From: an uncultured Lachnospiraceae bacterium
GTDB lineage: Bacteria; Bacillota; Clostridia; Eubacteriales; Anaerofustaceae
Assembly (NCBI GenBank): GCA_964368185.1
Contig: CAYJAA010000001.1
Coordinates: 13,959 to 67,924, forward strand
Direction of reading: 5' to 3'
DNA length: 53,966 bases
Part shown: positions 1-53,966 of the stretch, in pieces
Numbering within the stretch: the stretch's first letter is position 1
How the letters are laid out: the number at the start of each line of letters is the position of its first letter
Program-made: the position numbers and the translations under genes
The notes under the pieces: generated by a model
Databases searched by the model: none
The model's input: only the letters and a program-made list of their open reading frames with translations
What the model was told of the DNA's origin: nothing

Positions 1-516
1 GAACCTTTAAAGGGAGGAAGAATTACAAGTATAAAAGATGATTTTGTAAATACTTTGTTTGAAAAGTATGATCTTAAAGATAAAACTTTAGTAGAAATTT
101 GCCTAAGATATATCTATAACAAAGAAGGAATACTAACGGTTTTAAATGGAGTAAACACTCTTGTTCACACAAAGGAAAATATTAAAACTGCAAGCACTAG
201 CCCTGTGGGGTGTTTAACAGATAATGAAAAAGGCTTTATAGAAGAGTTTAAAAATTATATACAAGATAAAATATATGCTGATTGCACAGGGTGTAAATAC
301 TGTGAAGATAAATGTCCACTACACCTACCAATTGCAAGGGCTATTGAACTTTTAAACCATGGATATATTTTTGGAGACTGGGACAAGTGTAAATCAGGCT
401 TTGGGGAAATAAAAGATAAACTTCCTTGTACTGACTGTAAACTCTGTAATACCATTTGCCCACAACACCTTGATGTTCCAGCTTTAATAGAAAAAACAAA
501 AGAACTTTTATCGTAA
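1..516 (+). CDS. C-terminal part of an aldo/keto-reductase-type oxidoreductase with two ferredoxin-like 4Fe-4S motifs (5' end lies outside the window)
   Basis: Frame 1 is open from base 1, and the track ORF begins at an internal TTG at 55. Two CxxCxxCxxxCP motifs are present (CTGCKYCEDKCP, CTDCKLCNTICP). A hairpin terminator follows. Confidence 0.6.
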   Translation, partial: EPLKGGRITSIKDDFVNTLFEKYDLKDKTLVEICLRYIYNKEGILTVLNGVNTLVHTKENIKTASTSPVGCLTDNEKGFIEEFKNYIQDKIYADCTGCKYCEDKCPLHLPIARAIELLNHGYIFGDWDKCKSGFGEIKDKLPCTDCKLCNTICPQHLDVPALIEKTKELLS

Positions 517-554
517 AATAAAAGAAGCTTATATACAGCAACCAAGAAAGAAAC

Positions 555-594
555 AAACTGCCACTGCCTAAATAGGTAGTGGCAGTTTTGCTTT
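555..594 (+). terminator. Rho-independent terminator
   Basis: Arms aaactgccact / agtggcagttt are followed by a T-rich tail (ttttgcttt). Confidence 0.6.
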
Positions 595-604
595 AGTGTC
601 ATAA

Positions 605-876
605 TGCCACTTTATTGATAGTAGTATATAAGAAGTAAATATGGTGCTTTTTATTTTTAAAAAGCAAGGCAGAACCTTCCCGTAAGGGAATCATTGGGCA
701 GCTTAATATTTACGGCAAATATAATAGGCTTTTACCCGGTTATTATTTTGCCAAAAAAGGGGTAGTTTTCCTTCTTTTGATATCAAAAGAACAAAGATTA
801 TTTCATAAAAGGATAGAAATATATAAATAAAAGGAATGGCTTACACCATTCCTTTTTCTTTTAGATTATAAAGTTT
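605..876 (+). repeat. Structured intergenic repeat, copy A (full length, + orientation)
   Basis: Aligns over its length with 18646..18915 (+) and with the reverse complement of 2904..3140. Shared blocks are agtaaatatggtgcttttta, cttaatatttacgg, aggcttttac, ttttgccaaaaaag and ttcttttgatatcaaaagaa. It ends with the terminator-like hairpin ggaatgg-N6-ccattcc. Confidence 0.75.
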
Positions 877-912
877 CTTTTTTACTAAACTATATAAAGT
901 ATTTTTCTACCC

Positions 913-1569
913 TTAGAATTTATAAAACTCTTCCCCTTTTTCTTCAAACTCCATAATGGCACTTGAAGTTAGAGGGTGATATACTAATTGCTCGAATAAA
1001 TCACAACTAATAGTTGCTGCGTGAGACCCAGCAAGAGCAGTATTATGAACTTGTTGAGTGTTTTTAAAGCTAGCCGCCACTACTTTTGTATCAAGGTTAA
1101 AAGAATCTAATAAGTGGATAATATCCTTTAATACATTTACTCCGTCCGCACTAAAGTTATCAAGTCTATTAATATATGGAGCTACAAAGTCTGCTCCTGC
1201 TTTTGCTGAAAGTAGAGCTTGTTGAGCTGTAAATATAGCTGTTGCTGTAACATTAAAGCCTAATTCTTTTAAAACGCTCATAGCTTTTAAGCCTTCTCCA
1301 CTAACAGGAACTTTTACATAAAATAATCCCCCTACAGCGTCTCTAAGCTTGTAAGCTTCTTTTACAATATCCTCACAATTATCTGATAAAACTTGAGCGT
1401 GTAAGGCAAGGTCTGGACCAATAATATCTCTTATTGCTTTTAATGTTTCAATAACATTTTTCCCCTCATTTGCAATAATCGTTGGGTTTGTTGTTACCCC
1501 ACTAATTGGAAAATATTGCACTAAAGTTTTAATACTTTCTAAGTTTGCATCATCAATTAAATATAACAT
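913..1569 (-). CDS. fsa: Short transaldolase-family protein / fructose-6-phosphate aldolase
   Basis: MLYLIDDANLE...GVTTNPTII...FYVKVP... is typical of the roughly 218 aa TalC/Fsa class. I moved the start to the ATG at 1569, which is preceded by AAGGAGAAAAA. The track start at 1620 has no SD. Confidence 0.8.
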   Translation of the reverse strand: MLYLIDDANLESIKTLVQYFPISGVTTNPTIIANEGKNVIETLKAIRDIIGPDLALHAQVLSDNCEDIVKEAYKLRDAVGGLFYVKVPVSGEGLKAMSVLKELGFNVTATAIFTAQQALLSAKAGADFVAPYINRLDNFSADGVNVLKDIIHLLDSFNLDTKVVAASFKNTQQVHNTALAGSHAATISCDLFEQLVYHPLTSSAIMEFEEKGEEFYKF

Positions 1570-1608
1570 TTTTTCTCCTTTAAATATATAAACATAATTA
1601 TGTTTGCT

Positions 1609-1637
1609 ATAATACAACATAACATTTTCTTTTGCAA
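1609..1637 (-). promoter_or_regulatory. Candidate sigma-A promoter of fsa (TTGCAA-17-TATTAT)
   Basis: The -35 TTGCAA is at 1637..1632 and the -10 TATTAT at 1614..1609, with a 17 nt spacer. A perfect 16 bp palindrome (1590..1605) overlaps the predicted start site. Confidence 0.45.
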
Positions 1638-1674
1638 GCTTTTTTTGAAAATTTTCAATATTTAATGAAATATA

Positions 1675-1703
1675 TTGAAAAATACGAAAAATTCTTATAT
1701 AAT
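1675..1703 (+). promoter_or_regulatory. Candidate sigma-A promoter of the FMN riboswitch-ribU unit (TTGAAA-17-TATAAT)
   Basis: TTGAAA at 1675..1680, a 17 nt spacer, then TATAAT at 1698..1703, just upstream of the riboswitch. Confidence 0.55.
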
Positions 1704-1707
1704 ATAG

Positions 1708-1832
1708 CTAATCTTCGGGGCAGGGTGCAACTCCCTACCGGCGGTAAAAGTCCGCGAACCTTAAAAATAGTTTAAGGCTGAGTAAGTGAAATTCTTACAC
1801 CGACGGTTATAGTCCGGACGCGAGAGGATACA
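1708..1832 (+). promoter_or_regulatory. FMN riboswitch (RFN element) aptamer
   Basis: Contains the hallmark RFN strings cttcggggcagggtgcaactccctaccggcggt, agtccgcgaacc, accgacggttatagtccggacgcgagagga. It lies directly upstream of a riboflavin-transporter-like gene. Confidence 0.9.
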
Positions 1833-1848
1833 CACAGTATTTTTCTAA

Positions 1849-1881
1849 GATAATCCCCTTAGGTGGTGGATTATTTTTTTT
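1849..1881 (+). terminator. Riboswitch expression-platform terminator
   Basis: Arms ataatcc / ggattat are followed by T8, placed between the aptamer and the ribU SD. Confidence 0.7.
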
Positions 1882-1913
1882 ACGCCCTAAGAAAAAACCT
1901 TTAGGAGAAAAAT

Positions 1914-2459
1914 ATGAAAAAAACAAAACAACTTACAACAATGGGAATGTTAATAGCACTATCAATCGTTTTAATGCTACTAATACGATTCCCCTTATTT
2001 CCCTCAGCACCTTATTTAGAGTATGAACCAATGGATATACCTTTATTAATAGCCGGTTTTACCTTTGGTCCTGTCCTTGGAATAACTTGCGTTATTATCT
2101 CAAGCCTTATCCAAGCCCTAACAGTAAGTGCTGGAATAGGTGGCTTTGTAGGAGCTTTAATGCACATCATCGCCTCTGGAACCCTTGTTGGGGTTAGTAG
2201 TATTATCTACAAAAAAAACAAAAGCAAAAAAGGCGCTTTTATAGCTTTAGCCCTTGGGGTGGTTGCTATGTGTCTGGTGATGATACCTGCAAACTTAATT
2301 ATCACGACAAATTTTTATGGGGTTCCAAAAGAAGTTGTAACAGCAACAATGTTTACTGTAACGATTCCTTTTAATTTCCTAAAAGCAGGAATTAACTCAC
2401 TATGCACCTTCTTATTATATAAACCTCTAAAAAACATAATCAACAAAGGAAATCTATAA
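1914..2459 (+). CDS. ribU: ECF-transporter S component, riboflavin transporter
   Basis: A 181 aa polytopic membrane protein sitting behind an FMN riboswitch. SD is AGGAGAAAAAT before the ATG. Confidence 0.8.
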   Translation: MKKTKQLTTMGMLIALSIVLMLLIRFPLFPSAPYLEYEPMDIPLLIAGFTFGPVLGITCVIISSLIQALTVSAGIGGFVGALMHIIASGTLVGVSSIIYKKNKSKKGAFIALALGVVAMCLVMIPANLIITTNFYGVPKEVVTATMFTVTIPFNFLKAGINSLCTFLLYKPLKNIINKGNL

Positions 2460-2903
2460 ATGAAAGATAATATTCTTATTTCCATGTGCCTTATAGGAAT
2501 TAATTGTAAATATAATGCTGGGAATAACTATAGAAAAAATTTATGTGATTTATCTATAAAATATAATCTTATCCCTTTTTGCCCTGAACAAATGGGGGGA
2601 TTATCTACCCCAAGAGATCCTAGTGAAATAAAAGGGGAGCGGGTTATTACTTGTAGGGGTGAAGATGTAACAAATAATTTTAAAGCTGGAGCAGAGGAAT
2701 CTTTAAAACTTGCTAGGTTTTACAGCCCTAAATTTATCATATTAAAAGATGGTAGCCCTTCTTGTGGAGTTAGTGAAATATATGATGGAACTTTTGAGGG
2801 TAGAAAAATTATAGGAAGTGGAACAACTACAAAACTCTTAAAAGAAAATGGATTTAAGTTAAAGTCAGAAAAAGATTATAACTCAATAAAAACAAAAGAA
2901 TAA
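2460..2903 (+). CDS. DUF523-family protein (the family that includes 2-thiouracil desulfurase)
   Basis: CLIGINCKYNAG...FCPEQMGGLSTPRDPSEI...DGSPSCG matches my memory of the DUF523 signature. Its ATG directly abuts the ribU stop codon. Confidence 0.8.
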   Translation: MKDNILISMCLIGINCKYNAGNNYRKNLCDLSIKYNLIPFCPEQMGGLSTPRDPSEIKGERVITCRGEDVTNNFKAGAEESLKLARFYSPKFIILKDGSPSCGVSEIYDGTFEGRKIIGSGTTTKLLKENGFKLKSEKDYNSIKTKE

Positions 2904-3140
2904 CAAAAACTATTCCTTTTATCTATATATAAGCTTTCTTTTATAAGAAAAAAACAATAGTTCTTTTGATATCAAAAGAACTAAAACTACCGCTTTTTTG
3001 GCAAAACGCGGGGTAAAAGCCTATTATATTTTCCGTAAATATTAAGGCGTCCAATGGTTCCCTATGGGAATGTTCGCCTTTGCTTTTTATTTTATAAAAA
3101 GCACCATATTTACTACTTATATGTTATTAATTAATGAAGT
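2904..3140 (-). repeat. Structured intergenic repeat, copy B (- orientation, terminal hairpin degenerate)
   Basis: Its reverse complement aligns with copies A and C and includes the perfect palindrome gttcttttgatatcaaaagaac (2960..2981). Confidence 0.75.
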
Positions 3141-3255
3141 AGTTAAATGAAATTATAATAGTTCCTTTATTATAATGTGTACCCATAACTCAGAATATTT
3201 GTTACAGTATATTATAGGGAAGGGTTTTGAGCATTCCTAATTACTGCACAAAATA

Positions 3256-3297
3256 AAACTGCCATTATCAAAAATTGATAATGGCAGTTTGTTTTTT
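3256..3297. terminator. Bidirectional terminator (serves dfx on the - strand)
   Basis: 16 nt arms aaactgccattatcaa / ttgataatggcagttt, with A-rich and T-rich tracts on either side. Confidence 0.75.
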
Positions 3298-3326
3298 ATA
3301 AGCATTAACTATTTACGCCTATTATT

Positions 3327-3710
3327 TTAAACTTCTTTTTTCCAAAGACCATGAAGATTACAGTATGCATATACTGCAACTGCTTCATCATCAATAAAAG
3401 CAAACTCAGCTACTGCTTTACTTCCTAAAGGGAAGCATTTACGCTGACCACCTAGCTTTGTTTCTACATAAACAAAACTAATGTTATGCTCACTTGTCAT
3501 TGGATGCTCTTCACTACCTATAGAAACATTGATACCTATATTGGTTTTTGTAATTACAGGCACATGTTTTTCCATACTAGCATCAACAGTGTTTGGAACT
3601 AATTCCTTCATATTTTCTCCACAACACATTAAAGGAACACCTTTATTCTCAATCATTCCAACTAAGTTTTTACAATGTTCACAAATAAAAAACTTTTGAT
3701 TTCCACACAT
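3327..3710 (-). CDS. dfx: Desulfoferrodoxin (superoxide reductase)
   Basis: 127 aa. N-terminal CxxC...CC desulforedoxin-like motif (CEHCKN...MCCGE) and a C-terminal neelaredoxin-like part (EKHVPV...EHPM). SD is AGAGGTG. Confidence 0.9.
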   Translation of the reverse strand: MCGNQKFFICEHCKNLVGMIENKGVPLMCCGENMKELVPNTVDASMEKHVPVITKTNIGINVSIGSEEHPMTSEHNISFVYVETKLGGQRKCFPLGSKAVAEFAFIDDEAVAVYAYCNLHGLWKKEV

Positions 3711-3728
3711 AATTTTTCACCTCTTTTA

Positions 3729-4271
3729 TTAATAATTAGTTGCTTTAAGCTCAAAGTGGGCTTGTGGGTGGTCGCATACCGGACAAACCCCAGGAGCATT
3801 CTCACCTTCTGCTATATGACCGCAATTTCTACAATGCCAAAGAACTTTTTCTTCTCTTTTAAATACTTTTTTGCTATTAATATTTTCAAGAAGGTCTCTA
3901 TATCTTTCTTCGTGTTCTTTTTCAATTTTTGCAACACCTTCAAATAATTTAGCGATGTCATCAAAGCCCTCTTCTTTTGCATCTTTTGCCATACGAGCAT
4001 ACATTTCAGTCCACTCTTCATTTTCCCCATTTGCTGCACTTTCTAAATTTTCTATAGTGCTTTTAATACTTCCACCACAAAGCAGTTTATACCATATTTT
4101 TGCATGTTCTTTTTCATTTGCTGCTGTTTCTTCAAATATTGCAGCAATTTGCTCATAGCCTTCTTTTTTTGCTTTTGATGCAAAGTAATTATACTTGTTT
4201 CTAGCTTGACTCTCTCCAGCAAATGCTTCCATTAGATTTTTTTCTGTTTTTGTTCCTTTTAAATTTACCAT
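3729..4271 (-). CDS. rbr: Rubrerythrin
   Basis: Ferritin-like EGES..ExxH motifs ([28 protein letters not shown]) plus a C-terminal rubredoxin CRNCG...CPVC. Confidence 0.95.
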
Positions 4272-4493
4272 TTTCCAAGTCTCCTTTTTTTATTTCATAT
4301 AATTATTTTATCTTCTTATATTTAATTAGGCTTAATGTGTAAAGTTTATACTACAAAAGAAAAAGTATTAATAACTAATTTACATTTGTATTATTAAGGT
4401 TTAAAACATAAGCTAAAAAGCACATTATTATTATTGCCATTTTAAGATAAAAAATTTAATAAATTTTTTGTTATTTATTTTTTATATAAGCTT

Positions 4494-6578
4494 CTAAGCA
4501 TGAGAGGCTTTTGCGCTTAAAGCCTTTTCGATTATTTTTTCACTAAAAGCTGTTGGAACTTCCTCATATCTTTCAAATTCCATTGTAAATGAGCCCCTTG
4601 CTTGAGTCATAGACCTAAGCTCTGTTGCGTATTTAAACATTTCTCCAAGAGGAACTTCTGCATTAATTTGTTGCTTTTTGCCCATAGGCTCCATTCCCAT
4701 AATTTTCCCTCTTTTTTTGTTTAAATCTCCAATAATATCTCCCATATAATCTTCTGGAACAGTAACGCAAACTTTATAAATTGGCTCTAATAAAACAGGA
4801 TTTGCGGCTTTTATCCCTGCTCTATAAGCAAGAGAAGCTGCCATTTTAAAAGACATTTCATCAGAATCAACAGGATGATATTTTCCATCAAATAATGAGG
4901 CTTTTAGTCCTACTAAAGGATATCCTGCAAGAACTCCCTTTTGAATACAGTCATTTAAACCTTTTTCTACAGCTGGGATAAAGTTTCTAGGAACAGATCC
5001 CCCAACTACATTATCCACAAAAGTAAGACCCCCACTTAAATCTCCACTTGCCTCAAATGTTATATTTACAACCCCATACTGTCCTCTTCCTCCAGATTGT
5101 TTTTTATGTTTACCTTCTGCTGTTGCTTTTTTCTTAATTGTTTCTCTATAAGGAATAATTGGGGTAGTTAGTCTTACATCTACAGAAAATTTACTTTTAA
5201 GTTTATCCGCTACAATCTCAAGGTGCATATCTCCCATACCATAAAGAACAGTTTGATGAGTTTGAGCGTCTCTATTAACTACAATAGTTGGATCTTCTTC
5301 TATTAGTTTATTCAGCCCTACTCCAAGCTTATCCTCATCCCCCTTTGCTGCAGGCTCAATCCCTGTAAATATGATAGATTGAGGGAATTTAATAGGATTA
5401 AACTTAATTTTATCTTTTATATCACATAGTGTATCACTAGTAGAAGCAGAAGTCAGCTTTGAAAAAGCTCCTATGTCTCCTGGATACATTTGAGATATTT
5501 CTATTTGTTTTTTCCCTAAAAGGGTATATATATGAGATATTTTTTCTTTTTTATCTTTACTTGCATTATAAATTTCCATACCTGTATTTAAAACACCACT
5601 TTTAATTTTAAATAAAGAAAGTTTTCCTACATATGGATCAGCGATTGTTTTAAAAACAAAACAACTCACTCCTTCATCATCACTATAATGGCGCTGTGCA
5701 TTTTCTCCGTCTTGGTCTACTTTAGCTCCTTTTGCCTCAAGAGGTGTTGGGAAGTTATAAACAATAGCATCTAAAAGTTTATCTATTGCTACACCTTTTA
5801 ATGCACTAACACAAAATACTGGTATTAACTCTTCACTTACAATAGCAGTTTTAACCCCTGAATGAAGTTCTGCTTCTGTTAGTGTTCCATCTTCATCTTC
5901 GAAATATTTTTCCATTAAAGCTTCATCTGTAGTAGCCGCAATTTCAAAGATAATATCTTTATATTTACTAGATTTTTGTTTTATATTTTCAGGAACATCA
6001 CTAATGGTAATTTTCCCATTTTCATATGTATATGCTTTATTATCAAATATATCTGCTACACAGTTAAATCCTACACCTTCGTTAGCAGGTATTTGAAAAG
6101 GCACAATCTTAGGGCCTGTAAGCTCTCTAAGTTCTTTCATCACTTTCTTAGTATCTACATTTTCTCTATCAAGCTTGTTAATTACAAAGGCAATTGGAAT
6201 CTTTCTTTCTACTGCCATTTCATAAGCTTTTTCCGTTCCAACCTCAACCCCATTTACAGCGTCTACTACAATTACTGCACAGTCCGCTACTCTAAGGGCA
6301 CTACACTGCTCTCCAATAAAATCAAAATATCCTGGTGTATCTAAAATATTAATTTTAACTCCACCGTGTTCAATTGGTAAAAGGGAGGTAGAAATAGAAA
6401 TTTGCCTTTTTTGTTCAATTACATCATAATCTGATATAGTAGAACCCTCTTCTACTTTTCCCAGCCTATCAATTAGCCCTGCTTTGTAAGCTATTGCTTC
6501 ACTAAGCAGGGTTTTCCCACTGCCTCCGTGGCCTAATAATGCGATATTTCTAATGTCTTTAGTCTTATAAGTTTTCAT
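4494..6578 (-). CDS. Elongation factor G paralog (translational GTPase)
   Basis: G1 motif GHGGSGKT, plus DTPG and NKLD, and EF-G domains II-V. I chose the ATG at 6578 because its spacing from GAAAGGG is better than for the ATG at 6587. Confidence 0.85.
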   Translation of the reverse strand: MKTYKTKDIRNIALLGHGGSGKTLLSEAIAYKAGLIDRLGKVEEGSTISDYDVIEQKRQISISTSLLPIEHGGVKINILDTPGYFDFIGEQCSALRVADCAVIVVDAVNGVEVGTEKAYEMAVERKIPIAFVINKLDRENVDTKKVMKELRELTGPKIVPFQIPANEGVGFNCVADIFDNKAYTYENGKITISDVPENIKQKSSKYKDIIFEIAATTDEALMEKYFEDEDGTLTEAELHSGVKTAIVSEELIPVFCVSALKGVAIDKLLDAIVYNFPTPLEAKGAKVDQDGENAQRHYSDDEGVSCFVFKTIADPYVGKLSLFKIKSGVLNTGMEIYNASKDKKEKISHIYTLLGKKQIEISQMYPGDIGAFSKLTSASTSDTLCDIKDKIKFNPIKFPQSIIFTGIEPAAKGDEDKLGVGLNKLIEEDPTIVVNRDAQTHQTVLYGMGDMHLEIVADKLKSKFSVDVRLTTPIIPYRETIKKKATAEGKHKKQSGGRGQYGVVNITFEASGDLSGGLTFVDNVVGGSVPRNFIPAVEKGLNDCIQKGVLAGYPLVGLKASLFDGKYHPVDSDEMSFKMAASLAYRAGIKAANPVLLEPIYKVCVTVPEDYMGDIIGDLNKKRGKIMGMEPMGKKQQINAEVPLGEMFKYATELRSMTQARGSFTMEFERYEEVPTAFSEKIIEKALSAKASHA

Positions 6579-6764
6579 AACAATCATCCCTTTCTTCGTT
6601 TATTATTTATAAAATCTTTATACTAGTATAACGATTTCATAGTCCTATAAAAAATTTTATGATTTTATAGCTCACAAGCTAAATAAACTAATTTCTTTTC
6701 TTAAATTAAAGGTACTTCTTAAATTATAAATACTTCTTAAAAAAACAACAAAAGGAAAGCCTTG

Positions 6765-7217
6765 TTAGTGCTTCCCTTTTTTATTTTTTTTATTTTTCTT
6801 CGCTTTTTTAGAGGCTAATATTCCACTAAGAATATTTGCCCCTAAAAAGGCATATTTACCGTAGCCTAGAGTTTTTTTTACACCCATAACAGAACTACTT
6901 ATATTACTTTTAGTTATAGGCACACCAATAGCTTCTTCTATTCCTGAGATAGTTCCACTAACTCTACTTGTAATTATCTTAGTGTCAGCAGTAATAGCCT
7001 CTAAATTATTCACTATTAAATTTATATTTTCTGTGTTGTGTTTTGTAATTGTCGCAATATTACTAACAATCTCATTAATATTGTTTGTGTTTTCATCTAT
7101 AATCCCATTTAACTTATCTACTGATTCAATAAGTTTTTTTATAACGATTATAAGAAAAACCACCATAGCACTTGATAAAATACAAAAAATTATCAGCATA
7201 ATATCTAAAGGCCCCAT
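6765..7217 (-). CDS. DUF948-like membrane-anchored coiled-coil stress protein
   Basis: An N-terminal TM helix, then N/I/T-rich heptad-like repeats and a Lys-rich tail. Adjacent to a YtxH-like gene. Confidence 0.6.
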   Translation of the reverse strand: MGPLDIMLIIFCILSSAMVVFLIIVIKKLIESVDKLNGIIDENTNNINEIVSNIATITKHNTENINLIVNNLEAITADTKIITSRVSGTISGIEEAIGVPITKSNISSSVMGVKKTLGYGKYAFLGANILSGILASKKAKKNKKNKKGKH

Positions 7218-7245
7218 GTTATCTTACCTGCTTTCTTAAGCTTTA

Positions 7246-7539
7246 TTACTCAGTAATAATGTCATCCTCTTCTTTTGCTTCGTTAATCATTGATTTTAAC
7301 TCTTCTAATTGAGAAGCAGTATACTCTTTATATTCATTTGCTTTATTTGTGAAACCTTCACCTAGTTCCCCAGCTTTTTCCATAGCATGGTCAACAAAAG
7401 TATTTACTTCATCTTTAGCGATGTAATAAGCATCTAGTGCATAATCCATTATTTCTTCTTTATTATCATAAACAACTTTAGCTGCAATACCAGCAGCAAT
7501 ACCTAAACCTAGTCCGAATAAAAAACTACCTTTTGACAT
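7246..7539 (-). CDS. YtxH-domain protein
   Basis: MSKGSFLFGLGLGIAAGIAA is a glycine-zipper N-terminus, followed by an acidic helical tail. Strong SD (AGGAGGAAAG). Confidence 0.7.
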   Translation of the reverse strand: MSKGSFLFGLGLGIAAGIAAKVVYDNKEEIMDYALDAYYIAKDEVNTFVDHAMEKAGELGEGFTNKANEYKEYTASQLEELKSMINEAKEEDDIITE

Positions 7540-7612
7540 AAAACTTTCCTCCTAAATTTTAATTTAAATGTTCATATTATAATTTTAACATAAAAATCAT
7601 AAAATAATACAT

Positions 7613-8002
7613 CTATTTTAATTTTTCCTCTACTTTGTCCATAAATTTATCTTTATTAATGATAAATCTTTCATGAACCCCTTCTCCTATTTTATCTTTT
7701 TCATCATAAGCTTCTACATTAAATACAAGTCTTTTTCTATCTACTTCAATAAGCTCCCCCTTTGCCAATACTTCCATACCAACTGGAGTTGCTGCTAGAT
7801 GTTTAATATTTACAATTGTTCCAACTGTTGATTCATTTTCTGCTAAATAAGGTTGAGCTAATTGATAACAAACATCTTCCATTAAAAGGATTAAATCAGG
7901 AGTTGAGAAAACTAAAACTCCGCCGCTTCCTTTTGCAGTAGCTGTTTGTTCATAAACTACCTTGATTTTCTTTTCAAATGTTAACCCTGTTTTTAATTCC
8001 AT
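7613..8002 (-). CDS. Hotdog-fold thioesterase family protein
   Basis: The pattern TATAKGSGGV.VFSTP.LILLME...VGT..NIKHLAATPVG is typical of the small FlK/YiiD-like thioesterases. It begins 3 nt after the ftsH stop. Confidence 0.7.
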   Translation of the reverse strand: MELKTGLTFEKKIKVVYEQTATAKGSGGVLVFSTPDLILLMEDVCYQLAQPYLAENESTVGTIVNIKHLAATPVGMEVLAKGELIEVDRKRLVFNVEAYDEKDKIGEGVHERFIINKDKFMDKVEEKLK

Positions 8003-8005
8003 TTT

Positions 8006-9928
8006 TTACTTCTCTCCTTTGTCTTCTTCCTTATTTATTTCAAGTTTTTCTTCTTCTTTTTTACCTTCTATAGAACCTGTTCTATAAAGGTTTAAAAATT
8101 CTTTTCCACTAAGAGTTTCTTTTTCTAATAAAGTTTGTGTAACAAGCTCTAGTTTTTCTTTGTTGTTACTTAAAATCTCTACTGCTTTATTGTGGCAAGA
8201 AGTAATAATACTTCTAACTTCTTTATCAATTGCAGAGGCTACTTCTTCCCCATAGTTTTTAGATCTTAAGAAATCTCTTCCAATAAACACATTCTCTGAC
8301 CCGTCTGATAAAGACATAGGTCCAAGTAGAGAACTCATTCCATACTCTGTTACCATACTTCTAGCTATTTTTGTAGCTCTTTGAATATCGTTACTCGCCC
8401 CTGTGCAAATATCATCTAGCATAACTTCCTCTGCGGCTCTACCACCTAGAAGTCCACTAATTAAATCAAGAAGTTTGCTTTTTGAAACATGATCATTTTC
8501 ATTGTCTGGAAGGGCTATTGTATACCCTGCTGCCATTCCTCTTGGAATAATCGAAATTTCATGAACAGCATCACAATTATCAAGTTCTTCCATAACAATA
8601 GCATGCCCTGCTTCATGATAAGCCGTAATCCTTTTATCAACATCACTAATGATTTTACTTTTTTTCTCAGGCCCTGCAATAACTCTTTTAATTGCTTCTT
8701 CTAAGTCTTCCATCTCAATTTGTTTTTGTTTTTTTCTAGCTGCTAATAATGAAGCTTCATTCATAACATTTTCAAGGTCTGCTCCTGTAAATCCAACAGT
8801 CCCCTTTGCGATTGTTTTTAAATCAACTTCTTTACTAATAGGCTTTCCTTTAGAGTGAACTTTTAACACTTCTTCTCTACCTTTAACATCTGGAGGAACA
8901 ACCATAATTTGTCTATCAAATCTTCCTGGTCTTAAAATCGCTGGGTCTAAGATATCCGCTCTATTTGTAGCTGCAATAACGATAATCCCCTCTTGATTAG
9001 AAAACCCGTCCATCTCAACTAGTAACTGATTTAATGTTTGTTCTCTTTCATCATTTCCCCCACCAAGGCCAGCCCCTCTATGTCTACCAACAGCATCAAT
9101 CTCATCTATAAAGATGATACAAGGAGAATTTTTTCTAGCAGTGTCAAATAAATCTCTAACTCTACTAGCACCAACCCCAACAAACATTTCCACAAAATCT
9201 GAACCACTTATTGAGAAGAAAGCTACTCCTGCTTCTCCTGCTGTAGCCTTTGCTAGTAATGTTTTACCTGTTCCTGGAGGTCCTACAAGTAAAACCCCTT
9301 TTGGGATTCTAGCTCCTAGTTCAGTATATCTTTTTGGACTTCTTAAAAAGTCCACTACTTCCATTAACTCTTCTTTTTCTTCATCTGCTCCTGCAACATC
9401 TTTAAAAGTTACTTGCTTATTTTCATTAGTATAAAGCTTAGCTTTACTTTTGCCAAAGCTCATAACCTTAGAGCCACCCCCACTTTGTTGTGAGAAGAAC
9501 ATAAAGATTAAAAACCCAAGTAACCCCAGTGTTATAACACTCATTATTGTATTAACAATATTACTAGAAGAAGGAACTTCGTAAATAACATCAATCTCCC
9601 CTGGATTTTCACTTATATAGTCTGTCAAAAGAGCATCTAACTCTAACATTGCAACATTAGTAGTAAGTAGCGTATCTCCACTTTTTAGCTTTGCTGCTGC
9701 ACTAGAGCTTCCTCTATCTACTTCTATTTGTTCTACATTCCCTGCGTGTACATGGGATACTAACTGACTATAAGTAATTTCTTTTGTCTCTACGCTAGTA
9801 AAAGGGTTTATACCACTTCCACTACCAGAAAAAAGCCCTATTGCAAAGTATACACACGCTATTAAGAAAACATACGTAAGTAAGACCCTAAAGCCCTTAT
9901 TCTTTTTATTTTTATTATCGTTTTTCAA
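8006..9928 (-). CDS. ftsH: ATP-dependent zinc metalloprotease FtsH
   Basis: Walker A GPPGTGKT, the SRH region, and zinc site HEAGHA. Two N-terminal TM segments. TTG start behind AAGAGGT. Confidence 0.97.
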
Positions 9929-10083
9929 GTTTAATACCTCTTTTGTTATGTTTTTACTATTATATATTCATTATATTATATATAATTATTCATTTTATCA
10001 TACAAGACTTTTATTGACAACATTATACTTAATTATATAATTAAAATTTAATATTATTTTATATAGATAATTTTCACTAAAAT

Positions 10084-10620
10084 CTATTTCGTATATACTT
10101 CTTCTTTTAATACCCCTATATAAGGTAAGTTTCTATATTTTCCATTATAGTCAAGTCCATATCCTACAGCAAATTCATCAGGAATGTAAAAACCATAATA
10201 ATCTACATTCACATGAATTTTTTCTGTTCCTTGCTTAATTAATAAAGAACATATCTTTATGCTATTTGGACATCTTTCTTCTAAAAGCCTAATAATATAA
10301 TCAAGAGTTGTTCCTGTATCTAAGATATCTTCCATAATAATTAAGTCTCTTCCCTCAATTGGTTCATTTAAATCCTTTATAATTTGAACTACACCTTTGC
10401 TTTTTATCCCCTCATAACTTGAAACCGCCATAAAGTCAATGTCTAGTGGAATTTGCATTTCTCTGATAATATCTGTTAAGAAAATAACCGCACCTTTTAA
10501 CACGCAAATAACCAAAGGGTTTTTGTCTTTATATTCATCCCCTATTTCTTTTGCTAGTTCTTTAATTCTTGTTTCTAACTCTTCTTTTGATACTAAAACC
10601 TTTTTTATATCCTTTTCCAT
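10084..10620 (-). CDS. hpt: Hypoxanthine phosphoribosyltransferase
   Basis: PRPP-binding loop LIIMEDILDTGTTL, in the conserved tilS-hpt-ftsH order. Confidence 0.95.
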   Translation of the reverse strand: MEKDIKKVLVSKEELETRIKELAKEIGDEYKDKNPLVICVLKGAVIFLTDIIREMQIPLDIDFMAVSSYEGIKSKGVVQIIKDLNEPIEGRDLIIMEDILDTGTTLDYIIRLLEERCPNSIKICSLLIKQGTEKIHVNVDYYGFYIPDEFAVGYGLDYNGKYRNLPYIGVLKEEVYTK

Positions 10621-11988
10621 TTAAAACTCCTTATATATAATTTTTAATATATTTTTTGTATTTTTATCAATCTTATATTTTTCACTCACCCCATAACCTA
10701 ATATGGAAATGATCTCTTCCCCCTCTAGTAGTAAGGGGATTTTGTCTCTTTTCTCTTTTACTATTTTTTTATCTATAAAGTATTTCTTTAAAGTTTTGCT
10801 TCCAATAAGTCCAAGAGGATAAAATTTGTCCCCTTGCCTTTTATTCCTAATATAAAGCTGTCTTTTTATTTTGTCTAAATCTACAAATAACTCTTTGCTA
10901 CTTTCTTTGCAAATTTCATCAACTTCTATAAACTCAACAAAAAACCTTTCCCTTGAAAAAACAAATCTTCCCTTTTTATTAACCTTATACTCAAAGTCTG
11001 CTTTTTCATCTTGTTTTTTTTGAATATATATTTTATCATATCTTCTTATAAAAGAAAGGTTGTTTGAGGTATGAATTTCAAAAGAAGTTTTTTCTTTATT
11101 TCTTAACTTATTTAATATATCTTGAATGTGTTTATAGGAGACGTCTCTTACAGACATAAATTCTTTAAATAAATAAGATATAAATTCTTTTAAAACAATG
11201 TCTTCTAGGTCTATTATGTCTTTATAATACACCCACACACCACCTTCTTTTCTATGAATTTTAATATCTTTATAAAACTTACTAATAAAGTCAGTATACT
11301 CCTTTGAGATACTACTAAGCTTAAAAATCCCCTCTTGGAGATTTGGGTTTATTTCTTTCATTTTAGGGATAATATCAAGCCTAATATTGTTTCTTGTATA
11401 ATCCTTTGAAAAGTTTGTTTTGTCTTGTATATAAGAAATATTATTTTCTTTAATATATTTTTCAATATCCTCTTTTGAAAAACACATAAGGGGTCTAAAT
11501 ACTCCCCCTTTTCTTTTGATATCAATTCCTAAAAGACCACTCACCCCACACCCTCTTATAATATTTAAAAAAACACTTTCCATATGGTCATCTAAGTGAT
11601 GCCCTGTTAATATTTTATTATATCCATATTCTTTTTTTATCTCCTCCATAAGGGTATATCTAATGTTTCTAGACAAAACTTCTAAGCCTTCTTTTTTTTC
11701 CTTTGAAAGCTTTATAATGTCTACCCTTTCTTTGTGAAGAGTTATATTATTTTTTTTGCAGATTTCCTCTACAAATTCTTCGTCTATATAAGATTCTTTT
11801 CGAATTTTATGGTTAAGGTGAAAAGCACTAAAGCTAAAGTCTATATTTTTTTGTAACTTTAAAAGCAAGTCAAATAAAACACATGAATCACTCCCTCCAG
11901 AAAAGGCTAGCAAAACATGTTCATTTTCATTTATTAAGTGGTTGTCTTTTACAAATTCATAAAATACTTCTTCTAACTTAATATCCAT
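10621..11988 (-). CDS. tilS: tRNA(Ile)-lysidine synthetase
   Basis: N-type ATP pyrophosphatase P-loop SGGSDS and synteny with hpt/ftsH. Confidence 0.9.
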   Translation of the reverse strand: MDIKLEEVFYEFVKDNHLINENEHVLLAFSGGSDSCVLFDLLLKLQKNIDFSFSAFHLNHKIRKESYIDEEFVEEICKKNNITLHKERVDIIKLSKEKKEGLEVLSRNIRYTLMEEIKKEYGYNKILTGHHLDDHMESVFLNIIRGCGVSGLLGIDIKRKGGVFRPLMCFSKEDIEKYIKENNISYIQDKTNFSKDYTRNNIRLDIIPKMKEINPNLQEGIFKLSSISKEYTDFISKFYKDIKIHRKEGGVWVYYKDIIDLEDIVLKEFISYLFKEFMSVRDVSYKHIQDILNKLRNKEKTSFEIHTSNNLSFIRRYDKIYIQKKQDEKADFEYKVNKKGRFVFSRERFFVEFIEVDEICKESSKELFVDLDKIKRQLYIRNKRQGDKFYPLGLIGSKTLKKYFIDKKIVKEKRDKIPLLLEGEEIISILGYGVSEKYKIDKNTKNILKIIYKEF

Positions 11989-12114
11989 ATATAATATTGT
12001 AATTTTTTTTTTAGATATATCAATACATTTAAAGAAAAAGTTTATAATTTATACTACATTATGATAGTTTATAGGGATTGATTGACAAAATGTATATAAA
12101 AACATTAAAAAATA

Positions 12115-12123
12115 TGGTATAAT
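12115..12123 (+). promoter_or_regulatory. Extended -10 promoter element (TGgTATAAT) upstream of recF
   Basis: tatggtataat at 12113..12123. There is no good -35, which an extended -10 can tolerate. Confidence 0.4.
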
Positions 12124-12185
12124 ATTTACACTAGAAAAGAGCACCATAACTATGGTGTGATTTTTGTGTTTTCTAGGGAGTTTTT

Positions 12186-15213
<3,028 letters not shown>

Positions 15214-15228
15214 GAAAGGTAGAATAAG

Positions 15229-17691
15229 ATGTCAAATAAAGATATGATAAATCATGGCAAAATAGAAAAAAGAGACATTGTTGATGAAATGCAAACATGT
15301 TATATAGACTATGCCATGAGTGTTATAGTAGGTAGAGCCCTTCCTGATGTAAGAGATGGGCTAAAGCCTGTACATAGAAGAATCCTTTATTCAATGGAGG
15401 AGCTTGGAATTAAAAGTACAGGACAATATAGAAAAAGTGCTCGTATTGTTGGGGATGTTATGGGTAAGTATCACCCTCACGGTGATAGTGCTATTTATGA
15501 TGCTATGGTAAGACTTGCTCAAGATTTTTCCATTAGATACCCTCTTGTAAACGGTCATGGAAACTTTGGTTCTATTGATGGAGACAGAGCGGCGGCTATG
15601 CGTTACACTGAAGCTAGAATGACAAAAATGACAACTCAAATGCTTAGAGATATTGGTAAAGATACCGTTGATTTTGTCTCTAACTTTGATGATACTCTAA
15701 AGGAACCTAGCGTTCTACCTAGTAGATTCCCTAACCTTTTAGTAAATGGATCTAGTGGTATCGCTGTAGGTATGGCTACAAATATTCCTCCTCACAATTT
15801 AGGAGAAGTTATTGATGCAATTATTGCTTTGATTGACTCTAATATGGAGGCGAGCGTTTCTCAGTTACTTAAATATGTAAAAGGCCCAGACTTCCCAACT
15901 GGTGGGATTATCATGGGAAGGTCTGGAATTCACTCTGCTTATACTACTGGAAGAGGTAGAATAAAGCTTAGAGCAAAAAGTAATATTGAAAGTATTACAA
16001 AAACAAGAGATAGAATTGTTATTACAGAAATTCCATATATGGTTAATAAATCTAAACTTGTTGAAAAGATTGCTGATCTTGTAAAAGATAAAAAAGTAGT
16101 TGGAATTTCAGATATTAGAGATGAGTCTGATAGAAATGGAATTAGAATTGCTATTGACTTAAGAAAAGATATTAATGCAAATATCATCTTAAATCAGCTT
16201 TATAAATATACTCAGCTACAAGACACTTTCGGGGTTATTATGTTAGCCCTTGTAAACAATCAACCAAAAGTACTTAACTTAAAAGAAGTTTTAGAAAACT
16301 ATATTGGCCACCAAAAAGAAATCGTAGTTAGAAGAACTACCTTTGATCTTAACAAAGCAAAGGCAAGAGCTCATATATTAGAAGGGCTTTTAATTGCTCT
16401 TGATAATATTGATGAAATCATTAAGATTATTAGAAGTTCTTATGATAATGCTGAAGAAAAATTAATGGCTAGATTTGACCTTTCTGAGATACAAGCAAAA
16501 GCTATTGTAGACATGAGACTTAGAAGACTGCAAGGCTTAGAAAGAGAAAAGCTAGAAGGGGAATATAAAGAGTTATTAGCCCTTATTAATAAGCTAGAAG
16601 AAATCTTAGCAAATGAACATTTAGTAATGAATATTATTAAAGAAGAAATTCTTGAACTGAAAGCTAGCTTTAATGATGAGAGAAGAACTTCTTTTGAAGA
16701 AGATGATGAAGACTTCCACATGGAAGACTTAATTGAAGAAGAAGATATTGTTGTTACAATTACTCATGTAGGGTATGTAAAAAGAGTTTCTGCAAATACT
16801 TATAAAGCACAAAAAAGAGGTGGAAAAGGAATAACTGCCCTATCTACTAGAGATAACGACTTTGTAAAACACTTATTTACTACAACAACACATCATTATA
16901 TTATGTTCTTTACAAACAAAGGTAAAGTTTATAGGCTTAAAGGATACGAGCTACCAGACGCTTCAAGAACAGCTAAAGGGACTGCTATTGTAAACTTATT
17001 AGCTCTAGACCCAGGAGAAAAAATAACTGCTGTAATTCCAATTAAAGAGTTTAAAGATGATGAATACTTAGTAATGGCAACAAAAGAAGGTATCTTTAAG
17101 AAAACTGCTGTTAGTGAATATGATTCTTCTAGAAAAAATGGAATTATTGGAATTAACTTAAATGAAGAAGATGAATTAATTGGCGTTAATTTAACTGATG
17201 GAAAACAAAACATTATCCTTGGAACTAGTAATGGGGTTGCTATTAAATTTAACGAAGAAGAAGTAAGACCTATTGGTAGAGTTTCTAAAGGGGTTAGAGG
17301 AATCAACCTTAGGGATGATGATCTTGTTATTGGAATGGATTTAGCAAAAGATGATGACTTTGTTTTATCTGTGACAGAAAATGGTTTTGGTAAACTTACA
17401 AAAACTTCCCTATATCCAACTCAAGGTAGAGCTGGAAGAGGGGTAGTAAACTATAAGACTACAAAGAAAACTGGAAATGTATCAGGAATGTGTGTAATCA
17501 ATAAAGAACACCACGATATTATGTTAATTAGCATTGATGGCACAGTAATTAGAATTGATACAGGAGACATTTCCCAAATGGGAAGAAGTACTTCAGGGGT
17601 TAAGGTTATGAGACTAGAAGAAGATGTAAACATCGCAACTATCGCTAAAGTGCCTTCTGCTCCAGAAGAAGAACTAGATTTAGATGAATAA
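15229..17691 (+). CDS. gyrA: DNA gyrase subunit A
   Basis: QRDR-region motif [10 protein letters not shown], active-site AAMRYTE, and an acidic C-terminal tail. Confidence 0.98.
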
Positions 17692-17730
17692 AAAAAAGAC
17701 ATATGCCTTAGGGCATATGTCTTTTTATTT
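17691..17730. terminator. Bidirectional terminator between gyrA and the glucosaminidase gene
   Basis: aaaaaaagacatatgcc ttag ggcatatgtcttttt, with a perfect stem of at least 10 bp flanked by A and T tracts. Confidence 0.85.
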
Positions 17731-17743
17731 TACTTTGTTTTTA

Positions 17744-18394
17744 TTATATAATTCCCATTCCCTCATATAAAGAATGCATTTGACTTGAAATACGCTGATA
17801 CCAAGTTTGGTTTGAAGCATATCTTTTGTTAACCCCTTGTACAGTTTTCCCATTATACAAAGACCCATCTTCTGATAAATAATTTTCACTAAGAGCTTTT
17901 GCTACAACATCGATACATTCAGACTTTGAAGAAAATCCACTTCTACCAAATCCAAACATATTATTTTCTCTAAATAAAATCGTCCCCCAAGCACTTTCAT
18001 GAGCTGCAACAGCCATTAAAAATACACTGTTTACTCCATATTTTTCCTCAGCCTCTATAAAGTCTTTTTCAAGACCTACAAGGCCTCCTTTTGTAACTTT
18101 TTTAAGGTCTTCTTCGCTAACCCCACTAGGCTTAGTTAAGTCTAGAGAATATATTTTTTCGCTACTTGAAACAGAATCTTTTATCATCTCTTTTTCAAGA
18201 GCTAGTGTTGTATAAGATATAACTTCTTGTATATCTTCCTGTGCATGAGCGTTAAATGCTTCTACCGCTCCACTTTCGTCAATTTGTCTTATTATGTTTT
18301 CTTTAGTTTCTTTGTTATGTATAAAGATAGTAAGTAAAGTAGCTATAATAACTATTCCCACTATTATCATATGTTTTTTATTTATATTTTCCAT
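17744..18394 (-). CDS. Membrane-anchored GH73-type N-acetylglucosaminidase (peptidoglycan hydrolase)
   Basis: An N-terminal TM helix. FLMAVAAHESAWG....NNMFGFG resembles the glucosaminidase catalytic region. Confidence 0.7.
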   Translation of the reverse strand: MENINKKHMIIVGIVIIATLLTIFIHNKETKENIIRQIDESGAVEAFNAHAQEDIQEVISYTTLALEKEMIKDSVSSSEKIYSLDLTKPSGVSEEDLKKVTKGGLVGLEKDFIEAEEKYGVNSVFLMAVAAHESAWGTILFRENNMFGFGRSGFSSKSECIDVVAKALSENYLSEDGSLYNGKTVQGVNKRYASNQTWYQRISSQMHSLYEGMGII

Positions 18395-18645
18395 TTTTTA
18401 TTTTTTTCTCCTTTTTAACAAAGTATTTGCCATTATACTAAATTTAAAATCAAAAGTCAAAGCTTTTTGGGAAAATATAATATGTCTTTAATAAAAAATG
18501 AATTGTTCTTTTGTAGGTGCCACTAACAAAAAGTAAAGGAATGGGAAAAACCCTTCTTTCTTTTACATAAAAGCCTCTTTTATATGTAGGGGGAGCCTAC
18601 TATAAATATAAAAAATCAAAAGAAGATACTCTATATATAAAAAAT

Positions 18646-18915
18646 TGCACTTTATTAATAATAGTATATAAGTAGTAAATATGGTGCTTTTTATTTTTTT
18701 AAAAAGCAAAGCCACCCGTTCCCGTGAGGGAATCATTGGGTGGACTTAATATTTACGGAAATAATAACAGGCTTTTACTCCCCGTTTTGCCAAAAAAGGG
18801 GTATTTTTCGTTCTTTTGATATCAAAAGAACAATTATTTTTTTATAAAAGAAAACTTATATATAAAAAAAAGGAATGGCAAAAGCCATTCCCTTATCTTT
18901 TAGTTTATGAAGTTT
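18646..18915 (+). repeat. Structured intergenic repeat, copy C (full length, + orientation)
   Basis: Collinear with copy A. Carries the palindrome gttcttttgatatcaaaagaac (18820..18841) and the terminal hairpin ggaatggc aaaa gccattcc. Confidence 0.75.
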
Positions 18916-18918
18916 TTA

Positions 18919-19422
18919 TTATTCTTTCTTCCCTAAATTAGAAGATGTAAAAGAGCCTTTATTATTAATCGTTGACTTTCTAAGCTCTTTAAGTTCGACT
19001 TTATTATCCTCTATAACATTAATCATGTCTCTTAACTCATCTTGGATATTTTTAAGAACTGTTGCTGAATAATCAATTGAGCCAACTCTAAGTTGTAAAG
19101 CTTCTGTTTGGGCGCTTTTAGCAAGGGCTTGAGCTTTGTTGTAAGCACTCCTTGTTATCTCGTCAGAATCAATAAGCTCCCTCATCTTTCTTTCTGCTTG
19201 GCGAACAATTTTGTCTCCTTGCTTTCTAGAATTTTCAAGTATTACTCTTTCTTCTTCTTTTATTTTTATTGCATCCTTTAAATCAAGGGGAATATTTAAT
19301 CTAATATCTTCGATTAAATCAAGCACATCTTCTTGGTCTACCATAATCTTAGAAGAAAATGGGACAAGTGAGGCATTTTCCATGATATCTTCAAGTTTTT
19401 GTAATAATTCTAATACTTTCAT
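18919..19422 (-). CDS. Conserved coiled-coil protein of unknown function
   Basis: A 167 aa charged helical protein, apparently co-transcribed downstream of coaD. SD is AAAGGAGAC. I recognised no catalytic motif. Confidence 0.5.
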   Translation of the reverse strand: MKVLELLQKLEDIMENASLVPFSSKIMVDQEDVLDLIEDIRLNIPLDLKDAIKIKEEERVILENSRKQGDKIVRQAERKMRELIDSDEITRSAYNKAQALAKSAQTEALQLRVGSIDYSATVLKNIQDELRDMINVIEDNKVELKELRKSTINNKGSFTSSNLGKKE

Positions 19423-19434
19423 AATCTGTCTCCT

Positions 19435-19923
19435 TTAGCTTAATTCACTATATTTATTTTTCAGCGCTTCTTCTACATTAGGAGGAACAATCCCAGAAAT
19501 ATCCCCTCCAAAATATGCAATTTCTTTTACCATACTAGAGCTAACATAAGAATATTCTGTGCTAGCAACAAAAAGAACACTTTCTATCTTCTCATTAAGA
19601 TTTCTATTAATAGTAGCCATTTGGAATTCATAATCAAAGTCTGTTACAACTCGAATTCCCCTTATTAGTGTATAAATATCTTTATTTTTACAATAGTCAG
19701 CCATTAATCCCTCGTGGACTTCTATAACAACTTTATCACTAATTCCAACTAAAGCCCCTTCAATCAGCTTTATTCTCTCCTTAACACTAAAGAAATAATC
19801 CTTCTTAGGATTTTCCATAATTACAACATATATTTTGTCAAAAACCCCACTACTTCTTTTGATAATATCTAAATGCCCTTTTGTAATTGGGTCAAAGCTT
19901 CCTGCGTATATAGCCTTTTTCAT
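19435..19923 (-). CDS. coaD: Phosphopantetheine adenylyltransferase
   Basis: YAGSFDPITKGHLDII (the T/HxGH nucleotidyltransferase motif) at the expected length of 162 aa. Confidence 0.95.
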   Translation of the reverse strand: MKKAIYAGSFDPITKGHLDIIKRSSGVFDKIYVVIMENPKKDYFFSVKERIKLIEGALVGISDKVVIEVHEGLMADYCKNKDIYTLIRGIRVVTDFDYEFQMATINRNLNEKIESVLFVASTEYSYVSSSMVKEIAYFGGDISGIVPPNVEEALKNKYSELS

Positions 19924-19925
19924 CT

Positions 19926-20462
19926 CTACTCCTTAATATAAAAATCTATTTTGCTTAAAGAATATACTTTACTTTTGAATTTATGATAAGGTGGAGTAAA
20001 CACTTCTTTATTTTTATCAAATTCCACAATCAAAATTCCATTTTTTTTAAGTATATCATATTTAACAATATTTTCTATAAGAAAATCTATTTTTTCATAA
20101 TTATAAGGTGGATCTAAATAAATTATATCAAATTTTTCCCCTGTTTTACTCACAAAATTAATAGCATCATTTTTTTTAATAATAGCAAATTCATTTGCCT
20201 TTGTTCTCCCTACATTTTCTTTTGTTAGTTTAATGCTATCATTATTATTATCAATAAAGTAACACAGCCTGGCCCCTCTGCTAATAGCCTCTAGCCCAAT
20301 ATTTCCACTTCCTGAAAACAAATCTAAAATAACACCTTCCTCTACATAAGGCATAATTATATTAAAAATATCTTCTTTTATTCTATTTGTTGTAGGGCGA
20401 ACTTTTTTGTCCTTTGGGCTAATTAGGTTCATCCCTCCCATTTTTCCTGATATAATTCTCAT
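19926..20462 (-). CDS. rsmD: 16S rRNA (guanine966-N2)-methyltransferase
   Basis: SAM motif LDLFSGSGNIGLEA and DPPY, with rsmD-coaD synteny. Confidence 0.9.
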   Translation of the reverse strand: MRIISGKMGGMNLISPKDKKVRPTTNRIKEDIFNIIMPYVEEGVILDLFSGSGNIGLEAISRGARLCYFIDNNNDSIKLTKENVGRTKANEFAIIKKNDAINFVSKTGEKFDIIYLDPPYNYEKIDFLIENIVKYDILKKNGILIVEFDKNKEVFTPPYHKFKSKVYSLSKIDFYIKE

Positions 20463-20471
20463 AATCTTCTC

Positions 20472-22493
20472 CTAATTCCAGGTTATTTCCCCGGTAATAT
20501 ATTGGTATTTTTCCTTTAAATAATTTAAATATAATTCATTTTCTTTATTTTTATCATCCATAATACTTTCCACCAACAAACTGGCTTTATTAAATATTTC
20601 CATATTTTCCATAGCCTTATAAATATTAAACCCATCTTTGCCACTTTGTCTATATCCTAAAATATCCCCCATCCCTCTTAGCCTTAAATCTTCTTTACTT
20701 ATCTCAAAACCATCTTGATTATTTTTAATAGCCATAAGCCTTTCAATACTAGTTTTTGATTTTGTGTCACTTATTAAAATACAATAAGACTCTTCACTTC
20801 CTCTACCTACCCTGCCTCTAAGCTGGTGTAGGGTTGACATACCAAACCTGTGAGCATCCTCTATAATCATAATCGTAGCATTTTTATTATCTATTCCTAC
20901 CTCTATAACAGTAGTAGCAATAATTATAGGAATTTTCCCAAGATAAAATTTTTCCATTATATCTTCTTTTTCATCTTCTTTCATTTTCCCATGGATACAA
21001 GCAATATCATATTCAAGGAAATAATCTCTTTTTAGCCTTTCATATACTTCCTTAACGCTTAAGATTTCTTCCCCTTCAATACTTGGAACAACAATGTAAC
21101 ACTGAAAGCCTCTATTTATATTTTCTTTTACAAAGTTATAAATCCTATCATAATAGCTGGAATTTCTAATATATGTTTTTATTTCCCTCCTACCACTAGG
21201 CTTTGCTTTTACAATGCTAACCTCTAAGTCCTTATAAAAGCTTAGTGCTAAGGTTCTTGGGATAGGAGTGGCGCTCATTACTAGAGTGTGGACAACCTCC
21301 CCCTTTTTACTTATAAGCCCTCTTTGCTTTGCTCCGAATCTATGTTGTTCGTCTATTACTGCAAGGCCTAAGTTTTCATATTTAACCTTTTCACTAAAAG
21401 CGCTATGAGTCCCTATAACAATATCCGCTTTCCCACTACTAATATCTTCATATATTTCTTGCTTTTCCTTAGGGGTTAACTTTGAATGAATTAAGACAAT
21501 ATTAAAATCTTTAAATATTTTTTTTAAGTTTTCAAAGTGTTGCATAGCAAGAAGTTTTGTTGGAGCTAAAAAAGCTCCTTGATATCCATTTTTTACACAC
21601 TGATATAAGCCATACATCCCAATAAGAGTTTTTCCACACCCTACATCTCCTAGCACAAGGCGGTTCATCACCTTTCCACTAAGAAAATCCTTATCAATAT
21701 CTAAAATAACCTCTTCTTGAGAAGGGGTTAGCGAAAAGGGAAACAAACTTTTAAAAGCATCCTTGTTTGACAGGACAAAAGGAGATGTCTTTTTACTTTG
21801 TCTTAACATTTTACTTTTAAGAGCGGTATAAGCAAAGCTAGCACACTCATCAAAAAAAAGTCTCTCTCTCCCTTTTTTAACATCTTCTTCACTCTTTGGC
21901 AAATGTATTTTTCTATAAGCCTCTTTAAGGCTTAAAAGATTGTTTTCATCTTTAAAATCTTTAGGAATAAAGTCTTTAATCTCTACTATATCAAGACTTT
22001 GGGAAATAAATTTACAAAACTGAGTATTTGTAATTTTATTTTTAGAGCTAAGGGGATATATACTATTTAACCCCTCTTTTATTTTTTGGTTTTTCCCTTT
22101 TTCTGAACAAATAGGATTTGTTAAGTTAAAAGAACCATCTATAATTTCTACTTTTCCATATATTAAATATTCTTTTTCTTCCTTAAGATTATTTATTATA
22201 TATGGATTGTTAAAAAAGGTAGCATATACTATACTACCTTTACTTTCAAATTTTACTTTTGTTATACTTAAACCAGATCTTATTACTCTTGTTTTATACC
22301 CTTTTATAAAGGTAGCCAAAACTAAGTTTTTACTATTTATAAGAGCCTCATTAATAAATACTTCCCCAGGAATCTCTTCATAAGTTCTAGGAAGATATTC
22401 TATTAAGTCATATAAATTGTTTATCCCACTAAGGGCTAGTTGATCTAGAGTTTTTTGACCTACTCCCTTAAGAGTAAGTAAGCTTTCTTTCAT
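20472..22493 (-). CDS. recG: ATP-dependent DNA helicase RecG
   Basis: Walker A GDVGCGKT, a DEQHRFG box, and the RGRVGRG motif VI. I moved the start to the ATG at 22493 (MKESLLTLKGVG), 1 nt after the upstream stop and behind GGAG. Confidence 0.95.
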   Translation of the reverse strand: MKESLLTLKGVGQKTLDQLALSGINNLYDLIEYLPRTYEEIPGEVFINEALINSKNLVLATFIKGYKTRVIRSGLSITKVKFESKGSIVYATFFNNPYIINNLKEEKEYLIYGKVEIIDGSFNLTNPICSEKGKNQKIKEGLNSIYPLSSKNKITNTQFCKFISQSLDIVEIKDFIPKDFKDENNLLSLKEAYRKIHLPKSEEDVKKGRERLFFDECASFAYTALKSKMLRQSKKTSPFVLSNKDAFKSLFPFSLTPSQEEVILDIDKDFLSGKVMNRLVLGDVGCGKTLIGMYGLYQCVKNGYQGAFLAPTKLLAMQHFENLKKIFKDFNIVLIHSKLTPKEKQEIYEDISSGKADIVIGTHSAFSEKVKYENLGLAVIDEQHRFGAKQRGLISKKGEVVHTLVMSATPIPRTLALSFYKDLEVSIVKAKPSGRREIKTYIRNSSYYDRIYNFVKENINRGFQCYIVVPSIEGEEILSVKEVYERLKRDYFLEYDIACIHGKMKEDEKEDIMEKFYLGKIPIIIATTVIEVGIDNKNATIMIIEDAHRFGMSTLHQLRGRVGRGSEESYCILISDTKSKTSIERLMAIKNNQDGFEISKEDLRLRGMGDILGYRQSGKDGFNIYKAMENMEIFNKASLLVESIMDDKNKENELYLNYLKEKYQYITGEITWN

Positions 22494-22494
22494 A

Positions 22495-24132
22495 TTACTC
22501 CACACTAACAATGTAGTAATACAAAGGCTGTCCTCCAAAGTTTAGTTCTACATCTAAATCTTCATATTTTTCTTCTATTGCTAAAGCTAATTTTTTTGCT
22601 TCACTTTCTTTAACATCTTCCCCAAAATAAAGACTGATGATTTCACTGTCTTCATCTACCATGCTATCAACTAAGTCAAGGGCTACCCTATCAATCTCGC
22701 TACCATTTACTACGATATCAGAGCCTAATATACCAAGGATGTCCCCTTCGCTAATTACTTTGTCTTTGATACTAGTATCTCTTACTGCAAAAGTAACTTG
22801 CCCTGTTTTTACGAAAGAAATAGCTTCATTCATCTCTTCACTATTTTCTTTTAAGTCTGAGCCTTCATCAAAAACCATCATAGCGCTTATCGCTTCAGGA
22901 ATAGTTCTTGTTGGAATAACTTCAATATTTTTATCACTCATATCTTTAGCTTGCGTAGCAGCTAAAATGATATTTTTATTGTTAGGCATTAAAATATAGT
23001 TTTTAGCGTTAGTTGCATCAATGATTTCCATAAAATCTTGAGTTGATGGGTTCATAGTTTGACCCCCCTCAATCACATAAGTAACTCCTAAGTCTTTTAG
23101 TATTTTACTCATGCCACTTCCTGCTGCAACCCCTATAAATACATATTCTACTTCTTCTTTACTATATTTCTCTTCTTTTTTTGCTTCCATGCTTACAAGA
23201 GTTTCGCTGTGTTGCTCTTTCATATTCTCAATTTTAATCTTGCAAAGCTCCCCACAAGCAGCAGCTATTTTCATAGCCACCCAAGGCACATTTGTGTGAA
23301 CATGAATTTTTACAATTGCTTCATCTCCAACAACAAGTAAGCTATCTCCTAAAGGAGTTAACTTATCTTTAATAGCTCCTTTTATAGCGTTACTATATCT
23401 TTCATTTTCTTTTTTAATTCTAACTAAAAATTCAGTGCAATATGCAAATGTAATGTCTTCAATATTCATAGTAACAGGATTTATGATTTCATCTTGTTTA
23501 TCTTCATAAATAGCAACAACTTCTTCACCTTTTAGGATTTTTAAAGCTCCTTCAAATAAACAAAGTAGACCTTTACCCCCTGCATCTACTACCCCTGCTT
23601 CTTTTAAAACAGGTAGCATATCTGGAGTTTTATCTAAAGCAATTTCTCCTGCTTTTAATATGTCTTCCATAAAAAGAACTAACTCTTCATATTTTTGAAA
23701 GTTATCCATAGCAAATTCTGACATCATTCTAGCTACTGTAAGAATTGTTCCCTCAGTTGGTTTCATAACAGCTCTGTAAGCCATAGTTGAAGCTTCTTTA
23801 ATGGCTAAAGCAAAAACCTCTGGTGTTATATCTTCTTTATTTTGTAGTCCTTTTGCAAAACCTCTAAATAATTGAGATAAAATAACTCCTGAGTTTCCTC
23901 TAGCACCCATAAGGGCACCATTAGAGCAGGCACTAGAAAGTTCTGTTGTGCCTCCATTAATCTTATTTACTTCTTCCACTGCTGATTTTACTGTTAATGC
24001 CATATTTGTACCCGTATCTCCGTCTGGAACAGGGAACACATTTAAGTTATTTACTATTTGTTTATTGTTTTCTAAATTAGAGTAAGCTCCAATTATTGCT
24101 TTTTTAAACTTACTATTTTCTATTTCTACCAT
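22495..24132 (-). CDS. DAK2-domain fusion protein (YloV family)
   Basis: VFPVPDGDTGTNM is the Dak phosphatase motif, plus a long C-terminal DegV-like half. Sits in the conserved asp23-yloV-recG order. Confidence 0.9.
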   Translation of the reverse strand: MVEIENSKFKKAIIGAYSNLENNKQIVNNLNVFPVPDGDTGTNMALTVKSAVEEVNKINGGTTELSSACSNGALMGARGNSGVILSQLFRGFAKGLQNKEDITPEVFALAIKEASTMAYRAVMKPTEGTILTVARMMSEFAMDNFQKYEELVLFMEDILKAGEIALDKTPDMLPVLKEAGVVDAGGKGLLCLFEGALKILKGEEVVAIYEDKQDEIINPVTMNIEDITFAYCTEFLVRIKKENERYSNAIKGAIKDKLTPLGDSLLVVGDEAIVKIHVHTNVPWVAMKIAAACGELCKIKIENMKEQHSETLVSMEAKKEEKYSKEEVEYVFIGVAAGSGMSKILKDLGVTYVIEGGQTMNPSTQDFMEIIDATNAKNYILMPNNKNIILAATQAKDMSDKNIEVIPTRTIPEAISAMMVFDEGSDLKENSEEMNEAISFVKTGQVTFAVRDTSIKDKVISEGDILGILGSDIVVNGSEIDRVALDLVDSMVDEDSEIISLYFGEDVKESEAKKLALAIEEKYEDLDVELNFGGQPLYYYIVSVE

Positions 24133-24156
24133 TTTCTTGCCTTTCCTAATCCTATA

Positions 24157-24507
24157 CTATGTTCTTACACTTACTACATGAACATTTATTTTTTTGATTT
24201 TTAAATTTGTTTCTTTTTCAATTTTATATTTTACTGTATCAACTAAATTATCAGCTACTACTTCCATTTTAATCCCAAACTCTACTATTACATATAAATC
24301 AATAGTTAAAATTCCATCTTCATTTAAAACTTTAACACCTTTTCTAAGGTTTTCTCTTTTTAATAATTCGATAAAACCTGTAATTGTATTTTTACTTGCG
24401 ATTCCCACAATCCCAAAACATTCACTGGCGCAAACTCCAACCATTTGCTCTAATACGTCGTTTGAGACTTCTATAATAGAAGTATTCTTTTTTACATCTA
24501 AACTCAT
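24157..24507 (-). CDS. Asp23/Gls24-family envelope stress protein
   Basis: 116 aa. The ECFGIVG...V.V.....I.L.V pattern and its position upstream of yloV fit this family. Confidence 0.85.
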   Translation of the reverse strand: MSLDVKKNTSIIEVSNDVLEQMVGVCASECFGIVGIASKNTITGFIELLKRENLRKGVKVLNEDGILTIDLYVIVEFGIKMEVVADNLVDTVKYKIEKETNLKIKKINVHVVSVRT

Positions 24508-24650
24508 ATCTACACCTTCCTCCTATAACAAACTTTTGCTATAAATATTAAGATTACAAAATATTATACCATATTTTTTTGTTTTTAATAGCAATTCTAT
24601 AGAAATAATAAGAATTATTCATAAAGAATTCTATTTTTTTATGATATATA

Positions 24651-24679
24651 TTTACAAAACAACTTCTTTCATTTATGAT
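24651..24679 (+). promoter_or_regulatory. Candidate sigma-A promoter of guaB (TTTACA-17-TATGAT)
   Basis: TTTACA at 24651..24656, a 17 nt spacer, then TATGAT at 24674..24679. Confidence 0.45.
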
Positions 24680-24725
24680 ATATTTTAAAATATATAGACT
24701 ACAAATTTTTAGGAGGTAAATTTAA

Positions 24726-26186
<1,461 letters not shown>

Positions 26187-26197
26187 GGAGGCTTTTT

Positions 26198-27730
26198 GTG
26201 GAAAAAGAAACAATAATAGTTTTAGATTTTGGTGGACAATATAACCAACTTATAGCAAGAAGAGTAAGGGATGAGAATGTATACTGCGAAATCTTACCTT
26301 ATGACACAGATATAAATAGATTAAAAGAAAAAAATCCTAAAGGAATTATCTTTACAGGAGGCCCCTCTAGTGTAAATGGAGAAAACTCTCCTTTTTGCTC
26401 TATGGAGGTTTTTGACCTTGGAATTCCTATTCTTGGGATATGTTATGGAATGCAACTAACTGCTAAAATGTTAGGAGGAGAAGTTGCTCCTTGTGAAAAA
26501 AGCGAATATGGAAAAGTTGAATTTACATATAATGAAAGTCCTTTATTTAAAGGAATAAACAAGGAAAGCTTTAATTCTTGGATGAGTCATACTGACCAAG
26601 TTTCTAAGGCTCCAAGTGGCTTTACTATAGACGGATACACCTCTACTTGCCCTGTAGCAAGTATGAGTAGCAAGGAAAAAAATATTTATGGTGTACAGTT
26701 TCACCCAGAGGTAACCCACTGTGAATATGGACAAGAAGTTCTTCACAACTTTTTATTTGAGGTTTGTAAGGTTAGTGGCTCTTGGTCAATGAAAAATTTT
26801 ACAAATATTCAAATTGAAAAAATAAAAAAAGAAGTTGGAGACAAAAAAGTTTTATGCGCCTTAAGTGGAGGAGTTGACTCTTCTGTTGCGGCTGTTTTAG
26901 TCCATAAAGCTATTGGGGACAACTTAACTTGTATCTTTGTAGATCACGGCCTTCTTAGAAAAGGGGAAGGTGACTATGTAGAAAAAACTTTTAAAGAAAA
27001 GTTTAATATGAATTTTATTAGGGTTAATGCCAGTGATAGATTTTTCTCTGCCCTTAAAGGGGTAAGTGATCCTGAGAAAAAAAGAAAAATTATTGGAAAT
27101 GAATTTATTAATGTTTTTGATGAAGAATCTAATAAGCTAGAAGATATTTCATACCTACTTCAAGGGACAATTTATCCTGATGTTATTGAAAGTGGAACAA
27201 AAGATGCGGCAGTTATTAAAAGTCACCACAATGTTGGAGGCCTGCCTGAGGATATGAAACTTGACTTAATCGAGCCTTTAAGAGAGCTTTTTAAAGATGA
27301 GGTTAGAAAAGTTGGTAGAGAGCTTGGTATTCCTAGTGAAATTGTTGAGCGTCAACCTTTCCCAGGCCCTGGTCTTGGAATACGAGTAATTGGAGAAGTT
27401 ACAAAAGAAAAAGTGGAAATCCTTCAAAATGCTGATCATATATTTACTAGTGCAATTGATAATATCAATGAAGATGGTAGCGTTTGGCAATACTTCGCAG
27501 TTCTTCCAGGAAATAGAACTGTTGGGGTTATGGGAGATGAGCGAACTTATGACTATACCATAGGCCTAAGGGCTGTGAGTAGTGTGGACGGAATGAGCGC
27601 CGACTTCTCAAGGCTAGATATGGAATTTTTAGGAAATGTAGCAAACAAGATAATCAACGAAGTGGATCATGTAAATAGAGTGGTTTATGATATTACATCT
27701 AAGCCACCTGGGACTATTGAGTGGGAGTAA
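26198..27730 (+). CDS. guaA: GMP synthase (glutamine-hydrolysing)
   Basis: GATase Cys in ICYGMQ, the ATP-PPase P-loop SGGVDSS, and the C-terminal GTIEWE. Confidence 0.97.
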
Positions 27731-27782
27731 GCCTTTACCTTTCTAAATCATATAGTCCATTTAAATAACTATATAAAAAGAT

Positions 27783-27826
27783 AAACAGGTAACTGATTTT
27801 TTGAAAATCTCTTACCTGTTTTTTGC
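27783..27826 (+). terminator. Rho-independent terminator after guaA
   Basis: Outer arms aaacaggtaa / ttacctgttt enclose an inner gatttt/aaaatc helix, followed by a T-tract. Confidence 0.75.
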
Positions 27827-27876
27827 GTTTATTTATAAACTGTAATTGTGAAAGACCTTAGTAGATTGGGGAGAGA

Positions 27877-28554
27877 TTAATTATTTGCCAGCAGATGTTT
27901 CAATTCAGAAATACTTATATATTTATCATTAAGTTTTCTGTGCAACATAGCATGGCAGTTAGGGCAAACAGGGATTAAGTCGGTTTCAGGATTAACAGAG
28001 TATTCCTCATTGATTTCACTTATAGCAACTATATGGTGTACATGGATAAAACCTTTTCCAATTTCACCATAAATATCTTCAAAGTTCATACCACATATAT
28101 GACAATAACAACCATAGTGATCAATGCATTTTTTTCTAGCTTCAGCACTTCGTTCATATTTATTAACGGTAACTGTTACTTTTGCACCTTCAATGCAACT
28201 ATCTGTTTGGTCAGAATCAGGAAATACCTCAGCACTTAAATTATTAAAATAATTGTCACTTAGAAATGTAAAAAACTGTGGCAATGCAGCACGGATATAA
28301 CCTTTTTCTAAATAAGATGACTGTCGTCTATCCTTTAAAAAAGTTAATAAGCTTTTGTAAAAATCACTATTTAAATCATATACGTAATCACTTATTTCTT
28401 TTATTCTATGTAGACTTTTTTCATTTATAATTGTTATCTCTAAAAATTCACAAAGATACTTAATAGCATTATGGTATGAGCGAGCTTTGCCAGATTCTAC
28501 CCCAGGAGTAGTGCAGAATATTTCGAATTCTTCTAACATAATTTTCATTTGCAT
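27877..28554 (-). CDS. HNH endonuclease with an uncharacterised N-terminal domain (restriction-like)
   Basis: The C-terminal CxxC...HVHHI....N......DLIPVCPNCHAMLH is a classical HNH/His-Me finger. The start could be the ATG at 28554 or at 28548. Confidence 0.8.
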   Translation of the reverse strand: MQMKIMLEEFEIFCTTPGVESGKARSYHNAIKYLCEFLEITIINEKSLHRIKEISDYVYDLNSDFYKSLLTFLKDRRQSSYLEKGYIRAALPQFFTFLSDNYFNNLSAEVFPDSDQTDSCIEGAKVTVTVNKYERSAEARKKCIDHYGCYCHICGMNFEDIYGEIGKGFIHVHHIVAISEINEEYSVNPETDLIPVCPNCHAMLHRKLNDKYISISELKHLLANN

Positions 28555-28557
28555 TAC

Positions 28558-28695
28558 CTATTCTTTCTTTAGATCATCGTTAAAAGCTGCTACCATAGCA
28601 TCACTAAATTCTTGTGATGGTATTTTAACAAAGCTATCACCAACAAGTGGTTTAGGATAGTTATATCTCCAAAAGTCGTATTCTTCCTTTGTCAT
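28558..28695 (-). CDS. Possible 45 aa acidic small protein upstream of the HNH gene
   Basis: My own translation is MTKEEYDFWRYNYPKPLVGDSFVKIPSQEFSDAMVAAFNDDLKKE. SD is GGTGGTGAA directly before the ATG. The stop lies 3 nt before the HNH ATG, and an extended -10 (TGgTATGAT, 28732..28740) lies upstream. It is below the track's length cutoff. Confidence 0.3.
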   Translation of the reverse strand: MTKEEYDFWRYNYPKPLVGDSFVKIPSQEFSDAMVAAFNDDLKKE

Positions 28696-28930
28696 TTCAC
28701 CACCAACAAACACCTACTTTTTATTTTTTCCATCATACCACAAACCCTAAAATTTTACAATTATACTATCTCCTACCGCCAAACCCCTTTTTTAAAAGAA
28801 ATATTTACATTTTAATAGTGCATCACTTAAGAAAATCAAGAAATTATAATGTTTAATTTAGTAAAGTAATGATACAGTATACTTTGCGTATAAATGAATG
28901 TTATTTTTATAGCATAACAATATTTATCTG

Positions 28931-28959
28931 TTGACAAGATTGAAATCTTATGTTAAAGT
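28931..28959 (+). promoter_or_regulatory. Candidate promoter of the type I R-M operon (TTGACA-17-TAAAGT)
   Basis: A consensus -35 at 28931..28936 and a weak -10 at 28954..28959. The spacer contains the inverted repeat aagatt-ga-aatctt. Confidence 0.35.
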
Positions 28960-29009
28960 AAATTTAAAGAAATATTTCTCGATTTGCAATGTTATTTTTT
29001 TACCACAAC

Positions 29010-29615
29010 ATGAAAGAGGTGAGCGCTATTAAATTAAGTGAATTATGTGAGATAAGGACAGGCCTTATTCTCTCAAGAAAACAAGCTAAATCTAAAACCC
29101 AGTTTTACTATAAACAACTTACCCTTAAATCTATTGAAGACACTGGATATATTGCTATAAACTTTACTGAAGATTTTTATAGCAAAGAAGAGTTAAATCA
29201 AGACTACTTAACAAAAAAAAGGGATATCATCGTTAGGCTGTCCACCCCTTATACTGCTGTTTTAATAGATGAAGATAGAGAAAACTTGGTAATCCCTACT
29301 CATTTTGCAGTTGTAAAATGCAAGAAAAAGATAATCACTCCAAAGTATTTATATTGGTTTTTAAACTCTAAAATCGTAAAAAAAGAATATCTTAAAAACA
29401 ACACTAGTAATATGATAGGAGCAATTAGACCTTTATTTATAGGAGAGCTTGAAATTAAACTACCAACAATGGACAAGCAAGAAAAAATAGGAGAATTTAA
29501 TATTCTTGCTAAAAAAGAAGAATATTTACTAACTAAATTAGAAAAAGAAAAATCTAAATATACAAGTTTCATACTTGAAAATCTTTATATGAAAGGAAAT
29601 AAAAATGACAACTAA
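29010..29615 (+). CDS. hsdS: Half-size type I specificity subunit (single target-recognition domain)
   Basis: About 200 aa: one TRD followed by a conserved helical tail (LPTMDKQEKIGEFNILAKKEEYLLTKLEKEK). It overlaps the hsdM start by 11 nt. The start is uncertain: ATG 28989, ATG 29010, or an in-frame ATT at 29028 behind AAAGAGGTG. Confidence 0.7.
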   Translation: MKEVSAIKLSELCEIRTGLILSRKQAKSKTQFYYKQLTLKSIEDTGYIAINFTEDFYSKEELNQDYLTKKRDIIVRLSTPYTAVLIDEDRENLVIPTHFAVVKCKKKIITPKYLYWFLNSKIVKKEYLKNNTSNMIGAIRPLFIGELEIKLPTMDKQEKIGEFNILAKKEEYLLTKLEKEKSKYTSFILENLYMKGNKNDN

Positions 29616-31134
29616 AACAGATATCCAAAACACTCTTTGGAAAGCTTGTGATAGCTTTCGTGGAAAAATCGACAGTTCAAGATATAAAGACTATATCCTA
29701 TCTATGCTTTTTGTAAAATACCTTAGCGATGTAAACAAAGAGAGAAAAGCTGAATATGAAAAGCAATATAATGGAGACGCCGATAGAATAAAAAGAGCTA
29801 TGAGCCGTGAGCGATTTGCCCTTGACGAAGTTTCAACTTTTGACTATTTATATGAAAATAGAGGGGACAGTGAAATAGGACAAAAAATAAACATCGCCCT
29901 TTCCCATATTGAAGAACACAACAGCGGCAAACTTCGCAATGTTTTTAGAGCTATTGACTTTAACTCTCAAGTTGATTTTGGTGAGGCTCGTGAAAAAAAT
30001 GCTGTTCTTAAAAATTTACTCTCTGATTTTTACGAGCTTGACTTAAGCCCTTCTAACCTAGATAGTAGCGATATAATCGGGGACGCTTATGAATATATGA
30101 TAGCCAACTTTGCCTCTGATGCAGGGAAAAAGGGTGGAGAATTTTTCACCCCAAGCACTGTTTCAACCCTTGTTGCAAAACTTGTTAAACCAAAGGAAAA
30201 TGACAGGATTTACGACCCGACTTGTGGGAGTGGTGGGCTACTTCTAAAGGCTTATAAAGAGGCTCCAAGCAAAAAAGTTGCCATATATGGACAGGAGAAA
30301 AATGCACAAACTTGGGCGCTATGTACTATGAATATGTTTTTACATAACATTGATGATGCAAACATTAAACAAGGGGACACCCTTGCTAACCCTCAGCATT
30401 TAGAAAATGATGAACTTATGAAATTTCAAGTAATCTGTGCTAATCCTCCTTTCTCATTCGATAAGTGGGACAGTGGGTTTTTAGGGGAAGTTACAACCGA
30501 CAGTAAGAAAAAAGCAAAAATGGAAGCAAGCCTTGACCCTTATAAAAGATTTTCTATGGGAGTTCCTCCCTCTTCTAAGGGAGACTATGCTTTTGTTTTA
30601 CACATGCTTGCTAGCTTAGATGCAAATGGTGGAAGAATGGCTGTTGTTCTTCCTCATGGGGTTCTTTTTAGAGGAGCCAGTGAGGGAAAAATTCGTAGGG
30701 AAATTATTGACATGAACTTACTAGACGCAGTTATCGGCCTACCATCTAATTTATTTTTTGGAACAGGGATTCCTGCTTGTATTTTAGTCTTTAAGAAAAA
30801 TCGCCCTAACCGTGACATACTTTTTATTGACGCAAGTGGAGAGGGAAACTTTGAAAAGGGTAAAAATCAAAATGTACTTCGCATAGAAGATATTAAAAAA
30901 ATAGTCTCTACATATGAAAGCCGTGAGACTTTAGAAAAATATAGCTATAAGGCTACACATGAAGAGATAAAAGAAAATGATTATAACCTAAATATTCCAC
31001 GATATGTGGATACTTTTGAGGAAGAAGAAATGGTGGATATTGAGGTGGTTAAGGAAAGTATTAAGAATATAGAAAAAGAGCTTAAAGAAGTGCAAGAGAA
31101 GATGAAAAAATATTTGGAGGATATGGGGGTGTAA
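29605..31134 (+). CDS. hsdM: Type I restriction-modification N6-adenine DNA methyltransferase
   Basis: The HsdM N-terminal domain (LWKACDSFRG), SAM motif DPTCGSGGLL, and catalytic NPPF. Confidence 0.95.
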   Translation: MTTKTDIQNTLWKACDSFRGKIDSSRYKDYILSMLFVKYLSDVNKERKAEYEKQYNGDADRIKRAMSRERFALDEVSTFDYLYENRGDSEIGQKINIALSHIEEHNSGKLRNVFRAIDFNSQVDFGEAREKNAVLKNLLSDFYELDLSPSNLDSSDIIGDAYEYMIANFASDAGKKGGEFFTPSTVSTLVAKLVKPKENDRIYDPTCGSGGLLLKAYKEAPSKKVAIYGQEKNAQTWALCTMNMFLHNIDDANIKQGDTLANPQHLENDELMKFQVICANPPFSFDKWDSGFLGEVTTDSKKKAKMEASLDPYKRFSMGVPPSSKGDYAFVLHMLASLDANGGRMAVVLPHGVLFRGASEGKIRREIIDMNLLDAVIGLPSNLFFGTGIPACILVFKKNRPNRDILFIDASGEGNFEKGKNQNVLRIEDIKKIVSTYESRETLEKYSYKATHEEIKENDYNLNIPRYVDTFEEEEMVDIEVVKESIKNIEKELKEVQEKMKKYLEDMGV

Positions 31135-31142
31135 ATGGTATT

Positions 31143-32123
31143 ATGTTTGAACTATATTCACAAAGGATAAAAAATCAAGAGGGTGAGTCAGAGGTTTTCA
31201 TTTATAATGAATTTTCCAGCAAGTTTAGAAATCAATTTATTTACTGCGTGAAAGATTGTTATAATAGTATGGAGGGGAAAATAGATAAAATTAATAGAAA
31301 TATTGACTTTTTTCCTGATGCATATGAAATAGGCTTTCTTTGCCTTGATAGCATGGCTGAGCTTATATATAGCATATTTAAAAGGGAAAAAGGACTAGGA
31401 GATGAAGTCGGTTCCGATTGGGATGACTTAACAAAGTACATACAAGAATGTGATAATACTGACTTTTTAGATATGATGGATTTAATAGCACATTTGATTT
31501 TTAATAAATCAAAAAATATATTTTCTGACATATTTGGCGAAAACATATTTAAAAATCACTTTAGTGGATATATAGATGATGGAATTAACCATATCAACCT
31601 TAGACTAAAAGAAAATTTACTAGGCTACGAAATAATAGATGGAAAAGTTATAGCTAAAACCAACACAGTAACCCACGAACATATTATAAAACCAGCATTA
31701 AAACTATTGATAGATGAAGATTTTCGAGGAGCTGAAGAAGAATATTTATTAGCATTTGAAAACTTTAAAAATGGCGAAAATGAAAATGCTATAATTAATG
31801 GAAATAAAGCCTTTGAAAGTGTCCTAAAGACTATTTGTGGAAAGCTAGAATATCAATACGACCCTTCAAAAGCCTCGGCTAAAAAATTACTAAACATTTT
31901 AGAGGAAAATAATTTTTTCCCAGGTTATTTAAAAAACCATTTATCATCTTTAATAAATTCTCTTGAAACTGGAGCTCCAGTGATAAGAAATAAAGTAGCA
32001 GGACATGGACAAGGGGAAAATGTCCGAAAAGTGGGAGATGAATATGTTGAATATGTTTTAAATTTAACTGCCACCAACATATTATTTCTCTACAAAATCT
32101 ATAAAGGCAAGGTGGCTAAATGA
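31143..32123 (+). CDS. Abi-like protein with a C-terminal HEPN-type motif (AbiJ / Abi_C-like), embedded between hsdM and hsdS
   Basis: The N-terminus MFELYSQRIKNQ...VFIYNEF resembles what I remember of the AbiJ-NTD4 / STM4504-type N-termini. The C-terminal PVIRNKVAGHGQG gives R282-x5-H288 (31986..32006), which fits the Rx4-6H HEPN signature. Its stop overlaps the hsdS start (ATGA). Confidence 0.6.
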   Translation: MFELYSQRIKNQEGESEVFIYNEFSSKFRNQFIYCVKDCYNSMEGKIDKINRNIDFFPDAYEIGFLCLDSMAELIYSIFKREKGLGDEVGSDWDDLTKYIQECDNTDFLDMMDLIAHLIFNKSKNIFSDIFGENIFKNHFSGYIDDGINHINLRLKENLLGYEIIDGKVIAKTNTVTHEHIIKPALKLLIDEDFRGAEEEYLLAFENFKNGENENAIINGNKAFESVLKTICGKLEYQYDPSKASAKKLLNILEENNFFPGYLKNHLSSLINSLETGAPVIRNKVAGHGQGENVRKVGDEYVEYVLNLTATNILFLYKIYKGKVAK

Positions 32124-33316
32124 ACAATGAAATAAAAGAGCGAATCACCAAAATACAAAATGGGGAAATCCCTAAGGGGTATAAAAAAACGAAAGTTGGA
32201 ATTGTGCCTAGTGAGTGGGAAGTTAAGAAGTTGGGGGAAGTTGCAAAAACTTATTCTGGTGGAACACCAAACACTAATAATAAAGAATATTATTTAGGAA
32301 CCATTCCTTTTATTCGCTCCGCTGAAATTGATAAAAAACGGACTGAATTATTCATTTCTAAACAAGGCTTAAACAGCTCATCTGCAAAAGAAGTAATTGT
32401 AGGCGACTTGTTATACGCCCTATATGGCGCTAATAGCGGAGAATGTGCTATATCCAAACAATGTGGAGCAATAAACCAAGCTGTATTATGTATCAAAAGC
32501 TCCGAAAATGTTAAATATTTATACTACTTCCTTTCAAGCAATAAAATAAAAATTATTAACACTTATTTACAAGGAGGGCAAGGCAATTTATCTGCACAAA
32601 TAATGAAAAACATCAAACTCCCTCTCCCACCCCTACCCGAACAAAACACAATAGCCGAAATACTAAGTACTGAGGATAAAGTAATTGAGCTTAAAGAAAA
32701 GCTTATCGAAAAAAAAGAAGCTCAAAAAAAATACTTAATGCAAAATCTCCTAACAGGTAAAAAAAGGCTTACAGGGTTTCGTGGGGAGTGGAATAAGGTG
32801 AGGTTGGGGGAGGTTTGTGAGATTATTAAAGGCTCTCAACTTAATAAAAATACTCTTTCAGAATATGATAAATACTATGTTCTAAATGGTGGCATTACTC
32901 CGTCAGGATATACAGACAATTGGAATGTAGAAAAAAATACTATTTCAATCAGCGAAGGTGGAAATTCATGTGGATTTGTAAATTATAATACGGAAAATTT
33001 TTGGAGTGGTGGACATTGTTACACATTGCAAGATTTAAGTATTAACATGGAAAATTTATTTTTATATTTTACTCTTAAATATAAGCAACAAACTTTAATG
33101 GAACTAAGAGTTGGGTCGGGCTTACCAAATATTCAAAAAAAATCTTTATTGAATTTCAAAGTCAACCTCCCACCCCTTGACGAACAAAAGACAATCGCTG
33201 AAATTTTATCCACTGCTAATAAAGAAATTGAACTTTTAAAAGCTGATTTAGAAAAAGAAAAAGAAAAGAAAAAAGCATTAATGCAGTTGTTGCTAACTGG
33301 GATTGTGAGGGTGTAA
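32120..33316 (+). CDS. hsdS: Full-length type I specificity subunit (two TRDs)
   Basis: Two TRDs, each followed by a conserved repeat (LPLPPLPEQNTIAEILST... and LPPLDEQKTIAEILST...). Confidence 0.93.
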   Translation: MNNEIKERITKIQNGEIPKGYKKTKVGIVPSEWEVKKLGEVAKTYSGGTPNTNNKEYYLGTIPFIRSAEIDKKRTELFISKQGLNSSSAKEVIVGDLLYALYGANSGECAISKQCGAINQAVLCIKSSENVKYLYYFLSSNKIKIINTYLQGGQGNLSAQIMKNIKLPLPPLPEQNTIAEILSTEDKVIELKEKLIEKKEAQKKYLMQNLLTGKKRLTGFRGEWNKVRLGEVCEIIKGSQLNKNTLSEYDKYYVLNGGITPSGYTDNWNVEKNTISISEGGNSCGFVNYNTENFWSGGHCYTLQDLSINMENLFLYFTLKYKQQTLMELRVGSGLPNIQKKSLLNFKVNLPPLDEQKTIAEILSTANKEIELLKADLEKEKEKKKALMQLLLTGIVRV

Positions 33317-33319
33317 AGT

Positions 33320-34165
33320 ATGAGTACTAATAAGAAAAAATTCAACACCCTTGCTAATAAAGATGAACTGCTGGAATTTCTATATACTAAAGGGAAAAAC
33401 CATAATGAGTATCATCATTATACCACTTTTGACAATGCTATTAAAATAATCAAAAATAAATCATTTTTTCTAACCCGTGGCAATTCTACAAGTATGAATG
33501 ACCAACATGAACCAACCATCAATGAAGATAGTAATATATGGGATAAAACCTACATTGGCAGTTTTGCATTTGGAGGAAATGAAAATATGGCAATGTGGGG
33601 TTTGTACGGTTTACCAAAAGAAAATGCTGTACGAATAACAATTCCGAAAAAAGCTATGGAATCTTGGTTTGATAGCATAAACGAAATTCACGGAATTACT
33701 ATAGAAAATAATGTTCCTGAATATAAGAGTGTAAATAACAAATTTGATAAATATTTATCTGATATAGTGTATATTGACACTATACAAGATCCGAATTTAT
33801 CAAAACTTTATTGGAATGATAACTCCTTGAGGATTAAACCATCAGAAAGCATAACCTCCATTGCAGATGAATTAGATATGATAGGGTTTATTAAAAATTT
33901 TGCTTGGAAATATGAAAATGAAGTTCGCCTTCTTATTCGCACGGAACCTAATACAAAGCATGAAAAAATTAGTGTTAACATACCCGAAGAAGTTACTAAG
34001 AATATATCTATTACAGCTGGACCATGTTTTAACGGCGATATAGGCGAAAGATTGAAAGAAAACCAATGCGATAACAAAGTATCTGAAAGTATATTTAAGG
34101 GCTTAGTGAACTACAAAATTTTATGCAGTATGTGCTTGCATGAAAATTTTATAAATAAGGAGTAA
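33320..34165 (+). CDS. DUF2971-like protein embedded between hsdS and hsdR
   Basis: Motifs as I remember them for DUF2971: YHHYTTFDNAIKIIKNKSFFLTRGNSTSMNDQHE, GSFAF..NENMAMWGLYG, and WKYENEVRLL. The gaps are 3 nt after hsdS and 4 nt before hsdR. Confidence 0.6.
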   Translation: MSTNKKKFNTLANKDELLEFLYTKGKNHNEYHHYTTFDNAIKIIKNKSFFLTRGNSTSMNDQHEPTINEDSNIWDKTYIGSFAFGGNENMAMWGLYGLPKENAVRITIPKKAMESWFDSINEIHGITIENNVPEYKSVNNKFDKYLSDIVYIDTIQDPNLSKLYWNDNSLRIKPSESITSIADELDMIGFIKNFAWKYENEVRLLIRTEPNTKHEKISVNIPEEVTKNISITAGPCFNGDIGERLKENQCDNKVSESIFKGLVNYKILCSMCLHENFINKE

Positions 34166-34169
34166 AATA

Positions 34170-37100
34170 ATGCTAAAAGACCTATACTTAGAAAAAAACA
34201 TCAGCCAAACCCCAGCCATAGAGCTACTTAAATCTATGGGATACATATATATTCCCCCAGAGGAGGCCCTAAGAAAGCGAGGGAGTAAATACGATGTTAT
34301 CTTAAAAGATATTCTTCGCTCACAGCTTAAAAAGCTAAATACATACACTTTTGGAGGAGAGAAAAAGGAGTTTTCCCCTGGTAATATTGAGCGTGCTATA
34401 GAAGATATAAACCTACCCCTAAATGACGGGCTTATTAAGTGTAGTGAAAAAATATTTAATATGCTCCTACTTGGTAATAGCTACTTAGAACTTCTAGGAG
34501 ATGGGAAAAGCCTTAGCTTTAATCTAAAATATATTGACTGGGATAATTTTGATAATAATGTATTTCATGTAACTGAAGAATTTTCTGTAGAAAGTCTTGA
34601 TAAAGAACATAACGCAAGGCCGGATATAGTGTTATTTATTAATGGAATTCCCTTTGGGGTTATTGAGTGTAAAACTCCACAAATTTCAGTAGAGCAAGGG
34701 ATAGAACAAATGGTTAGGAACCAAAAAACAGAGTGGATCCCTCAACTTTTTAAATTCACTCAAATTCTTGTGTCTACAAATAAAAACACTGTAAAATATG
34801 CTACCACAGGAACACCAAAAAAGTTTTGGTCTATTTGGCGAGAAGAAGACAAGAGTTTTTTAGAAAATCAACTTAATATCCATATTAAAAATAGACAAAA
34901 GACTATTCAAGATGAAAATATTATTTCACTTTTCTCAAAGGATAGAGTGAAAGACTTAATAAAATATTTTGTTTTATACGATGCTAATATTAAGAAAATT
35001 TGCAGATACCAACAATACTTTGCAATCAAAGAAGCAATGAAAACTATCACTACTTTTGACAAAAAAGGAAATCGCAAAAGTGGTGTTGTTTGGCATACCC
35101 AAGGAAGTGGAAAAAGCCTTACTATGGTTATGTTAGCAAAATTATTATTACAAGAGTTATCAAAACAAAACCCTAAAGTTATTATCATAACCGATAGGAA
35201 AGAACTAGATAACCAAATCGCAAAAACCTTTTCCCACACAAGATTAAATCCAGCAAAGGCAGCAAGTGGCAAACACTTAGTAGAGCTTATAGATAGCCAT
35301 AAAGCAGATGTTATTACTACGATAATTAATAAATTTAATACCGCTGAAAAAATGGACAGTAAAAATTTATCAAAGGATATATTTGTTCTTGTTGATGAAA
35401 GCCACCGTTCAAACTATGGTGGCCTTGCAACAAAAATGCGAACAGTTTTCCCAAATGCCTGCTATATAGGTTTTACAGGAACACCCCTTATGAAAAAAGA
35501 AAAAAACACAATGGCAAAGTTTGGGGACTTAATCCATAAATACACTATCAAAGATGGCGTAGAAGATGGAGCGATTGTTCCCTTAATTTATGAGGGAAAA
35601 TTTGTAGATCAAAATGTTGATGAAGAAAATATAGACTTATGGTTTAAACAAGTAACAAAAAGACTTAACGAAAAAGAAAGAAAAGATTTAAAAGACAAGT
35701 GGAGTAGCATTAGGCGCCTAACTTCAACTGATTCAAGAATTAAAAGAATAGCTCTTGATATTGATGAGCATTTTACTGGGGGTTATAAAAATACAGGCTT
35801 TAAAGCCATGCTTGCAACCAACTTTAAAAAAGATGCCGTTAGGTATTTAGAGTGTTTTGAAACTTTTTCTGATTTAACTTGTGCTGTTATAATCTCTCCC
35901 CCAGATATCAGGGAGGGGGCTGAAAATATTGATGATGAAATAGACGATAAAGTTCGTAAATACTGGGATAAGATGATAAAAGCTTATGGAGATGGGGACA
36001 AATATGAAGAGGCTATCAAAAATAAATTTTTAGATGGAGAAATTGATATTTTAATAGTTTGTAGCAAACTTTTAACAGGCTTTGATGCCCCAAGATGTCA
36101 AGTTTTATACATAGACAAAGAATTAAAAGAACATGGACTTCTTCAAGCTATTGCCAGAACAAATAGACTTTATGAGGGGAAAGATTATGGACTAATCGTT
36201 GATTATAGAGGGCTTATTACAAGGCTTAATGATGCTATGGATACTTATACTGGAGCAGGTCTTGAAAACTTTGAAGGTGGAGATTTAAAGGGAACGATTG
36301 TGGATATAATCTCTGTTATAGCTAGCTTAAGAGAGGCAAATAGCAATCTTTGTCAGCTATTTATCACATTAAAAAATAGTCAAGATACCGAAGAAGTAGA
36401 AAGTTATTTAGCTGATGAAAAAATTAGAGAAAGCTTTTATGATTTTGTATGCGCTTTAGGTAAGCATTTATCTATGACAATGAATTCAGAAGTTGTTTAT
36501 GAAACTATTGATAGAAAAGAGCTAAAAACTTATCAAGATAATTTTATTTTTTATTCAAAAGTTAGAAGAAGTGTTAAAGTTAGATATCATGATGCAATAG
36601 ACAATAATGAGTATGAACCCTTAATGCAAAATCTTCTTGATACTCATTTATCCGTAGCAGGACTTAATCAAATCACAAAGCCTGTTGACATATTAAATAA
36701 AGATGAATTTGAAAAAGAAATTGAAGAGCTTACCTCCCTTAAGGGAAAAGCCGATGCAATCACTAGCAGTATGACAAAGGCAATTAGTGAAAGGCGTGAT
36801 GAAAATCCTGCTTATTATGATAGCTTTTCTGAAAAAATAAAGTCCGCATTAGAAGAGTATAAAGATAAAGTTATATCAGAAAGTGAATACCTTGCAAAAA
36901 TGAAGTCTATTCTTGCAGACTTTAGAGAAAATAAAACCGATATAACTTACCCTAGTGAAATAAAAAAGAATTTACACGCCCAAGCTTTCTACGGAGTTAT
37001 TTGCGCTATACTGGATAATGAAATTAATATAAATGATTATAGTGAGATTATAACTTATGCTACTATAGAAATTACAAAAATAATCGAAAAATACAACCAA

Positions 37101-37262
37101 GTAGACTGGTCGACTAATACTACAATCCATAAAAAAATAGCACAAGAAATAGATGACTTATTCTATGAAATAGAAAAAGAAAAAGCTTTAAAATTAACAT
37201 TTGATGCTATTGACATGATTATAGAAAATGTGAAAACCGTTGCTCTTAGGAGGTTTAAATGA
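34170..37262 (+). CDS. hsdR: Type I restriction enzyme R subunit (helicase-nuclease)
   Basis: An N-terminal PD-(D/E)xK-like region (RPDIVLFINGIPFGVIECK), Walker A TQGSGKSLTM, a DESHRS box, and motif VI QAIARTNR. Confidence 0.95.
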   Translation: MLKDLYLEKNISQTPAIELLKSMGYIYIPPEEALRKRGSKYDVILKDILRSQLKKLNTYTFGGEKKEFSPGNIERAIEDINLPLNDGLIKCSEKIFNMLLLGNSYLELLGDGKSLSFNLKYIDWDNFDNNVFHVTEEFSVESLDKEHNARPDIVLFINGIPFGVIECKTPQISVEQGIEQMVRNQKTEWIPQLFKFTQILVSTNKNTVKYATTGTPKKFWSIWREEDKSFLENQLNIHIKNRQKTIQDENIISLFSKDRVKDLIKYFVLYDANIKKICRYQQYFAIKEAMKTITTFDKKGNRKSGVVWHTQGSGKSLTMVMLAKLLLQELSKQNPKVIIITDRKELDNQIAKTFSHTRLNPAKAASGKHLVELIDSHKADVITTIINKFNTAEKMDSKNLSKDIFVLVDESHRSNYGGLATKMRTVFPNACYIGFTGTPLMKKEKNTMAKFGDLIHKYTIKDGVEDGAIVPLIYEGKFVDQNVDEENIDLWFKQVTKRLNEKERKDLKDKWSSIRRLTSTDSRIKRIALDIDEHFTGGYKNTGFKAMLATNFKKDAVRYLECFETFSDLTCAVIISPPDIREGAENIDDEIDDKVRKYWDKMIKAYGDGDKYEEAIKNKFLDGEIDILIVCSKLLTGFDAPRCQVLYIDKELKEHGLLQAIARTNRLYEGKDYGLIVDYRGLITRLNDAMDTYTGAGLENFEGGDLKGTIVDIISVIASLREANSNLCQLFITLKNSQDTEEVESYLADEKIRESFYDFVCALGKHLSMTMNSEVVYETIDRKELKTYQDNFIFYSKVRRSVKVRYHDAIDNNEYEPLMQNLLDTHLSVAGLNQITKPVDILNKDEFEKEIEELTSLKGKADAITSSMTKAISERRDENPAYYDSFSEKIKSALEEYKDKVISESEYLAKMKSILADFRENKTDITYPSEIKKNLHAQAFYGVICAILDNEININDYSEIITYATIEITKIIEKYNQVDWSTNTTIHKKIAQEIDDLFYEIEKEKALKLTFDAIDMIIENVKTVALRRFK

Positions 37263-37993
37263 GTGAAACTTCTAAGAAAAAATACTTAAGCGTAGATAGC
37301 CGAGTTATTAAATATACACTAATTCAAAAAGATGTAAAAAATATTAACCTTAGAATAAAATCAAATGGGGAAATTTCTATTTCTGCAAATAAATCCGTCA
37401 GCCTAAGCCACATAGAAAATTTTATTAAAAATAAGTCTAGCTTTGTATTTAAACACTTAGATAAATTCGAAGATATGAAAAAATACACTCCTAGCAAAAA
37501 GAAGTACATAAGTGGGGAAAGCTTTTTACTTCTTGGAAAATCTTTACGCCTTAAAGTTTTAGTGTCTGAAAAAGAAAATGTGTATACTGATGGAGTTTAT
37601 CTTTTTTTAGAAGTTAAAAACAAAGGTGACTTTAAGAGAAAAGAAAAACTTATAAATACTTTCTTTGATGAAAAATGTAAAGAGTATTTTAAAGAAGTAG
37701 CAAATGATATTTATCCCATATTTAAAAAATACGACATAATCTACCCTATTATTAAAATCCGTTCTATGACATCAAGGTGGGGATCTTGTATTCCTTTAAA
37801 AAACCAAATCACACTTAACAAAAAACTTATTGAAGTGCCAAAAAATTCCATAGAATATGTTGTTCTACATGAATTTGTACACTTTATTCATCCAAATCAT
37901 TCAAAAAAGTTTTATAACTTCTTGACTATGCTTATGCCAGACTGGAAAGAGAGAAAAAGGGTTCTTGAAACTTATGCTTTTAGAGTGGAATAA
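37259..37993 (+). CDS. M48-family / DUF45 (YgjP-like) zinc metallopeptidase
   Basis: HEFVHFIHPNHSKKF is an HExxH motif in the typical YgjP context. Its ATG overlaps the hsdR stop (ATGA). Confidence 0.85.
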   Translation: MSETSKKKYLSVDSRVIKYTLIQKDVKNINLRIKSNGEISISANKSVSLSHIENFIKNKSSFVFKHLDKFEDMKKYTPSKKKYISGESFLLLGKSLRLKVLVSEKENVYTDGVYLFLEVKNKGDFKRKEKLINTFFDEKCKEYFKEVANDIYPIFKKYDIIYPIIKIRSMTSRWGSCIPLKNQITLNKKLIEVPKNSIEYVVLHEFVHFIHPNHSKKFYNFLTMLMPDWKERKRVLETYAFRVE

Positions 37994-38051
37994 TTGTAGG
38001 GACACAAAAAATTACTAAACAACAAAAGTTAAAACAAAGGAGGTAAATTTA

Positions 38052-39377
38052 GTGAAAGAAATCAAATGCCCAAAATGCGGGGAAGCTTTTACAGTTGATG
38101 AATCAGGATATATGGCAATTGTAAAACAAGTTAGAGATGTAGAGTTTCAAAAGGATTTAGAGGAAAGGCAAAGGCTTTTCACTGAGGCTAAGGAAAGTGA
38201 GCTTAACCTATTAAAGACAGAAGCTAAACATAATCTTGATAAAAGTCTTAGTCAGTCACAAGAAGAAATAAACAAACTAAAAGCTATTATTGAGGCCTCT
38301 AAAAGAACTAGTGATGGTGAGCTTGAAATAGCTAAAATAAAGGCTAAGGCTACTTTAGAAGAAAAATTGTCTGAATCAAAACAAGAAATAGAGCGCCTAA
38401 GGGGTGAAATTCAAAAATCTGAAATGGAAAAATCCCTTGCTATTAGTGAAGAATCTGCAAAAGGAAAGTCTGCTATTGCCAGTAAAGAACAGGAAATAAT
38501 GAAGCTAAAGTTGGAGGCTGAAAGTGTTCAGTCCTCTACAAAGCTAAAAATAAAAGTCCTTGAAGACTCCTATAAAGAAAAGCTTTTAGAAAAAGAAGAA
38601 CAAATTAGCTTTTATAAAGACCTAAAAGCAAGACAGTCCACTAAAATGCTTGGAGAAACTTTAGAACAGCACTGTGAGATAGCCTTTAATCAAATAAGGG
38701 CAACTGGCTTTAGAAGTGCGTACTTTGAAAAGGACAACGATGCAAGGAGCGGAAGCAAAGGGGACTATATTTTCAGGGAGCATACTGAGGGTGGTGTGGA
38801 GTTTATTTCTGTTATGTTTGAGATGAAAAACGAAATGGACACTACTGCTACCAAAAAGAAAAACGAAGACTTTTTAAAAGAGCTTGATAAAGATAGAAAT
38901 GAAAAAGGGTGTGAATATGCAGTGTTAGTTTCCCTTTTAGAATCAGACAACGAATATTATAATAGTGGTATTGTTGATATGTCTCACAGATACCCTAAAA
39001 TGTATGTTATTCGCCCACAATTTTTTATACCTATAATCACTCTTCTTAGAAACGCTGCATTAAACGCAGTAGAGTATAAAGAACAGCTCATTGAAGTTCG
39101 TAACCAAAACATCGATATTTCTAATTTTGAAAATGATATTATGGATTTTAAAAATAAATTTAGCTATAATTATGACTTAGCAAGTAGAAAGTTTCAAACT
39201 GCTATTAAAGAAATTGATGAGACTATTAAACATCTTGAAAAAACTAAAGCCGCCCTATTATCTTCTGAAAACAACTTAAGGCTTGCAAATGATAAAGCGC
39301 AAGATTTAACTATTAAAAAACTTACAAAAAACAACCCTACTATGAAAGAAAAGTTTGATGAGATAAAAGGAGAATAA
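38052..39377 (+). CDS. DUF2130-like protein: zinc ribbon, long coiled coil, and a PD-(D/E)xK-like C-terminal domain
   Basis: CPKCGEAF at the N-terminus, about 170 aa of E/K-rich heptads, then GDYIF...(17)...FEMKNE (D238, E257, K259; 38763..38828). GTG start behind AAGGAGGT. Confidence 0.7.
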
Positions 39378-39382
39378 ATGCA

Positions 39383-40102
39383 ATGAGTAATACGGCATAT
39401 CAAGATAAAAGTAAGACTATACTTATTAGTGCTAAAGAAGCTACTTATAAAAACAATAAACATTATTACTGTAAAAATAAAGAATGTTGTGCAATTTTAT
39501 ATCTTAGGAACAGTGATGGAATCAAATCAGCTCACTTTTGTGCTTATGCAAAGCATCCACACATACATGGTTGCTATGAAGGAATATCTAACTTTAAACT
39601 TGACAACTTTAAAGAGAATGAATTTAACTTTGATGAGTCAATAAATAATTTATCTAAAGACGGAAAAAGCACAGAAAAAAAGACCGCAACTGAGCTTCAA
39701 AAAAAAGAAACAGCTACTAGAAATTTGTCCGCTGATAGACCTTTAAAAAGCTTACGAGAAATATATTATATGTGTAAATCAAAAAAAATCAATGATAAAT
39801 ATTCAACTATAAAAATATCACATATGCTTGCAGATGAAAGAACTATGAAAATATATCAAGTATATGGACCAATAGGGGTTCGTATTGTTGAGTGCACTTA
39901 TATAGATCATGATTCTGAAAAAAATCAGATATTTATGGATTATTATGGAATGGAATTGACCCTTAATCTAAATAATCGTTTGTTTGAGGAAATAAATGAA
40001 AAATTACATATAAATAGAGAGCATAAAATTGCTATTTGTGGTGACTGGAGTGCTCGATCTGTTAGAATAACATCTAAAAGGCAGATTTATATTATAAAGT
40101 GA
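39383..40102 (+). CDS. Hypothetical protein with a Cys/His-rich N-terminal (zinc-ribbon-like) region
   Basis: YYCKNKECCAILYLRNSDGIKSAHFCAYAKHPHIHGC. It begins 5 nt after the DUF2130 stop, with AAAGGAGAA inside that gene's 3' end. I could not assign a family. Confidence 0.5.
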   Translation: MSNTAYQDKSKTILISAKEATYKNNKHYYCKNKECCAILYLRNSDGIKSAHFCAYAKHPHIHGCYEGISNFKLDNFKENEFNFDESINNLSKDGKSTEKKTATELQKKETATRNLSADRPLKSLREIYYMCKSKKINDKYSTIKISHMLADERTMKIYQVYGPIGVRIVECTYIDHDSEKNQIFMDYYGMELTLNLNNRLFEEINEKLHINREHKIAICGDWSARSVRITSKRQIYIIK

Positions 40103-40320
40103 GTGTGATGACAAATTGACAACATTTTTCTGTAATAATCCTAATAGATATGATAATACAGAGAAAAACAGTATTAGTTTACACGCTTTTTTGAATACAA
40201 TTTAAGTGCAATTTTTTATTTACGAAGAATAATAAGGTAGTAATTCTCATATAATAATATCATTACATTATTGAAGGTATTATATTTATGAGAAGTGCAA
40301 GCCGAACAGAAAGGATAGTT

Positions 40321-42060
40321 ATGAATATAAAACCTGTTGATAAAACAATAAGAGAACTTTTATTGTCAAGGAATCAATTTATTATACCACGTTTCCAAAG
40401 GGAATATTCTTGGGATAAGAAAAATTATAGCGAATTTCTTGAAGATATGGTGAAATGCCTAGAAATCAATGGTGGTAAAATATCACCTACTCAATATTTT
40501 ATTGGTACTATGCTTTTCGTTGGAGATAAAGACGAACTACAAAAACAACAACAGAGCATGGATGTAGTTGATGGACAACAAAGACTGACAACTATAACCA
40601 TATTGTTTTCTGCATTATCAGATATATTTAAAATCGAAAATGAAAAACTTCTAAGCGAACAACTTTTTAAATATATAATGACTACCGATGATAACGGAGA
40701 CCCTATACGAATATTAAAAAGCAAAACTCATTATCCTTTTTTTGCAGACTATATTCAATCAAGTGAGAAACTCGAACTTAATGATCCTTCAAGTGAAGAA
40801 GAGCAGTGTATAAAAAATACATATGATTTTTTTATAGAGATCTTAGCCGAAAATAAAATTAGACAGCTACTGCAAAAAGATTTTGGAACCGCCGACATCG
40901 ACCAATGTAGTTATATAGATATTTTAAAAGCTATAAGGGATCAAGTGCTTAATTGCACATTTGTATCAATATATACAAAAAACAAAAATCAAGCTAACAT
41001 GATTTTTGAAATACTAAATGCAAAGGGAAAAAAATTATCTAGTATCGATTTGATTAAAAATAAGATATTTGAATTGCTTGATAAAAAAGAACCATCAGAT
41101 TTTGCCACAATTACGTGGCAGGAGATTAAAGCAATCTTGAATGATGAAAATTGTGATGTTGGATTTGCAACATTTTATCGTCACTTTTGGCTTTCGAGAT
41201 ATAAAAAGTCATCAGATGCTAAATTATATGATGATTTTGTTAGCAAAATAAAAAAGAATAAAGAGGGGTATATTGAATTTTTAAAACAATTATTAAATGA
41301 TGCTAATTTATATGCAAAAATTGTAAACCCTCAAAGACAACACTTCAATAATAGAAAAGAGTATTTTGGTGTGGTTCAATCATTAAATGCTCTCTCAAAT
41401 ACATTTAACATATCACAATCTAGAATTGTTATATTAGCATTAATGAATGTAAAGTCTAAGAAGTTAATATCATTAACTGATTTTAAAAAATGCCTGTATT
41501 TTATTGAAAATTTTCATTTGGCATATAATGCGATAGGTGGTTTACCAACGAATAGACTAGAATCGATTTACTCAAAGCGTGCCATTGCGTTAAATAACGC
41601 TGATAATAAAATTGCTGTAAAAATGCAAATTTCAGAATTAAAGAAAAGTTTATCTGATATTTACATTTCATATCCTGATTTTGAAGAAAAGTTCAAACTA
41701 TTAACTTACACAAAAAAATCTGTTGCTTCAAATACTAGAACAAAATATGTTATACAAAAAATTAATTCATACTTTGAGCAGAGTGAAATTTTCTCTGATG
41801 ATTTAAGCATAGAACATATTTCTCCTGAAACAGAAAATGCAAATAATATTAATATTGGGAATTTAATTGCGTTAGAACTTGCAATAAATAAAGACGCAGA
41901 TATGTTAGGTTATTCAAAAAAGAGATCAGTATACAAGAGCTCTAAATATACTTGGGTTAATGATTTCATCAGCAAACATAAAACATGGGATCAAAAAGAT
42001 TACAATGATAGAGCCAGAGATTTAGCAAGATTATACTATCAAGAAATATTAAAAAAATAA
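40321..42060 (+). CDS. DUF262/DUF1524 (GmrSD-like) type IV restriction-type nuclease
   Basis: N-terminal IPRFQREYSW and DGQQRLTT (ParB/DUF262-like). C-terminal LSIEHISPE....IGNLIALE..INK (His-Me finger/DUF1524-like). I moved the start to the ATG at 40321, behind GAAAGGA. Confidence 0.85.
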   Translation: MNIKPVDKTIRELLLSRNQFIIPRFQREYSWDKKNYSEFLEDMVKCLEINGGKISPTQYFIGTMLFVGDKDELQKQQQSMDVVDGQQRLTTITILFSALSDIFKIENEKLLSEQLFKYIMTTDDNGDPIRILKSKTHYPFFADYIQSSEKLELNDPSSEEEQCIKNTYDFFIEILAENKIRQLLQKDFGTADIDQCSYIDILKAIRDQVLNCTFVSIYTKNKNQANMIFEILNAKGKKLSSIDLIKNKIFELLDKKEPSDFATITWQEIKAILNDENCDVGFATFYRHFWLSRYKKSSDAKLYDDFVSKIKKNKEGYIEFLKQLLNDANLYAKIVNPQRQHFNNRKEYFGVVQSLNALSNTFNISQSRIVILALMNVKSKKLISLTDFKKCLYFIENFHLAYNAIGGLPTNRLESIYSKRAIALNNADNKIAVKMQISELKKSLSDIYISYPDFEEKFKLLTYTKKSVASNTRTKYVIQKINSYFEQSEIFSDDLSIEHISPETENANNINIGNLIALELAINKDADMLGYSKKRSVYKSSKYTWVNDFISKHKTWDQKDYNDRARDLARLYYQEILKK

Positions 42061-42073
42061 ATATATAATATTT

Positions 42074-42108
42074 AAAGACACAAATCTTAAATAAATTTGT
42101 GTCTTTTT
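42074..42108 (+). terminator. Rho-independent terminator after the GmrSD-like gene
   Basis: aaagacacaaat / atttgtgtcttt, then a short T run. Confidence 0.8.
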
Positions 42109-42263
42109 CATATACATATTCAACAACACAACAACTCAAAAGTTGTTCGGAAACGACTACTTTTTGCGTCCTTGATTTTATTTATATTTTCGTTGCTTAT
42201 GAGAATAAATATAAAGCTTCTTATAAAATGAAATGTATCTACATCATAAAAATTAAACAAAAG

Positions 42264-42297
42264 AAAAAACACCTTAAAACTTTAGGTGTTTTTTTTA
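42264..42297. terminator. Bidirectional terminator (serves the Crp-family gene on the - strand)
   Basis: aaaaaacacct...aggtgtttttttt. Confidence 0.7.
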
Positions 42298-42337
42298 ATG
42301 TCTTGATTAAAAATAATAACTTAAACTTTCTTTATTT

Positions 42338-42994
42338 TCACTTTAATAATATAAACTCATTTTTATTATAATCAATAATCCCTTCTTTTTTCATCTTCGA
42401 TAATTCATTTGACAACGCACTTCTATCGGCACATAAAAAATTAGCAAGCTCTTCCCTATTCATTGTTATATTAAATTTTCTTTCACTCATACTTACATAG
42501 TGAAAATATGTAAGTATCTTACCTCTTAAAGACTTTTTAGAAATTATATCTATTCTTCTATTAAGATATAAACTTTTACTAGCTAATATTTTTAACATAT
42601 TGGAGATTAGTTGTTGGTGAAAATTACAAGAAATACTACAAGATGAAATAACCTTTTTGTAATCAATAAAAACAATAACACTACATGTATTTGAAATTAT
42701 GGATACAGGGCTATTAGTGATTTCAGCACAAGCAAAAACTTCAGCAAAAATATCCCCTTGTTTAACCTGTCCTATAATAACCTCACTACCATCGTAATCT
42801 ACCTTTGTTATTTTCACATCCCCTTTGACTATTATTCCAACAGCACTTATCCTATCTCCTTGATTTAATATAATGTCCCCTTTTTTATATTCCTTAGTAA
42901 ATCCACCTAGGCAAGTAAACATAAAAGAAAAATCTTTTTTAGGAATATTGTTAAAAAGCTGAACATCTTCCATACTATTATAATATTTTTTCAT
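42338..42994 (-). CDS. Crp/Fnr-family transcriptional regulator (candidate HcpR)
   Basis: A cNMP-binding-like beta-roll followed by a C-terminal HTH (REELANFLCADRSALSNELSKMKKEG). It is divergent from the ferredoxin-hcp pair. Confidence 0.85.
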   Translation of the reverse strand: MKKYYNSMEDVQLFNNIPKKDFSFMFTCLGGFTKEYKKGDIILNQGDRISAVGIIVKGDVKITKVDYDGSEVIIGQVKQGDIFAEVFACAEITNSPVSIISNTCSVIVFIDYKKVISSCSISCNFHQQLISNMLKILASKSLYLNRRIDIISKKSLRGKILTYFHYVSMSERKFNITMNREELANFLCADRSALSNELSKMKKEGIIDYNKNEFILLK

Positions 42995-43009
42995 AAAAAC
43001 CCCTCTTTT

Positions 43010-43023
43010 GTTGTCTAGACAAC
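43010..43023. promoter_or_regulatory. Perfect 14 bp palindrome GTTGTCTAGACAAC, a candidate operator of the adjacent Crp-family regulator
   Basis: It is its own reverse complement and sits in the 109 bp divergent region, upstream of -10-like hexamers TATACT/TATCAT (43041..43051). Confidence 0.5.
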
Positions 43024-43103
43024 GGAAAATTTGATAAAATTATACTATCATCTACTTAAATTAGTCAATAATTTATAAAATAAAACCTAGGAGAATAAAA
43101 ATA

Positions 43104-43787
43104 ATGAGTAAAAAAGTTATTAAAATTGATGAAGATAAATGTATAGGCTGTGGGCTTTGTGCTGATACTTGCAAAGAGAGCGCTATTGAAATTATAGATG
43201 GAAAAGCGAAAGTTGTTCGGAAGGATTACTGCGACGGGATAGGAAACTGCCTTCCTGTCTGTCCTGTTGGTGCAATTAGTTTTTCAGAGGAAGATACTCA
43301 AAACACCCCTAAAAAAGATGAAGAAAAGCTACCTTGTGGGTGTCCAGGTTCTAATTCAAAAGAGTTAAAGCCAGTAGAAGAAGTAAAGGAAAGTGTAAAT
43401 ACTTCTAAGGCTGAGGTTACTTCCTCTCTTAGACAGTGGCCTGTACAAATAAAACTTGTCCCTGAAAATGCCCCATACTTTGAAAACTCTCACCTGTTAA
43501 TTGCAGCAGACTGTACAGCTTACGCTTATGGGAACTTTCACAATGATTTTATGAAAAACAAAATAACACTTATCGGTTGCCCTAAACTTGATGATGGGGA
43601 TTATACAGATAAGCTTACAAAAATTATTTCAAAGAATAATATTAAAAGCGTTACTGTAATTAATATGGAAGTTCCTTGTTGCAGGGGTATAAAAAATGCT
43701 GTTATAAACGCCCTTAAGGAAAGTGGAAAGTTTATACCTTGGCAAACCTTAACTATTTCTACAAAAGGGGAAATTTTAGACATTTAA
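43104..43787 (+). CDS. 4Fe-4S dicluster-domain protein
   Basis: CIGCGLCADTC and CDGIGNCLPVCP motifs. Lies immediately upstream of hcp. Confidence 0.8.
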   Translation: MSKKVIKIDEDKCIGCGLCADTCKESAIEIIDGKAKVVRKDYCDGIGNCLPVCPVGAISFSEEDTQNTPKKDEEKLPCGCPGSNSKELKPVEEVKESVNTSKAEVTSSLRQWPVQIKLVPENAPYFENSHLLIAADCTAYAYGNFHNDFMKNKITLIGCPKLDDGDYTDKLTKIISKNNIKSVTVINMEVPCCRGIKNAVINALKESGKFIPWQTLTISTKGEILDI

Positions 43788-43857
43788 CAAAAATAAAACA
43801 ATAAGGAATAATTTAAAATCACTAGTAAAAAATAAAATAAAAAGGAGATTTTAAATT

Positions 43858-45456
43858 ATGAAAGAAATGTTTTGTTTTCAGTGCCAACAAACTGCTAATA
43901 ATAAAGGTTGTAGAAAAAACTTAGGAGTGTGTGGGAAAGAAGCTGATAATGCAAATTTACAAGATGACCTTACAAATAGCCTGGTTGACCTTGCTATTTC
44001 CCTGAAGAAAAATAACACTTCCCCCACAAATGAAACAACAAAAATTGTACTTACGAGTTTATTTACTACCGTTACAAATGTGAATTTTAACGAAAAGACT
44101 GTTTTAGAAATGATTAAGGCTGTAAATGCTGAGAGAGAAAAAATCTGTATTAAAGGTGGTGGAAATCCACTAGCCCCTAACTTAAAGAGTAATTTTGATA
44201 TCTCAAAGGTTTGGGCGGGAGATGAAGACATTAGAAGCCTTAAGTCATTAATTTTGTTTGGTATTCGTGGCATGGCAGCTTACGCATATCACGCTATGGT
44301 TTTAGGATATGAAGATGAGGAAATTAATAACTTTTTATATGAAGCTTTATTTTTTATTGGAGATGATTGTAATATAGATCAGCTTCTTCCAATAGTCCTT
44401 AAAACAGGGGAAATAAACCTTAAATGTATGGAGCTTTTAGACAAAGCTAATACAAGTAGCTATGGAACGCCAACTCCAACAACTGTTCCACTAAAGATAG
44501 AAAAAGGCCCTTTTATAGTTGTAAGTGGACATGATTTACATGACCTTAAACTACTACTTGAGCAAACAAAGGATAAGGGCGTAAATATCTATACTCATAG
44601 TGAAATGCTACCGGCTCACGCATATAAAGAGCTTAAAAAATATCCTCACTTAAAAGGAAATTTTGGAACTGCTTGGCAAAGTCAACAAAAGGAGTTTAAA
44701 GATATCCCAGCCCCTATTTTGTTTACGACAAACTGTATTATGCCTGTAGGGGAAAGTTATAAAGATAGAGTTTTCACAACCTCAGTTGTATCTTATCCAG
44801 AACTTGTGCATATTGGAGAGGATAAAGATTTTAGTAAAGTAATTAATAAAGCCCTTGAATGTAAGGGTTATAACAAAGACAAGGAAATGAGGGGTGTAAA
44901 TGGTGGAGACACTGTTACAACAGGATTTTCTCATGGTAGTGTTTTATCAGTTGCGGATAAAGTTATAGAACTGGTGAAAAATGGTGATATAAAACACTTT
45001 TTCTTAGTTGGTGGTTGTGATGGAGCTGCTAGTGGAAGAAACTATTATACTGAATTTGTAAAACAAACCCCTAAAGACACTATAATTCTAACCCTTGCTT
45101 GTGGCAAATATAGATTTAATGATTTAGATTTAGGGAAGATAGGTGGCCTGCCTCGTATTATGGATATGGGACAGTGTAATGATGCATACTCGGCTATTAA
45201 AGTTGCGACTGCTTTATCTGAGGCATTTGAATGTAGTGTAAATGAACTACCGCTTTCTATGGTTTTATCTTGGTATGAACAAAAAGCAGTGGCAATTTTA
45301 TTAACCCTACTACACTTAGGTATAAAAAATATCTACCTTGGCCCTACCCTACCAGCTTTTATTTCTCCTAATGTATTAAATATCTTAGTAAAAGAATATA
45401 ATATATCTCCTATTAGTACGCCAAAAGAAGATTTAGCAAAAATTCTAAAAATATAA
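43858..45456 (+). CDS. hcp: Hybrid-cluster protein (hydroxylamine reductase)
   Basis: N-terminal MFCFQCQQT....GC...GVCGK cluster motif, 532 aa, with conserved Cys-containing segments (LVGGCDG, LACGKYR, GQCND). Confidence 0.95.
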   Translation: MKEMFCFQCQQTANNKGCRKNLGVCGKEADNANLQDDLTNSLVDLAISLKKNNTSPTNETTKIVLTSLFTTVTNVNFNEKTVLEMIKAVNAEREKICIKGGGNPLAPNLKSNFDISKVWAGDEDIRSLKSLILFGIRGMAAYAYHAMVLGYEDEEINNFLYEALFFIGDDCNIDQLLPIVLKTGEINLKCMELLDKANTSSYGTPTPTTVPLKIEKGPFIVVSGHDLHDLKLLLEQTKDKGVNIYTHSEMLPAHAYKELKKYPHLKGNFGTAWQSQQKEFKDIPAPILFTTNCIMPVGESYKDRVFTTSVVSYPELVHIGEDKDFSKVINKALECKGYNKDKEMRGVNGGDTVTTGFSHGSVLSVADKVIELVKNGDIKHFFLVGGCDGAASGRNYYTEFVKQTPKDTIILTLACGKYRFNDLDLGKIGGLPRIMDMGQCNDAYSAIKVATALSEAFECSVNELPLSMVLSWYEQKAVAILLTLLHLGIKNIYLGPTLPAFISPNVLNILVKEYNISPISTPKEDLAKILKI

Positions 45457-45472
45457 TAAATATATAAAATTT

Positions 45473-45516
45473 AGAGGCTTATCTTATGAGGGATATATAA
45501 GTAAGCCTCTTTATTT
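45473..45516 (+). terminator. Terminator after hcp
   Basis: agaggctta ... taagcctct (9 bp arms with a long loop), then ttattt. Confidence 0.55.
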
Positions 45517-45566
45517 ATTACTTTTTTAAAAAGGATTACATTTACTTTATATTAACGATAAAAATA

Positions 45567-45595
45567 TTGACATAAAATACTATAGGTGATATACT
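45567..45595 (+). promoter_or_regulatory. Candidate sigma-A promoter of the ilv leader (TTGACA-17-TATACT)
   Basis: A consensus -35 at 45567..45572, an exact 17 nt spacer, and a -10 at 45590..45595. Confidence 0.6.
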
Positions 45596-45615
45596 TTTAT
45601 AAGTATAGAATATTG

Positions 45616-45630
45616 AATTTTTAGAAAATT
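45616..45630. promoter_or_regulatory. CodY-box-like site AATTTTTAGAAAATT
   Basis: Matches 14 of 15 positions of the CodY consensus AATTTTCWGAAAATT. It lies about 15-30 nt downstream of the predicted ilv transcription start. Confidence 0.5.
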
Positions 45631-45670
45631 TAGTATTATATATTTATAAGTTTTATAGGAGGCATAACAA

Positions 45671-45772
45671 ATGAACAATCTTGTACTAGTCAGCATTATT
45701 AGTATTATTAGCATTATCCTTGTAAAAGATAGTGTTTGTTTGTGTTATGCTGCCAGTAAGAAGAATAAGTAA
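45671..45772 (+). CDS. ilv operon leader peptide (33 aa, rich in Leu/Val/Ile)
   Basis: MNNLVLVSIISIISIILVKDSVCLCYAASKKNK. SD AGGAGG lies 8 nt before the ATG. 12 of residues 4-18 are L/V/I. The stop is 15 nt before the terminator stem. Confidence 0.65.
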   Translation: MNNLVLVSIISIISIILVKDSVCLCYAASKKNK

Positions 45773-45787
45773 TATAAAGTCTTATTT

Positions 45788-45823
45788 AAACCTTGCAGTG
45801 TAATCACTGTAAGGTTTTTTTAT
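45788..45823 (+). terminator. Attenuator terminator in the ilv leader
   Basis: aaaccttgcagtg taat cactgtaaggttt forms a 13 bp stem with one G-U pair, followed by a T run, 28 nt before the ilvB ATG. Confidence 0.75.
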
Positions 45824-45850
45824 TATCAGTAAGGAAATGGAGGAAAGAAT

Positions 45851-47500
45851 ATGGTTTTATCAGGAGCTCAAATTGTAGTTGAAGTACTTGTGAAAAATAA
45901 AATAGATACTGTTTTTGGATACCCGGGAGGGGCAGTACTACCTTTATATGATGAACTTTATAGAAACGCTCATCGTATCAACCACATTATTACTGCTCAT
46001 GAACAAGGAGCAACCCACGCGGCGGATGGAATGGCTAGAGTTACAGGAAAAGCAGAAGCTGTCATCTCTACAAGTGGACCTGGAGCTACAAACCTTGTAA
46101 CAGGGATAGCAAATGCCTATTTAGATAGCGTTCCTCTAGTTATAATTACAGGAAATGTAGAAGTTAATCTTCTTGGTAGGGATAGTTTTCAAGAAGTTGA
46201 TATCGCAGGAATTACACAGCCTATTATAAAACATAACTTTGTGGTAAGGGATATTAAACATCTTGAATCAACCCTTAACAAAGCTTTTTTAATTGCAAAT
46301 AGCGGAAGAAAAGGCCCTGTTCTTGTAGATATTCCAAAAAATATACAAGTAGAAACTTGTGAATATTTAGATAAAAAATATGAAATTAATGACAAAGTTA
46401 AAGAAAATATAGACATAACTGAGGCGGTTAAGGCTATAAATGAATCAAAAAAACCTTATATATACGCTGGAGGAGGAGTTTTAGCTAGTGGGGCTCAAGA
46501 GGAGCTATTACAGCTATCTAAAAGAATATCTGCTCCCGTTGCCTTTAGTATGATGGGGCTAAGCGCTCTACCTCCTTCTTATGAGTTAAATCTTGGAATG
46601 TGTGGTATGCATGGATCTTACCCTTCTAATATGGCCCAATCTGGGTGCGACCTTATGATCGCCCTTGGAGTAAGGTTTTCCGATAGAGCCACAGGAAATA
46701 TTGAAGAATATACAAAAAACTGTAAAATCATTCATGTAGATATTGATATTGCAGAAATTGGGAAAAATATTGATTCTAAAATTAATATATGTGGAGACCT
46801 TAAAAATGTACTCACTCAACTTTTAGATGTTCTTCCTAAAAAAGAAAATGAAGACTGGCTAAGTGAAATTCAAAAGTATAAGGAAGATGAAGAAGAAAAA
46901 GCGCCTATAAATGAAGATTTTACTCCAAGAAATATTATTAAAGTAGTAAATGACTTTTTTGATGAAGATACTGTAATTGCAACAGATGTAGGACAACATC
47001 AAATGTGGATTACTCAGTATTATAAGTTTAATAAACCTAGAACCCTACTAACTTCTGGTGGACTTGGTACAATGGGATTTGGACTTGGAGCAGCTATTGG
47101 TGGGTGCATTGGAAATAATCATAAAAAAACTGTATTATTTACAAGTGATGGAAGTTTTGGAATGAACTTAAATGAGCTTGCCACAATAGCCACACAAAAC
47201 CTACCAGTTATCGTTATTATTTTAAACAATGGAGTTCTTGGTATGGTAAGACAGTGGCAAAAAATGTTTTATGATACAAGGTATTATCAAACCACTCTAA
47301 AAAGGAAAACAGACTTTCCTGCCCTAGCAAAAGCTTTTGGAGGAAAGGGGTATGCTGTAAATACCTTAGAGGAGCTGAAAAAAGCTTTAGACAAAAGTGA
47401 TAGTTATACTCCCCTAGTAATTGACTGTAAAATTGATATGGATGAAATGGTTCTTCCTATGATTCCTCCAAAGGAATCTGTAAAAAATATAATAAGATAG
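45851..47500 (+). CDS. ilvB: Acetolactate synthase large subunit
   Basis: ThDP-enzyme motifs (GYPGGAVLPLYD, GGLGTMGFGLGAAIG...DGSF.MN). Confidence 0.95.
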   Translation: MVLSGAQIVVEVLVKNKIDTVFGYPGGAVLPLYDELYRNAHRINHIITAHEQGATHAADGMARVTGKAEAVISTSGPGATNLVTGIANAYLDSVPLVIITGNVEVNLLGRDSFQEVDIAGITQPIIKHNFVVRDIKHLESTLNKAFLIANSGRKGPVLVDIPKNIQVETCEYLDKKYEINDKVKENIDITEAVKAINESKKPYIYAGGGVLASGAQEELLQLSKRISAPVAFSMMGLSALPPSYELNLGMCGMHGSYPSNMAQSGCDLMIALGVRFSDRATGNIEEYTKNCKIIHVDIDIAEIGKNIDSKINICGDLKNVLTQLLDVLPKKENEDWLSEIQKYKEDEEEKAPINEDFTPRNIIKVVNDFFDEDTVIATDVGQHQMWITQYYKFNKPRTLLTSGGLGTMGFGLGAAIGGCIGNNHKKTVLFTSDGSFGMNLNELATIATQNLPVIVIILNNGVLGMVRQWQKMFYDTRYYQTTLKRKTDFPALAKAFGGKGYAVNTLEELKKALDKSDSYTPLVIDCKIDMDEMVLPMIPPKESVKNIIR

Positions 47501-47512
47501 TAGGTATAAAGT

Positions 47513-47761
47513 ATGGAAAGATTTACCATTGAGCTAATTGTGTTAAATAGATATGGTGTTTTAAATAAAATAACTGGACTATATGCAAAAAGAGGGTATA
47601 ATATAGACAGCCTTAATGTAAATGAAACTGTCGACCCTCGCTATTCAAGAATGATTATTATATCTAAGGGGGACGAATATATAAGAACCCAAATGGTAAG
47701 ACAGCTTGGAAAACTGCAAGATGTTATTGAGGTCACTTTAATGGCCAGAGTAAATAGTTAA
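47513..47761 (+). CDS. ilvN: Acetolactate synthase small subunit (short form, ACT domain only)
   Basis: 82 aa. The ACT-like L.V.N..GVL.KITGL.A.RG.NI.SL pattern, immediately after ilvB. Confidence 0.8.
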   Translation: MERFTIELIVLNRYGVLNKITGLYAKRGYNIDSLNVNETVDPRYSRMIIISKGDEYIRTQMVRQLGKLQDVIEVTLMARVNS

Positions 47762-47783
47762 TCCCTTAAAAAAATAAATATAA

Positions 47784-50429
<2,646 letters not shown>

Positions 50430-50436
<7 letters not shown>

Positions 50437-51623
50437 ATTTAGATAAGGTATATCAAGCGGCTCATATCCTTAAAGGAGTTGTTAGAAAAACCGATATTAT
50501 TCCTTCTTCAAATATAGGAAAGTCTTGTGAATTATTTTTAAAAACAGAAAATTTACAAGTTACTGGCTCTTTTAAAGTAAGAGGGGCTTATTTTAAGATG
50601 TCAAATCTTACCCCTGAGGAGCGTAAAAAAGGGATTATTGCTTGCTCAGCAGGAAATCATGCTCAAGGGGTTGCCCTCGCTGCTAAGGAAATGGGAATAG
50701 AAGCCTCTATTTTTATTCCAAGTATCGCTCCTATTTCTAAAATCGAAGCAACTAAAAGCATGGGGGCTAAAGTTTTTTTAACGGATGGGGTTTATGATAA
50801 TGCCTATGAGGCAGCACTAAAATACCAAGAGGAAACAGGGAGTATTTTTATTCACCCTTTTAACGATATAGATGTAATTGCAGGGCAAGGAACTATTGGC
50901 CTTGAAATTTTAGAGCAGGTAAAAGACCTTGATGCTATTATCGTTCCTATTGGTGGAGGTGGGCTTATTGCTGGAGTTGCATATAGCGTAAAAATGTTAA
51001 ATCCTAATTGTAAGATTTACGGGGTTCAAGCAAAAGGAGCTTCTAGCATGGAAAATTCCTTTGTTAAAAAAGAAATTATAAACTTAGACAAAGTATCTAC
51101 TTTTGCTGATGGTATTGCTGTTAAAAATCCAGGGGATATTACATTTGAACTTATTAAAAAATATGTTGACGAAATAATAACCGTATCTGACGACGAAATT
51201 GCTACAGCAGTTCTTACCCTTATGGAAGAGGAAAAGTTGGTTTCTGAGGGAGCTGGAGCCGCCTCGGTGGCAGCAGTTATGTTTGATAAGCTTCCCCTTA
51301 AAAACAAAAAAGTCTGCGCTATTGTATCTGGGGGAAATATTGATGTAAATATTCTATCCAGAGTAATTAACAGAGGGCTTTTAACAACAGGAAGACTTTG
51401 TGACCTTAAAATAGAAATGTTAGATAAACCAGGACAGTTAAAAGAGGTTTCCGCTATTATTTCTGATGAGGGAGCAAATGTAACGAAAGTTATACATAAC
51501 TTTGGAGGAGAAAACACTGATATAAATGGATGTTATCTACATATCTCCTTAGAAACGAAAAATATAGAGCATTTTAATAGCATTAAAATAGCTATTATGA
51601 ATGCTGGATATAATATTATGTAA
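50430..51623 (+). CDS. ilvA: Threonine ammonia-lyase (biosynthetic type with a single ACT-like C-terminal domain)
   Basis: PLP lysine motif TGSFKVRGA and the GGGGL loop. TTG start behind AAGGGGGGAG, overlapping the ilvD stop. Confidence 0.9.
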
Positions 51624-51660
51624 TAAAACAGTTGTTTTATAAGAATATGGAGGATAAATA

Positions 51661-52020
51661 ATGAAAATAATATATACAGAAAATGCACCTGCACCAATTG
51701 GGCCTTATTCTCAAGGGATTTTAGCAGGAAATACCCTTTATTGTTCTGGGCAACTTGCTATGGACAATTTAGAAGATGATATAAAAATTCAAACAGAGAA
51801 ATCTTGTGAAAATATTAAAAATATTCTTCTTAGCGCAGATATGAAGCTAGAAAATGTTGTTAAAACTACTTGTTTTCTACAAAATATGGAAGACTTTGTA
51901 GCTTTTAATTCAGTTTATGAAAAATATTTCTCTCATAAACCAGCAAGATCTTGCGTGGCTGTAAAACAGCTTCCTAAAAACGCTCTTGTTGAAATAGAAG
52001 TAATTGCAGTAAAAGAATAA
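51661..52020 (+). CDS. ridA: RidA/YjgF-family reactive enamine/imine deaminase
   Basis: APAPIGPYSQG...PARSCVAV..LP....VEIE, directly downstream of ilvA. Confidence 0.9.
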   Translation: MKIIYTENAPAPIGPYSQGILAGNTLYCSGQLAMDNLEDDIKIQTEKSCENIKNILLSADMKLENVVKTTCFLQNMEDFVAFNSVYEKYFSHKPARSCVAVKQLPKNALVEIEVIAVKE

Positions 52021-52042
52021 TTTATACTAATATAAGGGTAAA

Positions 52043-52087
52043 AGCTAGATATATTCTACTAAAAAAGAATATATCTAGCTTTTTTTA
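52043..52087. terminator. Bidirectional terminator between ridA and the convergent gene
   Basis: 15 bp arms agctagatatattct / agaatatatctagct followed by T7. Confidence 0.85.
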
Positions 52088-52129
52088 TAAACTTTATATA
52101 TAAATATTTCCAGGGAAATATTTTTTACT

Positions 52130-53170
52130 TTATTTTTCACATCTACAGCATTCACTAGGAAATTCACAGCCTTTAAAAGAATCCTCCTTACAAGGGTTGT
52201 CTTTTATATTACAAGGTAAGGTATCAAGGGCTAGGATTTTATTATACAAAACCTGTTCTAAATGAGTTATATTAATAATAGCCTCATTTACTGATTTATT
52301 TACACATAAATATTCCTTTATATCTTCGCTATTTGAAAGAACTTTTTCTATTTTATCAGCCTCTTTTTTCAAAATATGAGCAATAGCTTTTTCCTGCTTT
52401 GCGATACACTTAAAAATTTCTTCCCTTAAGTTACTACTTTCCTCCTCTTTATTACAAGGTGGCTTAACTTCGCCACTTTTCTTACAAGGGCTACAAATAA
52501 CTTCCCAAAGAAAAATATTACTTTTTAGTATAAAACTTTTACCACATTTGTCTCTAACTAAGAAATATAAAGAAATATGATTACTAAACTCATCTATATT
52601 ATAAGTAAAGCTTACTGTAAAATATTCTCTAGGGATGATGAATTTTTTTACTAGTTTATCCCTGATATAAACTGATATACCCTTATCACATTCCTTACTT
52701 ATTAATGTTATGAAATCAGGGCTTAGAGAAATTATGTCAATAGGAAAATTGTTTTTTGTATCACATACTTTTTCTAAAGACCCTCCCATAACTCTTCCTA
52801 TAATATCATTAGTTGTACAAATTATTGTTTTATACTCTTTGTCGTAGCTAATATATTTAATATTCTCATATTTATTTTTTACTTTTAAATATGAAAGTCT
52901 TTTAAAGTTTTTATCTAACTTAAAGATAACATCCTCATAATATTTACAAACCCCGTAAAAAATATCATTATCATAGTCATAACAAATGCTTTTATATTCT
53001 GCGTCTATACATATCACATCTATAAACTTAAAATTTAAGTCAAGTTTAATAATATTTTTTTTATTGTTTCCAATTAAATAATAAAAAGATTTATCCCGAA
53101 AAATTTTATCATAAACACAGCCTTTTTCTATGAAAATATTAATCTTTTTATCAATGTCTATATTCTTAAT
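52130..53170 (-). CDS. Repeat-containing protein with a Cys-rich C-terminus, unknown function. Probably starts at a non-canonical ATT (53170). The conservative GTG-start version is 52130..53017.
   Basis: The frame stays open for 55 codons upstream of the track's GTG, up to a TAG directly 5' of a GGGAGGGG SD. The upstream segment repeats an internal motif (FYYLIGNNKKNIIKLDLNFKF versus FYGVCKYYEDVIFKLDKNFKR). Confidence 0.5.
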   Translation of the reverse strand: MKNIDIDKKINIFIEKGCVYDKIFRDKSFYYLIGNNKKNIIKLDLNFKFIDVICIDAEYKSICYDYDNDIFYGVCKYYEDVIFKLDKNFKRLSYLKVKNKYENIKYISYDKEYKTIICTTNDIIGRVMGGSLEKVCDTKNNFPIDIISLSPDFITLISKECDKGISVYIRDKLVKKFIIPREYFTVSFTYNIDEFSNHISLYFLVRDKCGKSFILKSNIFLWEVICSPCKKSGEVKPPCNKEEESSNLREEIFKCIAKQEKAIAHILKKEADKIEKVLSNSEDIKEYLCVNKSVNEAIINITHLEQVLYNKILALDTLPCNIKDNPCKEDSFKGCEFPSECCRCEK

Positions 53171-53257
53171 TATAACCCCTCCCTAAATCAACATTATAAT
53201 ATATTATGAGAGGTAGGTAAAAAAAGATAATAAAACGTTCCAATATAGAGTTAGTTG

Positions 53258-53300
53258 CAAAAAAATAAACTACCACTACTTAAATAATAGGGGCAGTTTT
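53258..53300 (-). terminator. Terminator of the small membrane-protein gene
   Basis: On the - strand, aaactgcccc...agtggtagttt is followed by tttattttttt. The stem contains one wobble pair and one mismatch. Confidence 0.5.
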
Positions 53301-53330
53301 GTTTTGTAGGGGTATGCTCATAACAGGAAT

Positions 53331-53654
53331 TTATTTATACTTTCTAGTAATATAAATAGAAGATGCTATAGCGTAAATAATTAAAAAAATAATAATGAAC
53401 ATTGCCACATAGAATAACCATTCAATGGCAAGAATTATACCCACACTAAAAAATAAATTTGCAATTCCTATTAAAAGGAAGGCTACGGCGGATTGCCTAT
53501 AGTGAGGCTTTTTATTCATTGTTTCTCGTTCTTTTTTTGTGGCATAAATATATGCGTTATTAAACAAAAATCCCTTTTCCATGAATTGAAAATAACTAAT
53601 CATAAAAGCGATTATGGATATAACACTAGTAATAATAAATTCTACATTATTCAT
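53331..53654 (-). CDS. Small integral membrane protein (3 predicted TM helices), unknown function
   Basis: MNNVEFIITSVISIIAFMISYF... I moved the start to the ATG at 53654, behind GAGGAGAG. Confidence 0.6.
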   Translation of the reverse strand: MNNVEFIITSVISIIAFMISYFQFMEKGFLFNNAYIYATKKERETMNKKPHYRQSAVAFLLIGIANLFFSVGIILAIEWLFYVAMFIIIFLIIYAIASSIYITRKYK

Positions 53655-53799
53655 TAAATTCTCTCCTCGGAAAATATAAATACCATTTATTAAAGCATAC
53701 CACAAAGAAAAGAATATATCAAACTAATAAGACAGGTATATATACATCTACAAACCCTACTAAATAAATAGCTATTTTATATAGAAGTATACTGATAAA

Positions 53800-53904
53800 G
53801 AAACTCTATAATCTAAAAGAAAAAGGAATGGTGTAATCCATTCCTTTTATTTATATATTTCTATCCTTTTATGAAGTAATCTATGTTCTTTTGCTATCAA
53901 AAAA
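53800..53904 (-). repeat. Partial copy D of the intergenic repeat (terminal module only, - orientation)
   Basis: Nearly identical to the reverse complement of 772..876. The hairpin is ggaatggtgtaatccattcc and the palindrome is degenerate (gttcttttgctatcaaaa). Confidence 0.7.
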
Positions 53905-53924
53905 AAGTTATTTTTTTCTTAAAA

Positions 53925-53966
53925 AAGTAGCTTTTATATAAAAAAAAGAATGCCTCTTGCCATTCC
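53925..53966 (+). repeat. Start of another terminal-module copy (+ orientation), truncated by the window end
   Basis: cttttatataaaaaaaagaatgcctcttgccattcc resembles cttatatataaaaaaaaggaatggcaaaagccattcc in copy C. Confidence 0.4.

Follow-up and report, generated by a model that had tools for sequence, protein, structure and literature searches.

In a window of 53,966 nucleotides from an uncultured Lachnospiraceae bacterium, it was found that nine co-directional ORFs (g1 to g9; plus strand, 28989-40102) are packed around a type I restriction-modification (R-M) system. It is likely that they form a real nine-gene operon, in which the extras are exchangeable autonomous defence genes in known slots, accompanied by a constant protease. 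The locus follows a documented pattern and is an ordinary case of it. The region as a whole is probably a defence island of ~14 kb downstream of guaA, built around the type I R-M of a widespread IC-like clade.

Table 1. Positions in the window of the nine ORFs, the downstream GmrSD gene and two transcription signals
Feature	Position	Strand	Description
Candidate promoter of the operon	28931..28959	+	sigma-70 type; TTGACA-17-TAAAGT, extended -10 TG
g1	28989..29615	+	half-size HsdS, single target-recognition domain; Pfam Methylase_S E 4.8e-07; PADLOC Specificity_I
g2	29605..31134	+	HsdM methyltransferase; HsdM_N and N6_Mtase E 1e-106; TIGR00497 above cutoff
g3	31143..32123	+	hsdM-hsdS slot; AbiJ-NTD4 and AbiJ-type HEPN (STM4504/CBY_0614 family), predicted RNase effector
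g4	32120..33316	+	full-length HsdS, two target-recognition domains; Methylase_S in two stretches, E 3.8e-60
g5	33320..34165	+	hsdS-hsdR slot; DUF2971-family, DarT-like ADP-ribosyltransferase, single gene
g6	34170..37262	+	HsdR restriction/translocase subunit; HSDR_N, SWI2_SNF2, T1R_D3-like, T1RH-like_C; TIGR00348 E 1.8e-153
g7	37259..37993	+	YgjP-like/SprT-family HExxH metallopeptidase; PF01863 E 1.2e-54; HEFVH motif
g8	38052..39377	+	DUF2130; N-terminal CxxC ribbon, coiled coil, PD-(D/E)XK-type domain; PF09903 E 1.8e-87
g9	39383..40102	+	unnamed family of ~250 aa; N-terminal Cys2-His-Cys module, C-terminal OB-like domain
g10	40288..42060	+	GmrSD-family type IV modification-dependent restriction enzyme; GmrSD_N E 6.6e-35 and GmrSD_C
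Intrinsic terminator	42074-42108	+	12-bp stem and T-run; first strong one downstream

Gene junctions and transcription signals

As listed in Table 1, the nine ORFs follow one another closely. The half-hsdS overlaps hsdM by 11 nt (29605 vs 29615), and an in-frame ATG at 29010 may be its true start. The g3/g4 and g6/g7 pairs overlap as ATGA, while the gaps are 8 nt (g2-g3), 3 nt (g4-g5), 4 nt (g5-g6) and 5 nt (g8-g9). Only g7 and g8 are separated by a longer spacer of 58 nt, which carries AAGGAGG before the GTG start of g8 and shows no structure beyond that of shuffles (-3.6 kcal/mol). No terminator-like site was found on the plus strand in the intergenic gaps of the block, and the terminator behind g10 is well above background (-11.9 kcal/mol vs -3.5 for shuffles, z = -4.45). 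The sequence-only reading had claimed nine tightly coupled genes with no internal terminator before 42074, and all nine ORFs, every junction and the terminator agree with this. Its promoter at 28931 held in part. A consensus match is present in the 435-nt intergenic stretch before g1, but the region has no more matches of such quality than shuffled sequence does (77 found, 77.1 expected), so the site is a candidate only. A 23-nt direct repeat (28897-28919 and 28988-29010) flanks it on both sides. Another promoter-like site lies at 37965-37994, ahead of g8, and a weak hairpin with a T-run lies 3′ of g9 (about 40100-40192). Because of these two features, it is not established that g8-g9 share a transcript with the R-M genes; they could have their own promoter at 37965-37994.

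Constant genes and variable slots

The hsd profiles, together with the signatures of g3 and g5, agree with the earlier description of a type I R-M operon with nested effector-like genes. By sequence, the nearest solved structure to g6 is HsdR of EcoR124I, a type IC enzyme (E 2.7e-41). Which of the nine genes are common to related systems? The locus was compared with 80 loci with a related HsdR (48-89% identical), in which HsdM is 61-88% identical to g2. A half-hsdS lies immediately 5′ of hsdM in 51 of 57 loci. A YgjP/SprT-like gene comes directly after hsdR in all 76 testable loci of the 80 (junction from -34 to +13 nt), and also in Acinetobacter, Deinococcus, Vibrio and E. coli plasmids. YgjP-like identity follows HsdR identity (Spearman 0.72, n = 73), and g7 is translationally coupled to hsdR. 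The half-hsdS and the YgjP-like gene are constant parts of the IC-like type I clade and do not count as passengers. The HExxH peptidase had been counted among five passengers; g3, g5, g8 and g9 are indeed extra, but g7 is a constant companion of hsdR, so five was an overcount. HsdS itself is only 26-51% identical to g4 across loci, and its identity correlates poorly with that of HsdR (Spearman 0.33); the conserved start, centre and end segments of g4 match those of the related locus L001.

The slots between the constant genes vary in size from 0 to 3.1 kb (hsdM-hsdS) and from 0 to 2.7 kb (hsdS-hsdR). In 40 of 59 loci the former gap reaches 400 nt or more, and in 18 it stays below 100 nt; the latter reaches that size in 22 of 70. 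Cargo is missing from compact Bacillaceae loci. The slot ORFs are co-directional with the operon in 96 of 98 cases and group into about 60 unrelated clusters, with defence-type domains such as DUF4145, RhuM, Bro-N, SMODS/SAVED, S_4TM, TIR, KwaB, AbiEii and DpnII; parts of CBASS are among the contents. Distant plasmids have the same architecture with other cargo (NucS and Abi in Acinetobacter, MazEF and Fic in Deinococcus). Up to 6-7 ORFs are embedded in the related loci L008 and L024; the expansion of the present locus, once called unusual, is therefore not so. A comparison of neighbourhoods had been suggested as a way to find passengers that co-vary with the R-M core. Instead, none of the 80 related loci has g3, g5, g8 or g9 in the operon; other clusters occur there, and the exact cargo set of the present locus has no match among the loci examined. 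The sequence-only reading had named beforehand a lack of co-occurrence between the passengers and orthologous hsdMSR loci as evidence against itself, and such a lack was found for four of its five passengers.

DNA homology to L001 is confined to 29187-31121, the conserved hsdS segments and 34148-37992, and it breaks exactly at gene borders. At g3, it ends with the hsdM stop codon and restarts at the hsdS start. Homology to both L001 and L002 stops at the ygjP stop codon.

The constant set of the clade comprises the half-hsdS, hsdM, hsdS, hsdR and the YgjP/SprT-like metallopeptidase gene. The hsdM-hsdS and hsdS-hsdR junctions are standard cargo slots, here probably holding one autonomous single-gene effector each (g3 and g5). 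The stand-alone DUF2130 gene and g9, with its zinc-ribbon and OB-like parts, come after the protease, and GmrSD follows with an upstream region and a terminator to itself. A mechanism may be proposed as follows. The tight junctions suggest that the R-M promoter also drives the embedded genes, which would give co-regulation and co-transfer with the R-M system. The sharp homology breaks suggest that cargo is swapped by recombination in the flanking conserved hsdM, hsdS and hsdR. By family-level precedent, each cargo protein may sense infection and act alone, resulting in a layered defence: R-M would cut unmodified DNA, GmrSD would cut modified DNA, and the HEPN and ADP-ribosyltransferase proteins would be abortive or toxic back-ups. 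The protease may be a functional partner of HsdR, most likely controlling or clearing HsdR complexes.

Predicted embedded effectors and the PrrC precedent

The defence role of g3, g5, g8 and g9 is predicted from their families and from precedent. g3 matches AbiJ_NTD4 (E 4.6e-16), DUF7014 (E 1.1e-26) and NF046078 (175 bits, cutoff 150), and its RNKVAGH is the HEPN-like Rx5H motif seen earlier. The DUF2971-like domain also noticed earlier has a weak Pfam match in g5 (E 5.5e-4, 21.6 bits vs cutoff 22), backed by fold matches. An AF2 model of g5 (pLDDT 89) has DarT structures as its six best PDB matches (E 3e-4 to 3e-3), followed by a large gap, with modest TM of 0.32-0.44. Among 128 homologues, H33-Y34-T35, Y96 and E199-x-E201 are invariant. 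No DarG-like gene adjoins g5.

Genes embedded in type I R-M are well documented. They have the same orientation in 96.7% of cases, and PDC models were derived from them (Payne et al. 2024, bioRxiv 10.1101/2024.01.29.577857). TgvAB and rloF are embedded likewise (PMC11411939), as are the Campylobacter rlo genes (Miller et al. 2005, as cited in PMC11411939). The present locus resembles such "guilt-by-embedding" loci in its co-directional extras nested between hsdM, hsdS and hsdR, with contents that vary among related loci, and in the weak matches of g3 to PDC-S32 (28.5 bits) and of g5 to PDC-S31 (22 bits), PADLOC models built from embedded genes. In contrast, g8 and g9 are appended past the last constant gene, and neither has a PADLOC match. 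DarTG2 was reported between hsdS and hsdR, in a place that its authors regard as a potential recombination hotspot (PMC12255303). The present locus shares a DarT-type fold in this slot, but g5 is DUF2971, not DarT proper, lacks an adjacent DarG macrodomain antitoxin, and belongs to an operon whose first gene is a half-hsdS, not an RptR-like gene. By family and predicted ADP-ribosyltransferase fold, g5 may also be likened to Aristaios, a single-gene DUF2971 antiphage system (~300 aa) of lactococcal plasmids (PMC11381338). Aristaios, however, is plasmid-borne and not reported to be R-M-embedded, and the Pfam score of g5 is just under the gathering threshold.

Are the embedded effectors bound and held latent by the HsdMSR complex, to fire when a phage anti-restriction protein disables the R-M enzyme? 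The most plausible candidates would be g3 and g5. The sequence-only reading took the E. coli prr locus as precedent for a composite in which R-M status gates one or more effectors, and the analogy is fair for gene position. As in prr, a HEPN-type effector lies within an IC-like operon (EcoprrI is of the type IC family) with a layered-defence logic; g3 and g5 lie within the present operon, translationally coupled to their neighbours or 3-8 nt away from them, and another locus, L104, has a 44% identical g5 homologue in the same slot. The idea was not new, since embedding and PrrC-like gating have both been published (bioRxiv 10.1101/2024.01.29.577857; PMC3710099), the latter for HEPN families linked to R-M, AbiJ solos among them (Anantharaman et al. 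2013). Nevertheless, such gating is unlikely here, given the unrelated genes that fill these slots in the related loci. The g3 family occurs alone on 335 plasmids, and other g5 homologues outside R-M loci adjoin KAP NTPases or unrelated genes. PrrC differs in this: according to Payne et al., it is hardly ever met outside type I R-M systems. EcoprrI physically masks PrrC, in which an ABC-ATPase is fused to HEPN; the N-terminus of g3 is AbiJ-NTD4 instead, and none of the present proteins has the ABC-ATPase sensor domain. Since relatives of g3, g5, g8 and g9 mostly have no R-M beside them, such relatives cannot need HsdMSR for latency. It does not follow that the copies studied here are equally free of their own HsdMSR.

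Appended genes and the GmrSD neighbour

The other signatures noted earlier were also recovered: HEFVH in g7, DUF2130 of the PD-(D/E)XK family (listed by Steczkiewicz et al. 2012, PMC3424549) in g8, and C30/C35/H60/C64 in g9. Homologues of g8 (about 53% identical) stand alone in Lactococcus, Bradyrhizobium, Arthrobacter and Mitsuaria plasmids, and some relatives are surrounded by IS elements or metabolic genes. g9 has no match in Pfam, NCBIfam, PADLOC or PHROG, but a full HMMER search gave 203 representative-cluster sequences, in which C30, C35, F52 and H60 are invariant and C64 near-invariant. Its Cys/His module is read as a zinc ribbon, followed by a probable OB fold; the AF2 model (pLDDT 91) has no more than weak OB-fold matches in the PDB (E about 0.02). 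Since no recognisable catalytic domain was found in g9, its role may be regulatory or unrelated to defence. Its homologues stand alone, adjoining toxin-antitoxin and partition genes on plasmids.

These surroundings of the g8 and g9 relatives would also suit selfish or addiction hitch-hikers, such as toxin-like genes or mobile-element leftovers, that make no contribution to defence in a permissive "genomic sink", an idea cited by Payne et al. In other loci, MazEF, Fic, HAD hydrolases and phosphatases are found in the slots as well. This reading is improbable, for recognised defence domains predominate in the slots, the near-uniform co-orientation of the slot ORFs speaks for their being expressed together with the host operon, and DUF2971 (Aristaios) and AbiJ-type proteins are antiphage in other hosts (PMC11381338; PMC13590631). 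There is very little chance that g8 and g9 are a dedicated two-gene accessory module of the R-M system, such as a nuclease and a DNA-binding partner working with HsdR: although they are co-directional and adjacent, follow ygjP with a strong ribosome-binding site and have no terminator between, neither occurs in the related loci, the homology to L001 and L002 stops before them, four DUF2130 contexts have no g9 homologue nearby, and no DUF2130 adjoins g9 homologues in eight loci (five distinct contexts). DUF2130 and g9 do not form a conserved pair; both are attached behind the conserved R-M block.

The GmrSD gene (PADLOC HEC-06, E 4.3e-70) lies outside the nine-gene block with its own 185-nt upstream region. 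Association with a HEC-06-type enzyme is a further likeness to guilt-by-embedding loci. The pairing of type IV with type I R-M, covering modified and unmodified DNA, is shared with a known nested two-gene GmrSD-type unit, but the present GmrSD is a single protein encoded downstream. In L001 and L104, GmrSD genes likewise come after ygjP.

Core operon and cargo slots

As shown in the table below, all nine forward-strand ORFs claimed by the sequence-only reading were found at their positions. The junctions are also as it described them. g1 overlaps g2 by 11 nt, ATGA overlaps join g3 to g4 and g6 to g7, a spacer of 58 nt separates g7 from g8, and the remaining gaps measure 8 nt (g2-g3), 3 nt (g4-g5), 4 nt (g5-g6), and 5 nt (g8-g9). 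In the 58-nt spacer, AAGGAGG lies ahead of a GTG start codon and the folding is no better than that of shuffled sequence. No terminator-like structure was found in any forward-strand intergenic gap of the block, and the terminator assigned to 42074-42108 is indeed a strong hairpin (z = -4.45). The promoter proposed at 28931 matches the consensus, but such matches are equally frequent in shuffled sequences, so it stays a candidate. A comparable promoter-like match lies at 37965-37994, 5′ of g8, and a weak hairpin with a T-run lies 3′ of g9. The candidate promoter (28931-28959) lies between the two copies of a 23-nt direct repeat (28897-28919 and 28988-29010), which share 87% identity at a distance of 91 nt. 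This repeat could be an operator, by analogy with the RptR direct repeats of the EPEC island, or a chance likeness in A/T-rich DNA.

Genes of the R-M operon and the gene that follows it
Gene	Position	Strand	Product or family
g1	28989-29615	+	single-TRD half HsdS
g2	29605-31134	+	HsdM
g3	31143-32123	+	AbiJ_NTD4 + DUF7014; over the NCBIfam STM4504/CBY_0614 cutoff; HEPN motif RNKVAGH
g4	32120-33316	+	two-TRD HsdS
g5	33320-34165	+	DUF2971, slightly below the Pfam threshold; DarT-like fold
g6	34170-37262	+	HsdR; closest solved relative EcoR124I (type IC)
g7	37259-37993	+	YgjP-like/SprT-family HExxH metallopeptidase
g8	38052-39377	+	DUF2130, listed PD-(D/E)XK family
g9	39383-40102	+	matches no profile; unnamed family of ~250 aa
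g10	40288-42060, directly downstream of g9	+	GmrSD/HEC-06-type type IV enzyme

The locus encodes a type I R-M system, with HsdM, a two-TRD HsdS, and an HsdR carrying both a nuclease and an SF2 translocase encoded together. HsdM (TIGR00497, 313 bits), HsdR (TIGR00348, 513 bits), and HsdS (Methylase_S, twice) all score far over the curated cutoffs. Among solved structures, the best match of HsdR was EcoR124I (E 2.7e-41, mainly residues 111-510), so that type IC is a candidate assignment.

The locus was compared with 80 related loci (HsdR 48-89% identical) of Clostridia, Bacilli, Fusobacterium, Spirochaetes, and also Methanoperedens, using tblastn with all proteins of the window. A half-hsdS gene lies immediately 5′ of hsdM in 51 of 57 related loci, and the Bacillaceae loci are compact, with half-S, M, S, R, and protease genes. 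Judging from these alignments, the constant core is these five genes. HsdS identity does not follow HsdR identity (Spearman 0.33). A role of the half-hsdS gene as an inverting shufflon partner was considered and rejected; no inverted repeat supports it, and both hsdS genes are on the same strand.

The distance between hsdM and hsdS ranges from ~0 to 3.1 kb in the related loci, and that between hsdS and hsdR from ~0 to 2.7 kb. The ORFs in these two slots are co-directional with the operon in 96 of 98 cases and fall into ~60 unrelated clusters. Their defence-type domains include DUF4145 (9 ORFs), RhuM (6), and Bro-N (5), as well as SMODS, SAVED, S_4TM, TIR, KwaB, AbiEii-type AAA, YhcG, and DpnII. 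Several loci have more embedded ORFs than the window (e.g., seven in L008 and six in L024). The g3 and g5 genes are embedded cargo of this kind, lying on the same strand between hsdM and hsdS and between hsdS and hsdR, respectively, in slots that vary across the 80 loci.

In the closest relative, L001 (HsdR 89% identical), DNA homology to the window is limited to 29187-31121 (the end of half-hsdS plus hsdM), three conserved hsdS segments, and 34148-37992 (hsdR plus ygjP). The homology ends at the stop codons of hsdM, hsdS, and ygjP. Thus, g3 and g5 have replaced other cargo as clean cassettes, and the conserved block does not extend to g8-g9. In an island-wide search, the flanks of g3, g5, and g8-g9 had no direct or inverted repeats of the insertion type, only chance matches in A/T-rich DNA, and a transposon-like insertion is therefore unsupported. 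Homologous recombination within the hsd sequences conserved on either side would be the simplest way to exchange the cargo. The 61 nt directly after the g9 stop codon (40107-40167) are 84% identical to positions 4589-4649 of another related locus, L002, ~500 nt downstream of its ygjP gene. This likeness suggests that the insertion of g8-g9 separated ygjP from an older flank downstream.

Such loci have precedents. Payne et al. described embedded genes by the thousands, in type I R-M systems as well as in BREX and DISARM, and 96.7% of these genes are co-oriented. They derived PDC models from embedded genes and validated HEC-06 (bioRxiv 10.1101/2024.01.29.577857). The g3 and g5 genes match PDC models weakly. 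TgvAB is an experimentally studied embedded example (PMC11411939), and the Campylobacter rlo genes, cited in the same paper, are an older one. DarTG2, also experimentally studied, lies between hsdS and hsdR at a site termed a potential recombination hotspot (PMC12255303). The present locus is a typical representative of this documented class; its structure is real and had been described correctly. The specific gene set is new, as had been supposed, though it is expected from combinatorial slot filling. The main value of the analysis is the correct annotation, that is, a five-gene type I core with two filled cargo slots and an appended tail rather than a nine-component machine.

Embedded and appended genes, and the question of gating

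The g3 product belongs to the STM4504/CBY_0614 family, as it scores 175 bits with NF046078 (cutoff 150), matches AbiJ_NTD4 (E 4.6e-16), and has a HEPN motif of the Rx4-6H type. AbiJ-NTD4 was defined on CBY_0614 itself by Anantharaman et al. in 2013 (PMC3710099). The family was found on 335 plasmids and was stand-alone in all three contexts inspected.

The Pfam DUF2971 score of g5 is 21.6 against a threshold of 22, so that its membership by sequence is borderline. Homologues numbered 128, and H33-Y34-T35, Y96, and E199-x-E201 are invariant in 42 homologues. The structural model has a pLDDT of 89, and only DarT structures are among the six best matches of its fold in the PDB. On the modelled ART fold and the H-Y-E-type motifs including ExE, g5 is classed as a DUF2971/DarT-like ADP-ribosyltransferase with predicted activity. 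DUF2971 has been placed in the ADP-ribosyltransferase superfamily (PMC12522546), and Aristaios, a validated lactococcal antiphage gene, carries a DUF2971 domain (PMC11381338). While DarTG has an adjacent DarG antitoxin, g5 lies directly between hsdS and hsdR, and no macrodomain match was found in any protein of the block. A g5 homologue was found once in the same hsdS-hsdR slot, in a related locus (L104) which also has ygjP followed by a GmrSD gene. Elsewhere, g5 homologues adjoin KAP NTPases or unrelated genes, and tblastn with g5 against plasmids gave no match.

The g8 family is ~53% identical across four phyla, where it occurs solo. The Lactococcus phage-resistance plasmid pNP40 (locus L081, 7001-10871) has a TrlF-family AAA-like ATPase gene directly behind its DUF2130 gene. 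The pair, which may be a two-gene unit, has an Abi gene on one side and LlaJI-type R-M genes on the other. A word-seeded homologue search with g9 returned nothing besides g9 itself, and no model of Pfam, NCBIfam, PADLOC, or PHROG matched it. A full HMMER scan gave 203 representative clusters. The family has a Cys2-His(-Cys) module with invariant C30, C35, and H60 and a nearly invariant C64. The model of g9 has a pLDDT of 91, and its C-terminal half is weakly OB-like (PDB fold matches with E ~0.02). Contexts taken from the contigs encoding homologues and from plasmid tblastn have the g9 relatives solo, adjoining TA and partition genes, e.g., on Lactobacillus plasmids. The g9 product defines an unnamed, putatively Zn-ribbon/OB-like family found on plasmids and in defence islands. 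An obligate g8-g9 pair was rejected, as the contexts of each family elsewhere show no such pairing. The g10 product is a type IV enzyme with GmrSD_N (DUF262) and GmrSD_C (DUF1524) in one protein and a full-length PADLOC HEC-06 match (E 4.3e-70).

Do HsdMSR proteins gate this cargo? For HEPN proteins linked to R-M systems, a PrrC-like gating was put forward in 2013 (PMC3710099), and PrrC is almost exclusively embedded (bioRxiv 10.1101/2024.01.29.577857). The sequence-only reading counted five passengers and supposed that R-M status may gate one or more of them. Two are embedded (g3 and g5), two are appended (g8 and g9), and the fifth, the HExxH protease, is a constant partner of hsdR. For the other four, the expected co-variation with the R-M core failed to appear: g3, g5, g8, and g9, as well as g10, were found in or downstream of the operon in none of the 80 loci, apart from one partial g3-like match. 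This lies in L001 on the opposite strand, ~4.5 kb downstream of ygjP (~17929-18035), where the N-terminus of a gene resembles the AbiJ-NTD4 region of g3 (40% over 31% of g3). On this alignment, the g3-like gene is near the R-M locus and is not embedded in it. PrrC is a fusion of a HEPN nuclease with an N-terminal ABC-ATPase domain, whereas g3 lacks an ATPase domain, and a domain search found none of the PrrC type in any passenger. The near-obligate type I R-M embedding of PrrC is likewise absent from the g3 family, and g5 relatives often lie away from R-M loci. Relatives of g3, g5, g8, and g9 were mostly found outside the R-M context in the plasmids and contigs inspected. Since they stand alone there, these families cannot require HsdMSR for silencing. 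The distribution of these sequences argues against an obligate PrrC-type arrangement, and gating of the HEPN or ART cargo by HsdMSR appears quite improbable.

The locus adds one natural example to the known R-M-embedded candidates; its AbiJ-NTD4/HEPN gene and its DarT-like gene, the latter with no antitoxin, are barely detected by PADLOC models. The DUF2130 and Zn-ribbon/OB-like genes are two unclassified candidates for an antiphage role.

The HsdR-metallopeptidase pair

The g7 product is a YgjP-like/SprT-family protein (PF01863, E 1.2e-54) with the zinc-site motif HEFVH. A YgjP-like gene lies immediately 3′ of hsdR in all 76 loci long enough to show it, with junctions of -34 to +13 nt, and its identity follows HsdR identity (Spearman 0.72). 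Plasmid matches to the protease have the gene orders half-S, M, S, NucS, Abi, R, protease (Acinetobacter); M, MazE, MazF, S, Fic, R, protease (Deinococcus); M, S, one ORF, R, protease (Vibrio); and R, protease (E. coli). A B. thuringiensis homologue is not linked to R-M genes. The invariable linkage, the presence across phyla, and the co-varying identities raise the tentative possibility that the translationally coupled pair is a functional unit. In that case, the protease might target HsdR complexes (restriction alleviation or clearing of stalled translocating enzymes) or phage anti-restriction proteins. ArdC, an SprT-like anti-restriction protein, was rejected as support for a proteolytic link with HsdRMS, because its protease activity is dispensable for anti-restriction (PMC7213743). 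The literature searched yielded no experimental work on the link between the protease and HsdR. The pairing is clade-wide rather than peculiar to the window, and it is the most useful lead for specialists.

Surroundings of the island

The island is flanked by guaBA and crp/hcp genes. It begins directly after guaA and its terminator-like hairpin (together 26198-27821; hairpin at 27783-27821). Related R-M loci of three further taxa (L011, L026, and L033, from Lachnotalea, an Oscillospiraceae MAG, and a Spirochaetes MAG) likewise have guaA close upstream, and the 3′ flank of guaA therefore appears to be a site where this R-M island inserts repeatedly. The window contains no integrase. Between guaA and the R-M operon, a reverse-strand ORF of 225 aa (27877-28554) has an HNH domain and a weak PADLOC match to a type IV methyl-directed REase (E 1e-05); on these matches, it may be an additional small defence gene of the island. 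An FMN riboswitch (1707-1833; 107.6 bits, over the gathering score), unrelated to the R-M operon, lies 5′ of ORFs at 1914-2903.

Follow-up and report, generated by a model that had tools for sequence, protein, structure and literature searches.

What does an abiJ-like gene do between the methylase and the specificity genes of a Type I restriction-modification (RM) operon, and does its product depend on the Hsd proteins encoded around it? The locus that raises this question lies in the window, a stretch of 53,966 nucleotides from an uncultured Lachnospiraceae bacterium, where HsdM, HsdS and HsdR, all recognised with Pfam, flank the abiJ-like gene and make up a complete Type I system. A survey from 2013 linked at least 16 HEPN clades, AbiJ included, to RM operons and proposed a multi-pronged defence (PMC3710099), and Payne et al. 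2024 described "guilt by embedding" in Type I RM, BREX and DISARM loci (bioRxiv 10.1101/2024.01.29.577857). In the window, the gene belongs to a tight operon of seven genes in the order half-size hsdS, hsdM, abiJ-like gene, hsdS, DUF2971-like gene, hsdR and ygjP, in which neighbouring genes overlap by up to 11 nt or lie at most 8 nt apart. The features of this region, in window positions, are the following.

28931..28959, forward strand: sigma-70-like site TTGACA-17-TAAAGT with TG, the best-scoring one, 30 nt upstream of the first operon gene
28989..29615, forward strand: half-size hsdS, 208 aa with one TRD (Methylase_S 30.6 bits; PADLOC Specificity_I 3.6e-16)
29605..31134, forward strand: hsdM, Type I methyltransferase subunit (Pfam HsdM_N and N6_Mtase, 1.3e-106)
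31143..32123, forward strand: abiJ-like gene, 326 aa, STM4504/CBY_0614 family
32120..32123, forward strand: ATGA overlap of the abiJ-like stop (TGA, 32121-32123) with the hsdS start (ATG, 32120-32122)
32120..33316, forward strand: full-length hsdS with two TRDs (Pfam Methylase_S in two stretches, 3.8e-60)
33320..34165, forward strand: DUF2971-like cargo gene in the S/R slot, 281 aa (DUF2971 21.6 bits, cutoff 22)
34170..37262, forward strand: hsdR (Pfam HSDR_N, SWI2_SNF2, T1R_D3-like and T1RH-like_C)
37259..37993, forward strand: YgjP-like metallopeptidase, the last operon gene, whose start overlaps the hsdR stop (PF01863, 185.9 bits)

The half-size hsdS, which overlaps the start of hsdM by 11 nt, stands at the equivalent position in the related loci L001, L003, L004, L085, L086 and L088, and a YgjP-like gene follows hsdR in every complete M-AbiJ-S locus. 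Both the DUF2971-like and the abiJ-like protein have weak and partial matches among the PDC models of PADLOC, the former to PDC-S31 (2.2e-5) and the latter to PDC-S32 (28.5 bits, E=3e-7, residues 4-270), which has no curated cutoff. Payne et al. 2024 released models of phage defence candidates, genes picked out by their embedding in Type I RM, BREX or DISARM loci, and the PDCs in PADLOC are predictions (bioRxiv 10.1101/2024.01.29.577857); no description of PDC-S31 or PDC-S32 was found in the text or supplements of that study that we examined. Regarding transcription, the site at 28931..28959 is a possible, weak candidate for the operon promoter. The region contained 41 promoter-like sites against 43.5 in shuffled sequences, which is no excess. 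The scan for promoters and terminators performed no better than on shuffles and is therefore uninformative on an internal promoter for the abiJ-like gene. A repeat search between 28.5 and 34.2 kb found no flanking direct or inverted repeats pointing to a recent insertion or to an hsdS shufflon. The island is chromosomal and has guaBA as its neighbour, and the adjacent genes that were examined include no integrase.

The open reading frame at 31143..32123 starts with ATG, its product opens with MFELYSQRIKNQEGE, and this N-terminus aligns residue for residue with the N-termini of homologs. We regard the frame as real. A codon check located R282 at 31986-31988 and H288 at 32004-32006, which puts the motif RNKVAGH exactly where the sequence-only reading had seen it. 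That reading had also proposed translational coupling on both sides of the gene. The downstream part holds, as the gene runs into hsdS through the ATGA overlap, and the same 4-nt overlap is present in loci L001, L002, L004, L085 and L086. The upstream part does not: the hsdM stop codon TAA ends at 31134 and the ATG follows at 31143, which leaves a gap of 8 nt and no overlap. A G-rich stretch lies 13 nt upstream of this ATG. The tight spacing of the gene with hsdM and hsdS shows co-expression only, which is less than the stoichiometric link to the methylase and specificity subunits that the sequence-only reading had inferred.

Profile searches and structure prediction divided the protein into two domains, which are given here together with the two motifs of the second domain.

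31149..31697, forward strand: AbiJ_NTD4 domain, residues 3-185 (PF18863, 60.1 bits, gathering threshold 34)
31710..32099, forward strand: C-terminal HEPN domain of DUF7014/Abi_C type, residues 190-319 (PF22809, 93.8 bits, threshold 27)
31815..31829, forward strand: E225-x3-K229, the second HEPN motif Ex3[KR], with E225 and K229 invariant in an alignment of 40 homologs
31986..32006, forward strand: R282-N283-x4-H288, the Rx4-6H motif, continuing as GQG and invariant in the same alignment

The AbiJ_NTD4 match covers profile positions 1-150 of 152, and the NCBIfam model NF046078 (STM4504/CBY_0614) scored 175.4 bits against a curated cutoff of 150, with residues 21-317 placed on profile positions 2-280 of 281. 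The N-terminus of AbiJ-NTD4/STM4504 type that had been proposed from the sequence alone is thus borne out by both models. In the AlphaFold2 model helices make up most of this domain, and residues 162-171 form a conserved beta-hairpin; the alignment with 40 homologs revealed an insertion of about 18 residues, roughly at 55-75, that the homologs lack. The Pfam scan found no ATPase domain in the protein.

The assignment of the C-terminal domain to Abi_C, also suggested from the sequence, was less straightforward. The profile PF14355.11 reached only 12.5 bits on the window domain (E=0.16), below its gathering threshold of 24. The same profile does match the C-terminal domains of 14 of 24 relatives (best 7.3e-6), all 24 of which carry DUF7014; further matches among them were to Adenyl_transf (7), HEPN (6) and Ymh (3), and most of the secondary Pfam matches fall in families of HEPN type. 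In a more recent Pfam build PF14355.13 is listed for the window protein and its homologs, with E<=1e-5 for the homologs P0003 and P0058. From the matches of the relatives together with the newer listing it follows that DUF7014 is the Abi_C/HEPN domain of this subfamily, and in this form, as a domain of Abi_C type, the suggestion is supported.

Structure comparison led to the same group. The model of the C-terminal domain (pLDDT 85.5, pTM 0.81) was searched against PDB with Foldseek, and the top 20 matches were all HEPN proteins (probability 0.91-1.00, TM 0.41-0.72), including 2q00, 1o3u, 2hsb, 3o10, 1wol, 4nqf, 1ufb and HepT. Over alignments of about 130 columns TM was 0.58-0.72, and the best E value was 7e-3, with none at or below 1e-3. 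The best PDB matches of the full-length AlphaFold2 model (pLDDT 83) were likewise HEPN domains. Searched by sequence, the full protein had no match among PDB chains at E<=10, a profile search with the C-terminal domain yielded PDB matches at chance level only (a herpes tegument protein, TPR designs and TcdB), and Foldseek against viral predicted structures returned nothing meaningful. With significant Pfam matches on the one side and HEPN structures on the other, the profile and the AlphaFold/Foldseek checks both agree with the HEPN fold proposed earlier, and they support the identification of the gene product as a divergent HEPN protein of the AbiJ/Abi_C family, within STM4504/CBY_0614.

The weight of the catalytic motif is a separate matter. 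A bare Rx4-6H match is not significant because 41 % of shuffled versions of the window protein contain one, and we dropped it as evidence; the extended form RNx3-5HG appeared in 0.27 % of the shuffles. The reality of the predicted motif rests on its conservation. R282, N283, G287, H288, G289, Q290 and G291 are invariant in the 40 homologs, which share 40-53 % identity, and so are E225, S226 and K229. The 164 loci, both genomic and metagenomic, yielded 151 full-length relatives; of these, 149 retain RNx4HG and all 151 have [FL]ESxx[KR]. The pair R282/H288 thereby holds up as the HEPN ribonuclease signature it was taken for. In the AlphaFold2 model Rx4-6H sits in a loop preceding the last helix (299-325), and this catalytic loop is the single low-confidence segment of both models (pLDDT <50). 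HEPN domains in which Rx4-6H is intact act as endoribonucleases, and Ex3[KR] has been described for many HEPN families as a common, not universal, element (PMC3710099). R282-N283-x4-H288 and E225-x3-K229 would together form the active site of the predicted endoribonuclease.

Some HEPN domains, for example that of MtlR, are non-catalytic binders (PMC3710099), and the abiJ-like gene immediately precedes hsdS, to which it is coupled in translation. One could therefore imagine an RNA-binding HEPN protein that tunes hsdS or hsdR, for instance by delaying restriction in a new host. However, the non-catalytic HEPN families have lost Rx4-6H, whereas here both catalytic motifs are invariant, and most relatives have no RM genes that they could regulate. 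We consider such a regulatory role very improbable.

Among the known systems compared, the one of the same architecture is CBY_0614 of Clostridium butyricum, on which the combination of AbiJ-NTD4 and AbiJ-HEPN was defined (Anantharaman et al. 2013, PMC3710099) and which shares this architecture with the window protein over the full length. The window protein is an outlier: no relative found exceeds 53 % identity to it, it is the representative of a separate 50 %-identity cluster, and it differs from its STM4504/CBY_0614 relatives by the insertion in the N-terminal domain. For the activity of the second domain, a comparison is offered by SadR of Staphylococcus aureus (2026), an Abi_C protein that degrades ssRNA and total RNA and requires R225, N226 and H232 for ssRNA degradation as well as for phage defence (PMC13590631). 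SadR and the window protein both have an Abi_C-type HEPN domain with an RN...H motif. SadR, however, has 266 aa, its motif RNEYGDAH contains one extra spacer residue, and its gene stands alone near rlmH/SCCmec, whereas the window gene is part of an RM operon. The prototype of the Abi_C/AbiJ HEPN family is AbiJ (Abi-859) of Lactococcus lactis, a single-gene defence of abortive-infection type; it is plasmid-borne, stand-alone and mechanistically uncharacterised, with escape mutants in a phage ssDNA-annealing protein. Escape mutations from both AbiJ and SadR map to a phage single-strand-annealing protein.

The family itself is of moderate size and has a wide phylogenetic range. When 1.84 billion representatives were searched with a profile, 3,308 clusters were recovered at E<=1e-3, 1,083 of them at E<=1e-30. 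Hits belong to Bacillota, Cyanobacteria, Proteobacteria, Planctomycetes and some Archaea, and the family matches the phage protein family phrog_20794 over its full length (4.5e-48). The closest relatives come mostly from Bacillota or Clostridia, and the GC content of the source organism is about 30 %. We inspected the surroundings of the gene in the 164 related loci, using approximate longest-ORF calls and marking Type I genes by profiles and phmmer; context was counted in those 90 where each flank extended over at least 3 kb, and the ranking of the sample follows how similar its members are to the window protein. No Type I gene was found nearby in 72 of the 90 (about 80 %). The 18 linked loci comprise eight of the order hsdM-AbiJ-hsdS, seven of hsdM-hsdS-AbiJ followed by hsdR, one of hsdR-hsdS-AbiJ-hsdM and two partial ones. 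As about 80 % of the sampled relatives lack a nearby Type I system, neither the fold nor NTD4 requires Hsd partners. Copies away from RM genes have integrases, AbiH, reverse transcriptases, other methylases and a deoxyribosyltransferase-like protein as neighbours, which is the usual company of mobile defence islands, and some close relatives are located on elements bearing integrases and relaxases.

These mobile surroundings would also suit an addiction module, in which a toxin inhibited in cis serves mainly to stabilise the operon or the mobile island by post-segregational killing after loss, and less to defend against phage; HEPN proteins are often the toxins of toxin-antitoxin systems (PMC3710099). 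In the window, however, no separate antitoxin gene or repeat RNA adjoins the abiJ-like gene, and the chromosomal island shows no integrase among the adjacent genes examined. The Abi_C relatives assayed so far give phage defence. Addiction is thus a quite unlikely explanation of the locus.

The relation of the gene to its RM system was approached by comparing trees and identities. In a neighbour-joining tree, built without support values, the proteins embedded between hsdM and hsdS, including that of the window, form a single clade. Their Type I systems fall into two lineages, A (the window, L001, L003, L004, L086, L088 and L092) and B (L002, L017, L020 and L081), with about 51 % identity between the lineages in HsdM and about 37 % in HsdR. 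The AbiJ proteins do not respect this division: that of L001 is 66-68 % identical to those of L002 and L081, where HsdM shares 51 % and HsdR 36 %, and L020 and L088 share 66 % in AbiJ across the lineages. Inside lineage A, on the other hand, HsdM proteins are 70-85 % identical and the AbiJ proteins just 43-68 %. As the AbiJ identities cut across the RM lineages, the gene has passed from operon to operon and is diverging quickly, and the clade has been exchanged between two Type I lineages. Co-inheritance of the abiJ-like gene with its own RM system was rejected because the AbiJ tree is incongruent with those of HsdM and HsdR.

The position beside hsdS has nevertheless been kept through this exchange. 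In 8 of 12 M-AbiJ-S loci, the window counted, no more than 24 nt separate the abiJ stop from the start of hsdS, and several of these loci have the ATGA overlap. The M/S junction is not characteristic of the family as a whole, because other clades use S/R or S/M, and we rejected it as a family hallmark: another AbiJ clade occupies the hsdS/hsdR junction, which is the position of PrrC, and one locus has the order R-S-AbiJ-M. The contrast between an M/S and an S/R position drawn in the sequence-only reading accordingly applies to the clade of the window and not to the family. The slots themselves accept other genes. Elsewhere a gene for RhuM, Bro-N or a trypsin-like protease sits in the M/S slot, and at the S/R junction there is a DSPc phosphatase, DUF2513 or, in the window, DUF2971.

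The obvious precedent for a functional tie to the Hsd proteins is PrrC of the Type Ic locus EcoprrI (PMC3710099, PMC12707154), which like the window gene is a HEPN RNase-type gene embedded in an hsdMSR operon, and which stands for the idea of a latent RNase that backs up restriction. By analogy, HsdM2S or R2M2S might bind the window protein and silence its RNase via NTD4 until a phage anti-restriction protein knocks out or dislodges the complex, and the coupling into hsdS would ensure that the toxin is never made without its inhibitor. The place of the gene inside a Type I operon with the ATGA overlap into hsdS points in this direction, as does the monophyly of the M/S-embedded relatives, which stay beside hsdS in two Type I lineages despite horizontal exchange; other clades of the family are Type I-embedded as well, bringing the linked loci to the 18 of 90. 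Against this, PrrC has an ABC-ATPase N-domain and sits at the hsdS/hsdR junction, whereas the window protein has NTD4, no ABC-ATPase regulatory domain of the PrrC kind, and the M/S junction. PrrC is almost exclusively RM-embedded, while about 20 % of the sampled members of the present family are RM-linked and some 80 % have no Type I system nearby. Unrelated cargo occupies the same slot, and the escape mutants of AbiJ and SadR indicate a phage recombination protein as the cue and not an anti-restriction protein. Regulation by Hsd proteins is proven for PrrC, whereas such control of the window gene is only possible, and on balance we think it unlikely.

A variant of the same idea would make the M/S-embedded AbiJ-NTD4 clade a second, architecturally different RM guardian, in which NTD4 docks to HsdS/HsdM in place of the ATPase module of PrrC. 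If this were true, the placement upstream of hsdS with the stop/start overlap would secure the inhibitor alongside the toxin, phage anti-restriction proteins would free a non-specific HEPN RNase, and the divergence of AbiJ relative to HsdM together with the exchange between lineages would reflect an arms race with phage inhibitors. We regard this proposal as doubtful.

We find it rather probable that the protein is a two-domain defence effector of the AbiJ family that is carried in the RM operon as autonomous cargo. The identity of the domains, the conserved motifs, the fold, the packing of the operon and the distribution of the relatives were demonstrated here; the RNase activity, latency, trigger and abortive outcome that we infer for the window protein would combine as follows. 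The abiJ-like gene is presumably on one transcript with the complete Type I system, and given this transcript, the tight packing and the hsdS overlap, the protein would therefore be made whenever the RM system is made and would move with it. As the first layer, the RM complex would cleave unmodified incoming DNA. The AbiJ-NTD4 domain most likely senses a signal and keeps the RNase in check. When a phage gets past restriction, a phage-derived cue would free the RNase, RNA would be degraded and the cell arrested or killed. The RNase would thus act as an RNA-directed layer behind DNA restriction, with the operon providing co-expression and co-transfer. The protein would do so autonomously, the M/S junction being a permissive slot for cargo and not a sign that the protein physically depends on HsdM or HsdS.

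Autonomy is supported by the large RM-free share of the relatives, by their mobile-element neighbours and by the match to phrog_20794, and the notion of a cargo slot by the variable genes at the M/S and S/R junctions and by the incongruence of AbiJ with HsdM and HsdR. What speaks against autonomous cargo is that one clade keeps its place just upstream of hsdS in two Type I lineages. This position is more specific than random hitch-hiking would give and suits a functional tie to HsdS/HsdM.

The linkage of HEPN proteins with RM (2013), "guilt by embedding" (2024) and the RNase activity of an Abi_C protein (SadR, 2026) are already published. The 2013 survey noted that AbiJ proteins without the NTD occur more often in RM operons (PMC3710099); its RM-linked AbiJ were mainly of this kind, whereas here a clade bearing NTD4 is embedded, and this is modestly new. 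To a similarly modest degree it is new that the clade stays at the M/S junction next to hsdS although it has been passed from one RM lineage to the other, and that the DUF7014-type domain is an Abi_C/HEPN domain. In the SadR study only 3 of 2,815 Abi_C proteins had NTD4 (PMC13590631), and as DUF7014 is Abi_C, the NTD4 subfamily is probably undercounted in such censuses.

The overall significance of the finding is modest. The window provides a clear case, with a clade of relatives, of an NTD-bearing AbiJ/Abi_C protein whose gene occupies the M/S junction of a Type I operon. If the protein is merely autonomous cargo, the locus would be a further example of defence genes nested in defence operons. 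The fixed position of the clade at the side of hsdS, despite its exchange between RM lineages, also makes it a concrete and testable candidate for an RM-guard system other than PrrC.

In the window, a chromosomal defence island adjoins guaB/guaA. The Type I operon forms its core and is flanked on both sides by further genes:

27877-28554, minus strand: on one flank of the operon, an HNH protein that matches Type IV weakly
38052-42060, plus strand: stretch on the other flank, encoding a DUF2130 protein, a 239-aa protein and a GmrSD enzyme
39383-40102, plus strand: the unannotated 239-aa protein, with no Pfam hit
40288-42060, plus strand: the GmrSD Type IV restriction enzyme

Regarding the chromosomal position, recF, gyrB and gyrA are found in the window at 12186-17691 and the sign of the GC skew flips at about 24.4 kb, between a fakA-like gene and guaB, so the island may lie near a strand-bias switch such as a replication origin.

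Two genes of the operon concern its specificity and cargo:

28989-29615, plus strand: half-size hsdS immediately 5′ of hsdM, encoding 208 aa with a single target-recognition domain
33320-34165, plus strand: second embedded cargo gene (281 aa, DUF2971-like), between hsdS and hsdR, the position used by PrrC

The half-size hsdS shares 11 nt with the start of hsdM, and the operon has a full-length hsdS downstream as well. Related loci (numbered with the prefix L) share this layout, with a half-size gene 5′ of hsdM (L001, L003, L004, L085, L086 and L088). A shufflon looks unlikely, as no inverted or long direct repeats connect the half-size and full hsdS genes. Through the half-size gene, the system may gain a second specificity, for a palindromic target. 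The DUF2971 score of the cargo protein, 21.6 bits, is slightly below the cutoff of 22, and the protein has weak matches to the PADLOC phage defence candidate PDC-S31 and to phrog_1762. The gene is absent from all related operons examined, whose S/R slot holds a DSPc phosphatase or DUF2513 in its place.

The NTD4 domain of the window's AbiJ homolog contains an insertion of about 18 residues (residues ~55-75, window 31305-31370), which is missing in all 39 aligned homologs and where model confidence is lower (pLDDT 61-67). In the clade with the AbiJ homolog between hsdS and hsdR, HsdR itself bears an N-terminal DUF4145 domain (L125 9560-12856; L130 7932-11240). As DUF4145 is another HEPN family, these operons encode two different HEPN domains.

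In several related loci, RhuM-family or Bro-N-domain genes are located immediately 5′ of the AbiJ homolog (coordinates within each locus):

First group: L001 6977-7984; L086 5945-6958; L027 6967-8001
Second group: L002 7126-7989; L003 7202-7945; L081 7157-7999

No Type I genes were detected in L027, yet there too such a gene adjoins the AbiJ homolog. This hints at a recurrent pairing of RhuM/Bro-N and AbiJ.

At its 3′ end, the operon carries one more gene:

37259-37993, plus strand: YgjP-like metallopeptidase, overlapping the hsdR stop by 4 nt

A YgjP-like gene follows hsdR in all complete operons with the order hsdM-AbiJ-hsdS, in both Type I lineages (L001-L004, L017, L020, L081, L086 and L088). 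Type I operons of this kind seem to include the metallopeptidase as a constant part.

Follow-up and report, generated by a model that had tools for sequence, protein, structure and literature searches.

A DUF2971-like gene with a predicted DarT-like ADP-ribosyltransferase core in the hsdS-hsdR interval of a Clostridia Type I restriction-modification operon

In the prr locus of Escherichia coli, prrC, which encodes an ABC-type NTPase with an anticodon-nuclease domain, lies between hsdS and hsdR. A DUF2971-like gene occupies the same position in a Type I restriction-modification (R-M) operon of an uncultured Lachnospiraceae bacterium, which raises the question of whether it works together with the restriction enzyme, as PrrC does, or is a defence gene in its own right. 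The evidence collected here points to the latter: most likely, it is an autonomous defence gene of the ADP-ribosyltransferase (ART) type that is co-expressed with the R-M genes.

The gene and its operon

The DUF2971-like gene was located at positions 33320 to 34165 of the window, i.e., of the whole 53,966-nucleotide stretch of DNA that was analysed, on the plus strand, as are all features given below. It encodes a protein of 281 amino acids, comprising a predicted DarT-like ART core (residues ~30 to 210) and a small C-terminal domain (residues ~215 to 281). The reading frame starts with ATG and contains YHHYTTFDNAIKIIKNKSFFLTRGNSTSMNDQHE, GSFAFGGNENMAMWGLYG, and WKYENEVRLLIR. Checked against the letters of the window, the 281-aa ORF with three quoted motifs given in the preliminary description agreed letter for letter, and so did its gaps to the neighbouring genes: hsdS ends at 33316 and hsdR starts at 34170, leaving 3 and 4 nt, respectively. 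A GAGG was found 9 nt upstream of the ATG, and the AAGGAG of hsdR falls within the final codons of the DUF2971-like gene. No convincing terminator was found inside the hsdS/DUF2971-like/hsdR packing. Further, counts of promoters, terminators, and repeats (those for shuffling of hsdS among them) inside the operon were at chance level, with nothing convincing. We infer co-transcription and translational coupling of the gene with the R-M genes. Foreign composition of the gene was also considered and rejected, as GC content was ~30% across the whole operon without any signal.

The operon begins with a half-size hsdS carrying a single target-recognition domain (28989 to 29615; Methylase_S, E 4.8e-7; Specificity_I, E 3.6e-16). 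It overlaps the start of hsdM (29605 to 31134; N6_Mtase, E 1.3e-106; HsdM_N), and this layout recurs in many related operons. The full-length hsdS with two target-recognition domains (32120 to 33316) was matched by Methylase_S in two stretches (E 3.8e-60) and by the PADLOC model Specificity_I (E 4.7e-75). The product of hsdR (34170 to 37262; 1030 aa) contained HSDR_N, SWI2_SNF2, T1R_D3-like, and T1RH-like_C domains (REase_I, E 7e-176). A gene for a YgjP-like metallopeptidase (37259 to 37993; PF01863, E 1.2e-54) follows, which is the usual gene 3' of hsdR and was also seen in the homologue loci L001-L007, L010, L034, L038, and L041. The candidate operon promoter (28931 to 28959; TTGACA, 17-nt spacer, TAAAGT, with TG) is weakly supported, as it came from a consensus scan only and shuffled sequence gave promoter-like sites at least as often as the region around it.

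Another cargo gene, encoding AbiJ_NTD4 and DUF7014 domains (31143 to 32123; PF18863, E 4.6e-16; PF22809, E 1.1e-26; PDC-S32, E 3e-7; NCBIfam STM4504/CBY_0614, 175 bits), occupies the hsdM-hsdS junction of the same operon. A two-gene system formed by this gene and the DUF2971-like gene was rejected, because the AbiJ_NTD4-DUF7014 gene was present in none of 28 homologue loci. The region of the window forms a defence island with an HNH gene, the Type I system, the AbiJ-like gene, and GmrSD. An exact cluster look-up for the host gave only singletons; GuaA homologues at 66-69% identity put it close to Alkalibacter and the Eubacteriales.

Family membership and predicted fold

The preliminary description had called the protein DUF2971-like, and this assignment was supported by way of its relatives. 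In the PF11185 scan, the window protein itself scored 21.6 bits (E 5.5e-4), with all 89 profile positions covered at residues 92 to 204, which is 0.4 bits short of the gathering cut-off of 22 bits. At the family level, in contrast, 29 of 32 homologues matched PF11185 at E≤0.01 (best E 3.3e-6), and the assignment was precomputed for four homologues. Relatives found with the family profile scored 36.8 bits (P0236, which matched the family profile at E 6e-44) and 30.7 bits (P0156). These Pfam matches of relatives were used for the family link, because an hhalign comparison of the family with one canonical DUF2971 sequence was not significant (motif III alone aligned, probability <1%). Judged by profile comparison, the DUF2971 match is real but borderline for the window protein alone and solid for the family. 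No NCBIfam model matched the window protein.

Across homologues at 35-50% identity, 26 positions were invariant, all triad residues included. The invariant alignment columns comprised H33, Y34, T35, N60, D61, E64, E88, A91 to Y96, W196, E199, E201, and R203. The DUF2971 motif set ([HR]-Y-T...ND..E / [CS]F[ST]...MW..Y / E.E.R) was recovered in full, every one of the motifs being invariant in the family, and a canonical DUF2971 protein (L003:3693-4811) carries the counterparts YKFRT, VYCMTERYDNHTLWETY, and YEHEWR. With the family profile, representative clusters numbered 2286 at E≤1e-3, of which 286 also reached E≤1e-30. Fusions to a TIR domain (in P0236) and to wHTH domains were found in the family.

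DarT modifies DNA bases as an NAD+-dependent ART. When the AF2 model of the window protein (pLDDT 89.5, pTM 0.87) was compared with the PDB using Foldseek, the top seven matches were all DarT proteins (from Thermus, M. tuberculosis, and E. coli; PDB 7OMW, 7YK3, 8BAQ), with probabilities of 1.00-0.66 followed by a fall to 0.04, so that DarT was the sole significant structural neighbour. The matches had E-values of 2.3e-4 to 2.2e-2, an rmsd of ~10 Å, and 8-12% identity, and their low TM-scores (0.33-0.44) indicate a distant relationship. The window protein differs from DarT in large insertions, in an extra C-terminal domain, and in the absence of an adjacent DarG. No match to any PDB sequence was obtained with the family profile at E≤10, DarT being visible by fold comparison alone. 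The core of the window protein is accordingly modelled, and here described, as a predicted DarT-like ART fold.

The preliminary description had suggested looking for a catalytic pocket around the conserved motifs by structure prediction; in the model, the invariant residues make up a candidate ART-like H-Y-ExE site. In ARTs, motif I is taken as H or R on beta-1, motif II as an aromatic residue or S-x-S, and motif III as E or ExE at a strand start; in the model, H33, Y96, and E199-x-E201 are placed as expected for motifs I, II, and III (strand, helix, strand). The invariant motif I (H33-Y34-T35; 33416 to 33424) lies on the first core beta-strand (E30-36; DSSP of the model) and supplies the candidate NAD+-binding His, a role assigned following the published DUF2971 analysis (PMC12522546). 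A loop with invariant N60, D61, and E64 (N60-D61-Q-H-E64; 33497 to 33511) comes after strand E48-53. Motif II (E88-N-M-A-M-W-G-L-Y96; 33581 to 33607) is associated with strand E77-83 and then helix H90-96, which ends at the invariant Y96. In motif III (W196-K-Y-E199-N-E201-V-R203; 33905 to 33928), the ExE opens strand E201-209 and provides the candidate catalytic Glu. The Pfam DUF2971 model begins at motif II and ends at motif III. In addition, at least 90% of homologues share a C-terminal C269-x-x-C272 (34124 to 34135), which falls in the low-confidence tail of the model; a regulatory or metal-binding role for it is speculation.

This tail, together with the Pfam score just below the cut-off, could suggest a decayed or catalytically dead remnant without current function. 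Such a reading is extremely improbable in view of the full-length ORF, the triad preserved among the 26 invariant positions, the 286 representative clusters, and the intact operon packing.

The ART fold is common to NADases and Tpt1-type enzymes. Other chemistry on an ART-like fold was therefore weighed, namely depletion of NAD+ by an NAD+ glycohydrolase, an activity on RNA (2'-phosphotransferase-like or RNA-modifying), or ADP-ribosylation of protein, the gene in each case still being a stand-alone defence or toxin gene. The DarT match is too distant to transfer substrate specificity, the TIR domain fused in P0236 is NAD+-consuming, and Aristaios, a DUF2971 protein, was related by its authors to a guanine-specific ART and also to protein-targeting toxins (PMC11381338). 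However, the DNA-modifying DarTs were the only significant structural neighbours, and the wHTH fusions suit a nucleic-acid context. Moreover, a published profile analysis sets DUF2971 beside DarT and AbiGi, with the conserved Tyr and ExE, and links it to DarT, AbiGi, and scabin, described as DNA-acting ARTs (PMC12522546). A different chemistry is thus a possibility to be kept in mind, although a rather doubtful one. The preliminary statement that DUF2971 has no assigned biochemical function stands as far as enzymology is concerned, since no biochemistry (NAD+ binding or ADP-ribose transfer) was found in the papers searched for any DUF2971 protein, but it is outdated with respect to the predicted fold and function (PMC12522546) and to the antiphage activity of Aristaios (PMC11381338).

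Genomic contexts and the hsdS-hsdR junction

The placement at the prrC position was confirmed and recurred in other genomes. Type I operons were the context in 14 of 36 homologue contexts (the window and 13 others), with the gene in the hsdS-hsdR interval every time and with HsdR proteins of three lineages. The embedded copies usually abut hsdS, with an overlap of 1-7 nt or a gap of 1-3 nt, which fits cargo and would also fit stoichiometric coupling to the R-M complex. The survey of R-M neighbours proposed in the preliminary description therefore gave a divided answer: the association recurs, but the remaining 22 contexts, among them close relatives at 47-50% identity, had no Type I R-M genes nearby and lay among housekeeping genes, in a conjugative element, or in a KAP-NTPase island. 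Further, the DUF2971-like gene was found in none of 63 related Type I operons.

The DUF2971-like tree was not congruent with the HsdR tree, and two members outside R-M operons (L008 and L012) nested within the R-M-embedded clade. Loci L002 and L001 shared 61% identity in the DUF2971-like protein and 40% in HsdR, whereas the window and L002 shared 66% in HsdR and 42% in the DUF2971-like protein. Embedded members matched stand-alone ones in length and motifs and carried no additional interaction module. Neither a conserved partner gene among the sampled neighbours of homologues nor a DarG macrodomain antitoxin, beside the window gene or among the scanned neighbours in homologue loci, was found. 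A small ORF of 57 aa located 3' of the gene in the loci of HsdR lineage A was rejected as a general partner, because neither the window nor lineage B has it.

These contexts bear directly on a guard function of the PrrC type, in which a latent toxin would be silenced by the Type I complex and freed when an Ocr/ArdA/Stp-type protein disables that complex. The gene position with its 3-4 nt gaps, the strict hsdS-hsdR placement of the 14 embedded copies across three HsdR lineages, mostly abutting hsdS, and the precedent of PrrC for silencing by an R-M system (PMC2610378) would all agree with it; moreover, some silencing mechanism is needed, because no antitoxin gene was found nearby. Against it stand the 22 contexts without Type I genes, the nesting of L008 and L012, the likeness of embedded and stand-alone proteins, and the 63 related operons lacking the gene while dozens of unrelated genes fill the slot. 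PrrC itself, unlike the DUF2971-like family, is almost exclusively R-M-embedded. We consider such a guard unlikely. In a narrower version, suggested by the strict placement, the missing antitoxin, and the stop/start overlaps often seen with hsdS, the Type I complex would keep only the R-M-embedded clade of DarT-like enzymes inactive until a phage anti-restriction protein knocks out the complex and fires them. If true, this would be a second 'restriction guard' class after PrrC, mechanistically unrelated and with an ADP-ribosyltransferase as its warhead; we regard it as quite unlikely as well.

The composition of the junction favours the autonomous reading. In the S-R slot of the 63 related operons, 45 cargo ORFs in 37 clusters were identified, including Schlafen AlbA_2, KwaB-like, KAP NTPase, Bro-N, KilA-N, and DUF3800 proteins. 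The S-R location of the DUF2971-like gene is thus attributed to the junction being a permissive, hypervariable slot for defence cargo and not to a need for the restriction enzyme. Other embedded cargo (RhuM/PDC-S05, AbiJ-like/PDC-S32, CBASS, KAP NTPase, Schlafen-like genes, and the Campylobacter rlo genes) shares the M-S and S-R slots, the orientation, and the tight packing; it belongs to different protein families, and RhuM occurs in both junctions, whereas the DUF2971-like gene was confined to the S-R interval. A 'guilt-by-embedding' pattern of this kind was described by Payne et al., who contrasted embedded cargo with PrrC, found 'almost exclusively' in Type I R-M systems (bioRxiv 10.1101/2024.01.29.577857). 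The R-M-associated sensor or effector role put forward in the preliminary description is therefore retained in part: a defence effector is plausible, but a specific PrrC-like link is not supported, given the contexts lacking Type I genes (22/36), the related operons lacking the gene (63/63), at least 37 other cargo families, and the AbiJ_NTD4-DUF7014 cargo at the hsdM-hsdS junction.

A conjugative element carried one homologue, 50% identical to the window protein, with MobL, a T4 coupling protein, DpnD-PcfM, and a resolvase as its neighbours; for this copy, one could imagine an anti-defence role. Many chromosomal stand-alone copies had no mobile-element genes nearby. A tblastn search of the window protein against 72,556 PLSDB plasmids gave no match. 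Phage origin was rejected, as 2.9 million viral contigs (IMG/VR) yielded a single locus. A fold search of BFVD returned uncharacterised phage proteins with the same fold.

Phages and plasmids deploy ARTs against hosts. Accordingly, a role outside defence was considered, either as an R-M accessory or regulator (e.g., restriction alleviation by modifying HsdR) or as selfish or anti-defence cargo of mobile elements, to which the conjugative-element homologue and the BFVD phage proteins could point. The rarity of this subfamily in viral contigs, the many chromosomal copies apart from mobile elements, the typical defence genes filling the same slots, and the antiphage activity of the validated DUF2971 member (PMC11381338) make such a role very unlikely.

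Relation to known systems and proposed role

The closest validated system is Aristaios, a DUF2971 protein of 316 aa encoded on the Lactococcus plasmid pUCCL641_199 (Grafakou et al., NAR 2024, PMC11381338), which is a single-gene Abi system blocking phage transcription (PMC11381338, PMC13064643). Its authors reported an AlphaFold-predicted ART fold matched to the guanine-specific ART 5ZJ5 (PMC11381338). The window protein resembles Aristaios in its DUF2971 (PF11185) annotation, single-gene organisation, size (281 vs. 316 aa), and predicted ART fold, a likeness based on family label and description, the plasmid search with the window protein having given no match. Aristaios differs in being plasmid-borne, in matching 5ZJ5 and not DarT, and in not being reported as R-M-embedded.

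Among 5027 PADLOC models, PDC-S31 alone matched the window protein and its homologues. The window protein reached 22.3 bits (E 2.2e-5) with partial coverage, and the homologues did no better than E 1.6e-8. Since matches are weak, current PADLOC models would probably not call the window protein. The canonical DUF2971 gene next door in L003 (L003:3693-4811) matched both PF11185 (40 bits) and PDC-S31 (E 6.5e-30, 102.8 bits), which indirectly identifies PDC-S31 as a DUF2971 family. PDC-S31 shares with the window gene the logic of embedding in an R-M operon, although the two types occur side by side as distinct genes in L003. Genes embedded in Type I R-M, BREX, and DISARM systems were the source of the PDC candidates (Payne et al., bioRxiv 10.1101/2024.01.29.577857). 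No paper naming 'PDC-S31' was found in full text, and none of the papers searched described an experimental test of it.

PrrC, described as a second-line suicide effector nested in R-M (PMC2610378), is comparable in gene position and in the idea of a suicide effector within R-M. The two proteins are unrelated, the window protein having a predicted ART fold and no P-loop domain; further, the DUF2971-like family is embedded in a minority of contexts, whereas PrrC is rarely found elsewhere than in R-M loci.

Taken together, we favour with moderate confidence an anti-phage effector that acts as a single, self-contained protein: a DUF2971 superfamily member with a predicted DarT-like ART core, whose gene resides in a permissive cargo slot. 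The defence reading is supported by the validated member Aristaios, the derivation of the PDC candidates, the TIR and wHTH fusions, the defence island, and the rarity of the family in viruses. By analogy with DarT, whose DarTG system defends against phage (cited in PMC11381338), the effector would, upon phage infection, use NAD+ to attach ADP-ribose to a target, nucleic acid being the likeliest. This modification would halt phage transcription or replication and abort the infection, so that the effector would act as a second line of defence once restriction fails. Because neither a DarG-like macrodomain nor another conserved partner gene was found, its latency must be built into the protein, and the conserved C-terminal domain (~70 residues) may provide it.

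By itself, the DUF2971-like gene opens no new concept; both the view of DUF2971 as a DarT/AbiGi-like ART and the embedded-cargo pattern are already published, and the new addition is this branch. It adds a sizeable, currently unannotated group to the DUF2971 ART-like defence candidates, whose window member falls below the Pfam cut-off, has no NCBIfam model, and, like its homologues, is matched weakly by PADLOC. Since the window protein is compact and well modelled, with an intact candidate H-Y-ExE site, it is a reasonable candidate for the first DUF2971 enzymology. In addition, the hsdS-hsdR junction is documented here as a hypervariable cargo slot in one lineage of Clostridia Type I operons, which is useful for finding defence genes by embedding.

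Operon structure and surrounding defence island

The open reading frame at 33320-34165 (+) encodes a protein of 281 aa; the three peptide stretches cited for it in the preliminary description were present in its translation, and the reported gaps of 3 nt to hsdS and 4 nt to hsdR were both recovered. The Type I R-M operon starts with a half-size hsdS carrying one target-recognition domain (28989-29615, +), which overlaps the start of hsdM (29605-31134, +), followed by an AbiJ_NTD4 and DUF7014 gene (31143-32123, +), a full two-domain hsdS (32120-33316, +), the DUF2971-like gene, hsdR (34170-37262, +), and a gene for a YgjP-like peptidase (37259-37993, +). Apart from the DUF2971-like gene, all of these gave strong Pfam and PADLOC matches. 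The operon genes, including the DUF2971-like gene, formed a single same-strand run with an even GC content of about 30%, and scans for promoters, terminators, and repeats within the operon returned none above chance. GAGG was located 9 nt upstream of the ATG of the DUF2971-like gene, and the AAGGAG of hsdR fell inside its final codons. The order half-size hsdS, hsdM, hsdS, hsdR, and YgjP-like gene, with interruptions on either side of the full hsdS, was repeated in many related operons. The presence of both a half-size and a full hsdS could provide the system with two specificities. The AbiJ_NTD4 and DUF7014 gene corresponded to the NCBIfam family STM4504/CBY_0614, with a weak match to PDC-S32 of PADLOC. 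It was regarded as independent cargo because it was missing from all 28 loci carrying homologues of the DUF2971-like gene.

The operon was part of a defence island of approximately 14.5 kb, extending from guaA (ending at 27730) to a Crp-like regulator gene (42338-42994, -). The island also contained genes encoding an HNH endonuclease with a weak Type IV match (27877-28554, -), a DUF2130 protein (38052-39377, +), a protein of 239 aa that matched no family (39383-40102, +), and a Type IV restriction enzyme of the GmrSD type (40288-42060, +). GuaA shared 66-69% identity with those of Alkalibacter and Alkalibaculum, whereas its top match, from neither genus, reached 76%, and the housekeeping proteins of the window were singletons in 90%-identity clusters. 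The host belongs to the Clostridia but has not been described.

Family assignment and predicted fold

The 281-aa protein was aligned with the full 89-position model of PF11185, from MWGLY to ENEVR, at 21.6 bits (E 5.5e-4), just below the cut-off of 22 bits. A homologue search yielded 128 matches, nearly all from Clostridia metagenomes, with a top identity of about 50%. In an alignment of 32 sequences, 29 matched PF11185 and 26 columns were invariant, covering every motif on which the DUF2971 assignment had originally been based. When 1.84 billion representative proteins were searched with the family profile, 2286 relatives were obtained at E<=1e-3, of which 286 reached E<=1e-30; the relatives included P0236 (36.8 bits against PF11185) and P0156 (30.7 bits). 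The DUF2971 assignment was thus supported at the family level, while the single protein fell short of the threshold. With 29 of the 32 homologues matching PF11185 and some relatives scoring well over the cut-off, it belongs to the DUF2971 superfamily as a divergent branch.

No NCBIfam model was found for the 281-aa protein, and PDC-S31 was its sole match, a weak one, among the 5027 PADLOC models. A 372-aa canonical gene at one homologue locus (L003:3693-4811, +) matched both PF11185 (40 bits) and PDC-S31 (E 6.5e-30), and this double match indicates that PDC-S31 is itself a DUF2971 family. At that locus, the hsdS-hsdR interval held a tandem superfamily pair, in which the divergent type was followed by a small ORF and then the canonical gene.

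Fusions were also found within the family: some had TIR_2 or a pair of wHTH/MarR-like domains at the N terminus, others a GNAT domain at the C terminus or approximately 330 N-terminal residues without a Pfam match (P0236, 440 aa; P0156, 416 aa; P0223, 435 aa; P0172, P0185, P0227, and P0245, approximately 610-650 aa). Catalytic motifs were retained in the three fusions whose sequences were inspected (P0236, P0156, and P0172). In a Lentisphaeria MAG, a DUF2971-like frame ran into Amidohydro_2 within a 794-aa ORF obtained by simple ORF calling (L022:7998-10382, +), which may represent a genuine fusion or may stem from an artefact of assembly or reading frame.

The alignment-based AlphaFold2 model was confident (pLDDT 89.5, pTM 0.87). 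In a Foldseek search against the PDB, the first seven matches were all DarT (Thermus, M. tuberculosis, and E. coli DarT1) with probabilities of 1.00-0.66, and the following match had 0.04. The resemblance was distant (TM 0.33-0.44, 8-12% identity), and no PDB sequence matched the family when its sequence profile was used as the query. This result was consistent with a published profile analysis that placed DUF2971 in the ART superfamily beside DarT and AbiGi and reported conservation of a Tyr and an ExE and low conservation of the motif-I His (PMC12522546). In the model and alignment, invariant H33 was located on the first core strand, Y96 on the helix following strand 77-83, and E199-x-E201 at the start of strand 201-209, suggesting that the ART active site is intact. 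The C-terminal region of approximately 70 residues contained conserved G234-P235, S257, and C269-x-x-C272.

Genomic contexts and the hsdS-hsdR interval

Among 28 loci surveyed on one-genome-per-species contigs, the DUF2971-like gene was directly 5' of hsdR in nine, and hsdS was immediately upstream in all six of these with complete flanks. In the other 19, tblastn with the Hsd proteins of the window detected no Type I genes, and the neighbours scanned in 10 of them were unrelated to R-M (e.g., GH95, lipase-like, efflux pump, peptidase, and FGE-sulfatase). Four of seven metagenomic homologues looked up lay between hsdS and hsdR; the remaining three were among small metabolic genes, beside a KAP NTPase, and in a conjugative element. 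Including the window, 14 of 36 contexts were embedded, every one in the hsdS-hsdR interval. This far exceeds the chance expectation. Payne et al. noted that PrrC occurs almost exclusively within Type I systems (bioRxiv 10.1101/2024.01.29.577857), whereas the DUF2971-like family was embedded only in this fraction of contexts. Our literature search found no paper on DUF2971 at this junction specifically.

Three HsdR lineages hosted the embedding (approximately 66%, 37%, and 27% identity to the HsdR of the window). The phylogeny of the DUF2971-like gene differed from that of HsdR, and the embedded clade had two non-R-M members nested within it. The closest homologue (P0005, 50% identity) was encoded in a conjugative element (L031:1-9502) with MobL, T4 coupling protein, SprT-like, DpnD-PcfM, and serine recombinase genes and followed by a 49-aa ORF; there, it may help to establish the element or serve in anti-defence. 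In loci of HsdR lineage A, a 57-aa basic ORF (MATNPPKGDGHRNGAVK...KGVRKEK) was found directly 3' of the DUF2971-like gene (L002:8807-8977, L003:3460-3615, L034:6862-7035, L035:1131-1304, L038:6825-6998, L039:5280-5453, and L040:5294-5467). It was 90-100% identical across loci, while the adjoining DUF2971-like genes diverged far more, and neither the window nor the lineage-B loci contained it.

An operon-first survey covered 80 metagenome loci with the HsdR closest to that of the window (34-71% identity), in 63 of which the upstream sequence was 1.5 kb or longer. The DUF2971-like family was found in none of these 63 operons, even at permissive thresholds. Their hsdS-hsdR interval was hypervariable, holding 45 ORFs with a length of 150 aa or more, which formed 37 clusters. 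The cargo scanned included HAD-like (in five loci), Schlafen AlbA_2, KwaB-like, DUF3800, Bro-N, KilA-N, and KAP NTPase proteins, and several ORFs had no Pfam match (e.g., L088:2683-3552 and L050:1376-2569). The hsdM-hsdS junction likewise held cargo, namely RhuM, an AAA ATPase, a complete CBASS, and the AbiJ-like gene of the window. The CBASS (SAVED effector, SMODS cyclase, and E2-CBASS; L034:2011-4819, +) was in an operon that also carried a DUF2971-like gene between hsdS and hsdR. Because none of the 63 operons had the DUF2971-like gene, 37 other clusters were present, and the hsdM-hsdS junction carried cargo too, the hsdS-hsdR position is a general cargo slot and the DUF2971-like gene a rare, mobile occupant. 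The R-M-associated sensor or effector role originally suggested from the prrC-like position is only partly supported, with the 14 embedded contexts in its favour and the stand-alone relatives, the 63 operons, and the generality of the slot against it.

Possible mode of action

The earlier statement that no function has been assigned to DUF2971 is only partly up to date. A Lactococcus plasmid encodes a DUF2971 protein of 316 aa, Aristaios, which has been validated as a single-gene antiphage system of the abortive-infection type; it is a predicted ART, and interference with phage transcription was reported (PMC11381338, PMC13064643). The DUF2971-like protein is most likely an autonomous single-protein defence effector. 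Its gene would be expressed together with those of the R-M system, and upon failure of restriction the enzyme would ADP-ribosylate its target using NAD+, so that infection is aborted. The target is most likely nucleic acid, considering DarT as the sole structural neighbour, the wHTH fusions, and the transcription phenotype of Aristaios. No macrodomain or other conserved neighbour was found at the loci examined, so the enzyme must be controlled intrinsically or in trans. For the embedded clade, a PrrC-like guard of the R-M system is possible, and the strict placement between hsdS and hsdR, the abutment to hsdS, and the absence of an antitoxin would fit such a role; however, no positive evidence for it was obtained, and the many stand-alone relatives speak against obligate dependence on R-M.

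PDC candidates originated from a survey of genes carried within Type I R-M, BREX, and DISARM systems (Payne et al., bioRxiv 10.1101/2024.01.29.577857). The 281-aa protein belongs to a known kind represented by DUF2971, Aristaios, and PDC-S31, namely ART-like candidates for defence that lie within R-M operons; what is new here is this currently unannotated protein itself.
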